Shown: piece by piece, positions 1 through 64,000 of the stretch
Layout of the letters: the number at the start of each line of letters is the position of its first letter
Position numbering within the stretch: the first letter of the stretch is position 1
Origin: Pantanalinema sp.
GTDB lineage: Bacteria; Cyanobacteriota; Sericytochromatia; S15B-MN24; UBA4093
Length of the DNA stretch: 64,000 nucleotides
Direction of reading: 5' to 3'
NCBI GenBank assembly: GCA_036704125.1
Contig: DATNQI010000019.1
Span: 971 to 64,970, forward strand
The notes under the pieces: model-generated
Told to the model about the DNA's origin: nothing
Databases searched by the model: none
The model's input: the letters and a program-made list of their open reading frames with translations, nothing else
Translations under genes and position numbers: made by a program

Positions 1-1385
1 GCTCTCGCGTGCTCGAGCTGGGGAGCGCGCTCTTCGTCAACGCCTGGATCGCCCGGCACTGGGGCAGCGAGGCCTTCGGGCAGATTGGCCTCTACATGAG
101 CCTCTCCGGGGTGTTCATCTTCATGTTCGACTTCGGGCTCGGCAACCTGCTGATCCGGACCATCGCCCAGAACCGAGCCCAGGCGCGTCACTTCGTGCTC
201 AACGGTCTGGTCGCCCTGCTGCCCTTCTCGCTGCTCGGCAGCGCCGCGGTGATCGGGATCGGGGTGGCCATCACCTCCTCTCGAAATCTGGGCCTGCTCG
301 TGCTGGTCGCCCTTCACCTCGTCCTGATCGCCGCCTTCCTGCTCCTCCGGGCGGCCTTCCATGCCTACGAGCGCATGGAGCTCGAGAGCCTCTCGGTCCT
401 GTTCGAGCGGGCATGCTGGATCGCGGCGGGAGTGTGGCTCGCCCTCCGGCCGCCGTCTCTGGTCGCCTTCTTCACGTGCTTCACCCTCTGCAAGCTCCTC
501 AACGTGCTGGTCGCGGGGGGGCTTTTCATCCGCCACATCCGGCCGCATGCCGAGCGGGCCGTCCTCAGGCTCGCGACGCAGTGGGGCCTGATCAAGCAGA
601 CCATCCCCTTCGGCCTGAGCTGGGCCTTCGACTGCATCAACTCCAGCTTCAACCTTCTCTTGCTCTCGCACCTGGTGGGCGGCGCGGAGGTGGGATGCTA
701 CCGGGCCGCCGGCACCCTGATCGCGCCGCTCTCCTTCGTCGCCGCCTCGCTCAACAGCTCCTTGCTTCCCAAGATGAGCGAGGCGGCGAGCGCGCAGGAG
801 AAGACGCTCTTCTGTTCCTACAGCGAAGCCGCCAACCGCCTGATCCTGGCGGCGGGCATCCCGCTCGCCCTTTTCATCATCCTCTTCGCCCCGGCCATCA
901 TCCACACCGTTTACGGGGCGGGCTTCGAGCAGGCCGTCTTGCTGCTGCAGCTCCTCAGTCTCGCCATCCCGCTGCGCTTCCTGAGCCAGTCCGTCGCCAC
1001 GACCCTCCTGGCTGGTGACCAGCAGGCCCGGAGCATGCGCTGCTTCGGGGCGGCCGCGGCCTTCAACCTGGCGGGCAATTTCGTGGTCCTGCCGCACTGG
1101 GGCTCGGTGGGGGCCTGCCTCGTGACCATCGCGACCGACCTCCTGGTGCTGATCCTCATGAGCCACCAGCAGGGCTTCTCGCTGGGCGGAAAGGTCATCG
1201 AGCTCTCGCCTGCCCTGAAGTGCCTGGCGATCGCTTGCCTCGTCCTGATCCCGCTCGCCTGGGCGGGGGTCCCCCTCCTTGCCGCGGCGCTCATCTTCGC
1301 GCTCCTCTACCCGCTCCTGCTGATCCGAGTCAAGGCGCTGTCTGCGTTCGAGACCAGGCTGCTCTGGAGACCCGCGAGTCTCTAG
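1..1385 (+). CDS. Wzx-like polysaccharide/oligosaccharide flippase (MOP superfamily); 5' end probably truncated by window edge
   Basis: ORF 9..1385 with the frame open to position 1. It is a multi-TM hydrophobic protein (~12 helices) resembling polysaccharide-biosynthesis flippases, and is the first gene of a polysaccharide export cluster. Confidence 0.6.
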   Translation, partial: SRVLELGSALFVNAWIARHWGSEAFGQIGLYMSLSGVFIFMFDFGLGNLLIRTIAQNRAQARHFVLNGLVALLPFSLLGSAAVIGIGVAITSSRNLGLLVLVALHLVLIAAFLLLRAAFHAYERMELESLSVLFERACWIAAGVWLALRPPSLVAFFTCFTLCKLLNVLVAGGLFIRHIRPHAERAVLRLATQWGLIKQTIPFGLSWAFDCINSSFNLLLLSHLVGGAEVGCYRAAGTLIAPLSFVAASLNSSLLPKMSEAASAQEKTLFCSYSEAANRLILAAGIPLALFIILFAPAIIHTVYGAGFEQAVLLLQLLSLAIPLRFLSQSVATTLLAGDQQARSMRCFGAAAAFNLAGNFVVLPHWGSVGACLVTIATDLLVLILMSHQQGFSLGGKVIELSPALKCLAIACLVLIPLAWAGVPLLAAALIFALLYPLLLIRVKALSAFETRLLWRPASL

Positions 1386-1415
1386 ATCGAGCACCGCGCG
1401 CGTCCCTCTGGACCG

Positions 1416-1462
1416 AGAGCCGGTGAGGCCCCTCCCTTACCGGGAGGGGCCTCACCGGCTCT
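1416..1462 (+). terminator. strong hairpin after flippase gene (perfect ~20-bp stem, 5-nt loop), no U-tract
   Basis: The inverted repeat agagccggtgaggcccctccc / gggaggggcctcaccggctct lies 30 bp after the stop at 1385. Confidence 0.45.
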
Positions 1463-1605
1463 CGGCCTGGTCCCTGGGGGTGTCGCCGAGAAACCTTGGC
1501 GCTTTTGCCCTTCGAAGACCTCCGGCCGAGTGGAAGGATGGAGGGGTTCGCTTGGCCGGTCGTATCACTAGACGTCGTCCACCAACCTTCCGAAAGGAAC
1601 CTTCC

Positions 1606-3702
1606 ATGACGTACGACACGCAGCAGCACCAAGACCTGATCTCGTTTCTCTCGCGCCGCTGGCGCGTGCTGGGGCTCACCTTCGCGGTCGTGGTCGCGGC
1701 CGGGAGCGCAGCCCTTCCCTTCATCCCGAAGACGTACCAAGCCACGACCAAGCTGCTCATCGTGAGGAATGACCAGCGCATGGGCGGCTTCAACATCGCC
1801 AACGAGTCGCTGCCCCAGCTCACCATGGACAGCAAGCCGCTCCAGACGCAGGCCGAGCTGATCCGCGTCAGCCCGGTCCTGAGGGAGGTGATTGCCCGGC
1901 TGGACCTGAGGGCGGCGGACGGCAGGCCCCTCACGCCCGATCAGCTGGCCGACCAGATCGCGATCAACCCCATCAAGGGGACCGACCTCATCGAGGTCTC
2001 GTACACCGCGCGCGACCCGCAGCGCGCCCAGCAGGTCGTCACGACCCTCTGCAGCGTCTACCTCCAGCACACCGAGCGCTCTCGCCGCGAGGGGATCAGC
2101 GAGGGAATGAGGTACGTCGACGAGCAGCTCGAGGCCGCTCGGGTCAAGTATGCCGACACCGAGAGCCGCCTCCAGGCCTTCAAGCTCAAGGCCGGCAGCA
2201 TCGCCCTGCCCCAGGAGATCCAGGCCTCCGTCCAGGCGCTGTACGATCTGGACCAGACCATCCGCATGCGCCGGCTCGACCTGGAGAGCGCCCGGGCGCG
2301 CGTCGCCACCCTGCGCTCCCAGCTCGGCATGACCTCCAGGGACGCCCTCGAGCTGGCCGCGATCACCCAGAATCCTCGCCTGCGTGAGCTCCAGGCGCAG
2401 CTGCTCGCCGCCGAGGCCTCGCCGCTTCGCTCGCAGGGGCTCGCCCCCGATCACCCCGAGATGCTCGCGCTCGCCGATCGGGTCGCCGTTCTCAAGCGAT
2501 CCATCGAGGAGGAGATCCAGGGCACCCTCGGCCACAAGGCAACCGTGCGATCGCTCGGCGACGTCCAGCTGGGGCTGCTCCAGCAGCTCGTCATGGCCGA
2601 GACCGAGGTCCGCACCCTCGAGAGCAACCTGCATGCCGCCGAGCGGAGCCGCGCGAAGCTGAACGCCGGCTTGGCCGTTTTTCCCGGGCGAGAGCAGCAG
2701 CTGGCGCGCCTGAGCCGCGACGCTGAGGTCGCCAACCAGCTCTACCGGCAGCTGCTCCAGAAGCGGGAGGAGGCGCACCTGAGCAGGGCGGTGCCCTCGG
2801 CCTACGCCCAGGTCGTCCAGCCCGCCGAGCTTCCGGGCGAGCCGAGCTTCCCCAGGAAGGGGGTCTCGATTCCCGCCCTCTTCCTGCTGGGGCTCTCGAC
2901 GGCCTTCGGCGCCGGGCTGCTGAGAGAGCAGCTCGATCGCTCGCTGCGCTCGCAGGAGCTCGCCGCCTGCCTCCCCGAGGTGGGGATCATCGCCAGCATC
3001 CCCACCCTCTCGCGGCACGAGCTGAGGCGCGGCGAGCTGGTCGTGAAGCACGCGTCGAGCCCCCAGTACGTGGAGGCCCTCAAGGCCCTGGCGATCGCGC
3101 TCGAGGATCGCTACCCGGCCGGCGGCGAGGGGGCGGTGCTCGCCCTCACCAGCAGCCTGCCGGGTGAGGGCAAGAGCGTCACGGTGGCCAATCTCGCCTT
3201 CTGCCTCGCCGAGGCGGGGTACCGGGTCCTCCTGGTGGACGGCGATCTCAACCGGCCGCGGCTCCACGCGGTCTTCGGGGAGGAGAACTCCAACGGGGGC
3301 CTGGCCGAGCTGCTCAGCGAGCGCATTCACCCCCAGGATGCCGTCCGCCAGGTCGGCAAGGTCGGCCTGGTGAAGGCCGGGAAGGCCAAGCTCAACATGG
3401 CGCGCCTCAAGCGCAACCTCAAGCCCGCCCTCGACGAGTGGCGCCAGGCGTACGACTTCGTCCTCTTCGATCTGCCCCCGCTCGGCATGTTCGCGAACGT
3501 GGCCTACTTCGCCAAGCAGTGCGACGGAGTCATGCTGCTGGCCAACCTTCAGCGGACCTCGCGCGAGGCCTTCGGGATGGGCCTCCAGCAGTTGCGGAGC
3601 ACCCGCATCCCGCTCGTGGGGCTGGTCGCGGTTGCGCAGCGGGCCCCCCTGGTGCGGATGTCGGGCTACTACCTCAGCGCCGGGGAAGGGGAGCGCCCAT
3701 GA
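1606..3702 (+). CDS. polysaccharide co-polymerase (Wzz/GumC-like) fused to a BY-kinase (tyrosine autokinase), Wzc/EpsB-like
   Basis: ATG at 1606 is preceded by GAAAGGAAC. The N-terminal TM plus chain-length-determinant region (coiled coil) is followed by Walker A (LPGEGKSV), Walker A' (VLLVDGDLNRP) and Walker B (FVLFDLPP). The stop overlaps the next start (ATGA). Confidence 0.8.
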   Translation: MTYDTQQHQDLISFLSRRWRVLGLTFAVVVAAGSAALPFIPKTYQATTKLLIVRNDQRMGGFNIANESLPQLTMDSKPLQTQAELIRVSPVLREVIARLDLRAADGRPLTPDQLADQIAINPIKGTDLIEVSYTARDPQRAQQVVTTLCSVYLQHTERSRREGISEGMRYVDEQLEAARVKYADTESRLQAFKLKAGSIALPQEIQASVQALYDLDQTIRMRRLDLESARARVATLRSQLGMTSRDALELAAITQNPRLRELQAQLLAAEASPLRSQGLAPDHPEMLALADRVAVLKRSIEEEIQGTLGHKATVRSLGDVQLGLLQQLVMAETEVRTLESNLHAAERSRAKLNAGLAVFPGREQQLARLSRDAEVANQLYRQLLQKREEAHLSRAVPSAYAQVVQPAELPGEPSFPRKGVSIPALFLLGLSTAFGAGLLREQLDRSLRSQELAACLPEVGIIASIPTLSRHELRRGELVVKHASSPQYVEALKALAIALEDRYPAGGEGAVLALTSSLPGEGKSVTVANLAFCLAEAGYRVLLVDGDLNRPRLHAVFGEENSNGGLAELLSERIHPQDAVRQVGKVGLVKAGKAKLNMARLKRNLKPALDEWRQAYDFVLFDLPPLGMFANVAYFAKQCDGVMLLANLQRTSREAFGMGLQQLRSTRIPLVGLVAVAQRAPLVRMSGYYLSAGEGERP

Positions 3703-4898
3703 CGCGGCTCTCGATCGCAGGGGCAGGGGCGTCGCTGCGCCTCGTGCCCTGGTGCCTCTTCCTCTTCCTGCTGCCGTTCGAGCGCCTGATCATGGGCTTT
3801 CGCCTCTGGCTGCCCTACAACCTGCTCGGAGTGGGGGCGGCCCTCCTGCTGGCGCTCGCTCCCCATCATGCCGGCGCCCAGGCGAGACTGCAGAGCCTCG
3901 CGGTGGCGTTCCTGACGATGGTGCTCTCTTTGAGCTACTTCTTCTCGCTCGATCCGGATGCGTCCATGCGGATGCTCGTCCTGGTGGCCTTCCACTGGCT
4001 GACCTACGCCCTCGCCTCGCTGGCCTCGCTCTCACCCGGCGAGTTCGAGAACTCCCTGAAGGCGCTCATGTGGGGCGGGGCGTGCGCGGCCCTCGCGGCG
4101 ATCACCGCCGCCACGATGGGCCAGATCGGGGATTTCGACGGGCTCGAGCGGCCGACGCTCGTCGTCGCCGGGGTGCAGACGGACCCGAACTTCTTCGCCG
4201 CGGGCCTGTTGATCCCCTACGCGATCGCCCTCTTCCACGCGAGAAAGCGCCCCTGGTGGGGCCTCGCCCTGGCCGTCCTGATCGGGGCGGGCGTCCTCCT
4301 TCCCCAGTCGCGAGGAGGAGCGATCGGCCTGGTGGTCGTGACGTTCGCGAGCCTCCTGATGGCGCGGCGCTGGAAGGCGGCCCTCTTCCTGGGCGGGGCC
4401 CTGCCGGCCCTGTACCTGACCTGCTCCGCTGCGCTAGGCCGCTTCGATCTGCTCAGCGACACGAGCGGGGCGGGGAGAACCCAGGTGTGGCAGGCCCTCC
4501 TGGCCAAGGGCCTCGACCACTGGGCCACCGGCATCGGGCTGGGGGCCTCTCCGCGGGTCACCTGGTCGGCAGCCGGCCTCTTCGAGGCCCTCGAGCCCCA
4601 CAGCCTGTACCTCGAGGCCTTCGTCGAGGCGGGGATCCTGGGGGGGGTGGCCCTGCTCGTGGTGCTCACGACTCACCTCTGGGGCCGGCAGGGCCATCCC
4701 CTGGTCGGCCCCGTTCGCGCCGGCTTGCTCGGTTTGTTCGCCTCGGCGTTCTTCCTCCACTTCCTGCCCTTCAAGCTCATGTGGGTCGCCTGGATTCTAG
4801 GCTCCCACCTGACGTCGATGCGAGCGCGCGAGGCGACCCCGTCCGAGGCGCTCGTCAAGGATCTCGATCCCCCCGTTCCTTCGTACCCGCAACGTTGA
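3699..4898 (+). CDS. O-antigen ligase / Wzy-type polymerase family membrane protein
   Basis: ATG at 3699 overlaps the upstream stop. It is multi-TM with an O-antigen-ligase-like loop (…LLPQSRGGAIGLVVV…). Confidence 0.7.
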   Translation: MTRLSIAGAGASLRLVPWCLFLFLLPFERLIMGFRLWLPYNLLGVGAALLLALAPHHAGAQARLQSLAVAFLTMVLSLSYFFSLDPDASMRMLVLVAFHWLTYALASLASLSPGEFENSLKALMWGGACAALAAITAATMGQIGDFDGLERPTLVVAGVQTDPNFFAAGLLIPYAIALFHARKRPWWGLALAVLIGAGVLLPQSRGGAIGLVVVTFASLLMARRWKAALFLGGALPALYLTCSAALGRFDLLSDTSGAGRTQVWQALLAKGLDHWATGIGLGASPRVTWSAAGLFEALEPHSLYLEAFVEAGILGGVALLVVLTTHLWGRQGHPLVGPVRAGLLGLFASAFFLHFLPFKLMWVAWILGSHLTSMRAREATPSEALVKDLDPPVPSYPQR

Positions 4899-4916
4899 CC
4901 AGAGGAGGCAGCAGCC

Positions 4917-5564
4917 ATGTCGCACCACACCTCGCACCCGACCCGCTGGGGTATCGTCCTGGCCTTTTTCGCCGTCCTGTCGGGACAGCTCCCGGCCGCC
5001 GCGCTCGGGGCCGACTACCGGCTGCGCGACGGCGACGCCGTGAGCGTCTCGGTGCTCGGTCACCCGGACCTCTCGGTCCAGGCGCAGCCCATCCGGCCCG
5101 GCGGCCAGATCTCGATGCCGCTCATCCAGGCGCTCTCGGCCCAGGGGAAGACGGTCTCCGAGCTGACCGACGAGCTGACCGGCGCTTATCGCCCCTTCCT
5201 GAACAAGCCCCAGATCAGCGTGACCGTCGCCAAGTTCCGCCCCATGCGCGTGACCATCCTGGGCCAGGTGGGCAGGCCGGGCACCTTCGACTTCGAGGAG
5301 GCGCCGACGCTGGTCGACGTGCTTGCCACCGCGGGGGGGCTGAGCGAGCGTGCCGCAAGAAACTCCATCAAGGTCGTGGGCCCCGCGGGCTCGGGCAAGA
5401 CCTACGACCTCGATCGGCTGCTGTCTCGCCAGGAGAGCAACCCTCTGATCCAGGAGGGTTCGATCGTCGAGGTCGGGGAGGTCTGGGGGCCCGACCTCTA
5501 CCGGGTGACCATCCCGTTGCTGGCGGCCTTCGTCTCTTCGGCGGTATGGCTCCTGCGCCCCTGA
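4917..5564 (+). CDS. polysaccharide export protein (Wza/GumB-like, Poly_export + SLBB)
   Basis: Signal peptide followed by a Poly_export-like core (GDAVSVSVLGHPDLS…GKTVSEL…), adjacent to wzc/wzy-like genes. Confidence 0.75.
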   Translation: MSHHTSHPTRWGIVLAFFAVLSGQLPAAALGADYRLRDGDAVSVSVLGHPDLSVQAQPIRPGGQISMPLIQALSAQGKTVSELTDELTGAYRPFLNKPQISVTVAKFRPMRVTILGQVGRPGTFDFEEAPTLVDVLATAGGLSERAARNSIKVVGPAGSGKTYDLDRLLSRQESNPLIQEGSIVEVGEVWGPDLYRVTIPLLAAFVSSAVWLLRP

Positions 5565-5634
5565 GCCCGGGGTTGCCCCGGTCGTCCCACAGGCCTTGAA
5601 GCTCCAACTTGCTCGCTGTGTAGGGAGGAATCGT

Positions 5635-7065
5635 ATGTCGTCAGGATCCATGGACTACGCCCCGGAAGATTCGAAGCTCCTCTTCTCCCCGGCCCTCGCT
5701 CCCGACAGGGCCCTCGGCTCGGCCCTCCACGCCTGGCTGCTCGCTTTGCGCGAGGCCGATCGGCGCCTCATCCTGTTCCTCAACGATGGGGCCTGGACGA
5801 CGGCCGCCGCGCTCGGCATGCTCGCCTGCTCGGCTTTGCCCCTCGCCCAGGGCGGCGGGCTGTTGCTCGCGTGGCTCGTCGTCTCGATGGGCTGCTTCTA
5901 CTCCTCGGATCTCTACTCGCTCGGCTCGCGGGGGGCCCGCCCCCTGCTCAGGGGGATGGCGCTCGGGGCCTTGGCGGCGGCGCTCGTCGCCTGGCGCCTG
6001 GGGGCGCCCGCCGAGCTGTTCTTCGCCCTCGTGGCGGCGGCATGTCTTGGGGGCGGTGCCCTGCTGATCAGCCGCAGCCTCCTCACCGACCTGTTCGCCA
6101 GCGCCGCTTCGAGTCGCCGGATGCTCTTGCTGTGCGAGGAGGCAGAGGCCCTGGAGGTCGTCGACGAGATCCGGCGCCACCCCCAGTGCGGCCTGCTCGC
6201 GCTGGGCCTGGTGACCGACGCGGCAGCCGCTCCGAGCCTGGACACCCTTTCGGTGCTGGGGGCACCGAGCCACCTGCCCGCGCTGGTCGCTCACCTGCAC
6301 TCCGACAGCATCCTCGCAGGCTCCGGCGCCCTGCGCGGAGCCGAGTGGCGAAGCCAGCTCGCCCCCCAGGAGGAAACCATCGACCTGCCCAGCCTCTTCG
6401 AGCGCCTGAGCCGCCGGATCCCCGTGCGCTACCTCGACGAGCGCTACTTCATCGAGCGCTTCACCTGGACGCGAGGCTTCGGCTACCGGATCGCCAAGCG
6501 CCTCATGGACCTCGCCTTCACCCTTGTTGGCCTGGTCCTCGCCCTCCCGCTCTTCCCCTTCGTCGCGGCCGCCATCTACCTGGTCGATCGGGGCCCGCTC
6601 TTCTACTCTCAGGAGCGCGTGGGCCTCAACGGGCGCAGGTTCAAGGTCTACAAGCTCCGCACCATGCGCGTCGACGCCGAGAAGGGCGGGGCGGTGTGGG
6701 CCAAGGCCGACGACGACAGGGTCACCCCGGTCGGGCGCTTCTTGCGCCGGAGCCGCCTCGACGAGGTCCCTCAGCTCTGGAACATCCTGCTGGGGGAGAT
6801 GAGCCTGGTCGGGCCGCGCCCCGAGCGGCCCGAGTTCGTCGCGGAGCTTGAGCGCGCGATCCCCCATTACCAGTGCCGCCACCTCGTGCTGCCCGGCCTC
6901 ACGGGCTGGGCCCAGGTCCGCTTTCCTTACGGGGCCTCGGTCCAGGACTCCGAGGAGAAGCTCAACTACGACCTCTACTACCTCAAGCACCGATCCTGGT
7001 GGTTCGACCTGCTCATCCTCCTGCGGACCGTCGGGGTGGTGCTCAACAAGACCGGCGCGCGCTGA
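5635..7065 (+). CDS. undecaprenyl-phosphate sugar phosphotransferase (WbaP/EpsL-like priming glycosyltransferase)
   Basis: The C-terminal bacterial sugar transferase domain is present (…KVYKLRTMRVDAE…DEVPQLWNILLGEMSLVGPRP…), with N-terminal TM segments. The RBS GGGAGG precedes ATG 5635. Confidence 0.85.
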   Translation: MSSGSMDYAPEDSKLLFSPALAPDRALGSALHAWLLALREADRRLILFLNDGAWTTAAALGMLACSALPLAQGGGLLLAWLVVSMGCFYSSDLYSLGSRGARPLLRGMALGALAAALVAWRLGAPAELFFALVAAACLGGGALLISRSLLTDLFASAASSRRMLLLCEEAEALEVVDEIRRHPQCGLLALGLVTDAAAAPSLDTLSVLGAPSHLPALVAHLHSDSILAGSGALRGAEWRSQLAPQEETIDLPSLFERLSRRIPVRYLDERYFIERFTWTRGFGYRIAKRLMDLAFTLVGLVLALPLFPFVAAAIYLVDRGPLFYSQERVGLNGRRFKVYKLRTMRVDAEKGGAVWAKADDDRVTPVGRFLRRSRLDEVPQLWNILLGEMSLVGPRPERPEFVAELERAIPHYQCRHLVLPGLTGWAQVRFPYGASVQDSEEKLNYDLYYLKHRSWWFDLLILLRTVGVVLNKTGAR

Positions 7066-7164
7066 TTCGCCGCTGCGCGCGGATGTTAAGATGGTTCTTC
7101 CGGAGGCCATCCGGCGGCCGCCGTTCGTAGGGCGGCCGGGATGGCCTCGTGATTAGGAGGAACC

Positions 7165-9177
7165 ATGGCCGTAGAATCCGCCCCCATCGCGATCGAGCTC
7201 CCCGACGGGTCCAAGCGTGAGGTCCCTGGGGGCTCGACGATCGCAGACCTCGCCGCCTCGATCAGCCGCAGCCTTGCCAAGAAGGCCGTCGCCGCCCGCC
7301 TCGACGGCGAGCTGGTCGACCTGTCGCGTCCCCTGACCCGCGAGGCCAAGGTCGAGATCCTGACCCAGGACGCCCCCGAGGCCCTCGAGGTCCTGCGCCA
7401 CTCGACCGCGCACCTGATGGCCAACGCCGTCCAGCGCCTCTTCCCCGGCGCCAAGGTCACCATCGGCCCGGTCACCAGCGACGGCTTCTACTACGACTTC
7501 GACTACGAGCGCGCCTTCACCCCCGAGGACTTCGAGAAGATCGAGGCCGAGATGCGCAAGCTCTCGGGCGCCGACCTGAAGGTCAGCCGCGAGGAGGTCG
7601 CCGCGGGTGGCGGTGCGGCCAAGGCCGGCGAGTTCGAGGCCCAGGGCGAGCCCTACAAGGCCGAGATCCTGCGCGACATCCTCGAGAAGGACCCCCAGGC
7701 CGTGATCTCGCTCTACCACCAGGGCGACTGGTCGGACCTCTGCACCGGCCCGCACCTGAGCTCGACCGGCATCATCAAGCACTTCAAGCTGCTGAGCACC
7801 GCGGGCGCCTACTGGCGCGGCTCCGAGAAGAACAAGATGCTCAACCGCATCTACGGCACCTCCTACTTCTCGGACGCCGACCTCAAGGCCCACCTGACCC
7901 GCCTCGAGGAGGCCGCCAAGCGCGACCACCGCAAGCTCGGCAAGGAGCTCGAGCTGTTCATGTTCTCGGAGGCGGCGCCGGCCATGCCGTTCTTCCTGCC
8001 CAAGGGCGCCTACATCTACAACAAGCTCGTGGCCTTCATCCGGGATCTCTACGATCGCTACGACTACCAGGAGGTGATCACCCCGCTCGCCTACAGCCCG
8101 GAGATGTTCCGCACCAGCGGTCACCTCGGCAACTACAACGAGAACATGTACCGGCTGTGGACCGAGGACGAGTGCGCCCACGCCGAGCCGGGGCACCTGC
8201 ACGAGGAGCTGCAGGCGGACTCCTTCGTGCTCAAGCCGATGAACTGCCCGAGCCACTGCCTGATCTTCGGTACCCGGCGGCGCTCGTACCGCGAGCTGCC
8301 CTGGCGCGTGGCGGATTTTGCCCGCCTGCATCGCTACGAGCGCGGCGGGGTGGTCCACGGCCTGGCGCGCGTGCGGTCGTTCTCGCAGGACGACGCGCAC
8401 ATCTTCTGCACGCCCGAGCAGGTCCCCGGCGAGATCGAGAGGTTCATCAAGTTCCTCTACGAGGTCTACGAGGTGCTGGGCTTCAGCGAGGTCCAGATCA
8501 AGCTGGCGACCCGCCCCGAGAAGCGCATCGGCTCCGACGAGCTCTGGGATCGAGCCGAGGCGGCGCTGGCCAAGGGCCTCGAGAGCGGCGGCCTGCCCTA
8601 CGAGATCCTTGAGGGCGAAGGGGCCTTCTACGGCCCGAAGATCGAGTTCCACCTGAAGGACGCGATCGGCCGGACCTGGCAGCTGGGCACCATCCAGTAC
8701 GACTCGAACCTGCCGGATCGCTTCGACCTGATCTACATCGGCGAGGACGGCAAGGAGCACCGGCCCGTGATGCTGCACCGCGCGATCCTGGGCTCGCTGG
8801 AGCGCTTCTTCGCGGTCTACCTGGAGCACTGCGCGGGGGCGTTCCCGCTGTGGCTCGCCCCGACCCAGGCCGTCGTCATCCCCATCTCCTCGGAGAATGA
8901 CGACTACTGCACCGAGGTCCTCGCCAAGATGAAGGCGGCGGGCCTGCGCGTCGAGCTGGACAACCGCAACGAGAGCCTCAACTACCGCATCCGCGAGGCC
9001 CAGGTCCAGAAGATCCCCTACATGCTGGTCGTCGGCAAGAAGGAGGTCGAGCAGGGCACCCTGGCGCTGCGCAAGCGCACCGGCGCCCAGGAGGTCCTGA
9101 GCGTCCAGGAGGTCATCGACCGGCTGGTCGCCGAGGTCCAGACCAAGGCCCTTCCCCAGGCCGTCGAGGCCAAGTAG
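7165..9177 (+). CDS. thrS: threonyl-tRNA synthetase
   Basis: TGS domain N-terminus, class II core motifs (…HRDHRKLGKELELF…, …FHLKDAIGRTWQLGTIQYD…) and an anticodon-binding C-terminus. AGGAGG lies 6 nt before the ATG. Confidence 0.95.
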   Translation: MAVESAPIAIELPDGSKREVPGGSTIADLAASISRSLAKKAVAARLDGELVDLSRPLTREAKVEILTQDAPEALEVLRHSTAHLMANAVQRLFPGAKVTIGPVTSDGFYYDFDYERAFTPEDFEKIEAEMRKLSGADLKVSREEVAAGGGAAKAGEFEAQGEPYKAEILRDILEKDPQAVISLYHQGDWSDLCTGPHLSSTGIIKHFKLLSTAGAYWRGSEKNKMLNRIYGTSYFSDADLKAHLTRLEEAAKRDHRKLGKELELFMFSEAAPAMPFFLPKGAYIYNKLVAFIRDLYDRYDYQEVITPLAYSPEMFRTSGHLGNYNENMYRLWTEDECAHAEPGHLHEELQADSFVLKPMNCPSHCLIFGTRRRSYRELPWRVADFARLHRYERGGVVHGLARVRSFSQDDAHIFCTPEQVPGEIERFIKFLYEVYEVLGFSEVQIKLATRPEKRIGSDELWDRAEAALAKGLESGGLPYEILEGEGAFYGPKIEFHLKDAIGRTWQLGTIQYDSNLPDRFDLIYIGEDGKEHRPVMLHRAILGSLERFFAVYLEHCAGAFPLWLAPTQAVVIPISSENDDYCTEVLAKMKAAGLRVELDNRNESLNYRIREAQVQKIPYMLVVGKKEVEQGTLALRKRTGAQEVLSVQEVIDRLVAEVQTKALPQAVEAK

Positions 9178-9184
9178 AGCGCCC

Positions 9185-9231
9185 GTGCAACAAGCCCCCG
9201 CCCCGGATTCCGGGGCGGGGGCTTGTTGCAC
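9185..9231. terminator. bidirectional intrinsic-terminator-like hairpin between convergent thrS and lipoprotein gene
   Basis: Perfect inverted repeat gtgcaacaagcccccgccccgg-attc-cggggcgggggcttgttgcac. Confidence 0.6.
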
Positions 9232-9233
9232 GC

Positions 9234-10736
9234 CTAGTGGACGCGGCTGGGGAAGGGCATCTCCATCTGGCGGGTGGGGACGAGGTTGCGGTTGTGGCTG
9301 TAGCCGATCAGCTGGTTCAAGTCGTTGACGCGCCGGCCGATGTCGTCCAGGTGACGGACCGCGCCGGTGACGGGATCCGGGACGTCGTGGCCCGTCATGA
9401 AGGGCGAGAGGGTGGCGGGCTCGTTCGCCTTGCGCGGCCGGACCTGGAGGAAGGCCTCGCCGGGGGGGAGGGTCTGCAGGCCGCCCTCGCGCAGGTGGCA
9501 GCCGTTGCAGGTGTTGAGCGAGAACTTGAAGCGGGCCTCCGGGTTGACGCCCGAGGCCTTCCAGAACAGGGGCGGATCGCTGATGCCCGCCGGCGGGAAG
9601 TCGCCGGCGCCGGGCACGAGCGCCGAGCCCGCGAGCATCCCGGCGGGAACCTGGTGCTGCTCGGCGAGGATGTCCTGCTCGTTGCGCCTGATGTAGTTGG
9701 CGAGCGCCTGCGTGTCGTTGAGCGCGATCTGCGGGGTGAGGGCCACCGGCGCGGGTTCGAGCTGGCCGCCGCGGGCGACGTGGAACTCGCGCATCTCCCA
9801 GGGGTGGTCCTTGAGGAACTGGAAGAAGTTCACGAAGTTGACGGGGTCGGCGGGGTTGGGGGGGCCGAACTTCGCGATCGCCTCCTGGGTGGAGAGCTCG
9901 ATCTCGTTGGTGCGCAGCTGGTTGAGGGCGCTGCCGTTGGGCTTCGCGCGGTTGGCGCCGCCCTTGGCGAAGACGTCGGTCAGCTTCTGGAGCTCGGCGT
10001 TGTACTGGGGCCCGAAGTTCATGGTGCCCAGCTTGTGCCACCGCATGGCCCAGTCGGTGACGAGCCCCATGCGGATCTTGGCCAGCTGCTTGTTGTTGGG
10101 ATCGTCCATGCGGTCGTACTTCATGCCGCCGAGCATGTTGAAGTCGACGCCGTACTCGAAGATGACGGTGAACAGGGGGCGGAACGGGTTGTTCTCGCCC
10201 TGGTCCCTGAGGTCCACCACGCCGAAGACCAGGCGGCCCTCGCCGGCGTTGCCCACCTTGCGCAGGTCGACGCGATTGGTGATGGCCAGAAGGCGGAAGG
10301 GCGCCTTGCTCATGTCGAGCCGGCTACCACCGCTCGCCTGTTTCCATGGGTCGATGATCAGGTCCTTGATCGCCTTGCGGGCCTGGACCTTCTGGCCGTT
10401 GACGTAGACGTCCTTGGTCCACTGGTTGAGCCAGTTGAGCACGAACTGCTCGGTGTTCTTGCCGCCCGAAAGGCCGTTCATCAGGGCGCCGAAGCTCCAG
10501 GGGCCCATGCCCTTGGCCCGGTAGTCGTTGACCACGCTCAGGTCGGTGACGACCAGCTCCTTGTGGGCGGCGATGGGGGTCGGCTCGCCGGGAGCGAAGG
10601 AGCCGCCCGCCTGGGCCTCGCGAGAGTCGCCGCTCGGGGCGGCCAGGTTGCCCGCCTTCAGGTTACAGCCGACCAGGGAGAGCGCCATGGTGGACACGAC
10701 CACCCCGCTCACGATGGATCCGATTCTGCTTCGCAT
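9234..10736 (-). CDS. lipoprotein with a single c-type heme-binding motif (CNGCH); function unknown
   Basis: ATG at 10734-10736 gives a lipobox signal (MRSRIGSIVSGVVVSTMALSLVGC). One CxxCH is present (SLNTCNGCHLREG). The track ORF extends further upstream, but that stretch lacks coding character. Confidence 0.55.
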   Translation of the reverse strand: MRSRIGSIVSGVVVSTMALSLVGCNLKAGNLAAPSGDSREAQAGGSFAPGEPTPIAAHKELVVTDLSVVNDYRAKGMGPWSFGALMNGLSGGKNTEQFVLNWLNQWTKDVYVNGQKVQARKAIKDLIIDPWKQASGGSRLDMSKAPFRLLAITNRVDLRKVGNAGEGRLVFGVVDLRDQGENNPFRPLFTVIFEYGVDFNMLGGMKYDRMDDPNNKQLAKIRMGLVTDWAMRWHKLGTMNFGPQYNAELQKLTDVFAKGGANRAKPNGSALNQLRTNEIELSTQEAIAKFGPPNPADPVNFVNFFQFLKDHPWEMREFHVARGGQLEPAPVALTPQIALNDTQALANYIRRNEQDILAEQHQVPAGMLAGSALVPGAGDFPPAGISDPPLFWKASGVNPEARFKFSLNTCNGCHLREGGLQTLPPGEAFLQVRPRKANEPATLSPFMTGHDVPDPVTGAVRHLDDIGRRVNDLNQLIGYSHNRNLVPTRQMEMPFPSRVH

Positions 10737-11055
10737 GCACACACACCTCTCTAGCTGATGACGGAGCCGATTGCCGCGCCGGGGCGAACTCGATCCGGTC
10801 GGTCTGCGTCGGTTCTTGCTTCGTGTGGCGTTGCACATACGCCGTGGCAGGAAGGGGGCGATGGGGCCGGGGGACGGGGCCACTGCCAGGCAACCGCGTA
10901 TCATCCTAGCCAGAGTCCCCCCATAATACTTGGTTGGTTTCATCAAGCTTGGTTGTTCGGATCGAAGCTCCCAGAGAGCTTGGGGCGAACTGAACAAGCG
11001 AGCGTCATTCCTCCGCCGCTATGATCGGCCGGCCCATCGCGGCGAGGAGGATCCC

Positions 11056-12369
11056 ATGTTCATTCACATGATCGGCCTGAGCCATCGGACGGCGCCGGTC
11101 GCGGTGCGCGAGCGCGTCGCCGTGCCGGCGCACGGCCTGCAGGGGGCCCTCTCGGATCTCCTGGCGGATCCCGGCGTCCTCGAGGGGGTGATCCTCTCGA
11201 CCTGCAACCGGACGGAGGTCTACGCGGTCACGGCGGATCCATCGCTCGGCATCGAGGCCCTGCGCCGCTTCGCGGCGCGCGGCGGTGCCGACGCGGGGGG
11301 CTTCGAGGCGCGCGCCCAGGGCGAGGCCGTCCTACACCTCATGCGGGTCGCCGCGGGGCTCGAGTCCCAGCTGCTGGGCGAGCACCAGATCCTCGCCCAG
11401 ATCAAGGAGGCTCTCGCGGCCGCGCAGCACCAGCGCGCCGCCGGCGCCATCCTGGATGCGCTCTTTCGCTTCGCGCTCAGCGCGGGCAAGCGCGCACGAT
11501 CCCAGACCGAGATCGCGCGCGGGGCCGTCTCGGTCTCGGGGGCCGCCATCCACCTGGCGCGCGAGCATTTCGGCTCGCTGCGGGGCCGCGCCATCCTCAT
11601 CCTCGGCAGCGGCAAGATGGGCGAGCTCGCAGCCCGCCACCTCGCGGGCTCGGGGCTCGATCGGATCTACGTCGCCAGCCGCACGCAGGGGGCGGCCCGG
11701 CGCCTCGCCGAGGCGACGGGCGGCGAGGTGGTCTCCTTCTTCGCCCTGGACGAGGTCCTCGCCCGGGTGGACGTCCTGGTGTGCTGCACCGGGGCGCCCC
11801 ATCACGTGCTCTCGGCCTCGGACCTCGCGGGCCTTCACGCGCGCCGGGGCGGTCGCGAGCTGGTGCTCCTGGACCTCTCCATGCCGCGGAACCTGGATCC
11901 CGCCATCGCGGATCTGCCCGGCATGCGCCTGTGGGGCCTGGACGACCTCGAGGCGATCGCCCGCGAGCGCCGGCAGGAGCGCGCGGGGGTGGTGAGCGAG
12001 GTGGAGGCCATCCTGGAGGAGGAGCGCGCGGCCTACCTGGCCTGGCTGCGTTACTTCCAGATGAGCCCCGCCATCGCCTCCTTGCGGGACAAGGCCCACC
12101 AGGTCCGCGCCGGCGAGCTGGAGCGCTTCCTGGACAAGTACGCCGAGGCCTTCTCGGGCGATCAGCGCCGCCTGATCGAGGAGCTGAGCCAGGCCATCGT
12201 CAACAAGCTCCTGCACGGCCCCCTCTCGCGCCTGCGGGGCATGAGCGCGCAGGAGCAGCGGCAGCACGTCGGGACCTTGCAGGACCTGTTCGACCTTCCG
12301 GTCGAGGACTTCGCCGTGCACTACCGGCGGCGGCTCGTCGCGCGCCATGACGCCCTTCCCTCGCCCTAA
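11056..12369 (+). CDS. hemA: glutamyl-tRNA reductase
   Basis: HemA N-terminus (MIGLSHRTAPVAVRE…STCNRTEVY), an NADP-binding GxGxxG (LILGSGKMGE) and a C-terminal dimerisation helix. GAGGAGGA precedes ATG 11056. Confidence 0.9.
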   Translation: MFIHMIGLSHRTAPVAVRERVAVPAHGLQGALSDLLADPGVLEGVILSTCNRTEVYAVTADPSLGIEALRRFAARGGADAGGFEARAQGEAVLHLMRVAAGLESQLLGEHQILAQIKEALAAAQHQRAAGAILDALFRFALSAGKRARSQTEIARGAVSVSGAAIHLAREHFGSLRGRAILILGSGKMGELAARHLAGSGLDRIYVASRTQGAARRLAEATGGEVVSFFALDEVLARVDVLVCCTGAPHHVLSASDLAGLHARRGGRELVLLDLSMPRNLDPAIADLPGMRLWGLDDLEAIARERRQERAGVVSEVEAILEEERAAYLAWLRYFQMSPAIASLRDKAHQVRAGELERFLDKYAEAFSGDQRRLIEELSQAIVNKLLHGPLSRLRGMSAQEQRQHVGTLQDLFDLPVEDFAVHYRRRLVARHDALPSP

Positions 12370-12559
12370 TTTCGGCATGATCACTTGATTCGAGGCGGCG
12401 ATCTCTTTCTCCGTGATCATGATCGCCGCATTTGCGGCGATCGGGTGAAAAAACTTGCGCCCAGTGCATTTAGACGCGGGATCTCTGGGTAGAATAGCAG
12501 TAGAAAGCTTTTCGACGTTCGATCGCTCCTAAGATCGACATAACATGAGGACCACGAAC

Positions 12560-13306
12560 ATGACCTATCTCGAAGCCGCGCAGTTGATTCTGGCAGAGGC
12601 CCGCAAGCCCCTTACCGAGGCCGAGATCGTGTCGCGGGCGAAGCGGAAGGGCCTGATCGCCCCGCGCACCAGGGACCCGGAGCGCTCGATCGGGGTGGTC
12701 CTCAAGCGCGCCTCGCAGAACCCCGGGTCCAGCTTCGAGGCGACCGCGCCGCACACCTGGCAGCTCAAGCCCTCCAAGATCCTGGAGCACCCGATGAGCA
12801 TGCGCGAGGCGGCCCTCAAGATCCTGACGCTCGCGGGCAAGCCCCTCCACTACCAGGAGATCACCAAGCGCGCGATCCGCGCGGGCCTCATCCGCCCCGA
12901 GGGCCGGACCCCCGCCTACACCCTGCGCGCCCGGGTCGGCGACGACATGCAGCGCAACGCCGACTCGCCCTTCGAGCGCGTCTCGGACGGCACCTACGGC
13001 CTGCGCGTCTGGCCCAAGGACATGCTCAAGGCCAAGAAGACCGCCCGCAAGGTCAAGGCCAAGGCGATCGCCAAGCCCGCCGCGGTCAAGGCCGCGAAGG
13101 CCGCCAAGCCCGCTAAGCCCGCCGTCCTCAAGCCGGTGAAGGCCGCCAAGGCCACCGTCACCAAGCTCGAGGCCAAGGAGCCCCGCAAGCCCCGCGCCAA
13201 GCGCGTGGTCGAGACCGTCGCCCCCGTGGTGCCGATGAAGCCCCGCGTGAGGGTCGCCGACTCCGAGTCGCTCGCGCGCCTGCAGCGTAACAAGGCGGCG
13301 CACTGA
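12560..13306 (+). CDS. DNA-binding protein with two tandem HARE-HTH (RpoE-delta/Mrr-N-like winged-helix) domains and a histone-H1-like Lys/Ala-rich tail
   Basis: Two repeats of the pattern 'eAAlkIL..agkPL…EI..ra.r.GLI.p…tp..tl' are followed by AKAAKAAKPAKPAVLKPVKAAKA. Start is either ATG 12560 (GAGGA upstream) or ATG 12545. Confidence 0.6.
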   Translation: MTYLEAAQLILAEARKPLTEAEIVSRAKRKGLIAPRTRDPERSIGVVLKRASQNPGSSFEATAPHTWQLKPSKILEHPMSMREAALKILTLAGKPLHYQEITKRAIRAGLIRPEGRTPAYTLRARVGDDMQRNADSPFERVSDGTYGLRVWPKDMLKAKKTARKVKAKAIAKPAAVKAAKAAKPAKPAVLKPVKAAKATVTKLEAKEPRKPRAKRVVETVAPVVPMKPRVRVADSESLARLQRNKAAH

Positions 13307-13386
13307 GCCGGAGGCGTCCGTAACGACGGGCGAACGAAGCGTTCACGGGACGGTCATCCCGATTGGGACGATCGTCCCGACTTTGA

Positions 13387-13426
13387 GGAGACAAGCGGTT
13401 TCGAGCCGCTTGTCTCGTTTTTTTTG
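13387..13426 (+). terminator. rho-independent terminator (11-bp stem + T9)
   Basis: gagacaagcgg-tttcga-gccgcttgtctc followed by gttttttttgg. Confidence 0.85.
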
Positions 13427-13485
13427 GCGGGGCGCGGGGCAAGACTCCTCGGAGCAGACTCACTGACGCCTTGCAGGTTGATGAA

Positions 13486-14391
13486 ATGACCGACTCCCCG
13501 ATCCTGATCTACGCCTCCGCGGCGCCGCGCGACTGGGTCGCGCGGGTGTTCGAGGCGGCGGGGTATCGGGTCCTGGCGGCCTCGAACGGCCTGACCGCCC
13601 TCGATCAGGCGACCCGGACCACCCCCGCCATGATCGTGGCCGATGCGCGCTTGCCCGGTATCGACGGGGTGGAGGTGTGCCGGATCCTGAAGGGCATGTC
13701 GAGCATGCCCTTCACGCCGATCGTGCTGATCGAGCCCTCGTGCGCGGAGGTGGGCGAGCATGGCCGCTATTCCGAGGCCGACGACGTGTGGATCGCGCCG
13801 AGCACCCCTCAGGAGGTCGCGGCCCGCCTCAAGCTGCTTCAGCTGCGCCTGGATCGCCTCGCCGCCCTGCGCGGCGATCGCGATCGCCTCTACGAGCTGG
13901 CCTACCACGACCACCTGACGGGCCTGCCCAACCGCCGCTTCCTGGACGGGGCCCTGGCCGACGCGCTGGTCGATGCGCGCGCCCATGATCGGCCCATGGC
14001 GATCCTCCTGTTCGACGTGGATCGGTTCAAGAGCATCAACGATCGCTGGGGCCACCCGGTGGGCGATCGGGTGCTGCAGGAGATGGCGGAGGTCCTGCGC
14101 CGCAGCTCGCGCCGCCGGGACGTGATAGGGCGCTTCGGGGGCGAGGAGTTCCTTTACCTCTTGCCGGGCCACCCCCTGGACGAGGCGGTCCTGCAGGCCG
14201 AGCGGGTGCGCTCCGAGCTCGCCGCGCACCCCTTCTCGGCCCCCGACGAGGACGTGTGCCTCACGGTGAGCGTGGGGGCCACCGAGGTTCGGGGCGACGA
14301 CACGCCCCACTCCGTCCTCGTGCGGGCGGATCGCCTGCTCTACGAGGCCAAGCGGGGCGGCCGCAACCGGATCGTCTCTTTGAGAAGCTAG
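13486..14391 (+). CDS. response-regulator receiver fused to GGDEF diguanylate cyclase (PleD/WspR-like)
   Basis: REC domain (…MIVADARLPGIDG…) and a GGDEF domain with an intact GGEEF motif (RFGGEEFLYLL). An alternative in-frame ATG at 13471 is possible. Confidence 0.8.
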   Translation: MTDSPILIYASAAPRDWVARVFEAAGYRVLAASNGLTALDQATRTTPAMIVADARLPGIDGVEVCRILKGMSSMPFTPIVLIEPSCAEVGEHGRYSEADDVWIAPSTPQEVAARLKLLQLRLDRLAALRGDRDRLYELAYHDHLTGLPNRRFLDGALADALVDARAHDRPMAILLFDVDRFKSINDRWGHPVGDRVLQEMAEVLRRSSRRRDVIGRFGGEEFLYLLPGHPLDEAVLQAERVRSELAAHPFSAPDEDVCLTVSVGATEVRGDDTPHSVLVRADRLLYEAKRGGRNRIVSLRS

Positions 14392-16664
14392 CCCTGCAGG
14401 CCGGGCTGCCAGAGCCCGACCCTGGAGCCCTGGACCATGGCGCCGTACTTGGCGAGGAGCCCCGGCAAATCGGAGGTCGGGTCGCCGCCCCAGACCGCGG
14501 CGATGACGTCGTGGTCCGGCCGCGCCCAGCTCCGGTACAGCTCGAAGGCGTCGCGGGGCCGGTCGGAGGCCTCGAGGGCGCGCATGAGCCCCTGCACCAT
14601 CACCCCCTCGGCGATCTTCGCGATCTCCTTGCTCGGCGTCTGGCGGCTCGTGCCGAGGCGCTTGGGGGTCGTCTCGGCGCGGATCGCCTCGCGCTCGGCC
14701 TCGGTGATCCCGTAGAGGTCGAAGACCCGGGCGTCGATCGCCTCGAGGGCCTCGAGGGCGCGCTTGCGCCGAAGCTCCATGGCCGAAAGCCGCTCCTTGG
14801 CGGCCGCCTCCAGGGCCTCGGGGGTCTCCCAGAGCGTCTCGGCGATCGTCGTGCTGAGGTCCCAGCGCGAGGTCTGCGAGAGCCAGTCGAGGACCAGGGC
14901 TGCGTCGCCCGCGATGGCGCGCTGCTCTCGCTCGGTCGCGATCAAGAGGGGCAAGGATCCGAGCGTCGGCGTGTCCAGGTGAAGGGTGAGCTGCGCCTTG
15001 TTGGCGATGACCAGCTGGAAGTAGGCCTCCAAGAGGCGCGAGTTGAGCAGCGCGAGCAGGTAGTGAGGGTTCCAGTCCGACTGGGGCTCGAGCACGTTGA
15101 CGGTGTCGAGCGGCAGGCTGCCCGAGGGCAGGAGGGTCGCGACCACGGCGCTCGCGATGTTCTGGTAGACGATCCGAGGTGAGGAGAGCACGCTCGAGAG
15201 GAAGCGATCGCGCAGGGCGTAGCGGGGGCTGAGGCGCAGGAGGCCCTCGTCGCCGCCGTAGCGCCGGATGTCGCGGCCCCTGACCACCGGGGTCCCCTCG
15301 CTCCACAGGGCGATCGCGCTCTCCCTGGCCGAGATGCCCGCCCCGCGCCGGATCCAGGCCAGGTGCTGCAAGGGGACGCCCGAGACCTCGACCTTGGTGA
15401 TCCAGCCGCCGCTGGTGCGGTTGGCGTAGATCGGCATGGTCGGGCGGTTGCGGAAGAAGCCGTGGCTCTGGGTGCCCAGCTCGCGGAACGAGCCGTCCCG
15501 GAAGGAGTCGAGGCGCACCTCGCCCTGGTCGTCCGGCGCCCAGGGCAAAGCGGCGTTCGAGAACCTGGCCTGGCGGTGCTCGGCGACGAAGGCGATCGTC
15601 TCGAGGTTGACGCCGGGGAAGGCCGCGCCGAGATCCAGGAGGGCCGTCAGCTGCATGTCCTCGACCAGGAGCCTGCGGCACTCGTAGTAGGCGCCGGTGC
15701 GGGTGACGCCGTGGGGGACGACGAGCCCCAGGCGGCCCTTGGCGCGCAGCAGGCGCGCGGATCGCTCGATGAACAGGGCCGTGGTGTCCTGTCGACCGCT
15801 GCCCAGGCGGTAGTGGCGCTGGAAGAAGTGCTTGTCCTGGCTCGAGATCTCGGCCCCGTAGGGCGGGTTGCCCACGATCACGTCGAAGCCGGGCTCGAGG
15901 GTCGCGTCGTGCTGCTGGAGGGTGTTGCGGCCGAGCAGGTTGGCTTTGAGGGGCACCTTGAGCTCGGGCACCAGCTTGAGCTGGACGAAGGCCAGCCGGA
16001 TCTGGGCGAGCTTGAGGGCCCAGGGGTTGAGGTCCACGCCGAACAGGTGGCGCCCCATGACGCGCTTGAGGCGCAGGTAGCGGCCCTCGGCGCCGGTCTG
16101 CGAGGTCCAGACCCGCTCGAAGAGGGCCTCGAGCGAAAGCGACAGGAAGTTGCCGGCGCCGCAGGAAGGATCGAGCAGGCGGAAGTCCTTGGAGAGGGGC
16201 AGGTGCCTGGGCGGCAGGGTCGCCTCGAGCAGGTAGGTCACGATGGGCGCCGGGGTGTAGAAGGCGCCGTGCTTCTTGCGCTGGACGCTCGAGAGGTGGG
16301 TCTCGAACAGGCCGCCCAGCAGTTCGCCGTCCTCGTAGCCCCATTGCTGGGCCGAGAAGAGGTCGTGCAGGGTCTCGGTCAGCTCCGGCACCGAGGGGGC
16401 GCCGAGCTTGAGGGGCAGGGGGGCCGCGTCCGCGAACAGCGGGGTCTGGTCGCCGCCCAGGCCGCTCAGGGTGTCGAAGAGGGCCTTCTCGAGGGCTTCG
16501 CGATCGCCCGGGTGCTGCAGATGGCAGAACAGGGCGTTCGCCAGCACGAAGCAGGCGGCGGGCGGCTCGTGGACCGACAGGGCGTCGGCCAACAGGGCCA
16601 CGCCGTGGGTCAGGAGGCCCTCCTTGGAGAGCTCGGAGCGGGTGCGGGGGCTCGTGGTCTGCAT
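14388..16664 (-). CDS. solitary gamma-class N6-adenine DNA methyltransferase (Eco57I/TaqI-like N6_Mtase with C-terminal TRD)
   Basis: Motif X/I (GAFYTP…DPSCGAGNFL) and motif IV (NPPYG) in gamma order, with a long C-terminal target-recognition region and no PD-(D/E)XK or HsdR-like nuclease N-terminus. ATG at 16662-16664; the track ORF begins with TTG at 16700. Confidence 0.8.
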   Translation of the reverse strand: MQTTSPRTRSELSKEGLLTHGVALLADALSVHEPPAACFVLANALFCHLQHPGDREALEKALFDTLSGLGGDQTPLFADAAPLPLKLGAPSVPELTETLHDLFSAQQWGYEDGELLGGLFETHLSSVQRKKHGAFYTPAPIVTYLLEATLPPRHLPLSKDFRLLDPSCGAGNFLSLSLEALFERVWTSQTGAEGRYLRLKRVMGRHLFGVDLNPWALKLAQIRLAFVQLKLVPELKVPLKANLLGRNTLQQHDATLEPGFDVIVGNPPYGAEISSQDKHFFQRHYRLGSGRQDTTALFIERSARLLRAKGRLGLVVPHGVTRTGAYYECRRLLVEDMQLTALLDLGAAFPGVNLETIAFVAEHRQARFSNAALPWAPDDQGEVRLDSFRDGSFRELGTQSHGFFRNRPTMPIYANRTSGGWITKVEVSGVPLQHLAWIRRGAGISARESAIALWSEGTPVVRGRDIRRYGGDEGLLRLSPRYALRDRFLSSVLSSPRIVYQNIASAVVATLLPSGSLPLDTVNVLEPQSDWNPHYLLALLNSRLLEAYFQLVIANKAQLTLHLDTPTLGSLPLLIATEREQRAIAGDAALVLDWLSQTSRWDLSTTIAETLWETPEALEAAAKERLSAMELRRKRALEALEAIDARVFDLYGITEAEREAIRAETTPKRLGTSRQTPSKEIAKIAEGVMVQGLMRALEASDRPRDAFELYRSWARPDHDVIAAVWGGDPTSDLPGLLAKYGAMVQGSRVGLWQPGLQG

Positions 16665-16793
16665 GCTCCCATTATCCGGCGCCGCCCGCACGGGTGGCAA
16701 GGGGCGCTTTTCGGCGGCGGGCGCGCTTAACGGGCCTTAACAGAGCGGAGCGAGGGTGCTACCATGCCCTCGCGCGAAGGAGGCGTCCATCAC

Positions 16794-17330
16794 ATGGAGA
16801 AGCGGGGATTCGAGATCGAGGCGAAGTTTCGCCTGAGGCCCGGGCAGCGCGAGGCGATCGCCCAGGCCCTTTCCGGCTGCTCGCACGAGCGCGCCGTGCA
16901 GGAGGACCGCTACTTCGACGCGGGCCCGGGCCGGGTGCTGCGCCTCAGGCAGGAGAACGGCGCCTGGCTCATCACCCGCAAGGAGGCCCCCACCGTCTCG
17001 GCCGACGGCACCAAGACCCGCACCGAGATCGAGACTCCGATCCCGGTCGACCTGGTCGAGCCGCTCGCCGAGGCCTTCGCCTGGCTGGGGCACCGGCCCC
17101 TGATCGTGGTGAGGAAGGTCCGTGACGCCTACGAGATCGACGGGGCGACGGTCTGCCTGGATCGAATCGAGGGCCTCGACGACGACTTCGCCGAACTGGA
17201 GGTGCTCGCCCAGGAGGCCACGGCCAAGGGCGCTCTCGACGCCCTGCGCGCGCGCTTCGGCCTCGAAGAGGACCAGATCCTGCTCCACAGCTACGCCCGG
17301 CTCCTGGCGGAGGCGCGCGGACAGGCTTAG
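16794..17330 (+). CDS. CYTH-domain protein (CyaB/ThTPase-like triphosphate tunnel metalloenzyme)
   Basis: An N-terminal EIEAKFRL motif and tunnel-like acidic/basic residue pattern. The RBS GAAGGAGG lies 10 nt before ATG 16794. Confidence 0.7.
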   Translation: MEKRGFEIEAKFRLRPGQREAIAQALSGCSHERAVQEDRYFDAGPGRVLRLRQENGAWLITRKEAPTVSADGTKTRTEIETPIPVDLVEPLAEAFAWLGHRPLIVVRKVRDAYEIDGATVCLDRIEGLDDDFAELEVLAQEATAKGALDALRARFGLEEDQILLHSYARLLAEARGQA

Positions 17331-17331
17331 A

Positions 17332-17406
17332 GTGTCTAACAAAAATATCCTTCGAGCCGCCCCCGGCGGCCATCGGTCGTAACATGCCTGGTTTTGTTAG
17401 GCGCTC
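17332..17406 (+). repeat. REP/MITE-like palindromic intergenic element, copy A
   Basis: ~75 bp with terminal inverted repeats CTAAC(A/G)AAA…TTT(T/C)GTTAG and an internal GCCGCCCCCGGCGGC hairpin. It is ~80% identical to the reverse complement of 34187..34264 and starts 2 bp after the CYTH stop. Confidence 0.7.
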
Positions 17407-17443
17407 TTAGTGAATACCCGGTAGCCAACCCACCTCCTTCCGA

Positions 17444-18137
17444 GTGACTGGGAGTAGGGACTCCTCCTGTTGGGTATTATTGCCTGATACTTTTGCCCCT
17501 TCGGGCCGATCGTTCGTAGCTGAGCCTTTGTCGTCGCCAACAGAGCGCGCGCCTGCCGAGATCATGGCCCACGGCAACGGGTTGGCGCTTGGTTGCTACG
17601 TGGGATCCGAGAAGGTCACGGCGGATGACGAACCTTTTGGTCGGAAGATGCGGAGACCGATCGTCTTGCCGGTAGAACAATATTTCGAGAGCGCCCGCCT
17701 CAAGGCGCTCATGCCAGAGAATCAGAGGAGGCTGGGGTATGGCTCGTGAAGACTATTTTGCTGCTGAGGAACCATTTGTGCAGGCGTCGCCTGCACAAAT
17801 GAAAATGCCCGCTGATTACGGCAAGGTGCTCGATGGCCTCAAGGCCAAGGAGCGCGACCTGGAGCGTGGGCTCCTGGCTCACCTCAAGGACTTCTACCTC
17901 TCGCTCGTGGACGACAAGCTTCGCCATCCCGCCGATCAGCCGAGCATCGGTCTGATCCTTTGCAAAGAGCGAAACAAGCTGATCGTCGAGTATGCCTTCC
18001 GCGATATCCGCAAGCCGATGGGGATTGTGGCATACGAGCTGTTCGAGCAGTTGCCGGAGCAACTTCAGAACGCACTGCCAAGCGTGGAAGATCTCGAGCG
18101 AGGCATCGGGGAGGACAGAGGGGAGATCGTCGAATGA
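17444..18137 (+). pseudogene. degraded YhcG/DUF1016 PD-(D/E)XK nuclease gene (frameshifted N-terminus, nuclease core deleted)
   Basis: The 3' ORF 17739..18137 encodes …KERDLERGLLAHLKDFY|LSLVDDKLRHPADQPSIGLILCKERNKLIVEYAFRDIRKPMGIVAYELFEQLP…LPSVEDLE, matching the YhcG C-terminus (…HPDDQPTIGLLLCK.KNK.V.EYAL…KPIG.A.YEL…LPSIEELE). The ~55-aa nuclease core that normally sits between them is absent, the upstream part is in another frame, and local GC is lower. Confidence 0.65.
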
Positions 18138-20749
18138 CCCGGGTCTTATCGCGCGCGCTGCCTGAAGCTGCCTTGCTCGCGGCCTCGGCGCACCGCGTCG
18201 TCACCCCCAACGAGCGGGCGGCAAGGGCCCTCGGGGTCGAGCCCTGTTCGCTGCAGGGGCTGGCGACGAACATTCTCTCGGAGGCGGGTTTTGCGATCGC
18301 CTCCCCGCTACTTGCGGTGCGCCTCTTCAGGCAGGCCGCCGCGAGCCTGGGCGAGGCCCCCGATCTGGCCGTGACCATGGCTGCGACGGTGCGCGAGCTG
18401 TTCCGCACGGGGGCCGACCTGGAAGCCCTCGTTTCCTCTGCACCGCCCCGCGCCGCCAGGGTGGCGCGCCTTGCCTTCGCCTACCGCTCGGCCTTGCGCG
18501 CGAAGCGCCTGGTGGACGATGCCGAGTGCCTGCGCGTGGCGGCAGGGCGGGTGGAGGGCACACAAGTCCTGCTCGTGGCGGGTTACCCGCGCCTTGGCGA
18601 AGACGAGGTCGCCTTCCTCGACGCGATCGCAGGGCCCGCCTCGCGCGTCCACCTCCCGAACACCGGCGAGGCCCTCTTCTTCGAGAATGCCCTGGTGGCC
18701 GATTCCCTGGAGGCGCGCGGCTGGATGGTGGAGCGCCCGGAGGGCGCAAGGCCGTTCACCGGGCGCTACCTGGCGCCGGCCTTCGCACCGGTCCCGCCGC
18801 GGGCCTATCGCTACGCCAACCTCGAGGCCGAGGTGCGCGGGGCGCTCGCGCGCCTCAAGGTCCTCTTGAACAAGGGGATGCGCCCGGATCAGGTGGCTCT
18901 GGTCGCACGTGACGATGTGGCCTACGGCCCGATGGTCATGGCGATCGCCTGGGAGTACGGCCTGGACATCGGCGCCTTCTACGCGGTGCCCCTCGCCGCG
19001 ACCCACGTTGGCGCCTGGCTGCGCCTTGCGATGGAGGTCGTGAATGGCGCCTTCCCCTATGAGACGACGGCGCGGCTGCTTGGCCATCGGCTCTCGGAGC
19101 GCCTGTCGCCCGAGGTCTGGGGCCAGGTCAGGAAGGGCCACCCGGTTGGCCTGGACGCATGGGTTGGCGTTTGCCCCGAACTGGGCCTGCTCGCATGGCC
19201 CGAGCGCGCAAGCAGGGCCGGATGGCGGCACCTGTTGCAGCAGATGCTCGATGGCTTCGACGTCTCGGAGCGCGCCGGCCGTTCGCCGCGCGAGGTGCTG
19301 GCGCTAGGCAAGCTGCACGAAGGGCTCGACACCCTTGCGCAGCCCGGGGACGAGACGCTGAGCCGGCATGGCTTCGAGGCCGAGCTGGTAGATTTGCTCA
19401 GCCTTCTCTCGGTGCCCGCCCATCCCGACGCGAAGGGTGTCGCCCTGCACACGCCGCTCTCGCTCTACGGGGCACGCTATCGCCACCTCATGGTGCTCGG
19501 GATGGCGGAGGGGCACTTCCCCGTGCGCGTCGAGAACGACCCGGTGCTTGACTTCCATGAGCGCAGGGCCCTCGAAGCGCTGGGGTGTCGTCTCGAAGGC
19601 GCAGCCTCGGCCGCGCGCCGCGAGGCTCTCTCGTTCTGGGCGTTGTTGCAAGTGGCCACCGAGGGCCTGGAGCTGTCGTATGCCGAGCTGGCGAACGGGG
19701 AGGCGCTGCTCCCTAGCCCCTACCTCGCGGATCTCGCCGCGGCCCTCGCGGATCCGCCCTCCGTTCCCGCGTGCAGCCCCGAGGAGTCGCGTCCCGCCCG
19801 CCTGCGAGGCGCGTACTGCGACGATCCGGTCTTGCCCTTCGCGCTCCACTCCCATCGCGTCGAGTGGGGCCGCGAGGCTTCGCCTGAATACGACCATTTC
19901 GACGGGGTTCCCGGCGTGCCGGTGGACCCGGCGACACGCCGCTTCAGCGCGTCCCAGCTCGTGACCATCGGCCAGTGTCCCTTCAAGTGGTTTGCCCAGC
20001 GCCTCTTGCGCCTGGCGGATCCCGAGGAGGTCGAAGGCGAGCTGAGCCCGGGGCTGCGGGGCACCCTCTTTCACCGGGCGCTGGAGCTTGCGGTCGAGGG
20101 GGCCTTGCCGCTCTTGGCCCCCCGTGCCCACGTCCTCTCGCGCCTCGACGAGGCCTTCGCTCGAGCCGAGGTCGAGTTGCAGGTCCAGGCCGTGAGCGCA
20201 TGGACCGCGCAGCGTGACTTTCACCTGAAAACCCTGCGCGCCGCGGTGGAGGCCCCGGGCTTCGTGGCCGACGGTGCGGCCATCGTCCAGGTCGAGGGCA
20301 GGTTCACGGGCCGCGCCTTCGGCCTGAACTTCATCGGGTACGTGGACCGGATCGATCGCACCGACGACGGGCTGGTGTTCGTCGACTACAAGACCTCCTC
20401 CTCGCCGCCCAAGGGGGCCAAGGACGACGAGGGCAAGCCCAAGGTGGATGTGCAACTGCCGCTCTACATGGAGGTGGCGGCCCCCGCCCTCTTCCCGGGC
20501 GAGCCGGTGGCAGGGGCGCACTACTACTCTTTGACCAAGGGCGAGGTCCTCAAGAAGGCCGTCCCGAGCCCCGGCGACCTGGAGCGGCTGACCGGCAAGG
20601 TGAAGGCCCATCTCGAAGCGGGAAGCTACCCGGTGGCGCCCGACGTAGACGAGGCCTCGTGCCTGTATTGTGACCTGGCGCTGGTCTGTCGCTCGGGGCC
20701 GCGCCTGGCTCGCAAGCAGATGGGTGGAGAGGAAAACACGAACGCATGA
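18134..20749 (+). CDS. AddB-like RecB-family nuclease (PD-(D/E)XK with C-terminal Cys cluster), helicase-nuclease complex subunit B-like
   Basis: C-terminal nuclease motifs (…GYVDRIDRTDDGLVFVDYKTS…) and a Cys cluster (CLYCDLALVC) sit on an AddB-like inactive N-terminal region. ATG 18134 overlaps the upstream stop and is translationally coupled to the downstream helicase (ATGA at 20746). Confidence 0.7.
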   Translation: MTRVLSRALPEAALLAASAHRVVTPNERAARALGVEPCSLQGLATNILSEAGFAIASPLLAVRLFRQAAASLGEAPDLAVTMAATVRELFRTGADLEALVSSAPPRAARVARLAFAYRSALRAKRLVDDAECLRVAAGRVEGTQVLLVAGYPRLGEDEVAFLDAIAGPASRVHLPNTGEALFFENALVADSLEARGWMVERPEGARPFTGRYLAPAFAPVPPRAYRYANLEAEVRGALARLKVLLNKGMRPDQVALVARDDVAYGPMVMAIAWEYGLDIGAFYAVPLAATHVGAWLRLAMEVVNGAFPYETTARLLGHRLSERLSPEVWGQVRKGHPVGLDAWVGVCPELGLLAWPERASRAGWRHLLQQMLDGFDVSERAGRSPREVLALGKLHEGLDTLAQPGDETLSRHGFEAELVDLLSLLSVPAHPDAKGVALHTPLSLYGARYRHLMVLGMAEGHFPVRVENDPVLDFHERRALEALGCRLEGAASAARREALSFWALLQVATEGLELSYAELANGEALLPSPYLADLAAALADPPSVPACSPEESRPARLRGAYCDDPVLPFALHSHRVEWGREASPEYDHFDGVPGVPVDPATRRFSASQLVTIGQCPFKWFAQRLLRLADPEEVEGELSPGLRGTLFHRALELAVEGALPLLAPRAHVLSRLDEAFARAEVELQVQAVSAWTAQRDFHLKTLRAAVEAPGFVADGAAIVQVEGRFTGRAFGLNFIGYVDRIDRTDDGLVFVDYKTSSSPPKGAKDDEGKPKVDVQLPLYMEVAAPALFPGEPVAGAHYYSLTKGEVLKKAVPSPGDLERLTGKVKAHLEAGSYPVAPDVDEASCLYCDLALVCRSGPRLARKQMGGEENTNA

Positions 20750-23307
20750 GTCTCACGCCGGAACAGGAACGCGCCGCCCATGCCCCCGCCAGCGTGTCGG
20801 TGACGGCGGGGGCGGGCACGGGCAAGACCCACATGCTCACCGCGCGCTACCGTCATCACCTGGAAGCGCACGGCCTCTCGCCGCTCGAGATCGTGGCCGT
20901 CACCTTCACCAAGAAGGCCGCCGCCGAGATGCGATCGCGCATCCGGGAAATGGTCGCAACCTCGATGCAGGCCACCCCCGACCTGGTGGCGGAGCTCGAG
21001 GCCGCTCCCATCAGCACCCTGCACGTGCTCGCAGCGCGCATCTGCCGCGAGCACCCCGAGGCCGCCGAGGTCCCGCCCGACTTCGCTGTGCTCGATGAGC
21101 TGGAGGGCAAGCTGTGGCGAGAGGAGCGGATCGCCGAGCTGTTCACGGCGCTGCCCGAGACGATTCTCGAGGCGGTTCCCTTCTCGCTCCTGGACCCCGC
21201 CATCCGGGCGTTCCTCGACGATCCCTGGACCGCGCAGCGGGCACTGAGGCAGGATCCCGGCGCCTGGGCCGGCATGGCGCGCGAGGCGCGAAAGGAGGCC
21301 GCCGAGGCCCTGTTCGCGGATGAGACCTGGACGCAGACCGTCGGTTCGGTGCGCTCCCTTGTCGGTCCCGAGGGGGATGCGATCGAGAACACCAGGCGCT
21401 CGGCCCTTTCAGGCCTGGAATCGCTCGAGTCGGCGCACCAGGCGGGCACGAGCTTGCGTCAGGCGCTCGAGGCCCTTCAGGCCTTGCCGATGCGGGGCGG
21501 ATCCAAGAAGAACTGGGGCGAAGAGAAATTCGAGGCCGTCAAGGTGGCCCTCAAGGCGCTGCGCGAACTCGTCGGGGATGCTCTGAAGGCCGGGCTCCTC
21601 ACCCTCGAGCTGGGCGAGGCCGATCGCGTCTTGGCCGATCTCTTGCCTCTCCTGAGGGAGGCTTACGCCCTGGCCACGGCGCACATGGCCCGAGCCAAGC
21701 GAGAGGCCAAGGTGCTGGATTTCAGCGACCTGGAGCTCGGGGCCCTGCGCGCCCTCGGCCAGCTCGAGGTCGTGGCCTACTACGCCGCGCGCTGGAAGGC
21801 GTACTTGGTGGACGAATTCCAGGACACCAACCCGGTCCAGGCCGAGCTGCTCGAGCGCCTCACGGGAGGGGCGATCCTCACGGTGGTCGGCGACGAGAAG
21901 CAGGCCATCTACGGCTTCAGGCGGGCGGACGTGGCGGTCTTCCGGCGCTTTCGCGCTCGCATCGTGGCCGAAGGCGGCCTGCATGTCTCGTTGACTAAGA
22001 GCTTCCGCACTCACGGGGAACTGCTGGCCCCCCTCAATCGGCTTTTCGAGCCCGTCCTGGGCGAGCTGCACCAGGCGCTCGTCGCGACGCGGCAGGAGCA
22101 TCCGGCAGGGACGCCCGTGGTGGTCGCTTTTTCCGTCGCAACGGACAAGGAGTTGCACAAGGGTGTGGACAAGTCGGCGCGTCAGCGATCCGAGGCGAAG
22201 CGCCTCGCGCGGCAGCTCAGGGAGCTGCTGGACGCGGGTGCCCTCGTCCTCGACAAGCCCAAGTGCGCGTTGCGCCCCATCCGGCCCGGGGACGTGGCCA
22301 TCCTCGCGCGCACCTGGGAGCCGCTCGAGGTCTACGGCGAGGCGCTCGCCGCGGAGGGCATCCCGTTCGTGCATGCCGGGGGCGGAAGCCTGATGGATAC
22401 CCGCGAGGCGAGGGACGGCTGGGCCTTGCTGCGCTTCTTGGCGAGTCCCGAGGACGACCTGGCCCTGGTCGCGGTGCTGCGCAGTCCCTTCTTCGCCCTG
22501 AGCGATCGCGCCCTGCTCGGCTTCGCCGCAGCCCTGCCCGCGGCCGGCGGCTACTGGCAGGCCCTGAAGGCGCTCGAGAACCCGTCCGCCGAGTGGGGCA
22601 GGGCGAGGGATATTCTCGGCCCCCTGCTCAGGACCGCACGCGCCGAGTCCGCGAGCCGGGCCCTGCAGGAGGTGGATCGGTACTGCGGCTACACGGCGGT
22701 GCTCGCGAACCTGCCCAATCCGGTGCGGCGCCTGGCGGACTGGCGAGCGTTCCTCGACTTCGTGCGGGGCCTGGAGGGCGACGGGACCGATCTCTTCCCC
22801 CTGGTGCGGCGCCTGCGCCGCTTGCTGGATGCCGAGGTGAACGTGCCACGCCCGTCCCTGGAGGCCCGGGATGCGGTCTCGCTCATGACCGTCCACGCCT
22901 CCAAGGGCCTGGAGTGGCCGCTGGTGGTGGTGCCTGACCTGGCGCGCTCGGCGCCTGCGGGGCGCGATCGCGTCCTGCTGGACGCCGAGCGGGGCGTGGC
23001 CCTGGGCCTGGGCAAGGAGCTGGAAGGAAGCGGCGATCCTGCCCTCTTCACCATCCTGAAGCAAGAGCAGCTCGCGCGCGAGGCGGCCGAGGCGAGGCGG
23101 GTGATGTACGTGGCGATCACCCGGGCGCGAGACTACCTCATGCTCACCTCCACCGATCCCAGGGGCGGCAGCATGGACTTCCTCTCCCCCGGATTCGCCG
23201 CAGCGGGGCTCGTCGTCGAGGCGGCACCCTTCGAGGCGGAGGATGCCCTGCCCCCGGAGCCTCGACTTCCGCCTCCGCCCGAGCCGCCTGAGAGCCACCT
23301 CTTCTGA
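20746..23307 (+). CDS. UvrD/PcrA-family SF1 helicase (AddA-like but lacking a C-terminal nuclease domain)
   Basis: Walker A (GAGTGKTHML) with motifs I–VI of UvrD-like helicases (…VDEFQDTNP…, …SFRT…, …VHASKGLEWP…VMYVAITRAR…). The protein ends after helicase domain 2A with a Pro-rich tail. Confidence 0.8.
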   Translation: MSLTPEQERAAHAPASVSVTAGAGTGKTHMLTARYRHHLEAHGLSPLEIVAVTFTKKAAAEMRSRIREMVATSMQATPDLVAELEAAPISTLHVLAARICREHPEAAEVPPDFAVLDELEGKLWREERIAELFTALPETILEAVPFSLLDPAIRAFLDDPWTAQRALRQDPGAWAGMAREARKEAAEALFADETWTQTVGSVRSLVGPEGDAIENTRRSALSGLESLESAHQAGTSLRQALEALQALPMRGGSKKNWGEEKFEAVKVALKALRELVGDALKAGLLTLELGEADRVLADLLPLLREAYALATAHMARAKREAKVLDFSDLELGALRALGQLEVVAYYAARWKAYLVDEFQDTNPVQAELLERLTGGAILTVVGDEKQAIYGFRRADVAVFRRFRARIVAEGGLHVSLTKSFRTHGELLAPLNRLFEPVLGELHQALVATRQEHPAGTPVVVAFSVATDKELHKGVDKSARQRSEAKRLARQLRELLDAGALVLDKPKCALRPIRPGDVAILARTWEPLEVYGEALAAEGIPFVHAGGGSLMDTREARDGWALLRFLASPEDDLALVAVLRSPFFALSDRALLGFAAALPAAGGYWQALKALENPSAEWGRARDILGPLLRTARAESASRALQEVDRYCGYTAVLANLPNPVRRLADWRAFLDFVRGLEGDGTDLFPLVRRLRRLLDAEVNVPRPSLEARDAVSLMTVHASKGLEWPLVVVPDLARSAPAGRDRVLLDAERGVALGLGKELEGSGDPALFTILKQEQLAREAAEARRVMYVAITRARDYLMLTSTDPRGGSMDFLSPGFAAAGLVVEAAPFEAEDALPPEPRLPPPPEPPESHLF

Positions 23308-23312
23308 GAACG

Positions 23313-23347
23313 ACCAGGGGCCCGGCGAGTCTCGCCGGGCCCCTGGT
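23313..23347. terminator. bidirectional terminator hairpin between helicase gene and convergent clostripain-like gene
   Basis: Perfect inverted repeat accaggggcccggcgag-tc-tcgccgggcccctggt. Confidence 0.6.
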
Positions 23348-23358
23348 GTGTTCGGGAT

Positions 23359-24636
23359 TTACTTCTTGAGGTAGCTCTGCAGGAACTTGGCCCACTGGGT
23401 GGTGCCGAAGATCTGGTGCGAACCGTCGCTGTAGGCGGCGTTGTAGGTCTCGAGGCCGAAGTAGATCTTGAGGCCGGTGAAGGCGCCGCCGGGCAGGCGG
23501 TTGGTCATGCTCAGGACGACCGAGCGCGTCAGCTGGGTGTTCACTTCCTTGGCGAGGGCCTTGGTCGTGGCGGGCAGGCTCGACTCCTGGATCAGGTTGC
23601 AGAAGAGGCCCAGGTCGATGGCGTCCTCTTCGCCGCTGCCGGTGGCCGAGAGGTTCGCGGCCTTGTTGACGACGCCGGCGAGGGCGGCCTTGAAGGCGGG
23701 GGTCGAAAGGCCGGCCTGCAGGTCGGTGGCCAGCGCGTTGACGCCGGGGACGACGCGATCCTTGAGCTTCTGGAGGTCGATCGACGAGAGGGTCGACTCC
23801 TGGTTGGCCTTCTTGTACCAGGCGCTGTAGGTCTCGACGATCTTGCTCGAGAACTCGCGGGGGTACATGCCGGGGGTCTTCGAGAGGGCCGAGGTCAGGG
23901 ACTGGTAGTCCCAGCCGTCGCCGGGCTCGACCTTCTCGGACGAGACCAGGAAGTCCGCCACGTCGCGCAGCTGATAGGCCGTCTCGGCGTGGCCCAGAAG
24001 GCAGGTGTCGAAGCCGATCACGTCGAACTTGGCCTTGCTCGACACCTTCTGGGTGGCGCGCCACAGGTCGACCAGGTTGAGGTTGTTGCCGCTCTGATCG
24101 TCCCAGCAGAAGGACTTGAGGTGGTTGGGCGAGGCGAAGGCGCCGCCGCCGTGGTTCCACATGACGAGCATCGAGCGCTTGGAGGGATAGTTCTTGGTGC
24201 CCCAGTTGATGAACTTCTCGAGGGTCGCCGACGAGCCGGTGTCGACTTCCTTGGAGGCCTTGGGGATGACCGCGCCGCCGTCGTCGATGACGGGCGAGAC
24301 GAGGGTGCTGTTCACGCCCTTGGGGTCGTTCTTGATCTCGACGATGCGCGAGTCGCCTTCGCGGTCCTGGTCGACGAGGGCCACGACCTTCACGCGCTCG
24401 GAGGTCAGGCCGGCTTCCATCTCGTTGAGGTCCTTGGCGGCGAAGGGCGAGAGGTTGTTGTCACCCGCGATGTAGACGAAGACCGTCCAGTCCGAGGCGC
24501 CCGCCTTGGAGCCCTTGGTGCCCTGGGCGTTCATGTCCCCGGCGCCGCCGCCGAACAGCCCCGCGGGCATCACGCCGCAACCGGTCACCATGAGCGAAGT
24601 GGCAAGGCTGAGAAGCAGGGCGGATTTCTTGAACAT
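23359..24636 (-). CDS. clostripain-family (C11) cysteine peptidase lipoprotein
   Basis: Lipobox signal (LMVTGC), the C11 hallmark motifs (VFVYIAGDNNL, MWNHGGG, IGFDTCL), and RBS GGAGGT before the ATG. Confidence 0.75.
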   Translation of the reverse strand: MFKKSALLLSLATSLMVTGCGVMPAGLFGGGAGDMNAQGTKGSKAGASDWTVFVYIAGDNNLSPFAAKDLNEMEAGLTSERVKVVALVDQDREGDSRIVEIKNDPKGVNSTLVSPVIDDGGAVIPKASKEVDTGSSATLEKFINWGTKNYPSKRSMLVMWNHGGGAFASPNHLKSFCWDDQSGNNLNLVDLWRATQKVSSKAKFDVIGFDTCLLGHAETAYQLRDVADFLVSSEKVEPGDGWDYQSLTSALSKTPGMYPREFSSKIVETYSAWYKKANQESTLSSIDLQKLKDRVVPGVNALATDLQAGLSTPAFKAALAGVVNKAANLSATGSGEEDAIDLGLFCNLIQESSLPATTKALAKEVNTQLTRSVVLSMTNRLPGGAFTGLKIYFGLETYNAAYSDGSHQIFGTTQWAKFLQSYLKK

Positions 24637-24696
24637 GGTGACCTCCGAAGTGGTTGGGTTGGTGCCTGTTTGAAGGTTATCGGTTGTGCGAGGGTG

Positions 24697-24719
24697 TAAC
24701 TGTCGTTAAAAAACAGTTA
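24697..24719. promoter_or_regulatory. perfect palindrome TAACTGT-N9-ACAGTTA (operator-like) upstream of clostripain-like gene
   Basis: 7-bp inverted arms around an AT-rich centre (cgttaaaaa), 60-83 bp upstream of start 24636. Confidence 0.4.
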
Positions 24720-24740
24720 AAAGTGCTGCGAGGCGGATCC

Positions 24741-24774
24741 AAAAAAACCGCCCCCCGGAAGGCTCCGGGGGGCG
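24741..24774 (-). terminator. rho-independent terminator for the PA-repeat gene (minus strand)
   Basis: ccgccccccgg-aaggct-ccggggggcgg flanked by A7 on the plus strand, which is U7 downstream on the minus strand. Confidence 0.75.
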
Positions 24775-24790
24775 GCGCGGGGCGGGATTC

Positions 24791-25699
24791 TTACAGGTTC
24801 TTGAGCATGTGCATGTAGGCGTCGGCGGCTTCCTTGAGCAGTTGCGCCTGCTGGAAGAGCGCGGAGTTCTCGCCGGCCTGGCCCTTGGTGGCGGTGAGCT
24901 GCTCGGTCAGCGTGATGATCTCGGTGACCGGCGCCCGGGTGGCCGCAGCGTGCGCGAGCCCTTCGTAGAGGGTCGCGAGCTGCGACTGGATCTGCTCGAT
25001 CCCGGTCGTCAGCTGGTTGACCGCCGAGACGAGGTGGGTCAGGGTCTCGTTGCGATCCGCGCTGGTCGCGAGGCGGACGGCGCCGCTCGGGGCCACCGGG
25101 GCCATCGCCGGGACGAACGGGTTTGCCTCGACCGCGATCGCAGCCGGCACCGACGGGGCCTGCGGGATCGAGACGATCGGGGCGGGAGCCGGCGCATAGA
25201 CCGGCTCGACGCGAGCGGGTTCGGGGGCCGGGGCTGCGAACACGGGCTCGACGGGCGGGGCTGCGAACACGGGCTCGACGGGCGGGGCCGCGAACACGGG
25301 CTCGACGGGCGGGGCCGCGAACACGGGCTCGACGGGCGGTGCCGCGAACACGGGAGCCGCCGGCGGTGCCGCGAAGACCGGATCGGCCGCAGGAGCCTCG
25401 AAGGCCGGATCGCTGGTGAAGCTCGCGATCAGATCGTTGATCTCGGTGTCGACCGAGGGGCTCGCGAACGGATCGAGCGAAGCGGCATCGAAGGCGGGGG
25501 GCTGGGCGGCGGCCGGTGCGGCTGGAGCCTCGAAGGGGAGCCCCTGGGGCTCGAAGCTGGGCGCCTGCGGCTCGAAGCCGACCGGCATCGGGTCGTTGGC
25601 GGTCTGGTAGAGGGCGAGCAGGTCGTTCAGGGTCGCGTCGTCGCCGCTGCCGGCGGGATCCTGGCCCCCCCAGTAGTTGCCCGTCTGGCCGGCGGGCAT
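24791..25699 (-). CDS. Pro/Ala-rich repeat protein with conserved C-terminal coiled-coil-like domain; function unknown
   Basis: Five tandem PVFAAPPVE repeats and a C-terminal …LTHLVSAVNQLTTGIEQIQSQLATLYEGLAHA… region. ATG 25697-25699 is suggested; GTG at 25735 is an alternative. It lies immediately downstream of lepA on the same strand. Confidence 0.5.
   Translation of the reverse strand: MPAGQTGNYWGGQDPAGSGDDATLNDLLALYQTANDPMPVGFEPQAPSFEPQGLPFEAPAAPAAAQPPAFDAASLDPFASPSVDTEINDLIASFTSDPAFEAPAADPVFAAPPAAPVFAAPPVEPVFAAPPVEPVFAAPPVEPVFAAPPVEPVFAAPAPEPARVEPVYAPAPAPIVSIPQAPSVPAAIAVEANPFVPAMAPVAPSGAVRLATSADRNETLTHLVSAVNQLTTGIEQIQSQLATLYEGLAHAAATRAPVTEIITLTEQLTATKGQAGENSALFQQAQLLKEAADAYMHMLKNL
25233..25380. 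repeat. in-frame 27-bp tandem repeat (about 5 copies) inside the PA-rich gene
   Basis: The unit ggctcgacgggcggggccgcgaacacg is repeated with minor variation and encodes PVFAAPPVE. Confidence 0.85.
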
Positions 25700-25776
25700 C
25701 CCTTCGGAGGGGTTGTTGAGAAACGGCAAGTCCACGTTCTGATTCCGCCTTTCGTGTTTTGATGACCCCGCGGGGG

Positions 25777-27582
25777 CTACTCGCCGAGCTTCAGGACGGC
25801 CATGAAGGCTTCCTGCGGAATTTCGACGCGACCGACCTGCTTCATGCGCTTCTTGCCTTCCTTCTGCTTCTCGAGCAGCTTGCGCTTGCGGGAGATGTCG
25901 CCCCCGTAGCACTTGGCGAGCACGTTCTTGCGCATGGCGCTGATCGTCTCGCGGGCGACGACCTTGTTGCCGATCGTCGCCTGGATGGGGACCTCGAACA
26001 TCTGCCGGGGGATCAACTCCCGGAGCTTCTCGGCGAGCTGTCGACCGACCGACTGGGCGCGATCCTTGTGGATGATGGCCGAGAGGGCGTCGACGATCTC
26101 ACCTGCCAGCTGGATGTCCAGCTTGACCAGCCTGGACTCCCGGTAGCCGACCAGCTCGTAGTCCATGGACGCATAGCCCTTGGTCCTGCTCTTGAGCTGA
26201 TCGAAGAAGTCCGAAACGAGTTCCGCAAGCGGAATCTCGTAGGTCAACTGGGTCCGGTCGGTGCTGAGGTATTCCATGTTGATGAATACCCCACGCTTCC
26301 CTTGCGCTAACTCCATCACGGCGCCCACGTAGTCGGAGGGGGCGATGACGGAGACCTTGACGTAGGGCTCCTCCATCTTCTCGATCTTGACCGGATCGGG
26401 GAGGTTGGTGGGATTGTCGACCATGACGACCTCGCCGCCGATCTTGGTGATCCGGTAGACGACCGAGGGGGCCGTGGCGAGCAGGGTCAGGCCGTACTCG
26501 CGCTCGAGGCGCTCCTGGATGATCTCCATGTGGAGCAGGCCCAAAAAGCCGCAGCGGAAGCCGAAGCCGAGCGCAGTCGAGCTCTCGGGCTCCCACTGAA
26601 GCGAGGCGTCGTTGAGGGTCAGCTTCTCGAGGGCCTCGCGCAGCTGGGGGTAGTCCTCGGCGCTGGTCGGGTAGAGACCGCAGAAGACCATGGGCACGGC
26701 CTGCTTGTAGCCGGGCAGGGCCTCCTTGGCGGGGTTGTTCGCCAGGGTGATGGTGTCGCCCACCCGCGCGTCCTGGACGTTCTTGATGGCGCCTGCCAGG
26801 TAGCCGACCTCGCCGATGCCGAGCTCCTGGACCGGGGTCTGCTTGGGGCGCAGGACGCCCAGCTCGGTGATGGTGATCTGGGCGCCGGTCGCCGCCATGC
26901 GGATGGTGTCGCCGACCTTGAGCTTGCCGTTGAAGACGCGGAAGAAGACGACCACGCCCCGGTAGGCGTCGTAGTACGAGTCGAAGATGAGCGCCTGCAA
27001 AGGAGCGGCCGGATCGCCCTTGGGCGCGGGGATCTTGGCGACGATCTGCTCGAGGATGTCCTGGATGCCGATGCCCGCCTTGGCCGAGGCGAGCACCGCG
27101 TCGGAAGCATCGAGGCCGATCACGTCCTCGATCTCCTTCTTGACGCGCTCGGGCTCGGCACCCGGCAGATCGATCTTGTTGAGGACCGGGACGATCTCGA
27201 GGTCGTGCTCGAGGGCCAGGTAGACGTTGGCGAGGGTCTGGGCCTCGACGCCCTGCGAGGCGTCCACCACCAGGATCGCGCCCTCGCAGGCGGCCAAGGA
27301 GCGCGAGACCTCGTAGGTGAAGTCCACGTGGCCCGGGGTGTCGATCAGGTTGATGACGTAGTCCTGGCCGTCGTTCGCGCGGTAGTCGAGGCGCACGGCC
27401 TGGGCCTTGATGGTGATGCCGCGCTCGCGCTCGATGTCCATCGAGTCGAGCAACTGCTCCTCCATCTCGCGGGAGGCGACCGTGCCCGTGAACTCCAGGA
27501 GCCGGTCGGCCAGGGTCGACTTGCCGTGGTCGATGTGGGCGATGATCGAGAAATTCCGGATGCGATCCGTCGGGACGGTCAT
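25777..27582 (-). CDS. lepA: elongation factor 4 (translational GTPase LepA)
   Basis: N-terminus [29 protein letters not shown]… with G1-G5 motifs and the LepA-specific C-terminal domain. Confidence 0.95.
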
Positions 27583-27783
27583 GGGGGCTTCCCTTCTACC
27601 TGTGTCGAGACCTCGAAGCGTCCATTATAGCGCGGAAAGCCGCCGCGAGCGAACCGAATCGGATCCCTGAATTTTAGCGTCGTCTTAAACTCTGCTTAAG
27701 AAAGATCCCCGGCGATCCCTGCGATAGTTCTTGCAGATTTCATAAACATTTCGTCCCGTCCATCTTCGGAAGGAGCGTCCGGT

Positions 27784-28581
27784 ATGCGTCACACCAAGGC
27801 CCTGTCCACTCTGCTTGCCGTCTCGGCTGCGCTGACCCTGCTTGCGGGCTGCGGCATGACCCCCGGCGCGAGCGTCACGTCGCAGACCGAGGCGGTCGGC
27901 TTCGATGCGCTCGCCTCCAAGACCCTCAAGGAAGGCTTCAAGCAGGTCCACGAGGCGATCTTCAGCAAGATCGACACCAACGGCGACAAGTACATCGACG
28001 AGTACGAGGCCGGCCCCTACTTCAACCTGATCAAGGAGTTCCCCAAGGCCGACAAGACCAAGAGCGGCAAGACCGGCAACGGCAAGATCTCGCGCAGCGA
28101 GTTCCTGAAGTACGCCACCGCCGGCGGCTTCCTGACGGGCAAGGATAGCCCGGTCGCGTTCCTGAACCGGATGCGCGCCTTCCTCGCCACGGCCTTCAAC
28201 CGCCTCGACCAGCGTGAGCCCGGCAGCGGCCTGTTCGGCAAGGGCGACGGTTACCTCTCGACCGAGGAGCTCAGCGACAAGGCGCTCGCCAAGCTGGGCC
28301 TGGGCTTCGCCTACGACAAGATCCACGTCCGGGTGACGATCCCGAGCTTCGATCCCGCCGACATCTCGGCCTCGGACAAGACCGGCGACGGCAAGCTCAG
28401 CCAGGCCGAGTTCGAGGACCTGTACATGACCTCGGTGGTCAAGGCCATCAACCCCAACTACGTCCCCGGCGGCAACACCCCCGCCCCGGCCCCGGTCGAT
28501 CCGGCCCCGGCCCCGGCCCCGGCGCCCGCCGACCCCAACGCCCCGGCGCCCGCTCCTGCCGTCGAGTGGTGGGGCCTCTAG
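27784..28581 (+). CDS. EF-hand calcium-binding lipoprotein with C-terminal PAPAPA repeat
   Basis: Lipobox (LLAGC) with two EF-hand loops (DTNGDKYIDEYE; DKTGDGKLSQAEFE) and a C-terminal (PA)n tail. Confidence 0.65.
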   Translation: MRHTKALSTLLAVSAALTLLAGCGMTPGASVTSQTEAVGFDALASKTLKEGFKQVHEAIFSKIDTNGDKYIDEYEAGPYFNLIKEFPKADKTKSGKTGNGKISRSEFLKYATAGGFLTGKDSPVAFLNRMRAFLATAFNRLDQREPGSGLFGKGDGYLSTEELSDKALAKLGLGFAYDKIHVRVTIPSFDPADISASDKTGDGKLSQAEFEDLYMTSVVKAINPNYVPGGNTPAPAPVDPAPAPAPAPADPNAPAPAPAVEWWGL

Positions 28582-28591
28582 ACCTCACTCG

Positions 28592-28632
28592 AAAAAGGAC
28601 CGCCCCCGTTCGGGGCGGTCCTTTTTTATTGC
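28592..28632 (+). terminator. rho-independent terminator
   Basis: aaaaaggaccgcccccg-ttc-ggggcggtccttttttatt. Confidence 0.9.
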
Positions 28633-28762
28633 TTTTGCAGCTGCCCAGGAAACGATGACGGATTCATGACACAACGCCAACCCGGCCATGATACGGCGTC
28701 CGTATCATTGAAGGAGGGCCGAGACGGCCCTCTTGTCCCGTCGATGAAAGGCAGGTTGCATC

Positions 28763-30028
28763 TTGAAACTGGACGATTTCCGGCTCACGCTCGGCTCGAA
28801 GCAGTACGTTCCCATCGTCATCGGCGGGATGGGGGTCGACATCTCCTCGGCCGATCTGGCGCTCGAGGCGGCCCGCCTCGGGGGGATCGGCCACATCTCC
28901 GATGCGCTCTCCGCAGCGGTCTCGGATCGGCGCTTCAAGACCACCTTCCTGCGGGACAAGGCCGAGCTGTACCGGGATCACCGCGAGATGGAGCACAAGC
29001 GCGACGTCCAGTTCGACCTCTCGGCCGTGCGCGAGGCCACCCTGCGGCACGTCGGCGGCACCATGGACGCCAAGCGCGGCGATGGCGCCATCTTCGTCAA
29101 CATCATGGAAAAGCTCACCATGAACGCCCCCAAGGCGACCCTCAAGGCGCGGCTGGAGGCCTCCATGGACGCCGGGGTGGACGGCATCACCCTGAGCGCC
29201 GGCCTGCACCTGGGCTCGCTCGAGCTGGTCGCCGATCACGCCCGCTTCCGCGACGTCCAGTTCGGGATCATCGTCTCGTCGGCCAGGGCGCTCAACCTCT
29301 TCCTCAAGCGCGCCAAGCGCCTGGATCGCATGCCGGACTTCGTGGTGGTGGAGGGCCCCCTGGCGGGCGGGCACCTGGGCTTCGGCCTTGACGAGTGGCC
29401 CCGCGCCAACCTCAAGGACATCGTCAACGAGGTCATGGCCTTCCTCGCCAAGGAGGGGCTCTCCATCCCGGTCATCCCCGCGGGGGGCATCTTCACGGGC
29501 ACCGACGCCGTCGAGTACCTCCAGGCCGGGGCCGCGGCCGTCCAGGTGGCGACCCGCTTCACCGTCACCCGCGAGTGCGGCCTGCCCGATTCGGTCAAGC
29601 AGGTCTACCTGGGGGCCGAAGAGGCGGACGTGGAGGTCAACACCCAGTCGCCGACCGGCTATCCCATGCGGATGCTCAAGCAGTCGCCCGCCATCGGCTC
29701 CAACATCAAGCCCAACTGCGAGACCTTGGGCTACCTGCTCGACTCCGAGGGGCGCTGCAGCTACCTCGAGGCCTACAACGCGACGCCCGTCGACGAGAAG
29801 GGACGCAAGCAGCCCGTGCGGGAGCGCACCTGCCTCTGCACCCACATGAACACCTTCAAGGTCTACACCTGCGGCCACTACGTCTACCGCCTCAAGGAGA
29901 CGACGGTCCTCGAGGCGTCGGGGCGCTACCACGTGCCGAGCGCCGAGCACGTCTTCAGGGACTACCAGTACAGCGAGGACCACAAGATCGCCCTGCCGAA
30001 GCTCGATGGCTTGGTCGTTCCCGCCTAA
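28763..30028 (+). CDS. nitronate monooxygenase / FabK-like FMN TIM-barrel oxidoreductase with Cys-rich C-terminal extension
   Basis: N-terminal PIVIGGMG and AGGHLG motifs of the NMO/2-nitropropane dioxygenase family, plus a C-terminal ~120-aa region with 6 Cys. The start is TTG 28763 because there is no nearby ATG in frame. Confidence 0.6.
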   Translation: MKLDDFRLTLGSKQYVPIVIGGMGVDISSADLALEAARLGGIGHISDALSAAVSDRRFKTTFLRDKAELYRDHREMEHKRDVQFDLSAVREATLRHVGGTMDAKRGDGAIFVNIMEKLTMNAPKATLKARLEASMDAGVDGITLSAGLHLGSLELVADHARFRDVQFGIIVSSARALNLFLKRAKRLDRMPDFVVVEGPLAGGHLGFGLDEWPRANLKDIVNEVMAFLAKEGLSIPVIPAGGIFTGTDAVEYLQAGAAAVQVATRFTVTRECGLPDSVKQVYLGAEEADVEVNTQSPTGYPMRMLKQSPAIGSNIKPNCETLGYLLDSEGRCSYLEAYNATPVDEKGRKQPVRERTCLCTHMNTFKVYTCGHYVYRLKETTVLEASGRYHVPSAEHVFRDYQYSEDHKIALPKLDGLVVPA

Positions 30029-30051
30029 GGGATCGGCTTCTCGCCAAAACA

Positions 30052-30092
30052 GCCCCTCGCCCCGACCGGGGCGAGGGGCGCGGCTTTTCTTC
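30052..30092. terminator. terminator hairpin between convergent NMO-like and guanylate-kinase-like genes
   Basis: gcccctcgccccg-accg-gggcgaggggc followed by gcggcttttcttc. Confidence 0.65.
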
Positions 30093-30639
30093 AGCCGCCG
30101 ATGAGCCGGGCGACCGTCTCCAGCACCTCCGCGTAGGGCGGGGTGGTCGAGACCCGGTGGTCGCAGGCGCTGGCCTGGCCGTTCTCCAGGGCGATGAGCC
30201 CCAGGCGCCGCTCGACCTCGTCGGGCGTGCTGCCCCGCGCTTCCATGCGCTCCTTGAGGGTCTCGGGCGAGGGGCTCTCGAGGAAGATCGCCCGCGCCTT
30301 GCCGGGGGCCAACAGGTCGCGCAGGTGCTGGACGCCCGCCATGTCGAGGACGCACACCAGGTCGTGCCCCCCGTTCTCGAGGAACTGCCCGGCCGGCAGG
30401 CCGTAGCGCCGGCCGCCGTAGGTGGTGGACTCCAGCAGCTTGCCCGACGCCAGCAGGAAATCGAACTGCTCGTCGCTGACGAAGTAGTAGTCGATGCCTT
30501 CCTGCTCGCCGTTTCGCGGGGCGCGGGTGGTGCAGGTGACGGCGCGCTTGAGACCCGGCACGCGCCGGGGCAGGTCCTTGGCGAGGCTGGTCTTGCCCGT
30601 TCCCGACGGGCCGATCAGGATCCATACGTTGCCGGCCAT
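30091..30639 (-). CDS. guanylate kinase family protein
   Basis: P-loop [10 protein letters not shown] and a Gmk-like [19 protein letters not shown]…YGGRRYG pattern. Confidence 0.7.
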
Positions 30640-30740
30640 GGGGTCTCCTTACAAAGGAACTTGATGAGATCCCCCCACCCCCAACCCCGCCCCACCGGGG
30701 GGCGGGGAGTCTGGTTGGCATGGGACTGCCCTTACCATAC

Positions 30741-30783
30741 CGCCCAAAAGGCGAGGGGGGAAGGCGTCAGCCTTCCCCCCTCG
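30741..30783 (-). terminator. rho-independent terminator for M16 peptidase gene
   Basis: gaggggggaaggc-gtca-gccttcccccctc with a U-run (gccttttggg) downstream on the minus strand. Confidence 0.7.
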
Positions 30784-30797
30784 AAACCCTCCAGGGC

Positions 30798-33524
30798 TTA
30801 CTTGCCCTGGTAGGGGCCCGCGATCGCGAGGCCCGCGGCGTCGGGCTTGACGATCTTCCTGGCGGCCTGGTTGACGGCTTGCAGGGTGACGCCCTGGATC
30901 AGCTTGGGGTAGCGGCCCCAGAAGTCGAGGCCCAGGCCGTAGCGCTCGATCGAGCTGAGCGAGCCGGCCATCCCGGAGTTGGTCGCGAGGTCCACCGCGC
31001 TGCTGCCGATGAAGGCCGTCTTGGCCTTGGCCAGCTCGTCGGCGGTGACGCCCTTGGTGACGAACTTGCCGAGCTCGCGCTTGAGGGCGTCGAGGGCCGT
31101 TGGGACGTTGGCGGGGTTGACCGTGACGGTCGCGGTCCAGGGGCCCGGGCCGAAGGTGGGCCGGATGCTGGAGCGCGCGTCGTAGGTCAGGCCCATCTCG
31201 TCGCGCAGCTTGATGCCGAGGCGCGCCGACAGGGGGCTGCCGCCGAGCACGAAGTTGGCGATGCGCACGGCGTAGTAGTCCGGGTCCATCCGGCGGACGG
31301 TGGTGGGGTTGCCGTAGACGATGGCGACGTTGGTCTGGTCCATCATCGGGATGATGGTCTTGGAGGCCTTGGCCGGCATGCCGTCGGGGATGGAGACGGC
31401 CGCGACCGCGACCTTGGGCCAGGCGGCGAAGCGCTGCTCGAGCTTCGCGACCACGGCGTCGGCGCTCACGTCGCCCACCACCGCGAGCACGACGCCGTTG
31501 GGGCCGTAGTGCTTGGCATGGAAGGCCCTGAGGTCCTCGGGGGTGATGCTCTCGATGGCCTTGATCTGCTGCTGGGGGTCCAGGTCGTAGTAGGGGTGAC
31601 CCGGCTGGTAGATCGCGTGGTTGAAGGCGCGTCCGGCCCGGGTGGCGGGCTGCTCCTCGGCCTGCTTGATCGAGGTGATCCAGTTGGCCTTGAGCTTGGC
31701 GAGCTCGCTCTCGGGGAACGCGGGGGTCATCATTTCCTCGGCGAGCACGTCGAGGGTGCGGTCCAGGTCCTTGGAGAGGGTCGAGCCGCTGATGCCGGTG
31801 GTCTCGGTGCCGCCCGAGAAGCCGACGCTCGCGCCGACGAACTCGAGGTCACCCGCGATTTTGAGCTTGTCGCGCTTGGTGGTCCCTTCCTCCAGCATGG
31901 AGGCGGTCAGAGAGGCGAGGCCCTCCTTGCCCTCGGGGTCGTGGACCCCGCCGGTGCGGACGAAGCCGTCGATGGCCACGGTGGGGTTGTTCTTGTTCTG
32001 GAGCACCAGGACGGTCATGCCGTTCGACAGGACGCGCCGCACCGGCACGGTGAGCTTCTGCTCCTTGACCGGGCGCTTCTCGAAGTCCATCAGGGGAAGG
32101 GGCTTGACCGGGGCGTTGTTCGCGACGGCCTTGCCGCTGCCGGCATTCTTGGGCTGGGGGCGCACCGGGCCGTCGGGGGTGGCGACGTAGTACCCGATGG
32201 TCAGGTTGTCGTCGTGGAGGTAGGTCTTGGCGACGCGCTGAATGTCGGCGGGGGTGACCTTCTTGACCTCGTCCAGGAGGGCGAAGGCCCGCTGCCACTT
32301 GCCCGCCATGGCCTCGTACTCGCCGAGGTTGATGGCGAGACCCTCGGTGCCGTTGTTCTGGAAGATGTAGCCCGCCTCGGCCTGGTTCTTGGCCTTCTGG
32401 AGCTCCTGGAGCTCGACCGGGGTGGTCTTGAGCTTCTCGAGCTCGGCGCGCATGGCCTGTTCGGCGTCCTCGTGCTTCACGCCGGGGCGCACGGTCATGC
32501 CGATGCGGAACAGGGAGGGATCGCGCTGGAGGCCGCAGTCGGCCCAGGCGTCGGTGGTGATCTCCTTGTCGACCAGGGCCTGGTAGAGGCGCGAGGTCCG
32601 GCCGCTGCCCATGAGGGTCTCGAGGACCTTGAGGGCGGCGATGTCCTTGTGGTTGACCGAGGGGATGTGCCAGCCGGTCTGGACCAGGTTGGTCTCGCCG
32701 CGCTTGCGCAGGGTGAAGCGGCGGATGCCCTCCTGGGGCTCCTCGGCGGTGTACATGGGCGGGATGTGCTTGGCGGCGGGGATGGCGCCGAAGTACTTCT
32801 CGATGAGCTTGATGGCGTCCGCGCTCTTGAAGTCGCCGACCAGCACCGCCACCGCGTTGTTGGGGTGGTAGAAGGTGTTGTAGAACTCCTTGAGGCGCGC
32901 GGTGGGGACGCCCTCGACGTCGCTGCGCCAGCCGATGGTCGAGTGGTGGTAGGGGTGGGCCTGGTAGGCCTGGGCGGTGATCGCCTCGTAGAGGTTCATG
33001 ACGGGGCTGCTCTCGCCGCGCTCCATCTCGTTGCGCACGACCGTCATCTCGCTCTGGCGCTCCGAGTCGAGGATCAAGGAGTTGCGCATGCGGTCGGCCT
33101 CGAGCCGGATGCCCATCTCGAGCTTGTCGCTCGAGTAGGTCTCGAAGTAGTTGGTCCGGTCCGTCCAGGTGGTGGCGTTGAAGTCCGCCCCGTTGCGCTG
33201 CAGGAGCTGCGAGATCTGGCCCTTGCCGAGGTTCTTGGTGCCCTTGAACAGCATGTGCTCGAGCATGTGGGTCGAGCCCGTCCAGCCCGTGGCCTCGTTG
33301 CGCGAGCCGACCTTGTAGGTGACGACCCAGGTCACGACCGGCGCGGCGTGGTTCTCCTTGAGGATGACCTTCATGCCGTTCTTGAGGGTGTACTCCTGGA
33401 TCGGGCCCGCGATCGTCTGGGTGCTCTTGATGGCGGGAGCGGCCAGGGCGTAGGCCGGCATGACGGGCACCGTCAGGGCGGTGCCGAGCGCCAGGGCCAG
33501 GGCGGCGAGGGGGTGTCGATTCAT
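30798..33524 (-). CDS. secreted tandem M16 (insulinase/pitrilysin-like) zinc peptidase
   Basis: Signal peptide from ATG 33524, an inverted zinc motif HMLEHMLF in the first M16 unit, and a second M16-like unit (two active plus inactive domain pairs) for ~909 aa. The upstream part of the track ORF is low-complexity and non-coding-like. Confidence 0.8.
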   Translation of the reverse strand: MNRHPLAALALALGTALTVPVMPAYALAAPAIKSTQTIAGPIQEYTLKNGMKVILKENHAAPVVTWVVTYKVGSRNEATGWTGSTHMLEHMLFKGTKNLGKGQISQLLQRNGADFNATTWTDRTNYFETYSSDKLEMGIRLEADRMRNSLILDSERQSEMTVVRNEMERGESSPVMNLYEAITAQAYQAHPYHHSTIGWRSDVEGVPTARLKEFYNTFYHPNNAVAVLVGDFKSADAIKLIEKYFGAIPAAKHIPPMYTAEEPQEGIRRFTLRKRGETNLVQTGWHIPSVNHKDIAALKVLETLMGSGRTSRLYQALVDKEITTDAWADCGLQRDPSLFRIGMTVRPGVKHEDAEQAMRAELEKLKTTPVELQELQKAKNQAEAGYIFQNNGTEGLAINLGEYEAMAGKWQRAFALLDEVKKVTPADIQRVAKTYLHDDNLTIGYYVATPDGPVRPQPKNAGSGKAVANNAPVKPLPLMDFEKRPVKEQKLTVPVRRVLSNGMTVLVLQNKNNPTVAIDGFVRTGGVHDPEGKEGLASLTASMLEEGTTKRDKLKIAGDLEFVGASVGFSGGTETTGISGSTLSKDLDRTLDVLAEEMMTPAFPESELAKLKANWITSIKQAEEQPATRAGRAFNHAIYQPGHPYYDLDPQQQIKAIESITPEDLRAFHAKHYGPNGVVLAVVGDVSADAVVAKLEQRFAAWPKVAVAAVSIPDGMPAKASKTIIPMMDQTNVAIVYGNPTTVRRMDPDYYAVRIANFVLGGSPLSARLGIKLRDEMGLTYDARSSIRPTFGPGPWTATVTVNPANVPTALDALKRELGKFVTKGVTADELAKAKTAFIGSSAVDLATNSGMAGSLSSIERYGLGLDFWGRYPKLIQGVTLQAVNQAARKIVKPDAAGLAIAGPYQGK

Positions 33525-33768
33525 GCGGCGGTGTCCTCTCTCGAAAGTCCAGGCGCGAGCCGTGGAATGGAAGGCGTTTGCCATAGGGGCGGTTTGTCGC
33601 CGGGTGTACGAACGATGGCCCATGTTATCACGCCCCTTGCCGGGACGCAGGGCCGCCCGGGGTGGTCGCTTCCCCACGGCTGTGCTATGATGCGTACTGT
33701 TGCTTGTCAACATTGCACACGAGGAAACAACCCAGTAAGCCGTCTCCTGATCGTTGGAGGATCTGCCC

Positions 33769-34179
33769 ATGGGAACTCCCGAGCAACACGCGTCCTTCCA
33801 CCTCGGTCTCACCTGGTCCGAGGCGGTGCCGCTGCTCTCGCGCCTGATCACCTCCCCGGCCCCGCTGGATGGGAGCGATCGCGATCGCCTCCTGGCCGCG
33901 GCCGCGGCCTGCCGCCTCGCGCGCACCGAGCTCGAAACGGCCCACGAGCGCCATTCCCTTCTGCGTCTGGCCGCTCCGCTCTACTCGGAGGAGACCCTCG
34001 GCGAGGCCCTGCTCACCGCCGAGCGCGCCCTCGTCTCCCTGAGCCAGCCCATCGCCGGCGCCGAGCGCTTCATGCTCGCCTCGGGCCGCCTCCACTGGCT
34101 GTTCGAGTTCCTCTCGGACACCTGCAACCTGCTGCTGCGCGACGTGGCCCGCGGGACGCTGCCGCGAGCGGCGAGCTGA
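33769..34179 (+). CDS. hypothetical protein
   Basis: GGAGG lies 8 nt before ATG 33769 and codon usage is typical; no recognisable domain. Confidence 0.45.
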   Translation: MGTPEQHASFHLGLTWSEAVPLLSRLITSPAPLDGSDRDRLLAAAAACRLARTELETAHERHSLLRLAAPLYSEETLGEALLTAERALVSLSQPIAGAERFMLASGRLHWLFEFLSDTCNLLLRDVARGTLPRAAS

Positions 34180-34186
34180 TCCCTTA

Positions 34187-34264
34187 GAGCACCTAACGAA
34201 ACCAGGCATGTTACGACCATTGGCCGCCGGGGGCGGCTGGGTGGAGCAGTTTCGTTAGGTGCCC
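34187..34264 (-). repeat. REP/MITE-like palindromic intergenic element, copy B (inverted relative to copy A)
   Basis: Its reverse complement aligns to 17332..17406 with the core agccgcccccggcggcca..ggtcgtaacatgcctggttt and terminal IRs cctaacgaaac/gtttcgttagg. It starts 8 bp after a stop codon. Confidence 0.7.
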
Positions 34265-34361
34265 TTATCTTAATCGAGGGTTATTCACCCCATAAGAAAG
34301 ATCCCGGTCTCGCGCCGCGATATCCCGTATGTGTGGTGTTAATACGCCAAGGAGGGTCGCC

Positions 34362-35141
34362 GTGAGCCGGAACGTCAAGACCAAGGCCTTTTGGATCACC
34401 GCGCTGCTGGGCACGACGCTTCTGGCCGGCTGCGGCGCCGATCCCGGCGTGATGGTCGACAACGGCAAGGCGCAGAAGGACCTGAGGCTCAACAAGGGCC
34501 TTCCCGGCACCCAGCAGGGCGTCAACAACGACCAGGCCGTCCTCCAGGCCCTCTTCACCGACATGCGCCAGATGCGCACCACGCTGCGCAACGTGCAGTG
34601 CGACCTGACCGGCTACTTCGTCAGCGACAAGGACGGCTCGGTGGGATCCATCCAGACCCGCTTCTGCTACGAGCTGCCCAACAAGACCTCGCTCGCCATC
34701 AAGCAGAGCAGCGACGGCAGCACCGTCGGCACCAAGATGGTCTGGAGCGGCGGCCAGCAGATCGCCGTCAAGACCAAGCTGCTCGGCTTCTGGCTCAAGA
34801 CCAGCGTCGACGTCCACGACAGCCGCACGGCGGACCACCGCGGCTACTTCATCGACGAGACCGGCATCAACCCGATGATGGACACCTTCTTCGACCCGCG
34901 CAACCAGGTGACGCTCGTCGGCCAGGGCAACCTCGGCAGCATGCCCGTCATCCAGGTCGGCATCGTCTCGCCCCGCAGCCTGAAGGGGGTCGCCCGCGAG
35001 GTCTTCACCATCGACTCCCAGCGCAAGATGCCCGTCATCCGAGAGCTGTACGACCGCAGCAACCGCCTGGTCCACCGCATCCGCATGGACAACATCGTCA
35101 TGAACGCGACCATGCCCTCCAACGCATTCTCGCTCGATTAA
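34362..35141 (+). CDS. lipoprotein, LolA-like/outer-membrane-lipoprotein-sorting-like fold (tentative)
   Basis: AAGGAGG lies 6 nt before GTG 34362, giving the lipobox signal VSRNVKTKAFWITALLGTTLLAGC; the rest is beta-rich. Confidence 0.5.
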   Translation: MSRNVKTKAFWITALLGTTLLAGCGADPGVMVDNGKAQKDLRLNKGLPGTQQGVNNDQAVLQALFTDMRQMRTTLRNVQCDLTGYFVSDKDGSVGSIQTRFCYELPNKTSLAIKQSSDGSTVGTKMVWSGGQQIAVKTKLLGFWLKTSVDVHDSRTADHRGYFIDETGINPMMDTFFDPRNQVTLVGQGNLGSMPVIQVGIVSPRSLKGVAREVFTIDSQRKMPVIRELYDRSNRLVHRIRMDNIVMNATMPSNAFSLD

Positions 35142-35149
35142 CCCGGGCC

Positions 35150-36053
35150 CGGGTCCACATGCGCCCGATGGCGATTGCCGCACCAGCCTCGCCACGCCCC
35201 TTACTCCGGGAAACCCCCTGAGGGACGGGGTTATGCCCCACTCGATCGGGCCCAGAACGGCCCGTGGATTAATCTTTGCTTAGCCAATTCTTAGAAAAAG
35301 CTTGCATTTCCTCGCCTAGCGCGATAGGATGAATTCATCGACCGGTTCTGGAGAGCCGGGAGGCCCGAGAGGGCGCCGCTTCAAGTCGAAGGGCCGCAAG
35401 GCGGGACGACGGGAGGGGTATCGAACACCCGAGGTTTCGATCGCGGGTGGGGAGCCGGAGCCCCGAGAGGGGGGACGGATAGGGGGCGCCGCCGAAGTGG
35501 CGCCGCGGGGTTTCATGACGGGTTCGTCGCCGGAAACGGGGGATGGCTCGGAGGGAAATGTCGCAGGGGGATGAAAGTCACCCTGAAGTGGACTCAAAGG
35601 TCCACGGAGGACGTACCGGACGCGTGAGTGTCCTGCGCCGCAAGCGCACCGGTGAAGCGACACTGGAAGGCCCCTCGACCCGGGTAGGGAGACGGTCTCG
35701 CAAGAGGCAGTCGACTCGCCGGGGAGATGAACGGAGCACCGGGCCGAAAGGCAGGGAGCGCGACTGGAAACAGTCGAGGGTGGAGCCGGAAGCGGCGCTG
35801 CCGGGACCTGGAGACAGGGAAGACGCCGTTCATTGGTCTCGCTTTTCCAGGAGTGAGCACGGGCGCACCCCGTCGAGAGTGCCACGGAGTCTGTAGCAGG
35901 CCTGAAAAGGCCGACGCCGGATTTCGGTGGGGATCGAATCGGTCCCTGAAACGTAGGTTGAGATACTTGCGATGGAACTACGGTGGGTGTGGCGACACCC
36001 GGCGCCTCGAGCGCGAGGTCGAAGTGACGACCGAGCCGGATCCAAAGCAGCAA
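35150..36053 (+). ncRNA. candidate large structured non-coding RNA (unclassified), purine-rich, ending at an intrinsic terminator
   Basis: ~900 bp with only short overlapping ORFs that have R/E/K- or P/S/R-rich low-complexity translations and atypical codons (GAA, AGT, AGA). It has strong purine skew on the plus strand and many local hairpins (e.g. gggtgt-ggcg-acaccc, ggcc-tgaaaa-ggcc). It ends in a GNRA-loop terminator. Confidence 0.3.
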
Positions 36054-36094
36054 CCCCCGCGGAGCGAAAGCTCGGCGGGGATTGGTGTTTTTGG
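36054..36094 (+). terminator. rho-independent terminator (10-bp stem with GAAA loop + U-tract)
   Basis: cccgcggagc-gaaa-gctcggcggg followed by gattggtgtttttgggg. Confidence 0.7.
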
Positions 36095-36102
36095 GGGGAT
36101 CG

Positions 36103-36963
36103 TCAGTTTTTGCCTCGGGCTTCAAACGCTTCCCAGGCTTCCTGGCAGTGGGACGGCAGGATGAGCACGTCGGGCCGGGCCTGGTGAAACGCGTGAAGGC
36201 GGCTCATGGTGTCCAGGTAGCCCTTCCAGTCGGAGAAGATCAGGCGCGCGATCCCCATGGGCGGGCGGTTTTCCTTGAAGGCCCGGGTCTTGTAGACCGC
36301 GTCGGCCACCAGGAAGACGGGGCCCTCCTCGGTCCGGAGCATGAGGCCGTGGTGGCCCTCGGCGTGCCCCGGCAGGGGGACGGCGACGACGCTTTGGTCC
36401 CCGCACAGGTCGGCGCCCCGGTTGAACGGGGCGTAGGTCGCGCCCAGGTCGCAGGCGGGCAGGTCCTCGAAGTGGGAGGAGCGCGCCTCGAAGTCGTCGG
36501 GCAAGAGGCCCCTCAGGAAGCCCGCGCGCACCGCGCCGAGGCCCGTCAGAGGGCGCATGGCCGCGTAGCTCTCGGAAGAGTAGAGGTAGCGGGCCTCGGG
36601 AAAGTCCCGGACCGCCCCGACGTGATCCGCGTGAAAGTGGGACAGCACGACGGTCTTGACCTGCTCGGGCGCGACCCCTCGCGCGGCCAGCTGGGTGGCG
36701 GCGCTCTCTTCGGGGCTGAAGCTCACCGGCGTGAGCTTGGCGTAGAGGCGGTTGGGGTAGCTGGCGGTCTCCTGGTGGAAGCGATCGGAGTAGCCGGTGT
36801 CGAAGAGGATCGCGCCGTGCTCCGGGTGCGCGATGAGGGCCACCAGCGCGGGGAGGGTGCAGGGGCGCATGGGGGCCCCCTTCACGACGACCCCTTCCGG
36901 GTGGACGCAGGAGCCGGCGGCGAACAGGCGCAAGGTGACGGTGGGGGTGCGGCTGGTCTGCAT
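36103..36963 (-). CDS. MBL-fold metallo-hydrolase
   Basis: The HxHxDH motif (SHFHADHVG) and downstream His/Asp ligands are present. ATG 36961-36963 has AAAGGA upstream. Confidence 0.75.
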   Translation of the reverse strand: MQTSRTPTVTLRLFAAGSCVHPEGVVVKGAPMRPCTLPALVALIAHPEHGAILFDTGYSDRFHQETASYPNRLYAKLTPVSFSPEESAATQLAARGVAPEQVKTVVLSHFHADHVGAVRDFPEARYLYSSESYAAMRPLTGLGAVRAGFLRGLLPDDFEARSSHFEDLPACDLGATYAPFNRGADLCGDQSVVAVPLPGHAEGHHGLMLRTEEGPVFLVADAVYKTRAFKENRPPMGIARLIFSDWKGYLDTMSRLHAFHQARPDVLILPSHCQEAWEAFEARGKN

Positions 36964-37081
36964 CGACGGAGGTCCTTTCGGGATCGCGCGCTTTTCCCTG
37001 ACGTGCGAGGGCGTGTCGGATGATAGCATACGATCCCTCGGGGGTCAGTGCGCCTCCTCGAGACCGAGCAAGGAGTCGTCG

Positions 37082-38161
37082 GTGCAGCAAGCTTTGGACG
37101 TGGCGGTGATCGGGGCGGGGCAGGCGGGACTGGCGATGGGCTACCACCTCGCCAGGATCGGCCTGAGCTTCGAGCTGCTGGACGCGGCCCCGGCGATCGG
37201 CCAGGTGTGGCGCGATCGCTACGACTCGCTCACCCTCTTCACGCCTTCCCAGTACAACGACTTGCCCGGCATGCCCTTTCCCATGGCACCCGACCGCTAT
37301 GCCACCAAGGACGAGGTCGCGGATTACCTGGTGGCCTACGCCGAGCGATTCGAGCTGCCCGTCCGGTGCAACGCCCGGGTCTCGCGCCTTTCGCGGACGG
37401 CGGCGGGTTACCGGATCGAGGCGGGGGGCGAGGTCAAGGAGGCCAGGCAGGTCGTGGTCGCGACGGGGCCGTTTCAGCGCCCCTTCGTTCCGGCCTTCGC
37501 CTCGGCGCTCTCGCGCGAGGTGTTCCAGGTCCACAGCGCCATGTACCGGAACCCCGCGCAGCTCCCCGAGGGGGAGGTGCTGGTGGTGGGGGCCGGGAAC
37601 TCGGGCGCCCAGATCGCCGAGGAGCTGTCCGGCTCGCGCAAGGTCTATCTCTCGGTCGGCAGGCGTGATCTCCACCTGCCGCGGCGCTTCCTGGGGCGCG
37701 AGATGTTCTGGTGGCTCAAGGCCGTGGGCTTCCTCGATGTCTCGCTCGCCACGCCGATCGGTCGGTGGCTGAGGCGGCGAGACGTCCAGTTCTACACCGA
37801 TATCCCCCGGCTGGTCAGGGAGAACGGCCTGGAGCTTCTGGGGTGGGCGGTGGCTGCCGAGAACGACGCGATCGCCTTCGATGACGGCCGGCGCCTGGGC
37901 GTCAAGAGCGTCGTCTGGGCGACGGGCTTCCGGTACGATTTCGACTGGCTGCAGGTTCCTGTTCTCGACGAGCGGGGCAAGCCCCTCCATCGGCGGGGGG
38001 TGAGCGCCTCGGAAGGCCTCTACTTCCTCGGCCTGCCCTGGCTGTACCGGCGCAGCTCGGCCCAGCTGGGCGGCGTGGGACGGGATGCGGAGTTCCTGGC
38101 CCGGCGGATCGAGGAGGTGACCCTCGATCGCGCCGAAAAATCGAGCAAGCGAACCTCTTAG
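37082..38161 (+). CDS. FAD/NAD(P)-binding oxidoreductase (flavin-containing monooxygenase / CzcO-like)
   Basis: AAGGAG lies 6 nt before GTG 37082. The protein starts at a FAD GxGxxG (DVAVIGAGQAGL) and has a second NAD(P) GxGxxG (VVGAGNSGAQIA) and an ATGF motif. Confidence 0.75.
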   Translation: MQQALDVAVIGAGQAGLAMGYHLARIGLSFELLDAAPAIGQVWRDRYDSLTLFTPSQYNDLPGMPFPMAPDRYATKDEVADYLVAYAERFELPVRCNARVSRLSRTAAGYRIEAGGEVKEARQVVVATGPFQRPFVPAFASALSREVFQVHSAMYRNPAQLPEGEVLVVGAGNSGAQIAEELSGSRKVYLSVGRRDLHLPRRFLGREMFWWLKAVGFLDVSLATPIGRWLRRRDVQFYTDIPRLVRENGLELLGWAVAAENDAIAFDDGRRLGVKSVVWATGFRYDFDWLQVPVLDERGKPLHRRGVSASEGLYFLGLPWLYRRSSAQLGGVGRDAEFLARRIEEVTLDRAEKSSKRTS

Positions 38162-38199
38162 GCGCTGCGGGCGCACGAAACCCGCGGCCTGCCGGGGTC

Positions 38200-38208
38200 T
38201 GCTATAAT
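38200..38208 (+). promoter_or_regulatory. extended -10 promoter (TGcTATAAT) positioned for a leaderless transcript of the 38215 gene
   Basis: TGnTATAAT ends 6 nt before GTG 38215, and no SD is present. Confidence 0.45.
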
Positions 38209-38214
38209 GCTCGC

Positions 38215-39216
38215 GTGCCAAAACCCAAGACCATCCAGCTCCGCCTCAAGAGTCAGGCGCAGATCCTCTCCGCCTTCGTGTCCGCCTTCAGGCGGACGCT
38301 GATCACGCACAAGCCGGCGCCGTCCGACCACGAGCGCCTGGCCGAGATCGAAGAAGGGGCCATGCGGATCTGGGCCCACAACGTCTGTTTGTACTTCGAC
38401 GACGACGTGGTCCTCAGGCTCAAGGACTTCGTCGCCGATCTGCAGGTGCTGGATCCGACCACGCCCTTCATCCCCGAGCTCAAGGACTCCTACGTCATCA
38501 ACATCCGCGAGGGCCAGATCCGGCTGAGCGCCGCGAGCCTCGAGGCGCTCATGGGGCGCTACATCCTGCCTTCGGCGGGCTCGCCCCTCAAGGATGCGCG
38601 CCTCTCCATCTCGGGCGATCGCATGATCCTGCGGGCCAAGGCCCGCAAGTTCGGCCTCGACGTGCCCATCACCATGGAGTGCGAGGTGAGCGTGGGGCCC
38701 GAGGGGATGATCGAGCTCTTGCCGCAGCGCCTCGCCGTCTCCGAGGTCGGCATCGGCGGCATGATCAAGCTCTTCAACCTGGAGCTCGACCGTCTGCTTG
38801 AGATCCCCCCGGACGCCCCCCTGCGCGTGTCGGGCAACCAGATCACCATCGATCCGGCGGGGATCTTCCCCTCGCCCAAGGCGATCGGCCGCCCCACCGC
38901 GGTCCGGATCGAGCGCGGCGAGCTGGTCCTCGCCTACTCCGGCCCCGCGCCCGCCGAGGCGGCGCCCCTGCTCGACCCCCAGGCCCCCAACTACATGGTC
39001 TGCATGGGCCACGATCTGCTCGTCGGCAAGATGATGATGCACGACGCCCACTTCCAGATCGTCAACCAGGATCCCGCCTCGCACCTGGACTTCTCCCTCG
39101 ACCACTACCGCTCGCAGCTGGCCGCGGGCAGCAGCTCGCTGCACGCCGGCGACCAGCTCCTGGTGCGCCTGCCCAACCTGGGGCCCTCGACGCGCGGCGG
39201 GACCGGCCCGATTTAA
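38215..39216 (+). CDS. hypothetical protein (no recognisable domain)
   Basis: A 333-aa ORF with typical codon usage and a GTG start directly after the -10 element. Confidence 0.5.
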   Translation: MPKPKTIQLRLKSQAQILSAFVSAFRRTLITHKPAPSDHERLAEIEEGAMRIWAHNVCLYFDDDVVLRLKDFVADLQVLDPTTPFIPELKDSYVINIREGQIRLSAASLEALMGRYILPSAGSPLKDARLSISGDRMILRAKARKFGLDVPITMECEVSVGPEGMIELLPQRLAVSEVGIGGMIKLFNLELDRLLEIPPDAPLRVSGNQITIDPAGIFPSPKAIGRPTAVRIERGELVLAYSGPAPAEAAPLLDPQAPNYMVCMGHDLLVGKMMMHDAHFQIVNQDPASHLDFSLDHYRSQLAAGSSSLHAGDQLLVRLPNLGPSTRGGTGPI

Positions 39217-39345
39217 CGGCCGATTTAACGCAAGTTTTGCCTAAGCTTACAGAGGCTTTAGGATCCCTTCCGCAACTCCCCCGGCCGGCACGGCGATATC
39301 TCTCTTGTCGAGGGCGCACGAATGCGCAGCTAGAGGAGAGAGCCG

Positions 39346-40788
39346 ATGCACCGGATGATTCGCCAGACCTGCTCGCTGATCCTGGCTGCCGCCTCCTTCG
39401 GCCTCACCGGCTGCGGCCGCGACGCGATGGCCCCGACCGTCACCCCCTTCGTCGCCAAGAAGGCCGCAAGCGCCCAGAGCCCCGCTCAGACCGGCGCCGA
39501 GCTGGGCGGCCTTCCCGCCGTGACCCTCCCCCAGGACCAGGGCCTTTCTGCCGACTTCGGTGACGCCTCGATCGTCGCTTCCTTGCCCGGCGCGGGTGCC
39601 GCCCTCGACTCCGAGGCCCCCTCGGACGCCAGTGCCGACGGCGCCGACTTCACCCTCAGCCGCCCCATGGCCGTCCGCAACCAGATCATCGTCCAGGTCA
39701 AGCCCGGCGCCGCCTACCAGGTGGCCCGCTTCGCCCAGGAGACCGGCTCGCGCGTCGTCCAGAGCATCGACGTGGGCACCCGCTTCCAGGTCGTCACCCT
39801 GCCTGCCGGCATGAGCGTCGTCGACGGGATGGCCAAGTACGGCGCGGCCTCGGGCGTCGCCGCGGTCATGCCCAACCGCATCTACGGCGTCACCGCCTCG
39901 GCCGCCGAGCCCAACGACCCCTACTTCGGCAAGCAGTGGGGCGCCGACAAGATCGATGCGAGCGCCGCCTGGGCCAAGAACATCGACGCGAGCGGCACGA
40001 CCGTCGCCGTCCTCGACACCGGCGTCGACTACCGTCACCCCGAGTTCGGAAGCCGCGTCATCCGGGGCTGGAACTTCGCCGACAACACCAGCGACGTGAT
40101 GGACCGCTTCGGCCACGGCACCCACGTGGCGGGCATCATCGGCGCCGGCGGCAACAACGGCGTCGGCGTCGCCGGGGTGGCCTGGAACGCCAAGATCCTC
40201 GCGGTCAAGGTCCTCGGCGACAACGGCCAGGGCTCGACGGCCGCCGTCATCAGCGGCATCCGCTATGCCGCCGACATGGGCGTCAAGATCATCAACATGA
40301 GCCTCGGCTCGCCCGACACCACCGTCGACCCCGCCCTCTCGACCGCCATCGCCTACGCCAACGCCAAGGGCTGCCTGGTCATCGCCGCGGCCGGCAACAA
40401 CCACGGCGAGGTCGGCTCGCCCGCCAACGACCCCGGCGCGATCGCCGTCAGCTCGACCTCCAAGTTCCTCTTCTGGGAGTACATGTCCTGGTTCTCGAAC
40501 TCCGGCACCAAGATCGAGGTCTCGGCGCCCGGCGGCAGCATCTACTCGACCCTTCCCCTCGATGCCAACAAGACCGGCGCCACCGGCTACGGCAAGCTCT
40601 CGGGCACCTCGATGGCCGCTCCCTTCGTCTCGGGTGAGGCGGCGCTCATCTGGGCCAAGCACCCGAGCTGGACGGCCCAGCAGGTCCGCAACGCCATCAC
40701 CAGCGGCGTGGACCACAAGGGCAGCGCCGGCCGCAACTCCCGCTACGGCTACGGCCGCATCAACCTCGAGAAGGCGCTTTCGCTTTAA
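39346..40788 (+). CDS. subtilisin-like serine protease (peptidase S8) lipoprotein
   Basis: Lipobox (LTGC) and the catalytic triad contexts DTGVDYRHPEF, HGTHVAGIIG and GTSMAAPFVSG. Confidence 0.9.
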   Translation: MHRMIRQTCSLILAAASFGLTGCGRDAMAPTVTPFVAKKAASAQSPAQTGAELGGLPAVTLPQDQGLSADFGDASIVASLPGAGAALDSEAPSDASADGADFTLSRPMAVRNQIIVQVKPGAAYQVARFAQETGSRVVQSIDVGTRFQVVTLPAGMSVVDGMAKYGAASGVAAVMPNRIYGVTASAAEPNDPYFGKQWGADKIDASAAWAKNIDASGTTVAVLDTGVDYRHPEFGSRVIRGWNFADNTSDVMDRFGHGTHVAGIIGAGGNNGVGVAGVAWNAKILAVKVLGDNGQGSTAAVISGIRYAADMGVKIINMSLGSPDTTVDPALSTAIAYANAKGCLVIAAAGNNHGEVGSPANDPGAIAVSSTSKFLFWEYMSWFSNSGTKIEVSAPGGSIYSTLPLDANKTGATGYGKLSGTSMAAPFVSGEAALIWAKHPSWTAQQVRNAITSGVDHKGSAGRNSRYGYGRINLEKALSL

Positions 40789-40793
40789 GCGAG

Positions 40794-40844
40794 ACCAGAC
40801 GCGACGAAGGGGGCGGATGATTCCGCCCCCTTCGTCGCGTCTGG
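40794..40844. terminator. bidirectional terminator hairpin (23-bp perfect stem)
   Basis: ccagacgcgacgaagggggcgga-tgat-tccgcccccttcgtcgcgtctgg. Confidence 0.7.
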
Positions 40845-40846
40845 AT

Positions 40847-41161
40847 TCAGGAGAGGTAGCCCTTGGCGCGGAGCTTGGCCTCGTGGTGGGCAAGGAGCGC
40901 CTGCAGGTCGATCCCGTGCTGCTCTTCGAGCACGTACATCATGGTGGCCGCGGTCTGGGCCACGTCCAGAAGCTCGCTTCCCACCAGGCCGAGGGCCTCG
41001 CCCTCGCTCAGGGTGGTCGCCTCGCCCGAGAGGCCGCGGAGCTTGCCGATGGCCTGGGCGAGCTCGCCCGCTTCCTCCATCAGCTTGAGGGCCGTGGATT
41101 CGAGCGACGGGCGCAGGCCGTCGAGTTTGGGGAAGCTGAGGGCGCGGCGTGTGGTGGTCAT
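40847..41161 (-). CDS. MazG-like nucleotide pyrophosphohydrolase domain protein
   Basis: ~104 aa with the all-alpha EExGE-like pattern (LMEEAGELAQAI…SEGEALGLVGSELLDV). Confidence 0.6.
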   Translation of the reverse strand: MTTTRRALSFPKLDGLRPSLESTALKLMEEAGELAQAIGKLRGLSGEATTLSEGEALGLVGSELLDVAQTAATMMYVLEEQHGIDLQALLAHHEAKLRAKGYLS

Positions 41162-41273
41162 GGCCCCATGCTAGCACGACGACTGTCGTTCGTCGCCTTT
41201 CAGGGGCGCCGCGGAGTGGTTAAATGGTCCCGTGACGCGCCCTGGGGGGCGCATCGGAGCCGCAGGAGCCGCC

Positions 41274-43517
41274 ATGGCCGCTGGGAATGAAGGGCTGAGC
41301 CGGGATGGGCCGAATCCCTGGCTCGGGCGTTACTGGCCCCTGGTACTGACGCTGTGCCTGGGAATCCTGCTCTCGTGTCTTTTCGCCCTGCGGGTCGCCG
41401 CCTATCAGCGCGATCGCGACCACCTGGTCTTCGAGCGGCACGCGAGCGACGTCGCGGGCACCCTGCGCGTGACCATAAGCGCCTACGAGGCCCCCCTGGC
41501 CAACATCCGCGCCCTCTTTTCCGCCTCCAACAAGGTCGAGCGGCACGACTTCGCGCTCTTCACGCTCGAGACCCTGGAGCGCCTGCCCGGGATCCTCAGC
41601 CTCGCCTGGCTCCCGAGGGTGCCGGGGGATGAGCGCGAGGCCTTCGTGGCGGCGGCCCGGCGCGGTGGCCTCACGGGCTATCGCTTCTGGCAGTGGGGCG
41701 AGCAGGGGAGCAGGGTGCCGGTCCCCGGGCAGCCCGAGTACTTCCCCGTCCTTTACGCCGTGCCCGAGCGCCTCGACTGGAGCCTCCTCGGCCAGTGCAA
41801 CGCCTCGGCGGATCGTTTGCAGGCCCTCTACCGCGCGCGGGACACCGGTGAGCTCGCGGTGTCGAACCTCGCGCCGCTGCGCGTGCATGGCAACCAGCCC
41901 GGGATCCTGATGTCGCTTGCGATCTACGCGCCCGAGGCGCGCCCCGCGAGCCTCCAAGCCCGCAGGGCGAAGCTCGTAGGCTTCGCCATGATGGCGCTCT
42001 CCTTCGAGCGCCTCTTCGCGGACGCCCTTCGCCAGACGGACCTCGACGGCCTGCGCTTCCGGCTGATCGACGAGACCGCGCCGCCCTCGGCTCGGCTCCT
42101 CTACGCCAGCCGGGGGGATGATTCGCGCTCGGAGGCCAGCATCCGCGAGGGGGTGAACTGGCGCCTGAGCCGGGTGGTCGGGGGGCATCGCTGGACCTTC
42201 CTCTTCTATCCCGCGGCGTCGCCCTCGCCCTGGGGGGGCTGGCTGGCGCTGGTGGGCGGGTTCGCGGCCACGGGCCTGTCGTATCTTTACCTTCACGCTT
42301 TGCTCAGCCGCACCGCACAGATCGAGGCGACCGTCGTCCAGCGCACCCACGAGCTGTCGCGGACCAACGAGCGCCTGGCGTACGCCCTCTCGTCCCGCGA
42401 GGATGCCGAGCGGGCGCTCAGGGAGACCGAGAACAAGCTGCGTGCCGTCATCGACCACACGACGGACGCCATCTTCATCAAGGACCTCGCGGGGCGTTAC
42501 CTCCTGGCCAACCCCGCGACCGCGGCCTTCCTCGGGAAGGCCCCCGAGGAGATCCTCGGCAAGGACGATCGGGCCTTCTTCGGTGCCGAGGCCGCGGGCT
42601 GGCTGATGGCGAAGGATGCCGGGATCATGCGCGAGGGAGGGGTCTCGACCGGCGAGGAGGCGCTCACCTTCAAGGACGGCAAGCCGCGCCTGTTCTTGTC
42701 GACCAAGTTCCCCTTCGTCTCGCCCGAGGGCAGGACCCTCGGCCTGATCGGGATGAGCCGGGACATCACCGATTACAAGCGATCGCTCGACGAGATGGTG
42801 CGCCGCACCGCGGAGCTCGAGCAGACCAAGGAGCTGTCGCGCCTCAAGGACCACTTCCTTTCCACCCTCTCCCACGAGATGAAGACCCCGATCTCCTTGA
42901 TCGTGGGGTACGGCGAGCTCCTGCAGGACAAGTACGCGCCCGAGCCCCTCATCACCGGCCTGATGGACGGCTGCCGCCGCCTGACCGAGCACATCAACAC
43001 CATCCTCGACTACAGCGCCCTGCTCTCGGGGAGCCTGCCCCTGTACTGGACCGAGGTGGACCTCGCCGAGGTGCTCGGCCAGGCGTGGTCCCTGGTCGAG
43101 CGGGACTTCGAGGCCAAGGGCCTGCACTGGGAATACACGATCGACCCGCAGACGCCCCCGGTGTGGGGCGATTTTCGCCGCATCACCCAGATCCTGCGCG
43201 AGCTGCTCGACAACGCCCGCAAGTTCACCCCCGCCGGCGGGCGCGTGGGGGTCCGGGTCGCACCGGAAGGCGACGGGGTGCGGCTCGAGGTGTGGGACAC
43301 CGGCCAGGGCATCCCGCCCGAGGCGCAAGAGCGGATCTGGACGGCCTTCACCCAGATCGAGACCCAGGACGCCGCGCGGTCCGGGGGCCTGGGACTCGGC
43401 CTCACCATCGTCAAGCAGCTCGTGGAGCTGCACCGGGGGAGCGTGACGATGGGGTGCCGGCCGGGCGAAGGGTGCCGGTTCTCGGTCCTCTTGCCCACGC
43501 GGCGGCCCGGGGCGTGA
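41274..43517 (+). CDS. sensor histidine kinase with periplasmic CHASE domain, PAS domain, HisKA and HATPase_c
   Basis: TM1, a CHASE-like region (…EYFPVLYAVPE…LGQCNASADRLQALYRARDTGELAVS…) and TM2, then PAS, the H-box LSTLSHEMKTPI, and N/G1/G2 boxes. ATG 41274 with AGGAG upstream. Confidence 0.8.
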   Translation: MAAGNEGLSRDGPNPWLGRYWPLVLTLCLGILLSCLFALRVAAYQRDRDHLVFERHASDVAGTLRVTISAYEAPLANIRALFSASNKVERHDFALFTLETLERLPGILSLAWLPRVPGDEREAFVAAARRGGLTGYRFWQWGEQGSRVPVPGQPEYFPVLYAVPERLDWSLLGQCNASADRLQALYRARDTGELAVSNLAPLRVHGNQPGILMSLAIYAPEARPASLQARRAKLVGFAMMALSFERLFADALRQTDLDGLRFRLIDETAPPSARLLYASRGDDSRSEASIREGVNWRLSRVVGGHRWTFLFYPAASPSPWGGWLALVGGFAATGLSYLYLHALLSRTAQIEATVVQRTHELSRTNERLAYALSSREDAERALRETENKLRAVIDHTTDAIFIKDLAGRYLLANPATAAFLGKAPEEILGKDDRAFFGAEAAGWLMAKDAGIMREGGVSTGEEALTFKDGKPRLFLSTKFPFVSPEGRTLGLIGMSRDITDYKRSLDEMVRRTAELEQTKELSRLKDHFLSTLSHEMKTPISLIVGYGELLQDKYAPEPLITGLMDGCRRLTEHINTILDYSALLSGSLPLYWTEVDLAEVLGQAWSLVERDFEAKGLHWEYTIDPQTPPVWGDFRRITQILRELLDNARKFTPAGGRVGVRVAPEGDGVRLEVWDTGQGIPPEAQERIWTAFTQIETQDAARSGGLGLGLTIVKQLVELHRGSVTMGCRPGEGCRFSVLLPTRRPGA

Positions 43518-43527
43518 CGGCCTCTTG

Positions 43528-43556
43528 TTGACAGCTTCCGGGCGAGTCGCTAGGTT
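43528..43556 (+). promoter_or_regulatory. sigma70-like promoter upstream of queF (TTGACA-17-TAGGTT)
   Basis: Perfect -35 TTGACA, a 17-bp spacer, and a -10 TAGGTT ~34 nt before the ATG. Confidence 0.4.
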
Positions 43557-43589
43557 GGAGGCCTCGCTCCCATAGAAAGGATCCCCCTC

Positions 43590-43982
43590 ATGGACAACCT
43601 CACCCAGCTCGGCAAGCAGACACGTTTCCCCCAGACGCCCGAGGAGGCCAAGCTCGAGAGCTTCCCCAACACCCACCCCGGCCGCGACTACCTGATCCAG
43701 TTCACCTGCCCCGAGTTCACCGCCTTCTGCCCCATCACGGGCCAGCCCGACTTCGCCGAGATCCGGATCGAGTACACCCCGGACGCGCTGTGCGTCGAGC
43801 TCAAGAGCCTCAAGCTCTACCTGGGCTCCTTCCGCAACGTCGGCATCTTCCACGAGAACATCACCAACCGCATCCTGGACGACCTGGTCGCCGTGCTCTC
43901 GCCCCGCTACATGCAGGTGGTGGGGGACTTCACCGTCCGCGGCGGCATCAAGACCGTCGTGACCGCCACCTACCGCAAGTAG
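43590..43982 (+). CDS. queF: NADPH-dependent 7-cyano-7-deazaguanine reductase (type I QueF)
   Basis: ~130 aa with the QueF motif (…FTCPEFTAFCPITGQPDFA…) and the catalytic Cys/E(S/L)K(S/A)hK(L/Y)(Y/F/W) signature (VELKSLKLYLGSFRN). Confidence 0.9.
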   Translation: MDNLTQLGKQTRFPQTPEEAKLESFPNTHPGRDYLIQFTCPEFTAFCPITGQPDFAEIRIEYTPDALCVELKSLKLYLGSFRNVGIFHENITNRILDDLVAVLSPRYMQVVGDFTVRGGIKTVVTATYRK

Positions 43983-43998
43983 GGGATCGGAGGGGCCC

Positions 43999-44487
43999 AT
44001 GCGCCACCGGCTCGCCCTCGGGTTGTTCGTCGCCCTGCTGCCGGCGTGCGCCGGGGCGGGCCTTCATGAGGAGGTCGCGGTGCGCTTCAGCACGCGCTCG
44101 GATGCCGTCGTGATCACCCAGCGCCACACCACCGGCACGGTGGGCCCCCAGTACTTCCACGAGGACACCGTCGTGGTTCACGGCGACGGGGCGTGGCAGG
44201 CGACGCGCGTCTACCCCTTCACCGACCCCGAGCGCCGCGAGGCCCTGGGGGCGGGCACCCTCTCGCCGGAGGGACTGAAGGCCCTGGTGGACGTGGCCGC
44301 GGCGCAGCCGCGCTTCCTGGATCTGCCCGCCGTGTCGGACGACCGGAGCATCGGGGGGGGGACGCGCCGGATCGAGCTGGCTCTCGAGAGCGGCACCCAC
44401 TCGGTCTCGGTCTCGGGGCGCGCCCCCGAGGCCTTCGAGCGCTTCGACCAGGCGATCGCATCGGCGACCGTGGCCCTGACCCCCTGA
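43999..44487 (+). CDS. hypothetical lipoprotein
   Basis: GGAGGGG before the ATG and a lipobox (LLPACAG); no known domain. Confidence 0.5.
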   Translation: MRHRLALGLFVALLPACAGAGLHEEVAVRFSTRSDAVVITQRHTTGTVGPQYFHEDTVVVHGDGAWQATRVYPFTDPERREALGAGTLSPEGLKALVDVAAAQPRFLDLPAVSDDRSIGGGTRRIELALESGTHSVSVSGRAPEAFERFDQAIASATVALTP

Positions 44488-44492
44488 CCGGA

Positions 44493-44540
44493 GCCATGGG
44501 CGAGGCCCGCGAATATTGGTTCGCGGGCCTCGCCCATGGC
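44493..44540. terminator. bidirectional terminator hairpin (21-bp perfect stem)
   Basis: gccatgggcgaggcccgcgaa-tattgg-ttcgcgggcctcgcccatggc. Confidence 0.7.
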
Positions 44541-44550
44541 ATCCTCGGCC

Positions 44551-45000
44551 TCAGCGCTGCTGGCCTTCCTTCCACTGCATGGGCATGTAGCTGTTCTCGC
44601 CGGTCTGCAGGTAGATCCGGTCGAGCGCCTTGGGCGGGGTCTTGCCGGGGGTGATCGGGCCGCCGCCGCCCCCTTCGGCCCCCTGCGCGACGTTCGCGTA
44701 GAGGTTGTAGCCTTTATCCTGGCCCACCACGCGCATCTGGCCCTGGGGGAAGGTCACGCGGTGCTGGGCGTCCTGGACGGGGACCCAGTCGTGGCCTCCA
44801 TGCTGGACGACCAGGTTCGGCTTGGCGGCCGGATCGTAGTAGGCCGTCTGGTGCGTTCCCCCGCGCGGCCAGAAGCTGATCGCGATCGGGATCAAGAGCA
44901 GCGCGAGCAGCAGGAAGGGCCACAGGGGCATGGATTTGCGCGGATGCTCGGGAGGAAGGTGCTCCCGATCCGGCTCATGCTTGGCATGCAGCTTCGCCAT
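44551..45000 (-). CDS. hypothetical single-pass membrane protein
   Basis: GGGGAGG before the ATG and a TM helix (LWPFLLLALLLIPIAISFW); downstream of the YsnF-like gene on the same strand. Confidence 0.5.
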   Translation of the reverse strand: MAKLHAKHEPDREHLPPEHPRKSMPLWPFLLLALLLIPIAISFWPRGGTHQTAYYDPAAKPNLVVQHGGHDWVPVQDAQHRVTFPQGQMRVVGQDKGYNLYANVAQGAEGGGGGPITPGKTPPKALDRIYLQTGENSYMPMQWKEGQQR

Positions 45001-45012
45001 GGTGGCCTCCCC

Positions 45013-45828
45013 TCATTCCTTCTTCAGCTCATCGATCCTGTTGCGCATCTTCTCGGAGAGGGTCTTCTCGTGCCGCTCGGGCTCGGTGCCGGAGAACTCG
45101 AGCTCCTCTTCGCGCACCTTGTCGTGGATGACCTTGTTCTCGGTCTCGACCTCCTTGCGCAGGATGATCTCTTCCTTGACGTAGGGCACCTTCTCGACCA
45201 CGGCCTCCTCGGCCATGATCGACATGCGGATCTCCTTGTCGCCCTCTCCGAACTTGCCCTCGGTGAGCGGCTTGTTGACGGGGTGCCGCTCGATCTCGAC
45301 GTGCTCCTTGCGCAGGGAGACGGTCTCCTCGACCGGAACCTCCTCGACCCGCTTCCTGGCGATCACCTCGCCGACCTGCGTGCTGCGCTTGCCGACCTTG
45401 AGCCGCTCCTCGATCAGGTTCAGGCGCTCGCTCTCGTGCTTGAACTCGGCGCGGCCGTAGTCGATCCCGGGCTCCTTGAAGAGCGTGGAGTAGGCCTGGG
45501 CTCCCTTGGTCATCGTGCCGCTCTCGTCGTAGACCGCGAAGCGGGTCGTGTCCTGGGCGCCCGCTTCGCGGAAGGTCGCCGCCTTCTTGGTCTCGTCGAT
45601 GTCGATCAGGCCGATGGGGACCAGCCGGATCTGGTTTTCGACCTTGAGCCCCATGTAGCGGATGGGCAAGTAACCTCGGCTGTCCTCGTGGTCGTGCTCG
45701 GTGTCGACCAGCAGACTGTCGATCTCGCCCACCTTCTTGCCGAGCCGGTCGCTGACCGCCCAGCCCCGGATATCGGGTTCGCCCTCCGCCACGTGATAGT
45801 CGGGGAGGTCCTGTAACCGCCGAAGCAT
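45013..45828 (-). CDS. PRC-barrel + YsnF/AvaK (DUF2382) domain stress-response protein
   Basis: PRC-barrel N-terminus (…VSDRLGKKVGEIDSLLVD…) and a C-terminal DUF2382-like repeat region rich in E/K/V. Confidence 0.65.
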   Translation of the reverse strand: MLRRLQDLPDYHVAEGEPDIRGWAVSDRLGKKVGEIDSLLVDTEHDHEDSRGYLPIRYMGLKVENQIRLVPIGLIDIDETKKAATFREAGAQDTTRFAVYDESGTMTKGAQAYSTLFKEPGIDYGRAEFKHESERLNLIEERLKVGKRSTQVGEVIARKRVEEVPVEETVSLRKEHVEIERHPVNKPLTEGKFGEGDKEIRMSIMAEEAVVEKVPYVKEEIILRKEVETENKVIHDKVREEELEFSGTEPERHEKTLSEKMRNRIDELKKE

Positions 45829-46020
45829 AACCGTCCTCCTTCCAGGATGGGGGCGCAGGCCGTCGTGGACGGGCGAGCGCCGGAAGCGCCTGCGTTTCGG
45901 CCATCTTCCCCCTCGCTTTCAGGGATGTAAATGCACGAACGGAGGATGGTGCGCCGTGCCCATGCGGCGCTCGGGTTGGCGGTACAATGAGGGGGATCGC
46001 TGAACGAGGAGAACCCGCCC

Positions 46021-47337
46021 GTGTCGGAACACCGCTTCGCTTCCCCCTCGCTCCCCACGCACGCCTGGGCCCTCTACGACTTCGCGAACACCTTCTTCGC
46101 GATGAACATGCTCTCCTTGTACTTCGCCCTCTGGGTGACCAAGGACATGGGCGCGCCCGATCTGGCCTACTCGACGGCCCTTTCCGCCTCGCTCCTGGCG
46201 GTCGCGGTGGCCTCGCCCTTCTTCGGGGCCCTGTCGGATCGCCTCGGCAAGCGCACGCCCTTCGTTGCGGGCTTCACCCTGCTCTGCTGCCTCTGCACGG
46301 CGCTCCTTGCCCCCTTGATCGGCTTTTTGGGCGCCGGGGCCCTGGTGCCCGCCCTGGTCCTGTTCTCGATCGCCGTGTTCGGCTACAACCTCGCGCAGGT
46401 CTTCTACAACGCCCAGCTCCCCGACCTGGCTCCCCCCGAGCGCCTGGGCCGGATCTCGGGCTACGGCACGGCCATCGGCTACGCGGGCTCGTTCGTCGGG
46501 ATGCTCCTCGTCATGCCCTTCGTGACCGGGAAGATCCTCGCCTGGCAGACGCCGATCCCGGGCGGCGGCAACGTCGGGGCGTTCCTGCCCACCGCCCTCT
46601 TCTTCATGCTCTTCGCCCTGCCCCACCACCTCTTGGTGCGCGATAGCGCCAGGGCGGGCACCAGCGCCCGGCTCGGAGGAGGTCGCTCCTTTGGGCGCCT
46701 GGCCGAGACCTGGCGCGCCGCGCGGGGCATCCCCGGCATGGTCCCGTACCTGTTCGCCAACTTGCTCTTCTTCGACGCCCTCAACACCGTCATCGGGTTC
46801 ATGGCCGTCTACGCGGTCAAGGTCGTGGGCTTCGACGAGCAGAAGCAGGAGGTCCAGCTGGTCCTCCTGCTGGCGACCCTGTTCGCGGTCGTCGGCGCGT
46901 GGGCCTGGGGAAGGCTGGTGGATCGCCTGGGCGCCAAGCGCACCCTCTCCTTGAACCTCGCCTGGTGGGTTCTTTCGCTGGGGGCCATCATCCTGGTGCG
47001 GGACAAGACCCTCTTCGCCTGGGTGCTGGGCCCCGCGGTGGGCGTCGCCATGGGAGGCACCTGGACCGCGTCGCGGGCCCTGCTGTCGCGGCTGGCCCCC
47101 CCCGATCGCCAGGCCGAGTTCTTCGGGCTGTACTCGCTTGCGGGCAAGTTCGCCGCCGTCATCGGGCCCATGACCTGGGGGCTGGTCACCTACGCCTTTT
47201 CGGGAGCGCCCGTCCTGAAGTATCAGCTCGCGATCGCCTGTCAGCTCCTCTTGGTGCTGGCGGGCGGAGTCTTGCTCTCGCGCGTCCCGGAGCCCGGCGA
47301 GGCGCTGCCCTCACAGGGCGATCTCGTGGTCGGCTAG
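46021..47337 (+). CDS. MFS transporter (UMF1/Atg22-like family)
   Basis: 12 TM segments and an N-terminal WALYDFANTFF motif typical of Atg22-like MFS. Start is GTG 46021 with GAGGAG upstream. Confidence 0.7.
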   Translation: MSEHRFASPSLPTHAWALYDFANTFFAMNMLSLYFALWVTKDMGAPDLAYSTALSASLLAVAVASPFFGALSDRLGKRTPFVAGFTLLCCLCTALLAPLIGFLGAGALVPALVLFSIAVFGYNLAQVFYNAQLPDLAPPERLGRISGYGTAIGYAGSFVGMLLVMPFVTGKILAWQTPIPGGGNVGAFLPTALFFMLFALPHHLLVRDSARAGTSARLGGGRSFGRLAETWRAARGIPGMVPYLFANLLFFDALNTVIGFMAVYAVKVVGFDEQKQEVQLVLLLATLFAVVGAWAWGRLVDRLGAKRTLSLNLAWWVLSLGAIILVRDKTLFAWVLGPAVGVAMGGTWTASRALLSRLAPPDRQAEFFGLYSLAGKFAAVIGPMTWGLVTYAFSGAPVLKYQLAIACQLLLVLAGGVLLSRVPEPGEALPSQGDLVVG

Positions 47338-48900
47338 GGCCTCGATGAAGGCGGGATCGTGGGAGACGAACACCAGGGTCCCGGGGTACTGCGCAAGGGT
47401 CGCTTCCAGGGCCTCGCGCGCGTCGAGGTCCAGGTGGTTGGTGGGTTCGTCCAGCAAGAGGATGTTCGCGCCGCTCAGCAAGAGCCTGGCGAGCGCGACC
47501 TTGCCCCGCTCCCCGGCGCTCATGGTGCGGATGGGCCGCTCGATGTGCGCGGCACCCACCCGCAGGCACGCGAGCAGGGTGCGGACCCGGCTCGGGTCGG
47601 GATCGACCGAGAGGCAAAGGGCGAGCGGGGTCTCGGCCGGGTCGAGGTTCTCCGCCTCCTGCGCGTAGTAGCCGATCTTGACGCCGCTGCCCCGGCTCAC
47701 GGTGCCCGCGTCGGGTGTCACGAGCCCCTGCATCATCCGTAGCAGGGTGGACTTGCCCGTCCCGTTCGGCCCGGTGACGGCCCATCGCTCGCCCCGCCGG
47801 ATGGTGACGGACAGGTCCTCGAACAGGTCCCCCGCCTCGAAGCCCTTGCGGACGGCGGAAAGCTCCAGCACCACGTCCCCCGAGCGGGGCACGTTGGCGA
47901 AGCCGAGCGTCGGGATGGGGGCCTCGATCCGGGGCTTCTCGGCGGGGGCCTCGCGGGTCACGCGCTCGCGCAGGATGCGGGCGGTCTTCTGGATCCGGGC
48001 GGCCTTGGCCCCGTAGAAGTCCTTGCTCAGCCGCGCTTCGGGCGGGGCCTTGTCGACCTGGGCCGCCAGCCGCATGCGCTCCTGGGCGGCGCGCTCGGCG
48101 GCGGCTGCGCGCCGCGCCTGGGCCTCGTAGCGCTCCCATGCCTGGCGCTCGCGCAGGGCGCGCTGCTCGCGGTAAAAGGCGTAGCCGCCCTCGTGCACGG
48201 TGAGGGTGCCGCCGCGCAGCTCGAAGGTGCGGCGGGCCATGCGAGCGAGCAAGGTCCGCTCGTGGGAGACCAGGACGTAGGCGCACGAGAGGCGCTCCAG
48301 GTAGCCCTCCAGCCACTCGCGGGCCGCAAGGTCCAGGTGGTTGGTGGGCTCGTCGATGAGCAAAAGGTCGGCGGGCGTCAGCAAGAGCTTGGCGAGCTCC
48401 GCGCGCGTGCGCTGGCCGCTCGACAGCCGTCCCATGCCGAGGCTCAGGGCCGAGGCCTGGAAGCCGAGGCCCGCGAGCACGCGCTCGGCCTCGGCTTCCA
48501 GGCGATAGCCGCCTGCCGCCTCGTACTCGGCCAGCGCGTCCGCGAACGAAAGGGCCGCCTCGGGCTCGTCGAGCCGGGTGCTCAGCTCCTGCTGGCGCAG
48601 CCGAAGCTCGGCGATCGCAGGCACCGCGCCCAGGACGTGGTCGAGCAAGGGGAAATCCGGCGGGGCGCTGGATTCTTGCGGCAGGTAGCCGAGGCGAAGC
48701 CCCGGCTGGCGTGCGATCTCGCCTTCTGTCGGTGCGAGCTCGCCCGTGAGCAGCCGCAGCAGGGTGGATTTGCCCGCACCGTTGGGGCCGACCAGGGCGA
48801 TGCGATCGCCCGGACGGATGTCGAAGGTGAGATCCAGGAAGAGGGGAAGGGTCTGTCGAGGATGGCCGAACGCCACCCTGGCCACGTGCAGCAAGCTCAT
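47311..48900 (-). CDS. ABC-F family ATPase (tandem ABC ATP-binding domains, no TMD)
   Basis: Two Walker A sites (GPNGAGKST; GPNGTGKST), two LSGGQ-type signatures (LSSGQRTR; MSAGERGK) and two Walker B sites (LLLIDEPTNHLD). Confidence 0.85.
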   Translation of the reverse strand: MSLLHVARVAFGHPRQTLPLFLDLTFDIRPGDRIALVGPNGAGKSTLLRLLTGELAPTEGEIARQPGLRLGYLPQESSAPPDFPLLDHVLGAVPAIAELRLRQQELSTRLDEPEAALSFADALAEYEAAGGYRLEAEAERVLAGLGFQASALSLGMGRLSSGQRTRAELAKLLLTPADLLLIDEPTNHLDLAAREWLEGYLERLSCAYVLVSHERTLLARMARRTFELRGGTLTVHEGGYAFYREQRALRERQAWERYEAQARRAAAAERAAQERMRLAAQVDKAPPEARLSKDFYGAKAARIQKTARILRERVTREAPAEKPRIEAPIPTLGFANVPRSGDVVLELSAVRKGFEAGDLFEDLSVTIRRGERWAVTGPNGTGKSTLLRMMQGLVTPDAGTVSRGSGVKIGYYAQEAENLDPAETPLALCLSVDPDPSRVRTLLACLRVGAAHIERPIRTMSAGERGKVALARLLLSGANILLLDEPTNHLDLDAREALEATLAQYPGTLVFVSHDPAFIEALADHEIAL

Positions 48901-49040
48901 TCGCGAACTCCACCATGGGCCCCTCCGCGTTGCGGGGGCAGCCGGGTCGGGAGACTGGGAATGGCTTAGATCTTCATCGGGCGGACAAGACCTCCAAAAA
49001 AGAAGCGGTTTGCTTACTTAAACGCCTGGCTCGGGACCTG

Positions 49041-50003
49041 TCAAGCCCTGGGGGCCGGGGAGGCCCAGTTCCCCGACTTCAGGCGCTCGCCGTCGGCGGC
49101 CCACTTGCCGAGCTGGTTGGGCGGCACGAGGCGATCGCCCCGGCGAAGCCTGCGGCAGCGGATCGCCCCCTCGCGGGTCTGGACGAGGATGCCCGAGGCG
49201 TTGACCGAGAGGACCGTGCCGGGGCTCGCGCCCTGCCGGCCCTCCTCGGCGCTCGCCTCGAGCACCGCGAGCCGCTCGCCGCGCGCGGTCAAAAAGGCGC
49301 CGGGGTAGGGGCTGCAGGCGCGGATGGTCCGCAGGATCTGCTCGTCGTCGGCATTCCAGTCCAGCCGCCCCTCGCGCAGCGAGAAGAAGGGGGCCGGAGT
49401 GCTCTCGGCGGGCTGGGGGCGCGGGTAGAGGGTGCCGTCCTGCACCCCTTCGAGCGTCTCGAGCAGGATGGCGGGCGCCGCCTTCGCCAGGCGACGGATC
49501 AGGCGCTGGGCGTTGTCGCCCGGCCGGATGGGGTGCCGGTGCTGCAGCAGGATCGGCCCGGCGTCCACGGTCTCTTCGAGCAGGTGGACGGTGAGACCCG
49601 TCTCCTCGTCTCCCGCCCAGATGGCGCGGCTGACGGGGGCGGGCCCCCGGTGGCGCGGCAAGAGCGACGGGTGGACGTTGATGCCGCCGTAGGGGGCGAT
49701 CGCGAGCACCTCGGGGGGCAGGACCTTGTCGAAGGTGGCCACCACCAGAAGGTCCGGCTTGAGCGCGGCGAGCCGGCGCACCAGCGAAGGGTCGCGCAGG
49801 GTCTCGGGGGTCAGGACCGGCAGGCGGCGCTGCTGGGCGATCTCGGCGACGCCCGGCGGCTGGCGACGGCCGAAGAGGCGCTGGAGGAGGGTGCGTTTCG
49901 GGGAAGCCAGGGTGACGACCCCGGCCACCTCGTGGCCGGCCGTGAGGAGGGCCGAGAGGCATGCCTCCCCCATGACGTCGACGCCGAAGAACAGGATTCG
50001 CAT
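49041..50003 (-). CDS. Fmt-family formyltransferase (methionyl-tRNA formyltransferase-like paralog)
   Basis: MRILFFG… N-terminus and catalytic NVHPSLLPRHRG…WAGDEETG, with an Fmt-like C-terminal domain. ATG 50001-50003 overlaps the stop of the upstream DUF1284-like gene (ATGA). Confidence 0.7.
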   Translation of the reverse strand: MRILFFGVDVMGEACLSALLTAGHEVAGVVTLASPKRTLLQRLFGRRQPPGVAEIAQQRRLPVLTPETLRDPSLVRRLAALKPDLLVVATFDKVLPPEVLAIAPYGGINVHPSLLPRHRGPAPVSRAIWAGDEETGLTVHLLEETVDAGPILLQHRHPIRPGDNAQRLIRRLAKAAPAILLETLEGVQDGTLYPRPQPAESTPAPFFSLREGRLDWNADDEQILRTIRACSPYPGAFLTARGERLAVLEASAEEGRQGASPGTVLSVNASGILVQTREGAIRCRRLRRGDRLVPPNQLGKWAADGERLKSGNWASPAPRA

Positions 50004-50449
50004 CAGGGCTCCTTGGGAACGGGGGGATTGGCCTCGCGCAGCGTGAAGCGCCGCTCGGCGCAGATGGAGGTCCAGTCGCAGCCTTCGCAGACCTGGGCCA
50101 TCAGCTCGGCGTGGTGGTCGTGGATGTGGGCCATGGTACTTTCGAGCTCCACCACCTCGCCCTCGCGCCAGCCCATCGCCTCGATCAGGCGGCGATCGCG
50201 CGCCCCGATCGAGGCCTGGTAGCGGCAGCTCCCTTCCTCGTTCGGATCCTGGAGGTTGGGGCAGGCCCGGCACAGCGGGTCCGCCACGCTGATCGCCCGG
50301 GCGTGGGAGTAGGCCCCGTCGCGCAGGTCGTGCCAGACCCGGTTCATGTTGGCCACGAAGTCGGGAGAGTAGCCCTTGCCCTGGTAGGTGGTGACGCACA
50401 TGAGGTGATGGGCGCGCAGCGGCAGGGTTTTGACGGGGAGCTCATGCAT
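50003..50449 (-). CDS. DUF1284-like Cys/His-rich protein
   Basis: N-terminal …LRAHHLMCVTTYQGKGYSPDFVANM… resembles the DUF1284 start, with multiple Cys/His clusters (CRACPNLQ; CEGCDWTSIC). It is translationally coupled to the Fmt-like gene. Confidence 0.5.
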   Translation of the reverse strand: MHELPVKTLPLRAHHLMCVTTYQGKGYSPDFVANMNRVWHDLRDGAYSHARAISVADPLCRACPNLQDPNEEGSCRYQASIGARDRRLIEAMGWREGEVVELESTMAHIHDHHAELMAQVCEGCDWTSICAERRFTLREANPPVPKEP

Positions 50450-50593
50450 GCCTCTATGCTACCATCGCTTTCGCCTTTTTCGCCTTCTCAGCGAATCCTC
50501 AGGATGCTCTCAGCCCTCTCTCGGTTTCGGGCGCTAGAGTGAAGCCATCGAGACGGGGGCGAGCGCCCCCGACCAAGCAGAGGAGTCCCGTCC

Positions 50594-50842
50594 ATGACCA
50601 TCCGCATCAAGCCTTTCCTCGCCGCCCTCTCGGCCGTCGTCGCCCTTGGCGCCGGTGCCGCCATGGCCGCCGAGCAGCCCGCCGCGACCGCCACGACCGC
50701 GAAGCCCGCCGTGACGACCAAGGTCGTCACCCCGGCGAAGGCCGCCCCCGTCAAGGTCGCCACCGTCAAGGTCGCCACCAAGGCCACCAAGGCCACCAAG
50801 GCCACCAAGGCTCACGCCAAGAAGCACGCCGCCAAGAAGTAG
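50594..50842 (+). CDS. small secreted Lys/Ala/Thr-rich protein with (KAT)n repeats
   Basis: GAGGAG before the ATG, a signal peptide (…ALGAGAAMA|AEQ), and VATKATKATKATKAHAKKHAAKK encoded by a 9-bp tandem repeat. Confidence 0.55.
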   Translation: MTIRIKPFLAALSAVVALGAGAAMAAEQPAATATTAKPAVTTKVVTPAKAAPVKVATVKVATKATKATKATKAHAKKHAAKK

Positions 50843-50850
50843 ACTCCCCT

Positions 50851-50891
50851 CGCGGGGCGGTCCCTGGTAAGATGGGGCCGCCCTTTTTTTT
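50851..50891 (+). terminator. rho-independent terminator (imperfect stem + T8)
   Basis: gggcggtccc…ggggccgccc followed by tttttttt. Confidence 0.6.
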
Positions 50892-50905
50892 CGGGAGCGA
50901 TCGCC

Positions 50906-51610
50906 ATGGACGCCGGGTCCCAGGTCCCGAAGGCCCGTATCCTCATCATCGAGGACGAGCCCGACATCGCCGAGTTCATCGCCGCCGAGCTGCGCTTCGA
51001 GGGCTTCGAGGTGCGCGTGGAGGCGGACGGTGCGCGGGGATTGGTCGCCGTGCGCCAGGAGAGCCCGGACCTGGTGATTCTCGATCGCATGCTGCCCGGC
51101 ATGGACGGCCTCGAGATCTGCAAGCGCCTGCGCCGCGCCTCGGACGTCCCCATCCTCATGCTCACCGCCCGCGGCGACGTGGCCGACCGGGTCGAGGGCC
51201 TGAACAGCGGCGCCAACGACTACCTTCCAAAGCCCTTCGACCTCGACGAGCTGCTGGCGCGCGTCAATGCCCAGCTGCGCGCTCGCCGTCCCGCCCCCAG
51301 GCAATACTTCGAGGTGGGCGAGCTGAGCCTCGAGCTCGAGAGCCGCGAGGTGCGGCGCGCGGGCGAGGAGATCGCGCTGACCCCCAAGGAGTTCGACCTG
51401 CTCGCCTACCTCATGCAGCACGCCCGGCAGGTGAAGCCCCGCGAGCAGATCCTCCAGGCGGTCTGGGGCTACGACTTCGAGGGCGAGGACAACGTGCTCG
51501 AGGTCTACATCCGCTACCTGCGCAACAAGATCGAGCGCGAGGGCCTGCCCAAGCTGATCCACACGGTGCGCGGGGTCGGCTACGTGATCAAGGATCGTGG
51601 CGCCAGTTGA
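50906..51610 (+). CDS. OmpR-family response regulator
   Basis: REC domain (ILIIEDEPDI…LVILDRMLPGMDG) and a winged-helix trans_reg_C domain (…LTPKEFDLLAYLM…VRGVGYVI). Confidence 0.9.
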   Translation: MDAGSQVPKARILIIEDEPDIAEFIAAELRFEGFEVRVEADGARGLVAVRQESPDLVILDRMLPGMDGLEICKRLRRASDVPILMLTARGDVADRVEGLNSGANDYLPKPFDLDELLARVNAQLRARRPAPRQYFEVGELSLELESREVRRAGEEIALTPKEFDLLAYLMQHARQVKPREQILQAVWGYDFEGEDNVLEVYIRYLRNKIEREGLPKLIHTVRGVGYVIKDRGAS

Positions 51611-52995
51611 GCATCCGCCTGCGTCTCACCCTGCTCTTCGTCGCGCTGCTCGCGGCGGTGGGACTCGCCCGCAGCATCGCGGTCCTGGAGGGCCTCTCGA
51701 ACACCCTGCACGGCATCGCCCTTTCCGACGCGCACAGCCGGATCCGGCAGCTTCGGGACTACCTGGCGCTGCGCCATGCCGAAGAGCACCGCCTGGGACG
51801 CAACCTGCGCCTCGACCGCCCCGAGGCCCTCCCCCGCGCCTTCTCCGACGACGGCATGCTGCTTCAGCTCACGGCCCCCGACGGCCGGATCCTCAACCGC
51901 AGCGCCAACCTGCGCGCCTCGCGCCTGCCGCTCCCGGCGCATGCGGGGAGCCGGGCGGTCTCGCTCTCGCTCGGCGGCACGTCGCCGGAGCGCCTGCTCC
52001 TGGTCTCCGAGCCCCTGCAGCTGGGGCACCATGGCCCGGCCGGCTGGATCCAGGCGGCCTACCCGCTCGACGCCATCGACCGCACCACGCACCGCATGAC
52101 CCTGGTCGAGCTGGGGGTGGGCCTGGCCTCGCTCGTCCTGGCCTTCGCGGTCGGCTACTTCTTCGCGGGGCGGGCCCTGTCGCCGGTCGCCGCCATCACC
52201 TCCGAGGTGGGGCGCCTGACCCGGCGCGACCTGCATCGCCGCCTGGAGGTGGGCCCTGCGCCCCACGACGAGATCGATCGCCTCACCCTCACCTTCAACG
52301 GCCTGTTCGATCGCCTCGAGGAGAGCTTCGAGGCGCAGCGGCGCTTCGTGGCGGACGCCTCGCACGAGCTGCGCAGCCCCCTGACCGCCATCCACGGCCA
52401 TCTGCAATTGATCCGGCGCCGGGGCGACGCGAATCCCGAGCAGGCCAAGGTCTGGCTCGAGACCGCCTCGCGCGAGGTGGGGCGCCTGATCCGCCTGGTC
52501 AACGAGCTCCTGGACCTGGCGCGGGCCGAGGGACAGGCGCTGATCGCAGCCCCCGCGCCGGTGGAGCTCGGGGCGCTCGCGCGCGAGGTGGCCCTCCAGT
52601 TCCAGGTGATCGCCCCGCGGATCCGCGCGGAGGTGGGCGCACCGCTCTGGGTGCGCGGGGACGAAGATCGCCTGCGCCAGGTGCTGATCAACCTGGCGGA
52701 CAACGCCGTGCGCGCCACCCGCGACGGAGGCGACGTGCGGATCGAGGTCAGGCGCGAGCACGACTCGGCCCTCGTCGTGGTCGCGGACACCGGCGGCGGC
52801 ATCCCGCCCGAGCGCCTGGAGCGGATCTTCGATCGCTTCTACCGGCTGGATGCCGCCCGCGGCAGGGAGCGCGGGGGGGCGGGTCTGGGCCTGTCCATCG
52901 CCCAGGCCATCGTGCGGGCCCACCGGGGCGAGATCTCGGTCGAGAGTGCCCCGGGGCAGGGGGCGCGCTTCACCATCCGCCTGCCGCTGGCCTGA
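51607..52995 (+). CDS. sensor histidine kinase (HAMP + HisKA + HATPase_c), cognate of the OmpR-family regulator
   Basis: Probable TTG start overlapping the regulator stop. Two TM segments, H-box ADASHELRSPLTAI and N/G boxes (…LINLADNAVRAT…GGAGLGLSIA…). Confidence 0.75.
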   Translation: MSIRLRLTLLFVALLAAVGLARSIAVLEGLSNTLHGIALSDAHSRIRQLRDYLALRHAEEHRLGRNLRLDRPEALPRAFSDDGMLLQLTAPDGRILNRSANLRASRLPLPAHAGSRAVSLSLGGTSPERLLLVSEPLQLGHHGPAGWIQAAYPLDAIDRTTHRMTLVELGVGLASLVLAFAVGYFFAGRALSPVAAITSEVGRLTRRDLHRRLEVGPAPHDEIDRLTLTFNGLFDRLEESFEAQRRFVADASHELRSPLTAIHGHLQLIRRRGDANPEQAKVWLETASREVGRLIRLVNELLDLARAEGQALIAAPAPVELGALAREVALQFQVIAPRIRAEVGAPLWVRGDEDRLRQVLINLADNAVRATRDGGDVRIEVRREHDSALVVVADTGGGIPPERLERIFDRFYRLDAARGRERGGAGLGLSIAQAIVRAHRGEISVESAPGQGARFTIRLPLA

Positions 52996-53041
52996 GAGGC
53001 GCCTGATCGAAGCGAGCGCCGGGTGGTATCATGGCCTCCTT

Positions 53042-55453
53042 ATGGCAATGGACGAAAAAACACTGAAGATGCTCGAGTGGCCCCGCGTCGTGGAGCTGCT
53101 CTGTGAACGCGCCACCACCGAGTCGGGCAAGGACCGCTGCAGGGCGATCGAGATTCACACCGACCTGGACGCCGTCTCCCACGCGCTGCGCCTGACCACC
53201 GAGGCCAGAGGGCTCTTGATCGAGACCCAGACCTTCCCCATGGGCGGCCTCCAGGATCTGCGCGGCGCCATCCGCCGGCTGGACCAGGGCGCGGACCTCG
53301 ACGGCCACGAGCTGACGGCGATCGCGCACACGCTGGTCGCCGCGCGCCGGCTCAAGAGCTTCCTCTCGGATCACGACGAGGAGTTCCCGGCGCTCGCCGA
53401 GCTCGGCGTGCCGATCGTGCCCCTGCCCAAGCTGACCGACGAGATCCTGCGCTGCTTCGACCCCTCGGGGGAGGTGGCCGATCACGCGAGCCCCGCGCTC
53501 GGCGCCATCCGCCGCAAGCTGCACGAGACCCAGGGCGAGATCCGCACCCGTCTCCAGCGCATGCTGCGCTCGCACGCGAACGCGCTCCAGGAGACGATCA
53601 TCACCATGCGCGGCGAGCGCTTCGTGCTGCCCGTGCGCTCGGACGCCAAGGGCCAGGTGCCGGGCATCGTCCACGACCAGTCCTCGACCGGCATGACCCT
53701 CTTCATCGAGCCCATGGCCGTGGTCGACCTGAACAACCAGGTCACCAAGGCCCACCTGGACGAGCGGGACGAGATCGCCCGCATCCTCGCGCGCCTGACC
53801 CAGCTGGTCTCGGCCAACAGCGAGGAGATCCGCTGGACCATGGAGGCCGTCGCCGAGATCGACTTCACCTACGCCAAGGCCCGGCTCTCCATGGCCCTCG
53901 ACGGCCACCACCCGCGCCTCGACCGCGAGGGCGCCACCGTCGTGTACGGCGCGCGCCACCCCCTCCTGGTGGCACGGGGGCTCTCGAGCGAGACCAAGGG
54001 CGCCAAGGTCGTCCCCATCGACGTGGGGGTGGGCGATCGCCACCAGGTGGTCGTCATCACCGGCCCCAACACCGGCGGCAAGACCGTCACCCTCAAGACC
54101 CTGGGCCTGGTCACCCTCATGACCCAGGCTGGCCTCCACCCGCCGGTCGCGCCCGGCTCCCAGGTGGCGGTGTTCCGCAAGGTCTTCGCCGACATCGGCG
54201 ACGAGCAGAGCCTCCAGCAGAACCTCTCGACCTTCTCGGGTCACATGCGCAACATCATCCGGATCACGACCTATGCCGACCACCGGACGCTGGTGCTCCT
54301 GGACGAGCTGGGCGCGGGCACCGATCCCCAGGAGGGGGCGGCCCTGGCGCGGGCCCTCATCGACGTGTTCATCGAGCGCGGCAGCCGGCTGGTGGCGACC
54401 ACCCACTACGGCGAGCTGAAGCTCTTGGCCTACGAGAAGTCAGGGATCATCAACGCCTCGGTGGAGTTCGACGTCAAGAGCCTCTCGCCGACCTACCGCC
54501 TCTTGATGGGCGTGCCGGGCCAGTCCAACGCCATCACCATCGCCTCGGCCCTCGGCCTTCCCCCCGTGGTGGCGGCCTCGGCCAAGGAGTACCTGAGCCG
54601 GGGCAAGGACGATGCCGCCGAGGTCATCTCGCGCCTCGAGGCCGAGCAGCACGCCGCCGCGGTCGCCCGCGCCGACGCGGACCGCAAGCTGGCCGAGGCC
54701 GAGCGCATGCGCGCCGAGTACGAGGCCAAGCTCGCCAACTGGAGCCAGGAGCGCAAGGACCTGCGCGAGAAGGCCCGCGACGCCCTCGACCAGGAGCTCG
54801 AGTCCGCCCGCGCGGAGATCGCCTCGGTCACCCGCGAGCTCCAGGGCGCCCGGACCGCCCAGACCGCCCAGAAGGCCCACGACCGGATCAGCAAGCTCAA
54901 GCACCGCATGCAGAAGACGGAGCGCCCGGCCAACACCGTCAACGCGCGCACGCTGCTGGTGGGCGATCGCGTCTTCCTGCCGCGCCTCAACCAGACGGGG
55001 ATCGTCCAGTCCCTGCCGGACGCGAGCGGCGAGGTCGTGCTCCAGATCGGGATCATGAAGGTGACGGCCAGGCTCGCCGAGCTGCAGATCGAGCCCAAGG
55101 GCGGTGACAAGGGCGCAAAGGCGGCCTCCAAGGCAAGCGCGCCGGAGCCCCAGGCCTTCAAGCCCTCCAGGAAGGCCGGCCGCTCGGGCGCCGAGGAGCC
55201 CGGCCGCCAGGCCGGGATGGAGATCGATCTGCGCGGCATGATGGTTCACGAGGCGATCACCGAGCTCGAAAACTTCCTCGACACGGCCATGGAGGCCGAT
55301 CTCAAGAGCGTCTGGATCATCCACGGCGCCGGTACCGGTGCGCTGCGCAAGGGGATCCGCGATCACCTGAGGACCAGCCCCTACGCCGCCTCGTTCCGAC
55401 CGGGCGGGCACGGCGAGGGCGGCGACGGGGTCACGGTCGTCCAGCTTTCTTGA
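53042..55453 (+). CDS. mutS2: endonuclease MutS2 (MutS-like ATPase with C-terminal Smr domain)
   Basis: Walker A (GPNTGGKT), the MutS2 core, a coiled-coil, and a C-terminal Smr (…DLRGMMVHEAITELENFLD…IIHGAGTGALRKGIRDHL…). ATG 53048 is an alternative start. Confidence 0.9.
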   Translation: MAMDEKTLKMLEWPRVVELLCERATTESGKDRCRAIEIHTDLDAVSHALRLTTEARGLLIETQTFPMGGLQDLRGAIRRLDQGADLDGHELTAIAHTLVAARRLKSFLSDHDEEFPALAELGVPIVPLPKLTDEILRCFDPSGEVADHASPALGAIRRKLHETQGEIRTRLQRMLRSHANALQETIITMRGERFVLPVRSDAKGQVPGIVHDQSSTGMTLFIEPMAVVDLNNQVTKAHLDERDEIARILARLTQLVSANSEEIRWTMEAVAEIDFTYAKARLSMALDGHHPRLDREGATVVYGARHPLLVARGLSSETKGAKVVPIDVGVGDRHQVVVITGPNTGGKTVTLKTLGLVTLMTQAGLHPPVAPGSQVAVFRKVFADIGDEQSLQQNLSTFSGHMRNIIRITTYADHRTLVLLDELGAGTDPQEGAALARALIDVFIERGSRLVATTHYGELKLLAYEKSGIINASVEFDVKSLSPTYRLLMGVPGQSNAITIASALGLPPVVAASAKEYLSRGKDDAAEVISRLEAEQHAAAVARADADRKLAEAERMRAEYEAKLANWSQERKDLREKARDALDQELESARAEIASVTRELQGARTAQTAQKAHDRISKLKHRMQKTERPANTVNARTLLVGDRVFLPRLNQTGIVQSLPDASGEVVLQIGIMKVTARLAELQIEPKGGDKGAKAASKASAPEPQAFKPSRKAGRSGAEEPGRQAGMEIDLRGMMVHEAITELENFLDTAMEADLKSVWIIHGAGTGALRKGIRDHLRTSPYAASFRPGGHGEGGDGVTVVQLS

Positions 55454-55479
55454 GCCGGTTAGGCCGGGGTTAATCCGAA

Positions 55480-55640
55480 CCTCCGACGGGGATCACGTGC
55501 GCGATGCGCGTGATCCCCATCACCGTCAGGGCCTGGATTTGCGCCCCTCGATGTCAACAAGTTGCGAGGGTGGTGAAATTTAATTTCAGTTTCCGGCGAA
55601 ATTAACTCATACTTAACGGTGGCCCGACAAGATCCCGCGC
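55480..55640. promoter_or_regulatory. AT-rich intergenic spacer with palindromes upstream of recombinase-like gene
   Basis: A 10-bp perfect IR (ggggatcacg…cgtgatcccc) and a gaaatttaatttc / gaaattaac AT-rich palindrome; GC is much lower than the surroundings. Confidence 0.35.
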
Positions 55641-55715
55641 CGTGCCCCGTATAAACACCTTGTGAACAGCGGGCTTGAATGAGAGCGGGCCCGGTGAGAC
55701 GTGAGGAGAGCGAAA

Positions 55716-56498
55716 ATGAGCAAGGTCGTCGGTTACATCTGGATGCACCCCGAAGCCATCAACGCCGAGAAGGTTCGCGCCGAGCGCCATGCGATCGAGG
55801 CCTACTGCGCGGCTCACAACCTCGCCCTGGACGGGATGCAGGTCGATGCCGGCGCCCTGGGCAACGCCCTCGAGCGGCCCGAGATGAAGGCGATCGCCGA
55901 GAAGTCCGAGATCACCGTCGTCGTCGCCTCGATGGTCAGCCTCGGCCGCCGCTTCCACGACGTCGCTACCGTGCTCGCCGAGTTCAACCACAAGGACATC
56001 CGCTTCATCAGCGTCGAGGAGAACATCGACACCGGCCGCCCCGACGGCCAGCAGCTCCTCAAGCTCTTCGTGACCATTCCCCAGGTCGCCAGCTGGGTCC
56101 GCGCCCCCAAGCCCGCCGCCGAGACCAAGGTCTTCGTCCGCAACCGCGAGGTGCTCCACAACGGCGGCACCTGCCCCTACGGCTACACTCTCGACGAGAT
56201 GACCAACCAGTTCGTCGTCAGCCGCACCGAGGCCGCCGTGATCCAGCGCATCTTCCACGAGCGCGCCGCGGGCCGCAGCCTTCGCCAGATCGCCAACGAC
56301 CTCACCCGTGATGCGATCGCCACCAAGCGCGGCGGCCGCTGGCAGGCCAACACCGTTAAGACCATCCTCGAGAACATCTTCTACACCGGCGACTACCAGT
56401 GCCAGGGCCGCCTCTACCCCAACGACCACGAGGCCGTCATCTCCAAGGACCTCTTCGCCCAGGTCAACTCGGCCCAGGAGATCCTCCAGGTCTGCTAG
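55716..56498 (+). CDS. serine-recombinase-like protein lacking the catalytic serine, truncated (resolvase-like domain + recombinase domain only)
   Basis: The resolvase fold is conserved (…VVVASMVSLGRRFHDV…DIRFISVEENIDTGRPDGQQLL…), but the nucleophile motif (G/A)YxRVS(T/S)xxQ is replaced by VGYIWMHPE. A large-serine-recombinase 'Recombinase' domain follows (GGTCPYGY…IANDL…KRGGRWQANTV…IFYTGDY), and there is no zinc-ribbon/coiled-coil C-terminus. GAGGAGAG precedes ATG 55716. Confidence 0.65.
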   Translation: MSKVVGYIWMHPEAINAEKVRAERHAIEAYCAAHNLALDGMQVDAGALGNALERPEMKAIAEKSEITVVVASMVSLGRRFHDVATVLAEFNHKDIRFISVEENIDTGRPDGQQLLKLFVTIPQVASWVRAPKPAAETKVFVRNREVLHNGGTCPYGYTLDEMTNQFVVSRTEAAVIQRIFHERAAGRSLRQIANDLTRDAIATKRGGRWQANTVKTILENIFYTGDYQCQGRLYPNDHEAVISKDLFAQVNSAQEILQVC

Positions 56499-56536
56499 GC
56501 AGCTCTCACGCTCTCTCTCAAACAACGCTCTCTCAA

Positions 56537-56577
56537 CCCTCGGGGGGCCGACTCAGTCGGCCCCCCGAGGGTTTTAT
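56537..56577 (+). terminator. rho-independent terminator
   Basis: ccctcggggggccgac-tca-gtcggccccccgaggg followed by ttttat; preceded by the direct repeats acgctctctc x2. Confidence 0.85.
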
Positions 56578-56639
56578 GGCGCCCGTTCGCTGAAGTCGAA
56601 GGCCCCGCGACACTGCCGCGGGGCCTTCGGGGCACGGGG

Positions 56640-57275
56640 TCACGCCGCTGGCGCGGGAGGCCTGTCGTTTTTCTCCGAGCGTGCGAGCAGCGCGAAGTCG
56701 ATGCACAGCTCCTTGCCCGAGGCCCAGACGCCCCGGAAGCCCCCGATGACGGCCGCTGCGATCGACGCCCCCCAGGTGGCCAGGGGGCGAGGGACGTTGA
56801 AGCTCCCGAGCTGCAGCCGCTCGATCTGGAAGTTGAAGGTGCTCTCTGCGGTCTGGCGTGGGGCGACGTCGCTGCGCAGCGGGATCTTCCAGCCGAAGAG
56901 GTCGAGCTCGCCCTGGATCTGGAGCTTCTTGTCGTCGGCCACGTGGACCGCCAGGGACTTCACCAGGCCGCCCGAGGGGATCGCGACCTTCTCGCAGACG
57001 TCGGTGGTGACGATGCCGTACTTGGCCTGGCCGGACACCGTCGCGTGTCCTGCATCGGTGAAATCCACCCGGAAGTCTCGCCCGTGCTCACCCGCCAGGA
57101 CGTCGGCGACCTTGAGCTCCACCTGCACGGGGATGAAGCCGAGGACATCCTTGCGGACGCTCAGATTTCCTTGCGGGTTGAGGGCGATGCCGCCGCCAGC
57201 CTGCACCGGGCCGGGCTCCGGCTCGGAGGCGCGGCGCGAGGGCTGGGGGGTGCCGGGGCGGATGGGAGGGATCAT
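56640..57275 (-). CDS. hypothetical protein with C-terminal hydrophobic helix; last gene of the FHA/kinase operon
   Basis: A 211-aa ORF with typical codon usage, a Pro-rich N-terminus and a C-terminal TM-like segment (ASIAAAVIGGFRGVWASG). Confidence 0.45.
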   Translation of the reverse strand: MIPPIRPGTPQPSRRASEPEPGPVQAGGGIALNPQGNLSVRKDVLGFIPVQVELKVADVLAGEHGRDFRVDFTDAGHATVSGQAKYGIVTTDVCEKVAIPSGGLVKSLAVHVADDKKLQIQGELDLFGWKIPLRSDVAPRQTAESTFNFQIERLQLGSFNVPRPLATWGASIAAAVIGGFRGVWASGKELCIDFALLARSEKNDRPPAPAA

Positions 57276-57385
57276 GGCGCGCTCCTCTGGAGTGGGGGCT
57301 CCATGGTTATCGGCAGCCCGGCCCGAGAAGCTGCTAAAAAGCGCCGGGGCGTTCCTTGAAAGGAACGCCCCGGCGCAGCGAGGTT

Positions 57386-57871
57386 CTAGGCTTCGAGGAG
57401 CTTGAAGAAGGTCTTGCCCATGACGATCTCGTCACCGGCCTTGACCAGCTGCGGGCTGCCCGGCATCAGTCGCGGGCCGCGGTTGACGTAGGTGCCGTTC
57501 AGGCTGCCGAGGTCCTCGACGAAGTACTCGCCCTCCTCGACGAAGAGGCGCGCGTGCTTGCGCGAGATCTTGGCCTCGGCGTCGTCCGAGGTCAGATCGA
57601 CCTCGGGGAAGGATCCGCCGTCCGGATCCCAGCGGCCGACATGGGTCTCGCCCGAGATCTCGAGAACGAACTCCTTGCCGACGGTCCCGCCGCGGGTGAT
57701 GACCAGCTTGGCGCGGTAGCTCGCGGGTGCTCCGAGCGTTCCCGGCTGGGGGTACGAGGCGGCGACATCCGAGGCGGGGACGCTCGAAACGAGCTCCAGC
57801 TTCGCGCCGCACTCGTCGCAGAACTGGATGCCCGACTGGTTTTCGTGGCTACAAGCCGTGCAGACGCTCAT
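57386..57871 (-). CDS. zinc-ribbon + FHA domain protein
   Basis: N-terminal CxxC…CxxC (CTACSHEN…CDECG) and a C-terminal FHA (…GRWDPDGG…DLTSDD…SRKHARLF…GSLNGTYVN). Confidence 0.8.
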   Translation of the reverse strand: MSVCTACSHENQSGIQFCDECGAKLELVSSVPASDVAASYPQPGTLGAPASYRAKLVITRGGTVGKEFVLEISGETHVGRWDPDGGSFPEVDLTSDDAEAKISRKHARLFVEEGEYFVEDLGSLNGTYVNRGPRLMPGSPQLVKAGDEIVMGKTFFKLLEA

Positions 57872-57881
57872 CGCTTTCCCC

Positions 57882-58241
57882 CTAGGCCTGGAAGAACTTG
57901 AAGAAGGTCTTGCCCATGACGATCTCGTCGCCGTCCTTGATGGCCTGGGGGCTGCCGGGCAGGAGGCGCGGGCCGCGGTTGACGTAGGTGCCGTTGAGGC
58001 TGCCGAGGTCCTCGACGAAGTACTCGCCGTTCTCGATGAAGATCCGCGCGTGCTTGCGCGAGATCTTGGCCTCGGGGTCGTCCGACGTCAGGTCCACCTC
58101 GGGGAAGGCGCCGCCGTCCGGGTCCCAGCGGCCGATCAGCGTCTCGCCGCCGGTCTCGACGGCGAACTCCTTGCCCACGGTCCCGCCGCGGGTGATGACC
58201 AGCTTGACCGTGGCGGCGATGGAATTCGTGGTGTCGCTCAT
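57882..58241 (-). CDS. FHA domain protein (tandem paralog of the downstream FHA gene)
   Basis: A stand-alone FHA ~85% identical to the FHA of 57386..57871 (KLVITRGGTVGKEF…ISRKHARIF…GDEIVMGKTFFKF). Confidence 0.8.
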   Translation of the reverse strand: MSDTTNSIAATVKLVITRGGTVGKEFAVETGGETLIGRWDPDGGAFPEVDLTSDDPEAKISRKHARIFIENGEYFVEDLGSLNGTYVNRGPRLLPGSPQAIKDGDEIVMGKTFFKFFQA

Positions 58242-58293
58242 CCTGGGGTTCTCCTCATGAATGCGGTGGGGGGCGAAAGGAAAGAGGTGAGAT

Positions 58294-59955
58294 CTAGGAA
58301 TACTCGGCGAGGTTGACCAGCACGACGGTGATGTTGTCCTCGCCGCCGCGCTGGTTGGCCAGGTTCACCAGCTTGCGGGCCGCGAGGTTGGGCTCGGCGG
58401 CGTTGATGACCACCTCCTGCAGCTCCTCGTCGGAGACGTGGCCCGTGAGGCCGTCGCTGCACAAGAGCAGCCAGTCCCCGATCTTGAGGGGCCGCTGGTA
58501 CAGGTCGACCTCGACGTTCGGGTAGGTGCCGAGCGAGCGATAGATCAGGTTGCGCTGCGGGTGGATCGCCGCCTCCTCGAGGGTGATCTGGCCGATCTCG
58601 ACCAGGCGCCCGACGAGGCTGTGATCGCGCGACACCTTCTCGATGCCCTCGCGGTTGATCAGGTAGGCGCGACTGTCGCCCACGTGCCCGATGAAGACGT
58701 TCTGGCCGAAGACCAGAGCGGCGGTGACGGTGGTGCCCATCCCTGAGAGGTCCGCGTTGTGGCGGCCGGTCTCGTAGATGCGGGAGTTCGCGTTCTTGAT
58801 GGCCTGCTGCATGGCCGCGCGGATCTCCTGGGCCGGGTCGTCCACCCCCTCGTTGAGGTTGACCAGCGCCTCCTGGACGTGCGAGGTCACGGCGTCCACG
58901 GCCAGAGCGCTCGCGATCTCGCCCGCGTTGACCCCGCCCATGCCGTCGGCGACCACGTACAGCCCGAGCCCCGACTGGGTGGACTGGGTGGTGAAGGTCA
59001 GGTCGAAGACCGCGAGGCTGTCCTCGTTGCCCGTCCGGACGATGCCCACGTCCGAGCAGTGGCCGGCCCGGCGCTGGGGGTTGTTGATCAGGGCGAGCAG
59101 GTGGGCCTTGAGCTCCTGCACCGTCTCGAAGCGATCGTCGGGATCGGGCGCGAGCATCTTGCGGACGATCCGCTCGATCTGCGGGTGGATCGCCTCGTTG
59201 AACGCGCTGAGGTCCGGCAGGTTGAAGCGCGTCTCCTCGTTGGGCCAGTAGCTCTCGGGGGAGTTGCCGGTGAGCAGGTAGTGCCACAGGGCGCCCAGGG
59301 CGTAGATGTCCGAGCGCTCGTCGACCTTGCCGCTCAGGTACCCGAACTGCTCGGGCGGCGAGTAGCCGGGCGTCGAGTCGGTGGGGACGGGGCAGGGCAG
59401 GATGGCGGCGCGGTGGAAGCCCGTGAGGCGCACCCGCTGGAAGTCGGGGGTGACGACCACGTAACGGGGCTGCAGGTCCAGGTGCAGGATCTGCCGGCGG
59501 TGGAGCTGGCCGATGGACTGGCACAGCTGGATCATCCAGTCAAGGGACTGCTGGACGCCGATGGCGGTGCCGTTGCGCAGGAGGTAGGCCAGGTCGCGCC
59601 CCTCGAGCTGCTCGATCACCAGGTAGGCGCGATCGCTCGCCTTGAAGATGTCGAGGGCCTTGACCACGGTCGGGTAGGAGACCGAGCGCAGGATCAGGAA
59701 CTCGTTCTGCCAGGGGTTGTCCCAGGCCTTCTCCGCCCACTCGCTCTCGGGCAGGGCGCTGGTGCTGGCCTCGTCCTCCTTCTCCTTGACGATGACCACG
59801 AAGCCCGTGGCCTGGTCGATCGCCCGGTAGAGGTTGGCGCCGTTCTTGTACTCGAGGAAGCGCTCGACCGCGTAGCGGTTGGCGAGCAGGGTGTCCGCTT
59901 CGAGCGGCGCAAGGGGGCTGGTCGCGGAGCCGCGGTCGGAACGAGGCGAGGTCAT
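58294..59955 (-). CDS. pseudokinase-like domain fused to PP2C (PPM-family) Ser/Thr phosphatase
   Basis: The N-terminal kinase-fold domain has degenerate motifs: there is no GxGxxG loop, the catalytic loop reads HLDLQP instead of HRDLKP, and DFG is replaced by TGF. The C-terminal PP2C domain has an intact metal-binding motif set (VADGMGG, HVGDSRAY, LLCSDGL, GGEDNITVV). AAGGAG lies 8 nt before ATG 59953-59955. Confidence 0.75.
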   Translation of the reverse strand: MTSPRSDRGSATSPLAPLEADTLLANRYAVERFLEYKNGANLYRAIDQATGFVVIVKEKEDEASTSALPESEWAEKAWDNPWQNEFLILRSVSYPTVVKALDIFKASDRAYLVIEQLEGRDLAYLLRNGTAIGVQQSLDWMIQLCQSIGQLHRRQILHLDLQPRYVVVTPDFQRVRLTGFHRAAILPCPVPTDSTPGYSPPEQFGYLSGKVDERSDIYALGALWHYLLTGNSPESYWPNEETRFNLPDLSAFNEAIHPQIERIVRKMLAPDPDDRFETVQELKAHLLALINNPQRRAGHCSDVGIVRTGNEDSLAVFDLTFTTQSTQSGLGLYVVADGMGGVNAGEIASALAVDAVTSHVQEALVNLNEGVDDPAQEIRAAMQQAIKNANSRIYETGRHNADLSGMGTTVTAALVFGQNVFIGHVGDSRAYLINREGIEKVSRDHSLVGRLVEIGQITLEEAAIHPQRNLIYRSLGTYPNVEVDLYQRPLKIGDWLLLCSDGLTGHVSDEELQEVVINAAEPNLAARKLVNLANQRGGEDNITVVLVNLAEYS

Positions 59956-59972
59956 GGCTCGTGGCTCCTTTC

Positions 59973-61190
59973 TTAACGGGCGAGCATCCACCAGAGGCCG
60001 GCCGAGATCACGAGGGCGGCCGCGACGGCAGCCCCCGCGATCAAGAGGCGCCTGGGGAGGGTGGGGCGCTCGGTCCGGCCGGTGGCCTTGGGACGACCGA
60101 GGTGGCCCGTTGCGGCCCGGTAGATCTGGCTGGACGTGGAGGCGTGGTGGGCGGCGATGTAGTTGCGGCAGTGGGGGCAGAACTGGCGGCCCTTGGAGAT
60201 CTGCTCGCCGCAGTGGGGGCAGGTGCGCACGGCGTTGCTCGCCTCGCCTCCCACGCGGATCAGGGCGACCAGCATGTCGTCGGCACTGGCGTAGCGCTTC
60301 TCGATGTCGGAGTCGAGGGAGCGCATGACCAACTCCTCGGTCGCGTCCGTGACCTCGGGGTTGAGCTGGCGCACGGGCGGGAACGAGAAGGGGGCCTCGT
60401 TCTGAGGGTCGCGCCCGGTGAGCATGTAGTGCATGGTCGCCCCCAGCGCGTAGAGGTCGGTGCGGGGCTCGACCTGGCCGCGGTACTGCTCGGGGGGCGC
60501 GTAGCCCTGGGTGCCGATCATGGTGCCGCGGGCCGTGGGGTTGAAGAAGCGCGCGATGCCGAAGTCGACCAGGTAGATCTTGCCGAACTCGGTGAGCATG
60601 AGGTTGGCGGGCTTCATGTCCCGGAAGATGATGGGCGGCTTCTGGTGGTGGAGGTAGCTCAGCACGTCGCAGACCTGGATGGCCCAGCCGATCACGCTCT
60701 TCTCGTCGAAGGGGTTGTTGGACTGCTCGCAGATCCGGGCCTCCAGGTCCGAGCCGTTGATGTACTCCATCACGATGTAGTGGCGGTTCGACTCGGTGAA
60801 GCGGTCGAAGACCTCGGGGATGGAGTTGTGCTTGAGGCTGGCGAGCATGTCCGCCTCGCGGTAGAAGTTCTGCATCGCCGTCTCGCGCTGCTCGCCATCG
60901 GCGAAGTGGTCGAGCATCTCCTTGACGACGCAGACCTTGCTCGAGAAGCGGGTGTCGTTGGCCAGGTAGACGGCGCCCATCCCCCCCTGCCCGACGAGCT
61001 GGGTGATGCGGTACCGGTCCTGCAGCAGGGTCGAGGGCGACAGCAGGCCGCTCGCGCCCACCGAGCCCGCGGGCTGGGTGACGTGCGAGCTCGAGTGGGT
61101 CGCGGTCACCGCCCCCTTGAGGGGCTTGCCGCAGTCGCAGCAGAAGCGGTTCTCGGCGTTGTTATCCGTCTGGCAGTTGGAGCAGATCAA
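59973..61190 (-). CDS. Ser/Thr protein kinase flanked by N- and C-terminal zinc ribbons, C-terminal TM anchor
   Basis: Active Hanks motifs are present (GQGGMGAVY, VCVVKEM, FRDMKPANLML, DFG, APPE). It has an N-terminal CxxC…CxxC, a C-terminal CPHCG…CPHCR and a terminal TM helix. The start is probably TTG 61188-61190, with GGAGG ~11 nt upstream. Confidence 0.8.
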   Translation of the reverse strand: MICSNCQTDNNAENRFCCDCGKPLKGAVTATHSSSHVTQPAGSVGASGLLSPSTLLQDRYRITQLVGQGGMGAVYLANDTRFSSKVCVVKEMLDHFADGEQRETAMQNFYREADMLASLKHNSIPEVFDRFTESNRHYIVMEYINGSDLEARICEQSNNPFDEKSVIGWAIQVCDVLSYLHHQKPPIIFRDMKPANLMLTEFGKIYLVDFGIARFFNPTARGTMIGTQGYAPPEQYRGQVEPRTDLYALGATMHYMLTGRDPQNEAPFSFPPVRQLNPEVTDATEELVMRSLDSDIEKRYASADDMLVALIRVGGEASNAVRTCPHCGEQISKGRQFCPHCRNYIAAHHASTSSQIYRAATGHLGRPKATGRTERPTLPRRLLIAGAAVAAALVISAGLWWMLAR

Positions 61191-61268
61191 CTTAGGGGGA
61201 ACCTCCGCAGCCGCGGGGTGCCGAGTGGCGCCCGTCGGGACAGCTTGGGCATGGTCTTGGGCCAGGAG

Positions 61269-62597
61269 CTACCATTTGAACAAGTTTAGCACAAATCCGA
61301 GGTTGTTCGTCTGGCCGGGAGCCCCGCCCCCGGGCGGTTCCCCGGTGATGTAACCGGTGCTCCATGCCGAGGTGTCGCCAATGGCGAGCACCAGGCCCTG
61401 AGCGTAGGGCTGGGCGACGGCGATCGCAGGCCCGCCGAGCGTGGCGGCGACGCGGTATCCGCCGTCGCCCGCGCGCGCGATGGCGCGCGCCGTGGGCGGG
61501 GCGAAGATCGAGCAGGCCTCGTAGAAGGTGACGCCGCCCGGCATGGCATGCGGGGCGGGCAGCTCGGGGGCGGCCACCTTGATCCAGCCGGGCTGGGCGG
61601 AGTTCGCGGTGGTGCGGACCAGGTCGGGGCAGAAGGCGAGGCCGAAGGGCCGGGCGATGCGGTTGAGCGCCTCGGGCGAGTAGTCGAGCGCGCCGCCCCA
61701 CTCGCCCATCAGCACGAGGGTGCCGCCCGAGGCGACGAAGTCCTGGAGGCGGCTTGCGGTCGCATCGGTCGCGAAGGCCGCGCGGGGGCTCGCGACCACC
61801 CGCACATCGGCTGCGTCCGAGACGCTGGTCGAGACGGTGAAGTCGGTGCCGAGCGCCGACTTGAGCGCACCCAGGGCGGTGCCGACGGAGGTTGCGCCGA
61901 AGGGCTGGGCGTCATTCTCGAAGACGACGATGGGCTTGGTGGCCTGGCGCGCGAGGACGACGCTGCCGAGGGCGAGGTCCGTGCCGTTCAGCGCAACCTG
62001 CCGGGTCGAGGGGGCGTGGAGCGCCTTGCGGATGCTGAGGGTGTGCGCTCCGGCTCCCAGGCCCTCGAGGGTGAAGCCCCCGTCGGCCCCCGAGAAGGTC
62101 CAGCTCTCGCCCGCGGCGACGCGGGCCCCCTCGATGGGGCCACCGGGCCCCGAGACCGTGCCGCTGATCGTGCCCGCCTGGGGGGTGAGCTCGACGGTGG
62201 TCTCGAGGGGGGTCTTGGGGTCGATCGAAAGACCCGTGACCAGGCGGGTCGCGTGGCCCGGGGCCGAGACCCGCAGCGCGTAGGTGCCGGCCTCCAGCGG
62301 GTCGAAGCGCATGGGAAGCGCCGAATCGGTGACGCCCCAGGCGGGAGTCGGCCCGACGAGGCTCACGGTCGCGCCCGCGATCCGATCCTGGGTGCCCGCC
62401 CGGCGGACGTTGACGCTCAGGATGCCGTTGACCAGGGCCGTGCCGCTGACGAAGACCTGGCGGCTGAGCGTGGGGCTCGGAGCCGGGCCGGGAGGCTGGG
62501 GCGGATCGGGAGTGGGCGCCGGGGGTTGCCCGGGGAAGAGGAAGCAACCCGAGAGGGACAGGGTGGCGAGCATCCCGACGAGGATCGTTCGGCGCAT
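61269..62597 (-). CDS. lipoprotein with tandem carboxypeptidase-regulatory-like (CarbopepD_reg) beta-sandwich domains and an uncharacterised C-terminal domain
   Basis: ATG 62595-62597 overlaps the stop of the S8 gene (ATGA). It has a lipobox (LSLSGC) and two 'ATVSL…G…TDS.G.F…L..GTY.L.VSAPG' type units. The track ORF 61269..63659 is a frame artefact spanning two genes. Confidence 0.55.
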   Translation of the reverse strand: MRRTILVGMLATLSLSGCFLFPGQPPAPTPDPPQPPGPAPSPTLSRQVFVSGTALVNGILSVNVRRAGTQDRIAGATVSLVGPTPAWGVTDSALPMRFDPLEAGTYALRVSAPGHATRLVTGLSIDPKTPLETTVELTPQAGTISGTVSGPGGPIEGARVAAGESWTFSGADGGFTLEGLGAGAHTLSIRKALHAPSTRQVALNGTDLALGSVVLARQATKPIVVFENDAQPFGATSVGTALGALKSALGTDFTVSTSVSDAADVRVVASPRAAFATDATASRLQDFVASGGTLVLMGEWGGALDYSPEALNRIARPFGLAFCPDLVRTTANSAQPGWIKVAAPELPAPHAMPGGVTFYEACSIFAPPTARAIARAGDGGYRVAATLGGPAIAVAQPYAQGLVLAIGDTSAWSTGYITGEPPGGGAPGQTNNLGFVLNLFKW

Positions 62598-64000
62598 CAC
62601 GGGGTGCCTCCTGCGGCGCTCCACTGGAGCGCCTTGAGCGGGTCGACCAGGCCGTAGCCGGTCTCGTTGCTGAAGCCGCCGGCGGAAAGGGGCTTTGCCG
62701 TCGCGATCAGGCGGGCGCGGACCTGGGAGGGGCTGAGCGACTGGCCGCGGGCCCTGGCGTCGGCGATGACGAGGGCCGCCACGCCGCTCACCACCGGGGT
62801 CGCCATGGAGGTGCCGCTCAGGACGCCGTAGTTCAGGGGAAGGCGCCCCGACTCGTAGAAGCTGTAGGTCGGCAGCGTCGAGTAGATCCCGTCGTTGAAC
62901 TTGCTGGCGTCGCCGACGCCGCTGCTGCCCCCGGGGGCGACCAGCGAGACCTCGGGGCCGCGGTTGCTGTAGCCGGGGATGGAGGTTGCGGAGCCCTCCT
63001 TGCCCGAGGTGGCCCCGACGCAGATCACCCCCGCGTAGGCCGCCGGGTAGTAGACCGCTCCGTAGCCGTTGCCCGAGGCGATCACGACGGTGACCCCCTT
63101 GGCCATGTCGTAGGCCAGCACGTCGGCCAAGAGCTGGCTGGGCTCGGGACCGCCCACCGAGAGGTTGATGACGTCGGCCCCCGCGTCGGCCGCGTCCTTG
63201 AGGCCCTGGGCGATCGCGAAGTCCGAGCCCGAGCCGTCGGCGCGCATGACCTTGACCGGCAGGATGGAGACGCCGGGGGCGACCCCCACCATGCCGCCGT
63301 TGTCGCCCGCGGCCCCCAGGATCCCGGCCACGTGGGTGCCGTGGCCGTTGCCGTCCTTGAAGGCGTAGGGGGTGTTGCCGGTGCCGAGGGTGGTGTCGCC
63401 CTCCACCTCGTCGATATAGAAGGGGGCGCCCTCCGAGGTGCTCGCGACGCGCGTGGAGAGCTTGGGATAGTTCTCGAAGATCCCCGCCGGCACCCTGGCG
63501 ATGTTGGGGGCGAGATCCGGGTGGCTCGCGTCCACGCCGGTGTCCACCACGGCGACCGTCACGCCCTTGCCGGGCGGCGAGGCCTGCGAGGCGGTGGCGA
63601 AGCTCGTGGAGTTCCAGGCCGCGTTCATGTCGATCCCGCGCTGTGCGCGCAGGTACCACTGGTACTGGCTGCTGGCCTCGCTCGGAGCGTAGGCCTGGGT
63701 CCGGCGCACGTAGTTGGGCTCGGCGTACTCGAAGGCCTCATGGCGGCTCAGGGCACTGCGCAGGGCCGCCGCGTCGCCCTGGATGGTCCAGCGCTCGGTG
63801 TCGGGCAGGATGGCGTCGACCTGCTGGACGCCGTGGGTGAGCCGCAGGGCCTCGCGTTCGCTTTGGCCGGTCTCGGCCTTGAACTTGACGATGAGCTCAC
63901 CTTCGACCTGGGGGCTCGCCGAGCGCGAGGCCCCGGGGGCGGTGCCCCAGAAGGCCTGACAGCCGGTGACGGCCAAGGTGAGGGCGAGTGCCGCCCCGAA
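62597..64000 (-). CDS. subtilisin-like serine protease (peptidase S8) with I9 propeptide; 5' end beyond window
   Basis: The D/H/S triad is present (VVDTGVDASHPD, HGTHVAGILG, GTSMATPVVSG). Its signal peptide continues past position 64000 (…ALALTLAVTGCQAF). Confidence 0.85.
   Translation of the reverse strand, partial: FGAALALTLAVTGCQAFWGTAPGASRSASPQVEGELIVKFKAETGQSEREALRLTHGVQQVDAILPDTERWTIQGDAAALRSALSRHEAFEYAEPNYVRRTQAYAPSEASSQYQWYLRAQRGIDMNAAWNSTSFATASQASPPGKGVTVAVVDTGVDASHPDLAPNIARVPAGIFENYPKLSTRVASTSEGAPFYIDEVEGDTTLGTGNTPYAFKDGNGHGTHVAGILGAAGDNGGMVGVAPGVSILPVKVMRADGSGSDFAIAQGLKDAADAGADVINLSVGGPEPSQLLADVLAYDMAKGVTVVIASGNGYGAVYYPAAYAGVICVGATSGKEGSATSIPGYSNRGPEVSLVAPGGSSGVGDASKFNDGIYSTLPTYSFYESGRLPLNYGVLSGTSMATPVVSGVAALVIADARARGQSLSPSQVRARLIATAKPLSAGGFSNETGYGLVDPLKALQWSAAGGTP

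Follow-up and report, generated by a model that had tools for sequence, protein, structure and literature searches.

A serine-recombinase-like gene that has lost its catalytic residues and is retained under purifying selection in the Sericytochromatia sampled: probable exaptation as a DNA-binding protein

We describe a gene in a 64,000-nt stretch of DNA from Pantanalinema sp. (contig DATNQI010000019.1; the whole stretch is referred to as the window) which encodes a 260-aa relative of the large serine recombinases, and which we regard, with a probability of roughly 0.6, as an ancient exaptation of such an enzyme into a non-catalytic, sequence-specific DNA-binding protein. The gene is under purifying selection, is present in single copy, and has been inherited vertically across the Sericytochromatia sampled, a group of non-photosynthetic relatives of the cyanobacteria. 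In the scenario that we favor, a phage- or element-type integrase would have shed both its catalytic residues and its zinc-ribbon/coiled-coil C-terminus by the time the common ancestor of these organisms lived, and would thereafter have been passed on vertically as a single-copy chromosomal gene. The Recombinase domain, with its helix-turn-helix core and almost invariant recognition helix, would bind specific DNA, probably with an A/T core; the N-terminal domain would provide oligomerization through a shortened helix E; and the remodelled, still basic pocket (R54, R78, R79, H81, W9) would bind something without cutting it. In this role the protein would be a DNA-binding factor, either transcriptional or architectural. 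Against this reading, no conserved neighbor apart from mutS2 in one clade hints at a pathway, and a pocket as strongly conserved as that of the N-terminal domain may serve some other purpose than DNA binding, such as ligand sensing or protein binding.

Serine recombinases are familiar as active enzymes that serve phages and transposons and, in a few cases, operate switches in their hosts. Nuclease-dead, domesticated proteins of mobile elements do exist, among them TnpB-derived repressors and other exapted transposases, and these follow the same evolutionary logic, in that the host retains a DNA-targeting enzyme from a mobile element which no longer catalyzes but still recognizes its target. 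They belong to another protein superfamily, however, and a guide RNA plays no part in the recombinase-like protein. The exaptations of serine recombinases listed in a review are catalytically active only (PMC8987985). An inactive one was not found in the literature searched, and a catalytically dead serine recombinase kept by its host over class-level time has no description in the searchable literature. If our reading is true, it would imply that the Recombinase domain can be a stand-alone sequence-specific DNA-binding module, would provide a natural case of a rebuilt recombinase active site (Trp for Arg8, an RRFHD motif, and a Pro in helix E), and would supply a lineage-specific core gene, with a candidate regulon, for the Sericytochromatia, of which little is known. 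The practical interest is in catalysis-free DNA-targeting scaffolds engineered from serine integrases.

Fold, truncation point and catalytic residues

The open reading frame occupies positions 55716-56498 of the + strand, within the region 55454-56577; its ATG is at 55716 and its TAG at 56496-56498, and the product begins MSKVVGYIWMHPE. A Shine-Dalgarno sequence, GAGGAG (55703-55708, +), lies 7 nt to the 5' side of the ATG, and GGAG or GAGG is present there in all near-clade orthologues. The GC3 of the gene, 0.94, matches that of its neighbors, codon usage is native, and the frames of the orthologues are intact, all in agreement with the original prediction of an intact, native-looking gene with its own SD site. 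We also considered whether another start or frame could restore the RVS motif with the catalytic serine. This was excluded by an in-frame stop directly upstream and by an N-terminus that is common to 37 orthologous loci.

With regard to domain order, the protein resembles the large serine recombinases (phiC31, Bxb1, TP901-1, A118, SPbeta SprA, and CcrB). Pfam detected a PF00239 Resolvase domain at aa 19-121 (E 3.9e-11), followed by a PF07508 Recombinase domain at aa 171-253 (E 1.1e-20); the PF00239 match begins at profile position 15 and therefore leaves the catalytic-Ser segment unaligned. The AF2 model of the 260-aa protein (pLDDT 88) matches the SPbeta, Bxb1, phiC31 and TP901-1 integrases, serine integrases being the top Foldseek matches (TM 0.76, normalised to the target, for the TP901-1 N-terminal domain) as well as the best PHROG matches, and the Recombinase domain aligns with those of A118 and SPbeta. 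The resolvase fold and Recombinase domain that had been proposed from the sequence are thus preserved. A small serine recombinase would consist of a catalytic domain and a short HTH in ~180-200 aa; we found instead a Recombinase domain of ~100 aa, and neither HTH_7 nor HTH_38 gave a significant Pfam match in the 260-aa protein.

The coding sequence can be divided into 3 parts. The first (aa 1-128; 55716..56099, +) specifies the resolvase-fold N-terminal domain, in which the pocket (W9, H11, P12, R54, V74, S75, and G77-R78-R79-F80-H81-D82) is remodelled and predicted to be inactive, and in which helix E is shortened to aa 109-128 (~20 residues, with I121-P122-Q123). An interdomain linker follows (aa 129-156; 56100..56183, +), which has a pLDDT of 55-74, no secondary structure, and variable alignment columns. 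The third part (aa 157-260 and the stop codon; 56184..56498, +) is the Recombinase domain, putatively the DNA-binding portion, with the near-invariant block GRSLRQIA...TKRGGRWQANT(V/I)KTILEN.FYTG. N212, which is invariant, falls in the alignment at Asn208 of the A118 integrase, a residue that contacts bases by forming hydrogen bonds with A-T pairs in attP; this recognition-helix Asn is a further feature shared with the large serine recombinases.

The original prediction held that the zinc-ribbon/coiled-coil C-terminus is absent, and our observations agree. No zinc ribbon was matched by Pfam in the 260-aa protein, the C-terminus lies 6 residues past the last helix of the recombinase domain, a point that corresponds to the linker leading into the zinc ribbon, and canonical integrases cease to match at about aa 260. 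To the 3' side of the stop codon these integrases match nothing, and no remnant of a zinc ribbon or coiled coil was detected there. Nearly all orthologues terminate at the same place.

Alignment with TP901-1 and nine canonical recombinases showed that Arg8 is replaced by W9 and the nucleophile Ser10 by H11, as had been predicted. The prediction, although correct on these 2 residues, understated the extent of the loss: Asp67 is replaced by V74 and Arg68 by S75, and the helix-E 'AE.ER' motif has become 'IPQ', with the acidic and basic residues of this helix gone. Arg45 (= R54) and Arg71 (= R78) are kept. The retention of Arg71 and the loss of Asp67 and Arg68 rest on HMMER and L-INS-i alignments, which exclude the Arg71 to His change suggested by one MAFFT alignment.

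A family-wide tally was made from 98 aligned members. The Arg8 column holds Trp in 96 of 96, while the Ser10 column is occupied by S (38), A (15), H (12), N (12), P (9), Q (4), T (2), and E (2), so that ~39% of members carry Ser at the nucleophile position; the Arg68 column holds S, A, D or N. At Asp67 the residue varies, the eight commonest being A, S, I, N, L, G, Y, and V, with no Asp among these. R45 and R71 are retained throughout the family, R79, F80, H81 and D82 are newly invariant, and helix E contains an invariant Pro. The nucleophile position is thus free of constraint across the family, and we predict that the product cannot carry out serine-recombinase chemistry. Unlike the large serine recombinases, then, the window protein has Trp for Arg8, has lost Asp67 and Arg68, shows no constraint at the nucleophile, and has a short helix E bearing a Pro; it further differs from them in lacking the zinc ribbon, the coiled coil and att sites, in not being carried by a mobile element, and in being encoded by a vertically inherited core gene of one bacterial class.

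Distribution, selection and genomic neighborhood

We found about 100 orthologues, with identities of 34-94%, and take all of the carriers to be Sericytochromatia. Among 97 homologues with E < 1e-39, nearly all are 250-300 aa in length, the exceptions being three shorter fragments. One copy each was present in 35 species-level genomes, 33 of which are labelled Sericytochromatia, Tanganyikabacteria, Blackallbacteria, 'Cyanobacteria bacterium' or 'bacterium'; the other 2 are represented by short contigs (L020 and L037) labelled Oscillatoriaceae and Stenomitos. The sampled genomes are mostly incomplete MAGs, so that universality within the class is not established. We define the family by a length of ~260 aa and by the motifs GY.W..P, LGRRFHD, IPQ, and GRSLRQIA...TKRGGRWQANT.KTILEN.FYTG, all of which are present in the window protein.

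In close pairs dN/dS was 0.03-0.24. Identities to the window, given for the recombinase-like protein and for MutS2 respectively, were 80 vs 78, 75 vs 61, 76 vs 54, 67 vs 46, and 59 vs 36%; the recombinase-like protein thus diverges in step with MutS2, yet stays more conserved. Synteny with mutS2 was observed in 16 loci and in L049, and distant members lie among housekeeping genes such as argS, rpoC2 and dnaG. A pseudogene would be expected to show a disrupted frame, relaxed selection, and a patchy, non-syntenic occurrence; here the frames are intact, dN/dS is low, and synteny with mutS2 is kept. The suggestion that the gene had been retained, possibly as a domesticated DNA-binding derivative, is strongly supported by the same length class-wide, by purifying selection, by divergence in step with mutS2, and by native GC3.

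The locus is without mobile-element context; both in the window and at the family loci examined, the gene is surrounded by housekeeping genes. Searches of phage and plasmid collections yielded no family members, the best matches being ordinary integrases of < 30% identity, and PADLOC gave no match to a defence system. In the family loci examined there was no conserved operon partner, apart from the clade-limited mutS2 and FHA/kinase genes.

The upstream region and the question of autoregulation

The spacer to the 5' side of the gene has a GC content of 0.51 at 55550-55649, as against 0.69 for the window. At its mutS2-proximal end, 32 nt past the mutS2 stop codon, is a GC-rich hairpin with a 13-bp perfect stem (55485..55521, +; -28.8 kcal/mol, z -4.8). 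The sequence of this hairpin is not conserved: other hairpins are found there in L004 and L037, and none in L005-L014. It probably forms the 3' stem-loop of mutS2 and lies outside the recombinase-like gene. The low GC and the 10-bp inverted repeat noted in the original prediction are real, but the AT-rich part is not a palindromic operator; it consists of direct repeats containing TTAA, phased at 11 bp, and then a putative promoter core.

The repeats consist of four 11-bp boxes, ATTTAATTTCA, GTTTCCGGCGA, AATTAACTCAT, and ACTTAACGGTG (55578..55621, +), arranged directly and similar to a Pho box. TTAA is carried by 3 of the 4, starting at 55580, 55602 and 55613, with the consensus yTTAAy and with CTTAAC in the proximal box. 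These boxes stand out as phylogenetic footprints within an otherwise diverged spacer, and the array contains the sole TTAA triple of the window, in which TTAA occurs 22 times in 64 kb. The boxes are followed by the sequence ACAAGA - 17 nt - TATAAA (55627..55655, +), to which we attribute a putative promoter function from its position and conservation. As read by eye, the pattern [GA]CAAGN-N17-[GT]ATAAN is present in 28 of 38 listed upstream sequences, always with a 17-nt spacer, and it spans high-GC and low-GC lineages, including the distant L002, L030-L034, L036 and L038; it was not seen by eye in L014-L016, L019, L021 and L035, nor in the AT-rich L001 and L026-L029. A generic sigma-70 scan of the spacer gave no match, including at 55627..55655. 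Between this element and the Shine-Dalgarno sequence is a 5'UTR hairpin (55670..55693, +; -17.7 kcal/mol, z -3.05), whose loop and 3' arm carry TGAGAGCG (55680-55687) and which is kept, with changes in the stem, in the near clade only. No Rfam family reached threshold in the spacer or in the whole window.

We suggest that the gene is monocistronic and would be expressed from this class-wide conserved promoter, preceded by TTAA boxes at 11-bp spacing. Similar arrays occur elsewhere. In 304 kb of high-GC family loci, the TTAA-TTAA spacings have peaks of 26 cases at 11 bp and 13 cases at 22 bp, and about 10 independent arrays are present in roughly 300 kb; in the low-GC lineages 11-bp phasing was not detectable. 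The other genes that bear arrays encode secreted peptidases, an EF-hand protein, a CYTH protein, and lipoproteins. Since TTAA boxes also precede the promoter of the recombinase-like gene, we propose that it belongs to a regulon together with the secreted peptidases and lipoproteins, and the protein may itself control this regulon.

The alternative that survives best goes a step further, and takes the protein to be an autoregulated master regulator that binds its own 11-bp-phased TTAA boxes and represses or activates its own promoter along with a regulon of secreted hydrolases and lipoproteins. In array-bearing high-GC lineages the largest and best-conserved array (3-4 boxes) is at the gene's own promoter, the usual signature of autoregulation; the recognition helix and the TTAA cores are both invariant; N212 is the equivalent of an Asn that reads A-T pairs; the frequency of the arrays suggests a global factor; and the gene for an OmpR-family regulator elsewhere in the window has no TTAA upstream. 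However, head-to-tail repeats phased at 11 bp just upstream of a -35 element are the textbook layout for PhoB/OmpR-family proteins, and a protein that dimerizes by way of a resolvase-type N-terminal domain should occupy inverted half-sites and not direct repeats. The box sequence, moreover, matches the Pho box of cyanobacterial SphR, which in Synechocystis has the sequence CTTAACCT and is made up of three or more 8-bp repeats, each with a 3-bp linker (PMC1906773). The upstream array has the same structure, namely three or more direct repeats of 8 bp, spaced by 3-bp linkers and resembling CTTAACCT in their core (direct repeats of 11-bp period, 3-4 units, yTTAAy). It differs from a Pho box in that it is located one helical turn upstream of the -35-like element instead of replacing it, and in that the other arrays precede peptidase, EF-hand, CYTH and lipoprotein genes and not known pst/pho genes; the window and the family loci contain no pst/pho genes with which the arrays could be compared. 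We also considered the OmpR-family regulator and kinase encoded at 50906-52995 as a PhoB/PhoR pair, and rejected this assignment, as the matches are below equivalog cut-offs and heavy-metal or MtrA-type pairs fit about as well. The case for autoregulation is weak because the TTAA boxes suit a PhoB/OmpR-type response regulator at least as well, and we hold it to be possible but doubtful. We are similarly tentative about the fuller proposal of a class-wide transcription factor derived from a serine recombinase that would bind the TTAA boxes, autoregulate, and control secreted peptidases and lipoproteins, with its former active site serving as a pocket that senses a ligand or phosphate. Were this proposal true, no earlier case of a serine recombinase both inactive and domesticated by its host would be known, and the family would be new among DNA-binding regulators.

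There is a precedent within the serine-recombinase family for regulation purely by binding. The Tn3/gamma-delta resolvase represses its own gene at res, its binding sites being in its own promoter region. That protein differs from the one described here in being catalytically active, in having a small C-terminal HTH, in binding inverted half-sites, and in being encoded on a transposon; the boxes here are direct repeats.

Other readings and the 3' flanking region

A further reading, which we consider improbable, is that the protein, itself non-catalytic, teams up with an active serine recombinase from another locus of the genome and, in mixed oligomers, targets, inhibits or directs this enzyme as a regulatory subunit or decoy. 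Heteromeric serine recombinases exist, CcrA/CcrB being an example; the best NCBIfam match of the window protein is CcrB (67 bits vs a cut-off of 900), and the protein keeps its N-terminal fold together with a portion of helix E, the oligomerization surface in serine recombinases. Yet this helix is reduced to ~20 residues with an invariant Pro inside it, neither an active recombinase, nor any second recombinase or zinc-ribbon remnant, was found in the window or in the family-locus flanks examined, and class-wide conservation beside housekeeping genes is hard to square with dependence on a mobile partner.

That the protein is still an active recombinase or nuclease, with a non-canonical nucleophile or active site, seems very improbable: R45 and R71 are kept, a basic pocket persists and some two-fifths of members have Ser at the nucleophile position, but the remaining members have H, A, N, P, Q, T or E there, none of Arg8, Asp67 and Arg68 survives, the zinc ribbon and coiled coil needed for synapsis are missing, and neither recombination sites nor an invertible or excisable segment is evident.

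The original prediction had offered, as one possibility, a relic of an integrated element, that is, a decaying, pseudogenised integrase flanked by repeats that are scars of attachment sites. In favor of such a remnant are the missing zinc ribbon, coiled coil and catalytic residues, and the short repeats to either side of the gene. It is contradicted by the data, and we give it hardly any weight: the frame is intact in about 100 orthologues of nearly uniform length, dN/dS is far from relaxed and conservation exceeds that of MutS2, new invariant motifs have arisen, and the promoter, Shine-Dalgarno sequence and terminator are all conserved. None of the family loci examined showed an empty site, a full-length orthologous integrase, or genes of a mobile element. 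Repeats that might bound a larger island were also excluded as att-like sites, the direct matches being 9-11 nt in length, located in coding sequences or hairpins, and at chance level, as for ACGGGGTCACG at 55425 and 56634.

The flanking repeats proper are the mutS2-distal hairpin and a UTR element. The latter is represented to the 3' side of the gene by three (C)GCTCTC copies (56502..56534, +), the reverse complement of the 5'UTR element GAGAGCG, and among these copies ACGCTCTCTC occurs twice, at 56508 and 56525. This CT-rich element is clade-specific: it is single-copy in L004, L037, L005, L006, L009 and L049-L051, and is present in three copies in L052, as in the window. In most near-clade loci the lone copy directly precedes the terminator, and it covaries with the 5'UTR element that it complements. 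The CT-rich repeat is a UTR element and not an attachment site; of the original description of this region, the two CT-rich repeats and the strong terminator stand, and the interpretation of the repeats as attachment sites does not. The intrinsic terminator (56535..56573, +; -41.5 kcal/mol, z -7.3) has a 19-bp perfect stem followed by TTTTAT. It was missed by a generic terminator scan and confirmed by folding, and its stem is maintained in relatives through differing sequences.

Architecture and catalytic residues of the gene

The interval 55454-56577 was found to comprise a single (+)-strand gene and the control regions belonging to it. From an ATG at 55716 to a TAG at 56498, the coding sequence specifies 260 aa and is preceded, 7 nt to the 5' side of the ATG, by the Shine-Dalgarno sequence GAGGAG. 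Pfam assigned aa 19-121 to the resolvase N-terminal domain (E 3.9e-11) and aa 171-253 to the 'Recombinase' domain of large serine recombinases (E 1.1e-20), and detected no zinc-ribbon domain. The resolvase match starts at profile position 15, so that the segment normally bearing the catalytic serine is left unaligned. An AlphaFold2 model built from 33 sequences of the family (about 100 Sericytochromatia orthologues) had a mean pLDDT of 88 and a pTM of 0.50, the latter expected because the two domains are joined via a floppy linker (aa 129-156); its closest PDB matches were the SPbeta, Bxb1, phiC31, TP901-1 and A118 integrases. These observations confirm the resolvase fold and Recombinase domain of the original prediction. 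The zinc ribbon and coiled-coil C-terminus are absent, as it had also stated: the similarity of canonical integrases to the window runs to about integrase residue 260, where the Recombinase domain ends, and they have no match 3' of the stop codon.

Catalytic residues were compared, in gamma-delta resolvase numbering, in an alignment of 98 members of the family and nine canonical recombinases, cross-checked against an HMMER alignment to TP901-1 integrase. The reported loss of the nucleophile and its neighbouring arginine was borne out: the window protein has H11 at Ser10 (family: S 38, A 15, H 12, N 12, P 9, Q 4, T 2, E 2) and W9 at Arg8 (Trp in 96/96). Thr11 is replaced by P12 (Pro in 85/98), Asp67 by V74 (variable, with Asp not among the eight commonest residues tallied) and Arg68 by S75 (S, A, D or N in the family). 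Tyr6 (Y7), Arg45 (R54, 98/98) and Arg71 (R78, 96/98) are kept. Directly after R78, R79-F80-H81-D82 forms a new invariant motif, and the helix-E motif reads 'I-P-Q' instead of 'AE.ER'. An alternative start that would restore the catalytic motif was excluded, since an in-frame stop sits immediately 5' of the start codon and the GY.W..P N-terminus is common to 37/37 orthologous loci; no other start can therefore rescue the motif.

Distribution, inheritance and genomic context

A search of 5.8 billion proteins with the window protein as query gave 97 matches with E below 1e-39 (34-94% identity), nearly all of 250-300 aa except for three shorter fragments; the next matches, after a gap, were ordinary recombinases at E around 1e-9. 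In a profile search over 1.84 billion representatives, the family sat above a continuum of normal integrases, and among 146 further representatives retrieved from that list Trp for Arg8 was restricted to family members. Short two-domain proteins with an intact YxRVS[TS] motif exist among these 146, and truncation by itself is therefore not unique; what is unique here is truncation combined with catalytic loss and class-wide retention. Many proteins from this search (P0104, P0126, P0137, P0108 and others), of 250-300 aa with intact YxRVS[TS]...DRLSR, end right behind the Recombinase domain and are either metagenomic fragments or a natural group of 'medium' serine recombinases that lack a zinc ribbon. 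Two others, P0105 (847 aa) and P0114 (662 aa), are recombinase-like, multi-domain and contain the Recombinase domain in several copies, and they bear YTRVNT or YTRINT, with Asn where the nucleophile Ser belongs; they may represent a second catalytically inactive serine-recombinase lineage.

With one genome scanned per species, full-length loci numbered 35, each in a different assembly and the only one in its genome; 33 of them carry the labels Sericytochromatia, Tanganyikabacteria, Blackallbacteria, 'Cyanobacteria bacterium' or plain 'bacterium'. The other two are short contigs, L020 (DATNPP010000160, 'Oscillatoriaceae') and L037 (DATNQJ010000237, 'Stenomitos sp.'), which are binned into photosynthetic cyanobacterial MAGs yet bear the Sericytochromatia gene, and are likely binning errors in public assemblies. 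L037, at 77% identity to the window, keeps the mutS2 synteny, with a mutS2 of Sericytochromatia type, and has almost certainly been binned wrongly.

The gene lies immediately downstream of mutS2 in 16 loci, and also in locus L049. Identities to the window, for the recombinase-like protein versus MutS2, were 80 vs 78, 75 vs 61, 76 vs 54, 67 vs 46 and 59 vs 36%; the two drop in parallel, with the recombinase-like protein higher in every comparison, a pattern of sequence identity that indicates vertical inheritance under strong constraint. Between close orthologue pairs, dN/dS was 0.03-0.24. The codon usage had been described as native, and the GC3 of 0.94 is indeed similar to that of surrounding genes. 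We found no second recombinase or mobile-element genes near the gene in the window and the family locus flanks examined, no family members on known phages or plasmids, and no PADLOC match to a defence system. Of the two fates proposed originally, that of a relic of an integrated element is rejected by this purifying selection, vertical inheritance, native GC3 and lack of element genes nearby, while that of a retained derivative is supported by the same constraint and inheritance across some 100 conserved orthologues. The case for a functional host gene is strong.

Neighbours of more distant members are housekeeping genes (argS, rpoC2 and dnaG among them) or radical-SAM and cytochrome genes, and no neighbour is conserved class-wide among the family loci. 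In eight loci (window, L004-L006, L015, L016, L019, L021) the gene is followed by a conserved cluster, at 57386-61268 (-) in the window, encoding two FHA-domain proteins, one of which has a zinc ribbon at its N-terminus, a Ser/Thr kinase fused to a PP2C phosphatase, and another kinase that carries a zinc ribbon. Directly upstream of mutS2, 50906-52995 encodes an OmpR-family response regulator and a HAMP/HisKA sensor kinase, which score about equally for MtrA, NblR, PhoB and heavy-metal types; TTAA does not occur upstream of this pair.

Predicted DNA binding and relation to known systems

The Recombinase domain is the best-conserved part of the protein, and the segment GRSLRQIA...TKRGGRWQANT(V/I)KTILEN.FYTG is nearly invariant among sequences otherwise 35% identical. 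The corresponding domain of A118 integrase touches 13 bp in the structure with attP, where its helix H reads A-T base pairs via Tyr207 and Asn208 (PMC3783163); the family's invariant N212, aligned through a canonical integrase, is the counterpart of Asn208. From this near-invariance and this correspondence we infer that the protein would bind DNA sequence-specifically, with a target unchanged across the class. Simple decay does not describe the N-terminal domain, which retains its fold, two phosphate-binding arginines and a 20-residue helix E remnant, and in which new invariant residues have arisen about the former active site; together these features suggest a role in oligomerisation and a new binding pocket.

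By fold and ancestry the protein belongs to the large serine recombinases, but it lacks their catalytic residues, their zinc ribbon with coiled coil, and their mobile-element context with att sites, and on its sequence it is a new, inactive variant of that lineage. Neither 'recombinase' nor 'integrase' is a suitable annotation for it, although public records currently list the family as 'recombinase family protein' or 'DNA invertase Pin-like'. The evidence on what the protein does is indirect. Tn3 resolvase, which represses its own promoter, is a functional precedent, and nuclease-dead domesticated mobile-element proteins are a more general one. The serine-recombinase exaptations mentioned in a 2022 review of how prokaryotes recruit mobile elements (PMC8987985) are all catalytically active, and neither this family nor an inactive serine recombinase of a host was described in the literature searched, whose limited coverage makes this absence of evidence only.

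Control regions and TTAA repeats

The inverted repeat originally noted in the upstream spacer is present, as a GC-rich element at 55485-55521, 32 nt to the 3' side of the mutS2 stop codon; relatives have other hairpins or none at this position, so it most likely belongs to mutS2 as a 3' stem-loop. The AT-rich part, where GC does fall to 0.51, had been read as palindromes and is instead a series of phylogenetic footprints: four 11-bp units, three with TTAA (55578-55621), and a promoter-like core of ACAAGA, 17 nt and TATAAA (55627-55655). Scored by eye, the pattern [GA]CAAGN-N17-[GT]ATAAN was present in 28 of 38 listed upstream sequences, including those of distant loci (L002, L030-L034, L036, L038), and was not seen in L014-L016, L019, L021, L035 and the AT-rich L001 and L026-L029. 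The proximal box, CTTAACGGTG (55612-55621), has a perfect 10-bp reverse-complement copy within the gene at 56351-56360, covering codons of the recognition helix's invariant N-T-V-K; this is probably chance.

TTAA occurs 22 times in the 64-kb window (genome 69% GC). TTAA(C) pairs 10-12 bp apart lie upstream, in the same orientation, of genes for a CYTH protein (16727-16741), a C11 peptidase (24706-24721), an EF-hand protein (27685-27700) and an S8 subtilase (39213-39229). In 304 kb of high-GC family loci, TTAA-to-TTAA spacing was 11 bp in 26 cases and 22 bp in 13, many of them the homologous promoter of the recombinase-like gene itself, with at most 3 cases at any other spacing to 40 bp; control loci of other phyla and low-GC Sericytochromatia loci had no such peak. 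Outside the window, TTAA(C) direct repeats 10-12 bp apart at L018:8496, L022:8529-8560 and 8772, L023:8605, and L024:4664-4695 and 4840 include independent arrays ahead of an M14 carboxypeptidase/NHL-protein pair and of two lipoprotein genes, again in the orientation of the gene that follows.

The TTAA unit matches the Synechocystis SphR Pho box, CTTAACCT, an 8-bp element with a 3-bp linker in at least 3 repeats (PMC1906773), and the recurrent repeats look like a putative operator of a Pho-box-like regulon. Read most simply, this match points to a PhoB/OmpR-type regulator that would control the recombinase-like gene and a set of secreted proteins. That the recombinase-derived protein itself binds the TTAA boxes is a reading we entertain, since no other array is as rich or as well conserved as the one at that protein's own promoter, and regard as rather unlikely. 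The TTAA pair ahead of the CYTH gene lies in an intergenic region shared with a divergent gene (14391-16736, -) for an Eco57I/TaqI-type N6-adenine methyltransferase with a TaqI-like specificity domain.

Downstream, the strong terminator that had been proposed is found at 56535-56573 (-41.5 kcal/mol), its stem kept in relatives by different sequences. The CT-rich repeats before it are not the attachment-like sites once suggested: they are copies of an element, (C)GCTCTC, complementary to the 5'UTR in the near clade, the window's closest loci. Three copies occur in the window (56502-56534) and in the 94%-identical L052, and one in other near-clade loci, always immediately before the terminator. 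The reverse complement of this element, TGAGAGCG, lies in a 5'UTR hairpin (55670-55693), in its loop and 3' arm; TGAGAGCG(N), at 55680-55687, complements the pre-terminator (N)CGCTCTCA in L004, L037, L005, L006, L009 and L049-L052, and such complementarity is absent outside this clade. The 5'UTR and 3' elements, GTGAGAGCGG and CCGCTCTCAC in L004 and L037, TGAGAGCGA and TCGCTCTCA in L005, and TGAGAGCGTG and CACGCTCTCA in L006, covary, with variable ends GG:CC, A:T and TG:CA; in these four loci 1-7 of 300 shuffles matched equally well. The complementarity may reflect pairing of the mRNA 5' and 3' ends, for which it is a candidate. In the window, GAGAGCG overlaps the Shine-Dalgarno region as well.

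Follow-up and report, generated by a model that had tools for sequence, protein, structure and literature searches.

A conserved six-gene envelope and signalling cluster in a Sericytochromatia-like cyanobacterial lineage

Gene content and operon structure of the cluster

The window analysed here, a 64,000-nucleotide stretch of DNA from Pantanalinema sp., carries a conserved six-gene envelope and signalling cluster of a Sericytochromatia-like cyanobacterial lineage. All six genes lie on the minus strand and encode, in this order, an S8 subtilase, a CarboxypepD_reg/DUF4350 lipoprotein, a zinc-ribbon kinase, a pseudokinase::PP2C fusion, a short FHA protein (FHA1), and a zinc-ribbon FHA protein (ZnR-FHA2). 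The ORF list and Pfam matches agree with the original prediction, made from the sequence alone, for six of the seven genes that it had placed here.

The S8 gene (62597..64000) continues past position 64000, and the N-terminus of its ORF is cut off by the window end. Pfam matches were found to Peptidase_S8 (E = 2e-58) and a Fervidolysin_NPro-like domain (2e-6), and the catalytic Asp/His/Ser motifs are VVDTG, HGTHVAG, and GTSMATP. The protein is laid out as a signal peptide with a lipobox, a Fervidolysin-type prodomain, and the catalytic domain. It had been described as a secreted subtilase, and the family assignment holds, but the lipobox in its visible N-terminus (...LALTLAVTGCQAF) makes it a lipoprotein rather than a simply secreted enzyme. 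The top NCBIfam matches, mycosin and PrtP, fall far below their cut-offs (180 vs 279, and 108 vs 300 for PrtP), and the protein is 84% identical to its orthologue in the related locus L001. The next gene (61269..62597) encodes a partner lipoprotein of 442 aa (lipobox LSGC), in which a Pro-rich linker leads to the two expected carboxypeptidase-regulatory-like domains, transthyretin-like CarboxypepD_reg beta-sandwiches by Pfam, and to a C-terminal DUF4350/GATase1-like alpha/beta domain whose DUF4350 Pfam match is weak. This protein is a 100% match to P0121, with only 18 homologues detected, and its AF2 model (pLDDT 73, pTM 0.74) matched Ig-like sandwiches and a GH42 trimerisation domain in Foldseek.

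The third gene (59973..61190) encodes a Hanks-type Ser/Thr kinase of 405 aa (Pfam Pkinase E = 6e-39, with Zn_Ribbon/DZR matches). A zinc ribbon precedes the kinase domain and a second one (CPHC...CPHC, residues 324-341) follows it, after which come a linker and a TM helix, seen as a hydrophobic segment at about residues 377-405 in the orthologue alignment and hydropathy profile. The motifs GQGGMG, VVKE, FRDMKPAN, DFG, and GTQGYAPPE are all present, and by these intact motifs the kinase is predicted to be of the active type, in line with the earlier description of an active kinase with two zinc ribbons and a TM anchor. The chain ends at the TM helix without an extracytoplasmic domain, and because there is no sensor domain, no input is evident for the window kinase. 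In the kinases of L084, L085, L093, and L094, a periplasmic Peripla_BP_6/ANF_receptor domain follows the TM helix; by this comparison, the C-terminus of the kinase is periplasmic and can take on an extracytoplasmic sensor.

The fourth gene (58294..59955) encodes the fusion protein of 553 aa, with Pfam matches to Pkinase (1e-23) and PP2C (2e-15). Its kinase-like domain has no GxGxxG, the catalytic loop reads HLDLQPRY (without the Lys and Asn), and TGF stands in place of DFG, while a T-x-G-Y-x-P-P-E loop is retained. The PP2C metal-binding motifs (RxxNED, DGMGG, GDSR, DG, and DN) are invariant in the alignment, and the phosphatase is of Stp1/IreP type (NCBIfam Stp1_PP2C_phos, 266.6 bits vs a cut-off of 230). 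This motif reading bears out the predicted fusion of a PP2C to a degenerate kinase-like domain. The two halves find their best PDB relatives in different chains, namely Stp1/PstP phosphatases and PknB/StkP kinases.

Two FHA genes, one with a zinc ribbon, close the cluster, as had been predicted and as Pfam agrees. FHA1 (57882..58241, 119 aa, Pfam FHA 5e-16) has a conserved MS[DE]T N-terminus and shares about 83% identity with the FHA portion of ZnR-FHA2 (57386..57871, 161 aa, Pfam FHA 4e-14 plus DZR/Zn_Ribbon_1). L084, L085, and L091 have only the zinc-ribbon FHA and no short one. The two proteins are recent tandem duplicates, with ZnR-FHA2 as the ancestral single-copy form and FHA1 having lost the zinc ribbon.

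The junctions between these genes are tight. The first reads gTGATG, so that the lipoprotein start overlaps the S8 stop by 1 nt (or by 4 nt, GTGA); the predicted overlap is thus present, but not through the ATGA that had been proposed. The lipoprotein-kinase gap is 78 nt and the kinase-fusion gap 17 nt, and an AAGGAG ribosome-binding site in the latter places the fusion start at ATG 59955, so GTG 59991 was rejected. The remaining gaps are about 52 nt (fusion to FHA1) and 10 nt (FHA1 to ZnR-FHA2). An intrinsic terminator on the minus strand (57341..57376), identified by a terminator scan and in the sequence itself, closes the operon with a 16 bp stem (13 G-C), a 4 nt loop, and a TTTTT tail, and in L001 a terminator of that locus's own lies at the corresponding position. 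Within the six-gene block, including the lipoprotein/kinase interval, the window scan detected no internal terminator. From the overlaps and short junctions, the ribosome-binding sites, and a terminator only after ZnR-FHA, the six genes are probably co-transcribed. The window does not contain the whole operon: in relatives the cluster extends upstream past 64000, where genes for another S8-lipoprotein pair come before the block, along with those for a prodomain-like protein, a further lipoprotein, and an LptD-like protein.

The seventh ORF (56640-57275, minus strand) does not belong to the cluster. It had been proposed as a small membrane protein of the operon, but a hydropathy check found no TM-like segment in it, it matched no Pfam or NCBIfam family, the strong terminator separates it from ZnR-FHA, and a clean indel of about 740 bp removes it from L001, a 96%-identical relative.

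Conservation across related loci

Had the genes met by chance, the original prediction expected no synteny in relatives; the S8-lipoprotein-kinase-fusion-FHA block was instead found in about nine distinct related loci (L001, L082/L088, L083/L090, L084, L085/L094, L089, L091, L092, and L095), whose fusion proteins are 58-96% identical to that of the window. The partner lipoprotein lies directly downstream of the S8 gene every time, and in every block-bearing relative one copy is immediately upstream of the kinase. At about 50% identity, kinase and fusion are still adjacent in L086, L097, and L098, and L087 has the fusion alone; in these outgroup loci, S8, lipoprotein, and FHA genes are absent beside them. 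The core of the signalling set can therefore do without the protease pair and FHA, and the protease link is clade-specific; all loci that support it come from one lineage. Such clade-specific linkage does not prove functional coupling of the protease pair to the signalling set. The envelope proteins evolve fast and the cytoplasmic set is constrained: identities to L084 are 37% for S8 and 29% for the lipoprotein, and 58%, 64%, and 76% for kinase, fusion, and FHA, respectively.

These patterns bear on a possible, though on balance unlikely, explanation in which S8-lipoprotein and kinase-fusion-FHA are two unrelated neighbours whose adjacency is inherited synteny without functional coupling. The S8 pair would then be an envelope or nutrient-scavenging module together with the upstream LptD-like, lipoprotein p291, and prodomain-like genes, and kinase-fusion-FHA a separate switch in the cytoplasm that acts on other targets. 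The reduced outgroup loci and the very different evolutionary rates of the halves fit this explanation, as does the co-occurrence of the LptD-like, p291, and NPro genes with the S8 pair in L001, L083, L084, L089, L091, and L095. Moreover, the LptD-like gene upstream and recombinase-like/MutS2 genes downstream are retained in several block-bearing loci, so part of the conservation may be inherited regional synteny, and relatives in other phyla pair with vWA rather than proteases. The lipoprotein-kinase gap cuts both ways. It is about 5-136 nt in relatives except for one lineage (236 nt, L085), and the values in L085 and the window leave room for two units, but with both halves on the same strand it is just 5-22 nt in L082, L083, L084, L089, and L095, and the terminator scan detected nothing between the halves in the window. 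Adjacency also persists where the upstream (L082, L085) or downstream flank (L082, L084, L085) changes, and after duplication of the S8-lipoprotein pair one copy still adjoins the kinase.

Comparison with known systems

Lipoprotein subtilase complexes with accessory lipoproteins are known, such as Treponema dentilisin (PrtP-PrcA-PrcB) and the T7SS mycosins. The window likewise has a membrane-tethered S8 protease beside an accessory envelope protein gene, but it lacks PrcA/PrcB homologues as well as EccC/EssC or WXG100 genes, and its partner is of the CarboxypepD_reg/DUF4350 lipoprotein family. The kinase, PP2C, and FHA triad resembles the T6SS PpkA-PppA-Fha1/TagH pathway, which controls an envelope machine, but T6SS core genes are missing from the neighbourhood, the kinase carries no vWA domain, and the TagH model scores 33-43 bits vs a cut-off of 120. 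The actinobacterial FhaA-FhaB-PstP-RodA-PbpA-PknA-PknB cluster likewise encodes a membrane Hanks kinase, a PP2C, and two FHA proteins within a single operon. The window locus differs in lacking RodA/FtsW or PBP genes and a PASTA sensor, in its tail-anchored kinase with two zinc ribbons, and in the protease-lipoprotein pair that stands where the cell-wall synthases do.

In the PknB/MviN/FhaA circuit, PknB phosphorylates the MviN pseudokinase, which recruits FhaA (reviewed in PMC12599244), and in both systems the pseudokinase may give an FHA reader a platform for phospho-docking, although in the window it is fused to a phosphatase rather than a flippase. In a term search of that 2025 review of bacterial pseudokinase families, "PP2C" occurs 0 times and "phosphatase" once, and a PP2C fusion is not mentioned. 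Composite proteins that join a PP2C and a Hanks kinase fold in one polypeptide, as the window fusion does, have been described in Pseudomonas and Deinococcus (Krupa & Srinivasan 2005, PMC1262709); in those the PP2C is N-terminal and the proteins are described as kinases, whereas in the window a degenerate kinase-like domain precedes the PP2C.

The vWA-STK-FHA-PP2C modules, which include Sulfolobus ArnA (a Zn-finger FHA)/ArnB (vWA), Deinococcus DRA0331-0334, and loci in Binatia and Chloroflexi, share the zinc-ribbon+FHA architecture and unite FHA, kinase, and PP2C (PMC6509490; bioRxiv 10.64898/2026.01.23.701218). The Binatia and Chloroflexi modules are related STK-PP2C-(ZnR)FHA sets with a vWA partner, and Binatia share the pseudokinase::PP2C fusion (38% identity to the window; kinase domain 51-56%, FHA domain 62-66%). 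In the window, by comparison, zinc ribbons occur on the kinase and FHA proteins but not on the fusion, and the S8-lipoprotein pair is attached in place of the vWA partner, whose gene is absent in the window and in every Sericytochromatia-type locus examined. That the nearest out-of-lineage relatives lie in known modules limits the proposal of a distinct system: the syntenic block stands, but a Hanks kinase, an Stp1-type PP2C, and FHA proteins make up an ordinary signalling half.

Other possible roles

It is improbable that the FHA proteins are OdhI/GarA-type metabolic regulators that bind and block enzymes of central metabolism, for example 2-oxoglutarate dehydrogenase or glutamate enzymes, until the kinase phosphorylates the N-terminal MS[DE]T motif, with a metabolic output (the protease perhaps supplying amino acids or peptides) rather than envelope remodelling. 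For both FHA proteins, OdhI/GarA come out on top among the NCBIfam models, below threshold, and in the PDB (with FhaB also below threshold for FHA1, and ArnA among the PDB relatives of ZnR-FHA2), one close FHA homologue carries the source label "Oxoglutarate dehydrogenase inhibitor", the short paralogue has the conserved acidic-Thr N-terminus, and sister-clade kinases have a Peripla_BP_6 sensor of amino-acid-binding type. However, the OdhI model of NCBIfam gives 54-58 bits vs a cut-off of 200, and no metabolic gene is linked to the cluster. The MS[DE]T motif is only about 7 residues ahead of the first FHA strand, which makes GarA-style intramolecular auto-inhibition sterically doubtful, and the ancestral FHA copy has a zinc ribbon in its place.

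We give very little credence to an anti-phage or conflict system, in which the kinase would sense infection or act as an effector of abortive infection (PD-T4-6-like or MADS-kinase-like), with the PP2C/pseudokinase as its antidote and the subtilase as an effector: the matches to PADLOC PD-T4-6, mad6, and "subtilase" profiles and the sub-threshold NCBIfam MADS6 and PglW matches cover only generic kinase or S8 catalytic domains, with NCBIfam scores far under the cut-offs (119 vs 460 and 60 vs 990); the adjacent recombinase-like gene, which with the present/absent orf211 would favour such a system, is without the catalytic Ser motif and has a conserved place of its own next to MutS2; and although kinase/PP2C/vWA/FHA sets occur in conflict-system surveys (PMC7159879), vWA, NTPase, and nuclease are absent from this locus, S8 and its partner leave the cytoplasm as lipoproteins, and the conserved chromosomal position and high lineage-wide sequence conservation are unlike those of defence islands.

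Proposed mechanism

We lean, with modest confidence, towards a push-pull phosphothreonine switch in which the pseudokinase docks the phosphatase onto the kinase and whose genes share a transcript with those of an envelope protease pair. It builds on the observed domain content, intact and degenerate catalytic motifs, operon structure, and linkage within the clade. The tail-anchored kinase would autophosphorylate and phosphorylate partners, and the dedicated Stp1-type PP2C would reverse this, much as the Deinococcus DRA0331-0334 operon exerts an FHA/PP2C push-pull on kinases (bioRxiv 10.64898/2026.01.23.701218). By analogy with MviN, the N-terminal pseudokinase domain may bring the PP2C to the kinase or its phospho-substrates; it could heterodimerise with the kinase domain or act as a decoy for it, and its retained loop may in turn be phosphorylated. 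The resulting phosphothreonines might then be bound by the small FHA proteins, of which there are one or two, and so be relayed or shielded. On the other side of the membrane, the lipid-anchored S8 protease and its obligate partner lipoprotein would form the extracytoplasmic half. The partner's GATase1-like domain, beside its two beta-sandwiches, is probably non-catalytic, and the most likely role of the protein is to position or regulate S8, or to present substrate to it, at the membrane or cell wall. Coupling could run in either direction, with envelope or peptide signals feeding the kinase, as the sensor domains of sister-clade kinases suggest, or with the kinase pathway controlling expression or activity of the protease pair. 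Signalling systems of this kind are known, and the cluster is a variant of them specific to its lineage, one in which envelope proteolysis may be tied to a phosphothreonine switch.

Gene content and boundaries of the cluster

The G+C content of the region (~68-74%) gives rise to many spurious overlapping ORFs, among which Pfam picks out a single co-directional series of genes on the minus strand. This series consists of an S8 subtilase (from 62597 on, its N-terminus cut off by the end of the window), a lipoprotein (61269-62597), a Hanks kinase (59973-61190), a kinase-like::PP2C fusion (58294-59955), and two FHA proteins, here called FHA1 (57882-58241) and ZnR-FHA2 (57386-57871). The original prediction was of a seven-gene operon, of which these six genes stand, being co-directional and recognized by Pfam, while the seventh is set apart by a terminator and an indel. 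The S8 stop and the lipoprotein start overlap and read gTGATG instead of the ATGA coupling that had been proposed. The spacing is 78 nt between the lipoprotein and kinase genes, 17 nt between the kinase and fusion genes, about 52 nt between the fusion and FHA1 genes, and 10 nt between the two FHA genes. An AAGGAG ribosome-binding site lies in the 17-nt gap, and we therefore place the start of the fusion at ATG 59955, which gives a protein exactly as long as its homologues (553 aa).

The seventh ORF (orf211; 56640-57275, minus strand) had been called a membrane protein; its 211-aa product has no TM-like segment, and it had no match among the Pfam, NCBIfam, or PADLOC profiles. An intrinsic terminator with a 16-bp stem (57376-57341) separates it from ZnR-FHA2, and it is missing, by a clean ~740-bp indel, from L001, a 96%-identical relative. 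The terminator, the indel, and the lack of a TM segment rule it out as a member of the operon. A homologue with 31% identity occupies the same position in the related loci L083/L090, and orf211 is probably a small gene in its own right, real though variable. Terminator-like hairpins flank it on both sides (57341-57376 and ~56540-56640). In L086, an outgroup locus with a fusion ~50% identical to that of the window, the fusion gene is followed by one for a 180-aa hydrophobic, non-FHA protein (11668-12210), and the idea of a small membrane protein may fit this clade rather than the window.

On the plus strand, a serine-recombinase homologue with Resolvase and Recombinase domains (55701-56498) lies next to MutS2 (52850-55453). 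It reads 'GYIWMHPE' where the catalytic 'Y-x-R-V-S-T' is expected, and the same loss is found in the recombinase homologues of L001, L083, L089, and L095, which always adjoin MutS2. The protein looks like a domesticated, inactive recombinase; a mobile-element reading was rejected on the lost catalytic motif and the conserved position beside MutS2. Most of the close fusion and FHA homologues are labelled Candidatus Sericytochromatia. Database entries 100% identical to the lipoprotein and to ZnR-FHA2, from an NCBI TPA MAG, carry the label 'Pantanalinema sp.', which looks doubtful given the G+C content and the Sericytochromatia relatives, and we treat the source as Sericytochromatia-like, within the cyanobacterial lineage.

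Conservation among related loci

A pseudokinase-specific alignment served as the seed of a metagenome scan, which together with exact-protein look-ups supplied the locus contexts; comparisons among these relied on tblastn and blastp. The gene neighbourhood bears out the cluster, as the S8-lipoprotein-kinase-fusion-FHA block recurs in L001 (fusion 96% identical to that of the window) and in the more distant loci L082/L088 (81%), L089 and L095 (77%), L091 (75%), L083/L090 (71%), L092 (70%), L084 (64%), and L085/L094 (58%). The S8 gene is directly upstream of the lipoprotein gene in every locus, and the gap between the lipoprotein and kinase genes is about 5-136 nt, with the exception of L085 (236 nt). 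Downstream, recombinase-like and MutS2 genes follow in the window, L001, L083, L089, and L095, and other neighbours are a TPP enzyme in L082, TPR proteins in L084, and other genes in L085. The usual upstream flank (L001 1-5857; L083 1-5924; L084 336-4251; L089 2054-6000) consists of an LptD-like protein of ~900-1000 aa, then a lipoprotein of ~260-290 aa without a family, and then a free-standing Fervidolysin-prodomain-like protein; this flank differs in L082 and L085. The LptD-like call is based on a weak LptD_N match and on its adjoining LptF/G in L084, and to view the lipoprotein that follows it as an LptE analogue would be pure speculation. L001 and L083 also have a second, tandem S8-lipoprotein pair. 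Exact-sequence look-ups with proteins of the window had no match, and the one with P0121, a database protein 100% identical to the lipoprotein, led to a contig of 2.3 kb. From the content of L001, the 96% relative, we infer that the cluster in the window's genome also extends past 64000.

In the ~50% outgroup, only the kinase and fusion are kept in L086, L097, and L098, and the fusion alone in L087. The kinase/fusion pair therefore forms the invariant core, to which one sub-clade has added the FHA genes and the protease pair. Sequence divergence has been much faster in the envelope proteins than in those of the cytoplasm: L084 and the window share 37% identity in S8 and 29% in the lipoprotein, as opposed to 58% in the kinase, 64% in the fusion, and 76% in FHA. 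The recurrence of the whole block speaks against, and the reduced outgroup for, a reading of the cluster as two unrelated units whose adjacency was simply inherited, which we regard as less likely.

The kinase and the pseudokinase::PP2C fusion

The kinase scored 134.5 bits against Pfam Pkinase (cut-off 31.7) and has all of the canonical motifs (GQGGMG, VVKE, FRDMKPAN, DFG, and GTQGYAPPE), by which it is predicted to be an active Hanks-type Ser/Thr kinase. With its two zinc ribbons and C-terminal hydrophobic helix, it agrees with the double zinc-ribbon kinase with a TM anchor originally predicted. In the clade of the window, and likewise in the ~50% outgroup, the TM helix is the C-terminal end of the protein. 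Sister-clade orthologues (L084 7391-9958; L085 7329-10004; L093; L094) are 855-891 aa long, and in these the helix is followed by a Peripla_BP_6/ANF_receptor periplasmic ligand-binding domain. This post-TM domain proves the topology and shows that the kinase lineage can take extracytoplasmic input of an amino-acid or peptide type. Because the outgroup is without it, the domain is more parsimoniously gained than ancestral. A juxtamembrane 'TGR' in the kinase was considered as an FHA site and set aside: of the first seven orthologues in the alignment six have it, but L091 and L092 do not.

The PP2C phosphatase is joined to a degenerate kinase-like domain, as had been read from the sequence. This N-terminal domain has no Gly loop, its catalytic loop is HLDLQPRY, and TGF takes the place of DFG; the degeneration is common to fusion homologues down to 35% identity in our alignment of them (A1). 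Judged by its motifs, it is a predicted pseudokinase and not an active kinase. The PP2C half (residues 301-547) scored 266.6 bits against the NCBIfam Stp1/IreP-type model NF033484 (cut-off 230), and its metal-binding motifs (RxxNED, DGMGG, GDSR, DG, and DN) are invariant in A1, which argues for a Stp1/IreP-type (PPM) phosphatase. PDB relatives of the fusion are Stp1 and PstP, the best matches, for the phosphatase half and the kinases PknB and StkP, all as separate proteins, and none of the matched chains covers both halves. A pseudokinase profile run against 1.84 billion representatives (50% clustering) had one specific match, the database protein P0081, the rest being multi-kinase proteins; with one representative at this clustering among so many proteins, the family appears narrow. 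PP2C-kinase composites in the opposite domain order have been on record since 2005 (PMC1262709). Within the limited literature searched, we found no description of the pseudokinase-then-PP2C fusion, which is class-wide and common to Binatia, of a tail-anchored kinase with two zinc ribbons as its partner, or of the linkage to a lipoprotein-subtilase pair.

FHA proteins

The predicted pair of an FHA and a zinc-ribbon-FHA protein was confirmed, with PF00498 scores of 59.4 and 53.1 bits (cut-off 20.7) and a zinc ribbon (DZR/Zn_Ribbon_1) on the second. The phosphothreonine-binding residues (GR, SRKH, NGT; Arg/Ser/His/Asn) are kept in both proteins and all orthologues, and both are thus predicted to carry a phosphothreonine-binding FHA domain. 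They share ~83% identity over this domain and are recent tandem duplicates; in L084, L085, and L091, a ZnR-FHA is the only copy. The FHA domain of the two genes (57386-58241), including an unusual insert 'GRWDPDGGAFPEVDL..DDPEAKISRKHA', is 62-66% identical to those of the Binatia-type loci L002 (6847-7497), L003, and L004, and the kinase domains are 51-56% identical, whereas between the two lineages identity falls to 38% in the fusion encoded alongside. The contrast between FHA and fusion implies that the binding partner is strongly conserved or that the module was transferred horizontally.

The short FHA paralogue starts with MS[DE]T(T/S/P) (58230-58241), which is constant in L001, L082, L083, L089, and L095. 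This acidic-Thr motif recalls the ETTS phospho-switch of OdhI/GarA and is a candidate kinase target. Only ~7 residues lie between it and the FHA core, a linker too short for GarA-like self-binding, so that any interaction of the motif with an FHA domain would be in trans. OdhI/GarA are the best, below-threshold matches of FHA1 in NCBIfam and the PDB, and the FHA proteins reach 54-58 bits against NF041660 (OdhI; cut-off 200). Given these scores and the short linker, we rejected membership in the OdhI/GarA family, and an OdhI/GarA-like metabolic output for the cluster seems improbable.

The S8 protease and its partner lipoprotein

The S8 enzyme had been described as a secreted subtilase, and its S8 identity holds. 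Its visible N-terminus, '...LALTLAVTGCQAF', is a lipobox, which is the same in L001 and suggests that the protein is lipid-anchored instead of freely secreted. It scored 179.9 against the mycosin model (cut-off 278.75) and 107.9 against PrtP (cut-off 300) in NCBIfam, and no EccC/EssC, WXG100, or PrcA/PrcB genes were found in the window or the loci of relatives examined; a T7SS mycosin or a dentilisin PrtP was rejected on both grounds.

The lipoprotein, for which 18 homologues were found, has the predicted carboxypeptidase-regulatory-like domains, two CarboxypepD_reg by Pfam, and a weak DUF4350 match. Its AlphaFold (AF2) model (pLDDT 73, pTM 0.74) consists of two beta-sandwiches and an alpha/beta domain, which Foldseek matched to pilin/cohesin-like (generic Ig-like) sandwiches and a GH42 trimerisation (GATase1-like) domain, giving no functional clue. 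The alpha/beta domain reads GEWGG at the nucleophile-elbow position and is therefore probably non-catalytic. As no catalytic residues are evident in the protein, it is regarded as a putative scaffold for the S8 enzyme or as its regulator.

Relationship to known systems

Sets of vWA, FHA, kinase, and PP2C genes are already known from the Aravind-lab surveys (PMC7159879) and from the Deinococcus DRA0331-0334 operon (bioRxiv 10.64898/2026.01.23.701218). A genome-contig scan seeded by generic PP2C motifs had no Sericytochromatia among the matches listed, and these did include L002-L004 from Binatia and 'delta-proteobacterial' MAGs, with the order vWA, ZnR-less FHA, kinase(-FHA), ZnR-pseudokinase::PP2C, and second kinase, and at least about 20 Chloroflexi loci with kinase(beta-propeller), then PP2C, DnaJ-vWA, and ZnR-FHA. 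Unlike these modules, the window cluster is without the vWA partner: tblastn with Binatia and Chloroflexi vWA queries matched at least 26 other loci and found no vWA gene in any Sericytochromatia-type locus, nor in the window, where the best E was 0.4. The cluster shares with the archaeal ArnA/ArnB pair, a zinc-finger FHA and a vWA protein (PMC6509490), an N-terminal zinc-ribbon FHA encoded with a kinase and PP2C, and ArnA is among the PDB matches of ZnR-FHA2. The locus is thus a vWA-less, protease-linked derivative of the known vWA-STK-FHA-PP2C type, which limits the original suggestion of a distinct system.

The actinobacterial FhaA-FhaB-PstP-RodA-PbpA-PknA-PknB division cluster differs in having RodA/FtsW and PBP genes placed between its PP2C and its kinases, and PASTA repeats on the kinase. 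Pfam found no FTSW_RODA_SPOVE, transpeptidase, or PASTA match in the window genes or the relatives' cluster genes, and the NCBIfam PknB_PASTA model scored 217 (cut-off 450), so membership was rejected. The T6SS threonine-phosphorylation pathway was likewise rejected, with TagH-type scores (TIGR03354) of 43.4 and 33.5 bits (cut-off 120.25) and no T6SS Pfam family in any locus gene list. A defence system is very unlikely: PADLOC PD-T4-6 matches have E-values down to 8e-65 but are confined to the generic kinase domain, the NCBIfam scores for MAD6 (119, cut-off 460) and PglW (60, cut-off 990) are low, and none of the partner genes of anti-phage kinase systems (PD-T4-6, MADS, BREX PglW) is present, PD-T4-6 being a single-gene system for which gene context alone is not diagnostic.

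Possible mechanism and implications

In the mechanism that we infer, the tail-anchored kinase would autophosphorylate, and the pseudokinase of the fusion would either dock onto it or be phosphorylated on its retained T-P-G-Y-S-P-P-E loop, in both cases bringing the PP2C to its substrate; the FHA proteins would then bind the phosphothreonines. A coupling of envelope proteolysis to this kinase signalling is plausible. We tentatively propose that the fusion may represent an undescribed 'self-targeting' phosphatase class, with the S8-lipoprotein pair replacing vWA to give proteolysis-coupled envelope signalling. The dead kinase domain would pair with its cognate tail-anchored, double-zinc-ribbon kinase, either by dimerizing with it or by acting as its pseudo-substrate, and the resulting phospho-switch would be read by the ArnA/GarA-like FHA proteins.

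All of the parts are known domain types, the kinase/PP2C/FHA logic is likewise already known, and the cluster does not open a long-standing question. If the pseudokinase does dock the PP2C onto its kinase, it would offer a simple built-in route to specificity between bacterial Hanks kinases and their few phosphatases, and a pseudokinase function beyond the seven bacterial pseudokinase families of a 2025 review (PMC12599244). The linkage to the protease pair, together with the Peripla_BP_6 domain of the sister clade, provides a handle on how envelope or peptide signals may enter Ser/Thr signalling in these little-studied, non-photosynthetic relatives of cyanobacteria.

Follow-up and report, generated by a model that had tools for sequence, protein, structure and literature searches.

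The gene at 58294..59955 on the minus strand of a 64,000-nucleotide stretch of Pantanalinema sp. DNA (hereafter the window) very probably encodes a conserved pseudokinase-PP2C fusion, in which a kinase domain with lost catalytic motifs is retained for a non-catalytic function. Most likely, the dead kinase domain would serve the phosphatase to which it is joined as a kinase mimic for docking or regulation. The specific mechanism of docking and coupling proposed below is more tentative and falls somewhat short of even chances, and the complete explanation, fusion and mechanism taken together, is about evenly balanced between right and wrong.

Gene and domain organization

The open reading frame comprises 553 codons plus a stop, and orthologs of the protein are likewise 553 aa long, at 96% identity. 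Translation probably starts at the ATG at 59955, which is favored over an in-frame GTG at 59991 because a Shine-Dalgarno-like AAGGAG, read directly from the sequence (59965..59970, minus strand), lies 9 nt upstream of it. The GTG start was rejected, as it would overlap the end of the preceding kinase gene, and the ATG also fits the ortholog length. An earlier note on this DNA had described a kinase-like N-terminus and a C-terminal PPM phosphatase in one protein, and Pfam detected both. Pkinase (PF00069) matched aa 43-285 with E 1.1e-23 and 84 bits (cutoff 31.7), and PP2C (PF00481/PF13672) matched aa 321-548. The profile match and the predicted bilobal fold identify the N-terminal domain (aa 18-292; 59080..59904, minus strand) as Hanks-type. 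The PP2C/PPM domain, whose metal-binding motifs are complete, covers aa 295-549 (58309..59073, minus strand). Neither an RsbU_N nor an FHA domain was found in the fusion protein by Pfam.

Judged from its sequence, the C-terminal domain is an intact Stp1/PstP-type PP2C and is predicted to be an active phosphatase, as the earlier note had also read it. It scored 266.6 bits against the Stp1_PP2C_phos equivalog of NCBIfam (NF033484; cutoff 230), covering model positions 2-231 of 232, and carries the motifs RTGNED, DGMGG, GMGTT, GDSRAY, RDHS, SDGLT and GEDN. The metal-coordinating motifs of PPM phosphatases (RxxNED, DGMGG, GDSR, SDG and xDN) were invariant in a 61-sequence alignment and match those of Stp1 residue for residue, and this half of the protein is 37-41% identical to solved structures.

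Loss and retention of kinase residues

The kinase motifs were placed by three independent alignments, namely HMMER against StkP, PknB and EGFR, BLASTP against the neighboring kinase, and MAFFT of 123 sequences. In all three, the Gly-rich loop and the DFG Asp were lost, as were the Arg of HRD and, within the catalytic loop, Lys and Asn. In the HMMER alignments, HRDLKPxN was matched by H158-L-D-L-Q-P-R-Y165 and DFG by G179-F-H181; BLASTP and MAFFT placed the motifs identically, which rules out a different gap placement that would restore the catalytic residues. Thus, the comparison with Hanks kinases, which had been suggested as a check, upheld the losses originally claimed (glycine-rich loop, HRD Lys/Asn and DFG Asp), and the landmarks reported as kept (the β3 Lys in VIVK, the HLDLQP remnant and an APE-like PPE) were each recovered.

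All of these sites lie on the minus strand. The degenerate counterpart of GxGxxG is E35-Y-K-N-G-A40 (59836..59853), as aligned by MAFFT with PknB and the neighboring kinase. The β3 lysine K57 is retained within VIVK (59785..59787), with the Ala of VAIK replaced by Ile55 in the family alignment. In the catalytic-loop remnant HLDLQPRY (59461..59484; placed by HMMER against StkP and PknB and by family frequencies), the Asp is kept, whereas Arg, Lys and Asn are replaced by Leu, Gln and Tyr, respectively. G179-F-H181 (59413..59421; HMMER, MAFFT and BLASTP) lacks the metal-binding Asp, and P200-P-E202 (59350..59358; HMMER and family alignments) is the APE equivalent, with an invariant Glu. Also kept are the αC Glu (E85), the HxD Asp (D160), the αF Asp (D216), R275 and a full-length activation loop. 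Of the features expected of a competent kinase, the β3 Lys-αC Glu pair is therefore present, and the Gly-rich loop, HRDxKxxN and the DFG Asp are absent. By sequence, a pseudokinase is a kinase-fold domain without at least one of the VAIK Lys, HRD Asp and DFG Asp (bioRxiv 10.1101/2025.01.12.632604), and the DFG Asp is missing here in all 91 close homologs and in all 26 distant homologs scored.

A parallel for activity despite such losses is CASK, which has G-F-G in place of DFG and lacks the Asn, and is still active. By that analogy, the protein might be an atypical bifunctional kinase/phosphatase that carries out Mg-independent, CASK-like transfer or other ATP chemistry through K57, D160 and R164, the last of which stands where tyrosine kinases put their catalytic-loop Arg; E85 is kept as well, and a survey of bacterial PP2Cs assumed that kinase-bearing members might have both activities (PMC12088040). 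Such activity appears quite improbable: the Gly-rich loop, catalytic-loop Lys, Asn and DFG Asp are lost together, the residue in the DFG Gly position drifts across the close family (His in 43, Asp in 30 and Ser in 14), and the Asn position is occupied by Tyr, Cys, Val or Phe. Moreover, the domain scored 84 bits with the Pfam kinase profile, whereas nine active relatives reached 129-154 bits and the neighboring kinase 134.5 bits.

Conservation and distribution of the fusion

The same kinase-domain substitutions were found in approximately 91 protein clusters, mostly from Candidatus Sericytochromatia metagenome-assembled genomes (MAGs). In this close family, DFG Asp is replaced by Gly and HRD Arg by Leu or Met in 91 of 91 homologs, the catalytic-loop Lys by Gln, Asn or His, the Asn by Tyr, Cys or Val, and the VAIK Ala by Ile in 88 of 88. 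Retention is similarly strict for the β3 Lys (84/88), the αC Glu (85/88), the HxD Asp (91/91) and the Arg at D+4 (R164; 88/91). Estimated dN/dS values were 0.16, 0.38 and 0.32 for the pseudokinase domain and 0.11, 0.11 and 0.24 for PP2C, and the pseudokinase domain is under purifying selection. Because the same substitutions recur in about 91 clusters and its dN/dS is only 0.16-0.38, the fusion is not a one-off case of decay.

These data bear directly on the idea that the kinase domain is a functionless remnant of gene fusion that contributes only folding. It does evolve faster than PP2C, with the higher dN/dS and with a mean identity to the query of 0.59 versus 0.64 in the close family and 0.31 versus 0.44 in the distant one. 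However, its dN/dS lies far below 1, the fold is modeled at high confidence, and more than 200 protein clusters (90% identity) from several phyla share the full-length domain, its specific substitutions and the junction spacing. The conservation data already contradict decay, the least probable of the readings. The fusion, whose distribution across genomes the earlier note had proposed to survey, belongs to a family of that size that is confined to uncultured lineages and whose proteins are named in databases only as "Stp1/IreP phosphatase".

A second, more degenerate family, with the architecture Zn ribbon-pseudokinase-PP2C, is encoded in VWA-FHA-kinase clusters of Binatia, Methylomirabilota and 'delta' MAGs. 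It has additionally lost the β3 Lys (replaced by Arg) and the αC Glu. Among the matches listed in a GTDB genome scan with PP2C-motif patterns, most were PP2C-only genes and adjacent stp/stk pairs, and the informative loci came from Binatia, 'delta' and Blastocatellia. When a library of 1.8 billion proteins was searched with the pseudokinase domain by HMMER, the top of the list was mostly occupied by multi-kinase-domain proteins; 50% clustering of this library had collapsed the close family to one representative and a short fragment. Of ten examined single-stretch library matches at 35-39% identity, nine were active-looking Ser/Thr kinases (STKs), and a Zn ribbon was present in six of these; the best single-domain relatives are thus mostly Zn-ribbon STKs.

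Genomic context

The fusion gene is the second in a phospho-threonine signaling operon that comprises an STK as writer, the pseudokinase-PP2C protein as eraser and two FHA proteins as readers. The partner STK gene (59973..61190, minus strand; 405 aa) encodes an active-looking kinase (Pfam Pkinase and Zn-ribbon families) with an N-terminal Zn ribbon, the kinase domain, a second Zn ribbon and a C-terminal hydrophobic anchor, and its motifs GQGGMG, VVKE, FRDMKPAN and DFG are intact. Its stop codon (59973-59975) lies 17 nt before the ATG of the fusion gene. In the window and in all seven close-family loci fetched, the gene directly upstream of the fusion gene encodes a Zn-ribbon STK, the two genes overlapping by up to 4 nt or lying up to 42 nt apart, and an STK was adjacent or within ~2 kb in five of six loci of the distant family. 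The neighboring STK aligned with the pseudokinase domain at 106 bits and 29% identity in BLASTP, while PknB and StkP scored 55-57 bits in HMMER. Upstream of the kinase (61269..63976, minus strand), an S8 subtilase gene (62597-63976) and a CarboxypepD_reg/DUF4350 gene (61269 to ~62600, start uncertain) were recognized by Pfam, and the same pair precedes the kinase in related loci L084 and L087-L089.

Across relatives, at 70-96% protein identity, the locus keeps its synteny with MutS2 and other core genes. PADLOC reported kinase matches (PD-T4-6, MADS6 and PglW) that are limited to the kinase domain, at 217 bits for the neighboring STK and 116 bits for the fusion. A role in anti-phage defense was rejected, as these matches represent generic kinase similarity and the locus is syntenic with MutS2 and core genes.

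Downstream of the fusion gene lie a 119-aa FHA-domain protein, a putative phospho-Thr reader (57882..58241, minus strand; Pfam FHA E 4.8e-16; syntenic in L087-L089), and a 161-aa Zn-ribbon-FHA protein (57386..57871, minus strand; Pfam) that is its paralog at 83% identity (BLASTP). One or two FHA genes usually come after the fusion gene, as at five of eight loci of the close family, and in the distant family FHA genes lie on its flanks; none was found beside it at L001/L002 and L085. This arrangement might point to a phospho-dependent platform, in which the STK would phosphorylate a Thr of the pseudokinase, the downstream FHA proteins would bind it and PP2C would reset the complex. A precedent exists in the MviN pseudokinase and FhaA (PMC3989709), and the variable β3-αC insert of the fusion carries Ser/Thr, with PRTxS[IL] in one subgroup, fitting the pT-x-x-I/L preference of FHA domains. 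On the other hand, no Thr that is invariant, or even conserved in at least 90% of sequences, was found in aa 1-295 of the 61-sequence alignment, the insert is missing in several orthologs (e.g., P0049 and P0052), and FHA genes do not accompany the fusion at every locus. A platform of this kind seems unlikely, and the earlier suggestion that FHA substrates are recruited to the phosphatase is unsupported as far as a phospho-Thr on the pseudokinase is concerned, since no Thr there is conserved family-wide.

Interdomain junction and proposed role of the pseudokinase

AlphaFold, the use of which had been recommended earlier, predicted the kinase-like and PP2C domains as one compact two-domain body (pLDDT 90.7 and pTM 0.82 for the 553-aa chain). 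In the model, ~3 residues separate helix αI (279-291) from the PP2C strand at 295, and pLDDT stays at ~90 across the junction. R275 and R307 are exactly 32 aa apart in all 91 close homologs and in 24 of 29 distant ones. As αI runs into the first PP2C strand and the spacing is invariant, a rigid coupling is suggested, possibly with allosteric control. The dead kinase domain is thus not loosely tethered, as the earlier wording had implied. A search for family-specific surface residues at the interdomain interface yielded conserved αE and αI residues that are common to PknB or the partner STK and hence uninformative. Extension of the rigid geometry to the distant family was not supported: AlphaFold2 gave a pTM of 0.56 there and the interdomain geometry was not fixed, although the junction spacing is conserved.

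In the mechanism we propose, the pseudokinase would have descended from the same Zn-ribbon kinase clade as the neighboring STK and its kinase shape would have been preserved for interaction and regulation. The module may pair with the kinase domain of the membrane-anchored STK next door through a kinase-kinase dimer interface, which would bring an otherwise soluble phosphatase to its cognate kinase. In view of the rigid junction, the PP2C active site may moreover be positioned or switched by this pairing so as to face the phosphorylated activation loop of the STK and nearby FHA-bound phospho-targets, and the net result would be a built-in off-switch specific to the kinase. The back-to-back dimer interface of PknB is formed by R10, L33 and D76. 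R27 and D102 of the pseudokinase align with R10 and D76, are conserved in 88 of 88 and 89 of 91 close homologs, and have equivalents in the neighboring STK; PDB matches include the D76A and L33D mutant structures of PknB. In the distant family, the equivalent Arg was found in 7 of 29 sequences and the Asp in 4 of 29. Because these residues are not conserved there and the geometry is not fixed, the N-lobe-dimer detail may be lineage-specific or wrong.

The earlier proposal that the pseudokinase docks the neighboring STK or its FHA partners fits the STK adjacency and the closer similarity to that kinase (106 versus 55-57 bits), and how docking would work is our inference. Kinase and phosphatase genes commonly lie side by side in bacteria with no pseudokinase involved, and synteny by itself is therefore insufficient to establish pairing mediated by the pseudokinase. 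Pure docking also fails to explain why K57, E85 and D160 are so strictly retained in the close family.

That retention is the starting point for an intramolecular sensor, in which the degenerate pocket would bind a nucleotide or small ligand without catalysis and gate PP2C through the junction, with no need for contact with the STK. The kinase-homology domain of receptor guanylyl cyclases and the RNase L pseudokinase are models for gating of this type. The β3 Lys, αC Glu and HxD Asp are kept although the catalysis-specific residues are gone, the Arg at D+4 is conserved, and the junction is predicted to be rigid, with invariant length and high pTM. However, charged and bulky residues replace the Gly-rich loop, the adenine-contacting Ala is Ile in every close homolog scored, both Mg ligands are absent, and the strict STK adjacency is left without explanation. 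Because the distant family also lacks the Lys and αC Glu, ligand binding is not a family-wide function, and a pure sensor is unlikely.

At a similarly low level of probability, the pseudokinase could be a ligand- or partner-operated allosteric switch structurally integrated with PP2C. When the remnant ATP pocket (K57/E85/D160/R164) is occupied, or when the domain heterodimerizes with the cognate kinase, a signal would pass through the invariant-length junction and turn the phosphatase on or off. If true, this would be a previously undescribed kind of PPM phosphatase regulation and a bacterial counterpart of the logic of JAK, guanylyl cyclases and RNase L, kept in Sericytochromatia and, with further degeneration, also in Binatia and Methylomirabilota.

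Comparison with known systems

The kinase-mimicking docking or regulatory module remains the preferred reading. How PP2Cs achieve specificity for particular kinases in bacteria is an open problem, to which a phosphatase carrying a dead copy of a neighbor-like kinase domain, if this reading is true, would offer a simple and testable answer, specificity by kinase mimicry. To our knowledge, only a small number of pseudokinase families have been described in bacteria, and a mechanism has been assigned to almost none of them; here a large family has been hidden behind a phosphatase label, and the compact, confidently modeled two-domain protein should be suitable for structural work. The fusion is an uncharacterised but not exotic signaling regulator: its parts are ordinary, the co-occurrence of its domains has been cataloged before, and current understanding is not overturned.

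In JAK (JH2-JH1), receptor guanylyl cyclases (kinase-homology domain) and RNase L, a dead kinase domain allosterically regulates the live enzyme to which it is joined. The resemblance would be one of analogy, as partner enzymes, lineages and domain order differ and no sign of common descent was seen.

The C-terminal half is a bona fide member of the Stp1/IreP/PstP-type PP2Cs (Stp1-Stk1, PrpC-PrkC and PstP-PknA/B), and, as in those systems, the fusion is encoded beside its presumed cognate kinase with FHA genes near. In the actinobacterial cluster fhaA-fhaB-pstP...pknA-pknB, phosphatase, kinases and FHA proteins are likewise found together, and M. tuberculosis MviN (Rv3910) carries a Hanks-fold pseudokinase in a circuit with PknB and the FHA reader FhaA (PMC3989709). 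MviN thus shares with our protein a bacterial Hanks-fold pseudokinase alongside an active STK and an FHA reader; it is joined to a lipid II flippase-like membrane protein, whereas the pseudokinase here is joined to a phosphatase. In the MviN pseudokinase family (ActPs3), the VAIK Lys and the HRD Asp are missing and the activation loop is truncated (bioRxiv 10.1101/2025.01.12.632604), whereas in the present domain both residues are retained and the loop has its full length. In the same preprint, an atlas of bacterial STKs in which PP2C is never named, ActPs1-3, DLHK and GLW all lack the VAIK Lys, with the HRD Asp missing in 97-100% of members, and CP1 and DYD have lost the Lys only in part. Membership in ActPs1-3, DLHK or GLW is excluded by the retained Lys and HxD Asp; judged from the text of the preprint, the family could still fall within CP1 or DYD.

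PP2C and Pkinase in one polypeptide are known from Pseudomonas and Deinococcus (PMC1262709), and their co-occurrence was also recorded in a 2025 PP2C survey (PMC12088040). In these fusions, mainly from Pseudomonadota, PP2C is N-terminal and the kinase is taken to be functional ('both phosphorylation and dephosphorylation activities'), and neither paper mentions a pseudokinase. Here, by contrast, the domain order is reversed (kinase-like, then PP2C) and the kinase is degenerate, which rules out a Pseudomonas-type fusion.

The proposed logic is also seen in two other proteins. In B. subtilis RsbU and in plant KAPP (FHA and PP2C), a module at the N-terminus that has no catalytic activity binds a kinase, and the C-terminal PP2C is thereby directed or activated. 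The phrase 'kinase-recruitment domain' appears for RsbU in a title in the reference list of PMC1262709. The logic would be the same as that proposed here, built on unrelated folds: a helical bundle in RsbU, an FHA domain in KAPP and, in the present family, the kinase fold.

The fusion gene and its two domains

The gene is a single minus-strand ORF ending at 58294, and its longest reading opens at a GTG at 59991. The ATG at 59955 is most likely the true start, because AAGGAG lies 9 nt 5' of it, because the preceding gene stops at 59973-59975, 17 nt 5' of it, and because the nearest database orthologs are exactly 553 aa long, so that the coordinates proposed in the earlier note (58294-59955) appear to be exact. 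With a GC content of ~68-72%, long spurious or over-extended ORFs occur in 61269-63659 and antisense within 58238-59976 (e.g., a 796-aa reading overlapping the subtilase gene, or antisense ORFs of 400 aa over the fusion gene), which are not gene evidence. Pfam assigns aa 43-285 to the protein kinase domain (PF00069, E 1.1e-23, 84 bits vs cutoff 31.7) and aa 321-548 to PP2C. The C-terminal half belongs to the Stp1/IreP equivalog of NCBIfam (266.6 bits vs curated cutoff 230), can be aligned residue by residue to S. aureus Stp1 and contains RTGNED, DGMGG, GMGTT, GDSRAY, RDHS, SDGLT and GEDN; the PPM phosphatase thus looks intact, as had been proposed.

Kinase motifs were placed using HMMER against the solved kinase domains of StkP, PknB and EGFR, BLASTP against the neighbouring kinase, and MAFFT with PknB, the neighbour and 120 homologs, and these three independent alignments positioned them identically. 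The Gly-rich loop GxGxxG is lost (E35-Y-K-N-G-A40), the Ala of VAIK is replaced by Ile55, DFG has lost its Asp (G179-F-H181), and HRDLKPxN has become H158-L-D-L-Q-P-R-Y165, in which the catalytic Asp is kept and the Arg, Lys and Asn are lost. The β3 Lys (K57), αC Glu (E85), Glu of APE (P200-P-E202), αF Asp (D216) and its partner Arg (R275) are all kept. These placements bear out both the landmarks (β3 Lys, the HxD Asp in HLDLQP, an APE-like PPE) and the losses (Gly-rich loop, HRD Lys/Asn, DFG Asp) read from the sequence in the earlier note, and in none of the three alignments does gap placement restore the lost catalytic residues. The accepted sequence definition calls a kinase domain a pseudokinase when one or more of three residues (VAIK Lys, HRD Asp, DFG Asp) are absent (bioRxiv 10.1101/2025.01.12.632604), and by this definition the domain is one. 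An atypical active kinase could draw on the retained K57, D160 and R164, but the joint loss of four catalytic elements makes it quite improbable. An allosteric ligand sensor, with which retention of K57, E85 and D160 would be compatible, is unlikely, as the Gly loop, the adenine-contact Ala and both metal ligands are lost.

Distribution and evolution of the fusion

A distribution survey revealed a family, comprising close orthologs that share these substitutions and a more distant group. The protein search yielded ~90 full-length close clusters (90% identity clustering), 48-96% identical to the fusion protein. Where NCBI gives a name, it is mostly that of 'Candidatus Sericytochromatia bacterium' or Cyanobacteria MAGs, and the only annotation across all of these orthologs is 'Stp1/IreP family PP2C-type Ser/Thr phosphatase' or 'PrpC'. 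A contig of GCA_017744355.1 is ~90% nucleotide-identical to the window. Among close homologs, the DFG Asp is replaced by Gly (91/91), the HRD Arg by Leu or Met (91/91), the catalytic-loop Lys by Gln, Asn or His (about 87/91) and the VAIK Ala by Ile (88/88), and the catalytic-loop Asn position is variable among the 91 (Tyr, Cys, Val or Phe). The HxD Asp is present in all 91, the Arg at D+4 (R164) in 88 of 91, the αC Glu in 85 of 88 and the β3 Lys in 84 of 88. Nei-Gojobori dN/dS between the window and three relatives (L087, L088 and L089, respectively) was 0.16, 0.38 and 0.32 for the pseudokinase and 0.11, 0.11 and 0.24 for PP2C; the pseudokinase is clearly under purifying selection, slightly more relaxed than PP2C. 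Its faster evolution is what a functionless relic would show, yet selection and conservation contradict this explanation, which is hardly credible.

The second family (35-40% identity), with an N-terminal Zn ribbon, is more degenerate than the close one: the β3 Lys is changed to Arg, the αC Glu is lost, and CLELPPEG replaces HRDLKPxN. At least 120 clusters of it came up in a dedicated search, from Binatia, Methylomirabilota and 'Deltaproteobacteria' MAGs, likewise annotated as phosphatases only. The fusion studied here represents an uncharacterised and widespread family whose database labels mention the phosphatase only. The distant gene order is VWA, FHA, kinase, FHA, Zn-ribbon-pseudokinase-PP2C and kinase, or a variant; in a Blastocatellia locus (L005), neither kinase nor FHA was found within 6 kb. 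Compared with Binatia-type loci, the window's small FHA protein is 62-66% identical, its kinase domain 51-57%, its PP2C 43-47% and its pseudokinase only ~30%; by sequence comparison, the pseudokinase is therefore the fastest-evolving component of the conserved module. The FHA and kinase-domain values (Binatia/'delta' MAG loci L003, L004, L006 and L007) are unusually high across phyla, which suggests horizontal cassette spread or very strong constraint.

Operon context and origin of the dead domain

The minus-strand order in the window is S8 subtilase, CarboxypepD_reg/DUF4350 protein, Zn-ribbon Ser/Thr kinase, pseudokinase-PP2C, FHA protein and Zn-ribbon-FHA protein (Pfam). The partner kinase (59973-61190) has intact catalytic motifs (GQGGMG, VVKE, FRDMKPAN, DFG; its catalytic loop reads FRD, not HRD), two Zn ribbons and a hydrophobic C-terminal anchor, which is terminal with almost no extracytoplasmic portion; the ortholog in relative L084 has 855 aa and a periplasmic-binding-protein domain. 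In all seven fetched close-family loci, a Zn-ribbon kinase lies directly 5' of the fusion gene, the two genes overlapping by 4 nt at one extreme and standing 42 nt apart at the other.

FHA genes lie 3' of the fusion gene in the window and in four of the seven loci (L084, L087-L089). A MviN/FhaA-like phospho-Thr platform (PMC3989709) would suit these nearby genes, but the domain has no Thr conserved across the family and such a role is rather unlikely. The two FHA proteins of the window (57386-58241) share 83% identity across the FHA domain, and the pair looks like a recent tandem duplication inside the signalling operon; the second member has an N-terminal Zn ribbon, either acquired or retained, that the first lacks. 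Zn ribbons recur throughout the module (57386-61190; L003, L004 and L086), in the kinase (N-terminal and post-kinase), the second FHA protein and the distant pseudokinase-PP2C, and may act as a common device for localisation or homotypic interaction; in the Sericytochromatia fusion protein the ribbon has been lost.

In closer relatives, the subtilase/DUF4350 pair also lies 5' of the kinase. In the window the pair (61269-63976) is on the same strand, directly 5' with a 78-nt gap, and tandem copies of it occur in relatives (L084, L087-L089); these secreted or envelope proteins may be controlled by the kinase module or expressed together with it. At 39952-40779 on the plus strand lies another S8 subtilase homolog, 35% identical to that at 62597-63976. 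A 211-aa ORF without family match (56640-57275, minus strand), adjoining a serine recombinase gene (55701-56498, plus strand), fills a ~810-nt segment (56576-57386) missing from the 90%-identical relative L087; with homologs at the same position in L088 (43% identity) and L089 (31%), it is a real gene lost in the closest relative. An anti-phage defence role was rejected, the PADLOC matches reflecting generic kinase similarity only.

The pseudokinase matches the adjacent kinase with 106 bits (29% identity), compared with 55-57 bits for the best solved bacterial kinases. HMMER was run over 1.84 billion representatives, and of ten single-stretch matches at 35-39% identity that were examined, nine were active-looking kinases, six of them with Zn ribbons, and the tenth (protein P0218) scored 88 bits with Pfam Pkinase, as low as the pseudokinase itself. 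The pseudokinase probably shares kinase-clade ancestry with its neighbour, and plausibly arose by duplication.

Domain coupling and a possible mechanism

The AlphaFold2 model of the fusion protein (61-sequence input alignment) had a mean pLDDT of 90.7 and a pTM of 0.82. In it, only three residues separate the final kinase helix, αI (279-291), from the first PP2C strand (295-302), with pLDDT near 90 throughout the junction. The conserved kinase Arg (R275) and the first PP2C motif Arg (R307) lie exactly 32 residues apart in 91/91 close homologs; the equivalent spacing is 32 in 24 of 29 distant homologs and 36 in the remaining five. Pseudokinase and PP2C are thus predicted to form one rigid unit and not a beads-on-a-string chain; the distant-homolog model reached a pTM of only 0.56, and fixed geometry is therefore supported solely for the window's own family. 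The earlier note had described a dead kinase tethered to a live phosphatase: the fusion stands, whereas a loose tether does not fit the modelled coupling, and the interpretation needs adjusting accordingly, though its proposal of a docking role is a reasonable hypothesis.

A conserved, selected and catalytically degenerate kinase fold leads straight into an intact PP2C, and their gene shares an operon with those of an active kinase and phospho-Thr readers. We tentatively propose that the dead domain, as a kinase mimic, would pair with the kinase domain of its membrane-anchored neighbour, bringing the soluble phosphatase to that kinase and directing it at the kinase's activation loop and FHA-bound phospho-proteins; since the junction appears rigid, pairing may additionally switch the phosphatase. 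The back-to-back dimer interface of PknB is formed by R10, L33 and D76. PDB matches include the PknB D76A and L33D mutant structures. The R10 and D76 equivalents, R27 and D102, recur in 88/88 and 89/91 close homologs, respectively, and both occur in the partner kinase, a supporting lead for the pairing model; the equivalent residues show no conservation in the distant family.

Comparison with known systems

PP2C attached N-terminally to kinase domains was described for Pseudomonas and Deinococcus in a survey from 2005 (PMC1262709); the kinase-first order and dead kinase found here are described neither there nor in a 2025 PP2C survey (PMC12088040). The 2025 bacterial kinase atlas, whose text has no mention of PP2C, defined seven pseudokinase families, of which ActPs1-3, DLHK and GLW uniformly lack the Lys, with the HRD Asp absent in 97-100% of members, while in the other two the Lys is only partly missing (bioRxiv 10.1101/2025.01.12.632604). 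Unlike ActPs1-3, DLHK and GLW, the fusion family keeps both Lys and HRD Asp. A theme of Zn-ribbon kinase, PP2C and vWA is known from actinobacteria (PMC7159879), where, in contrast to the fusion, the proteins are separate and active.
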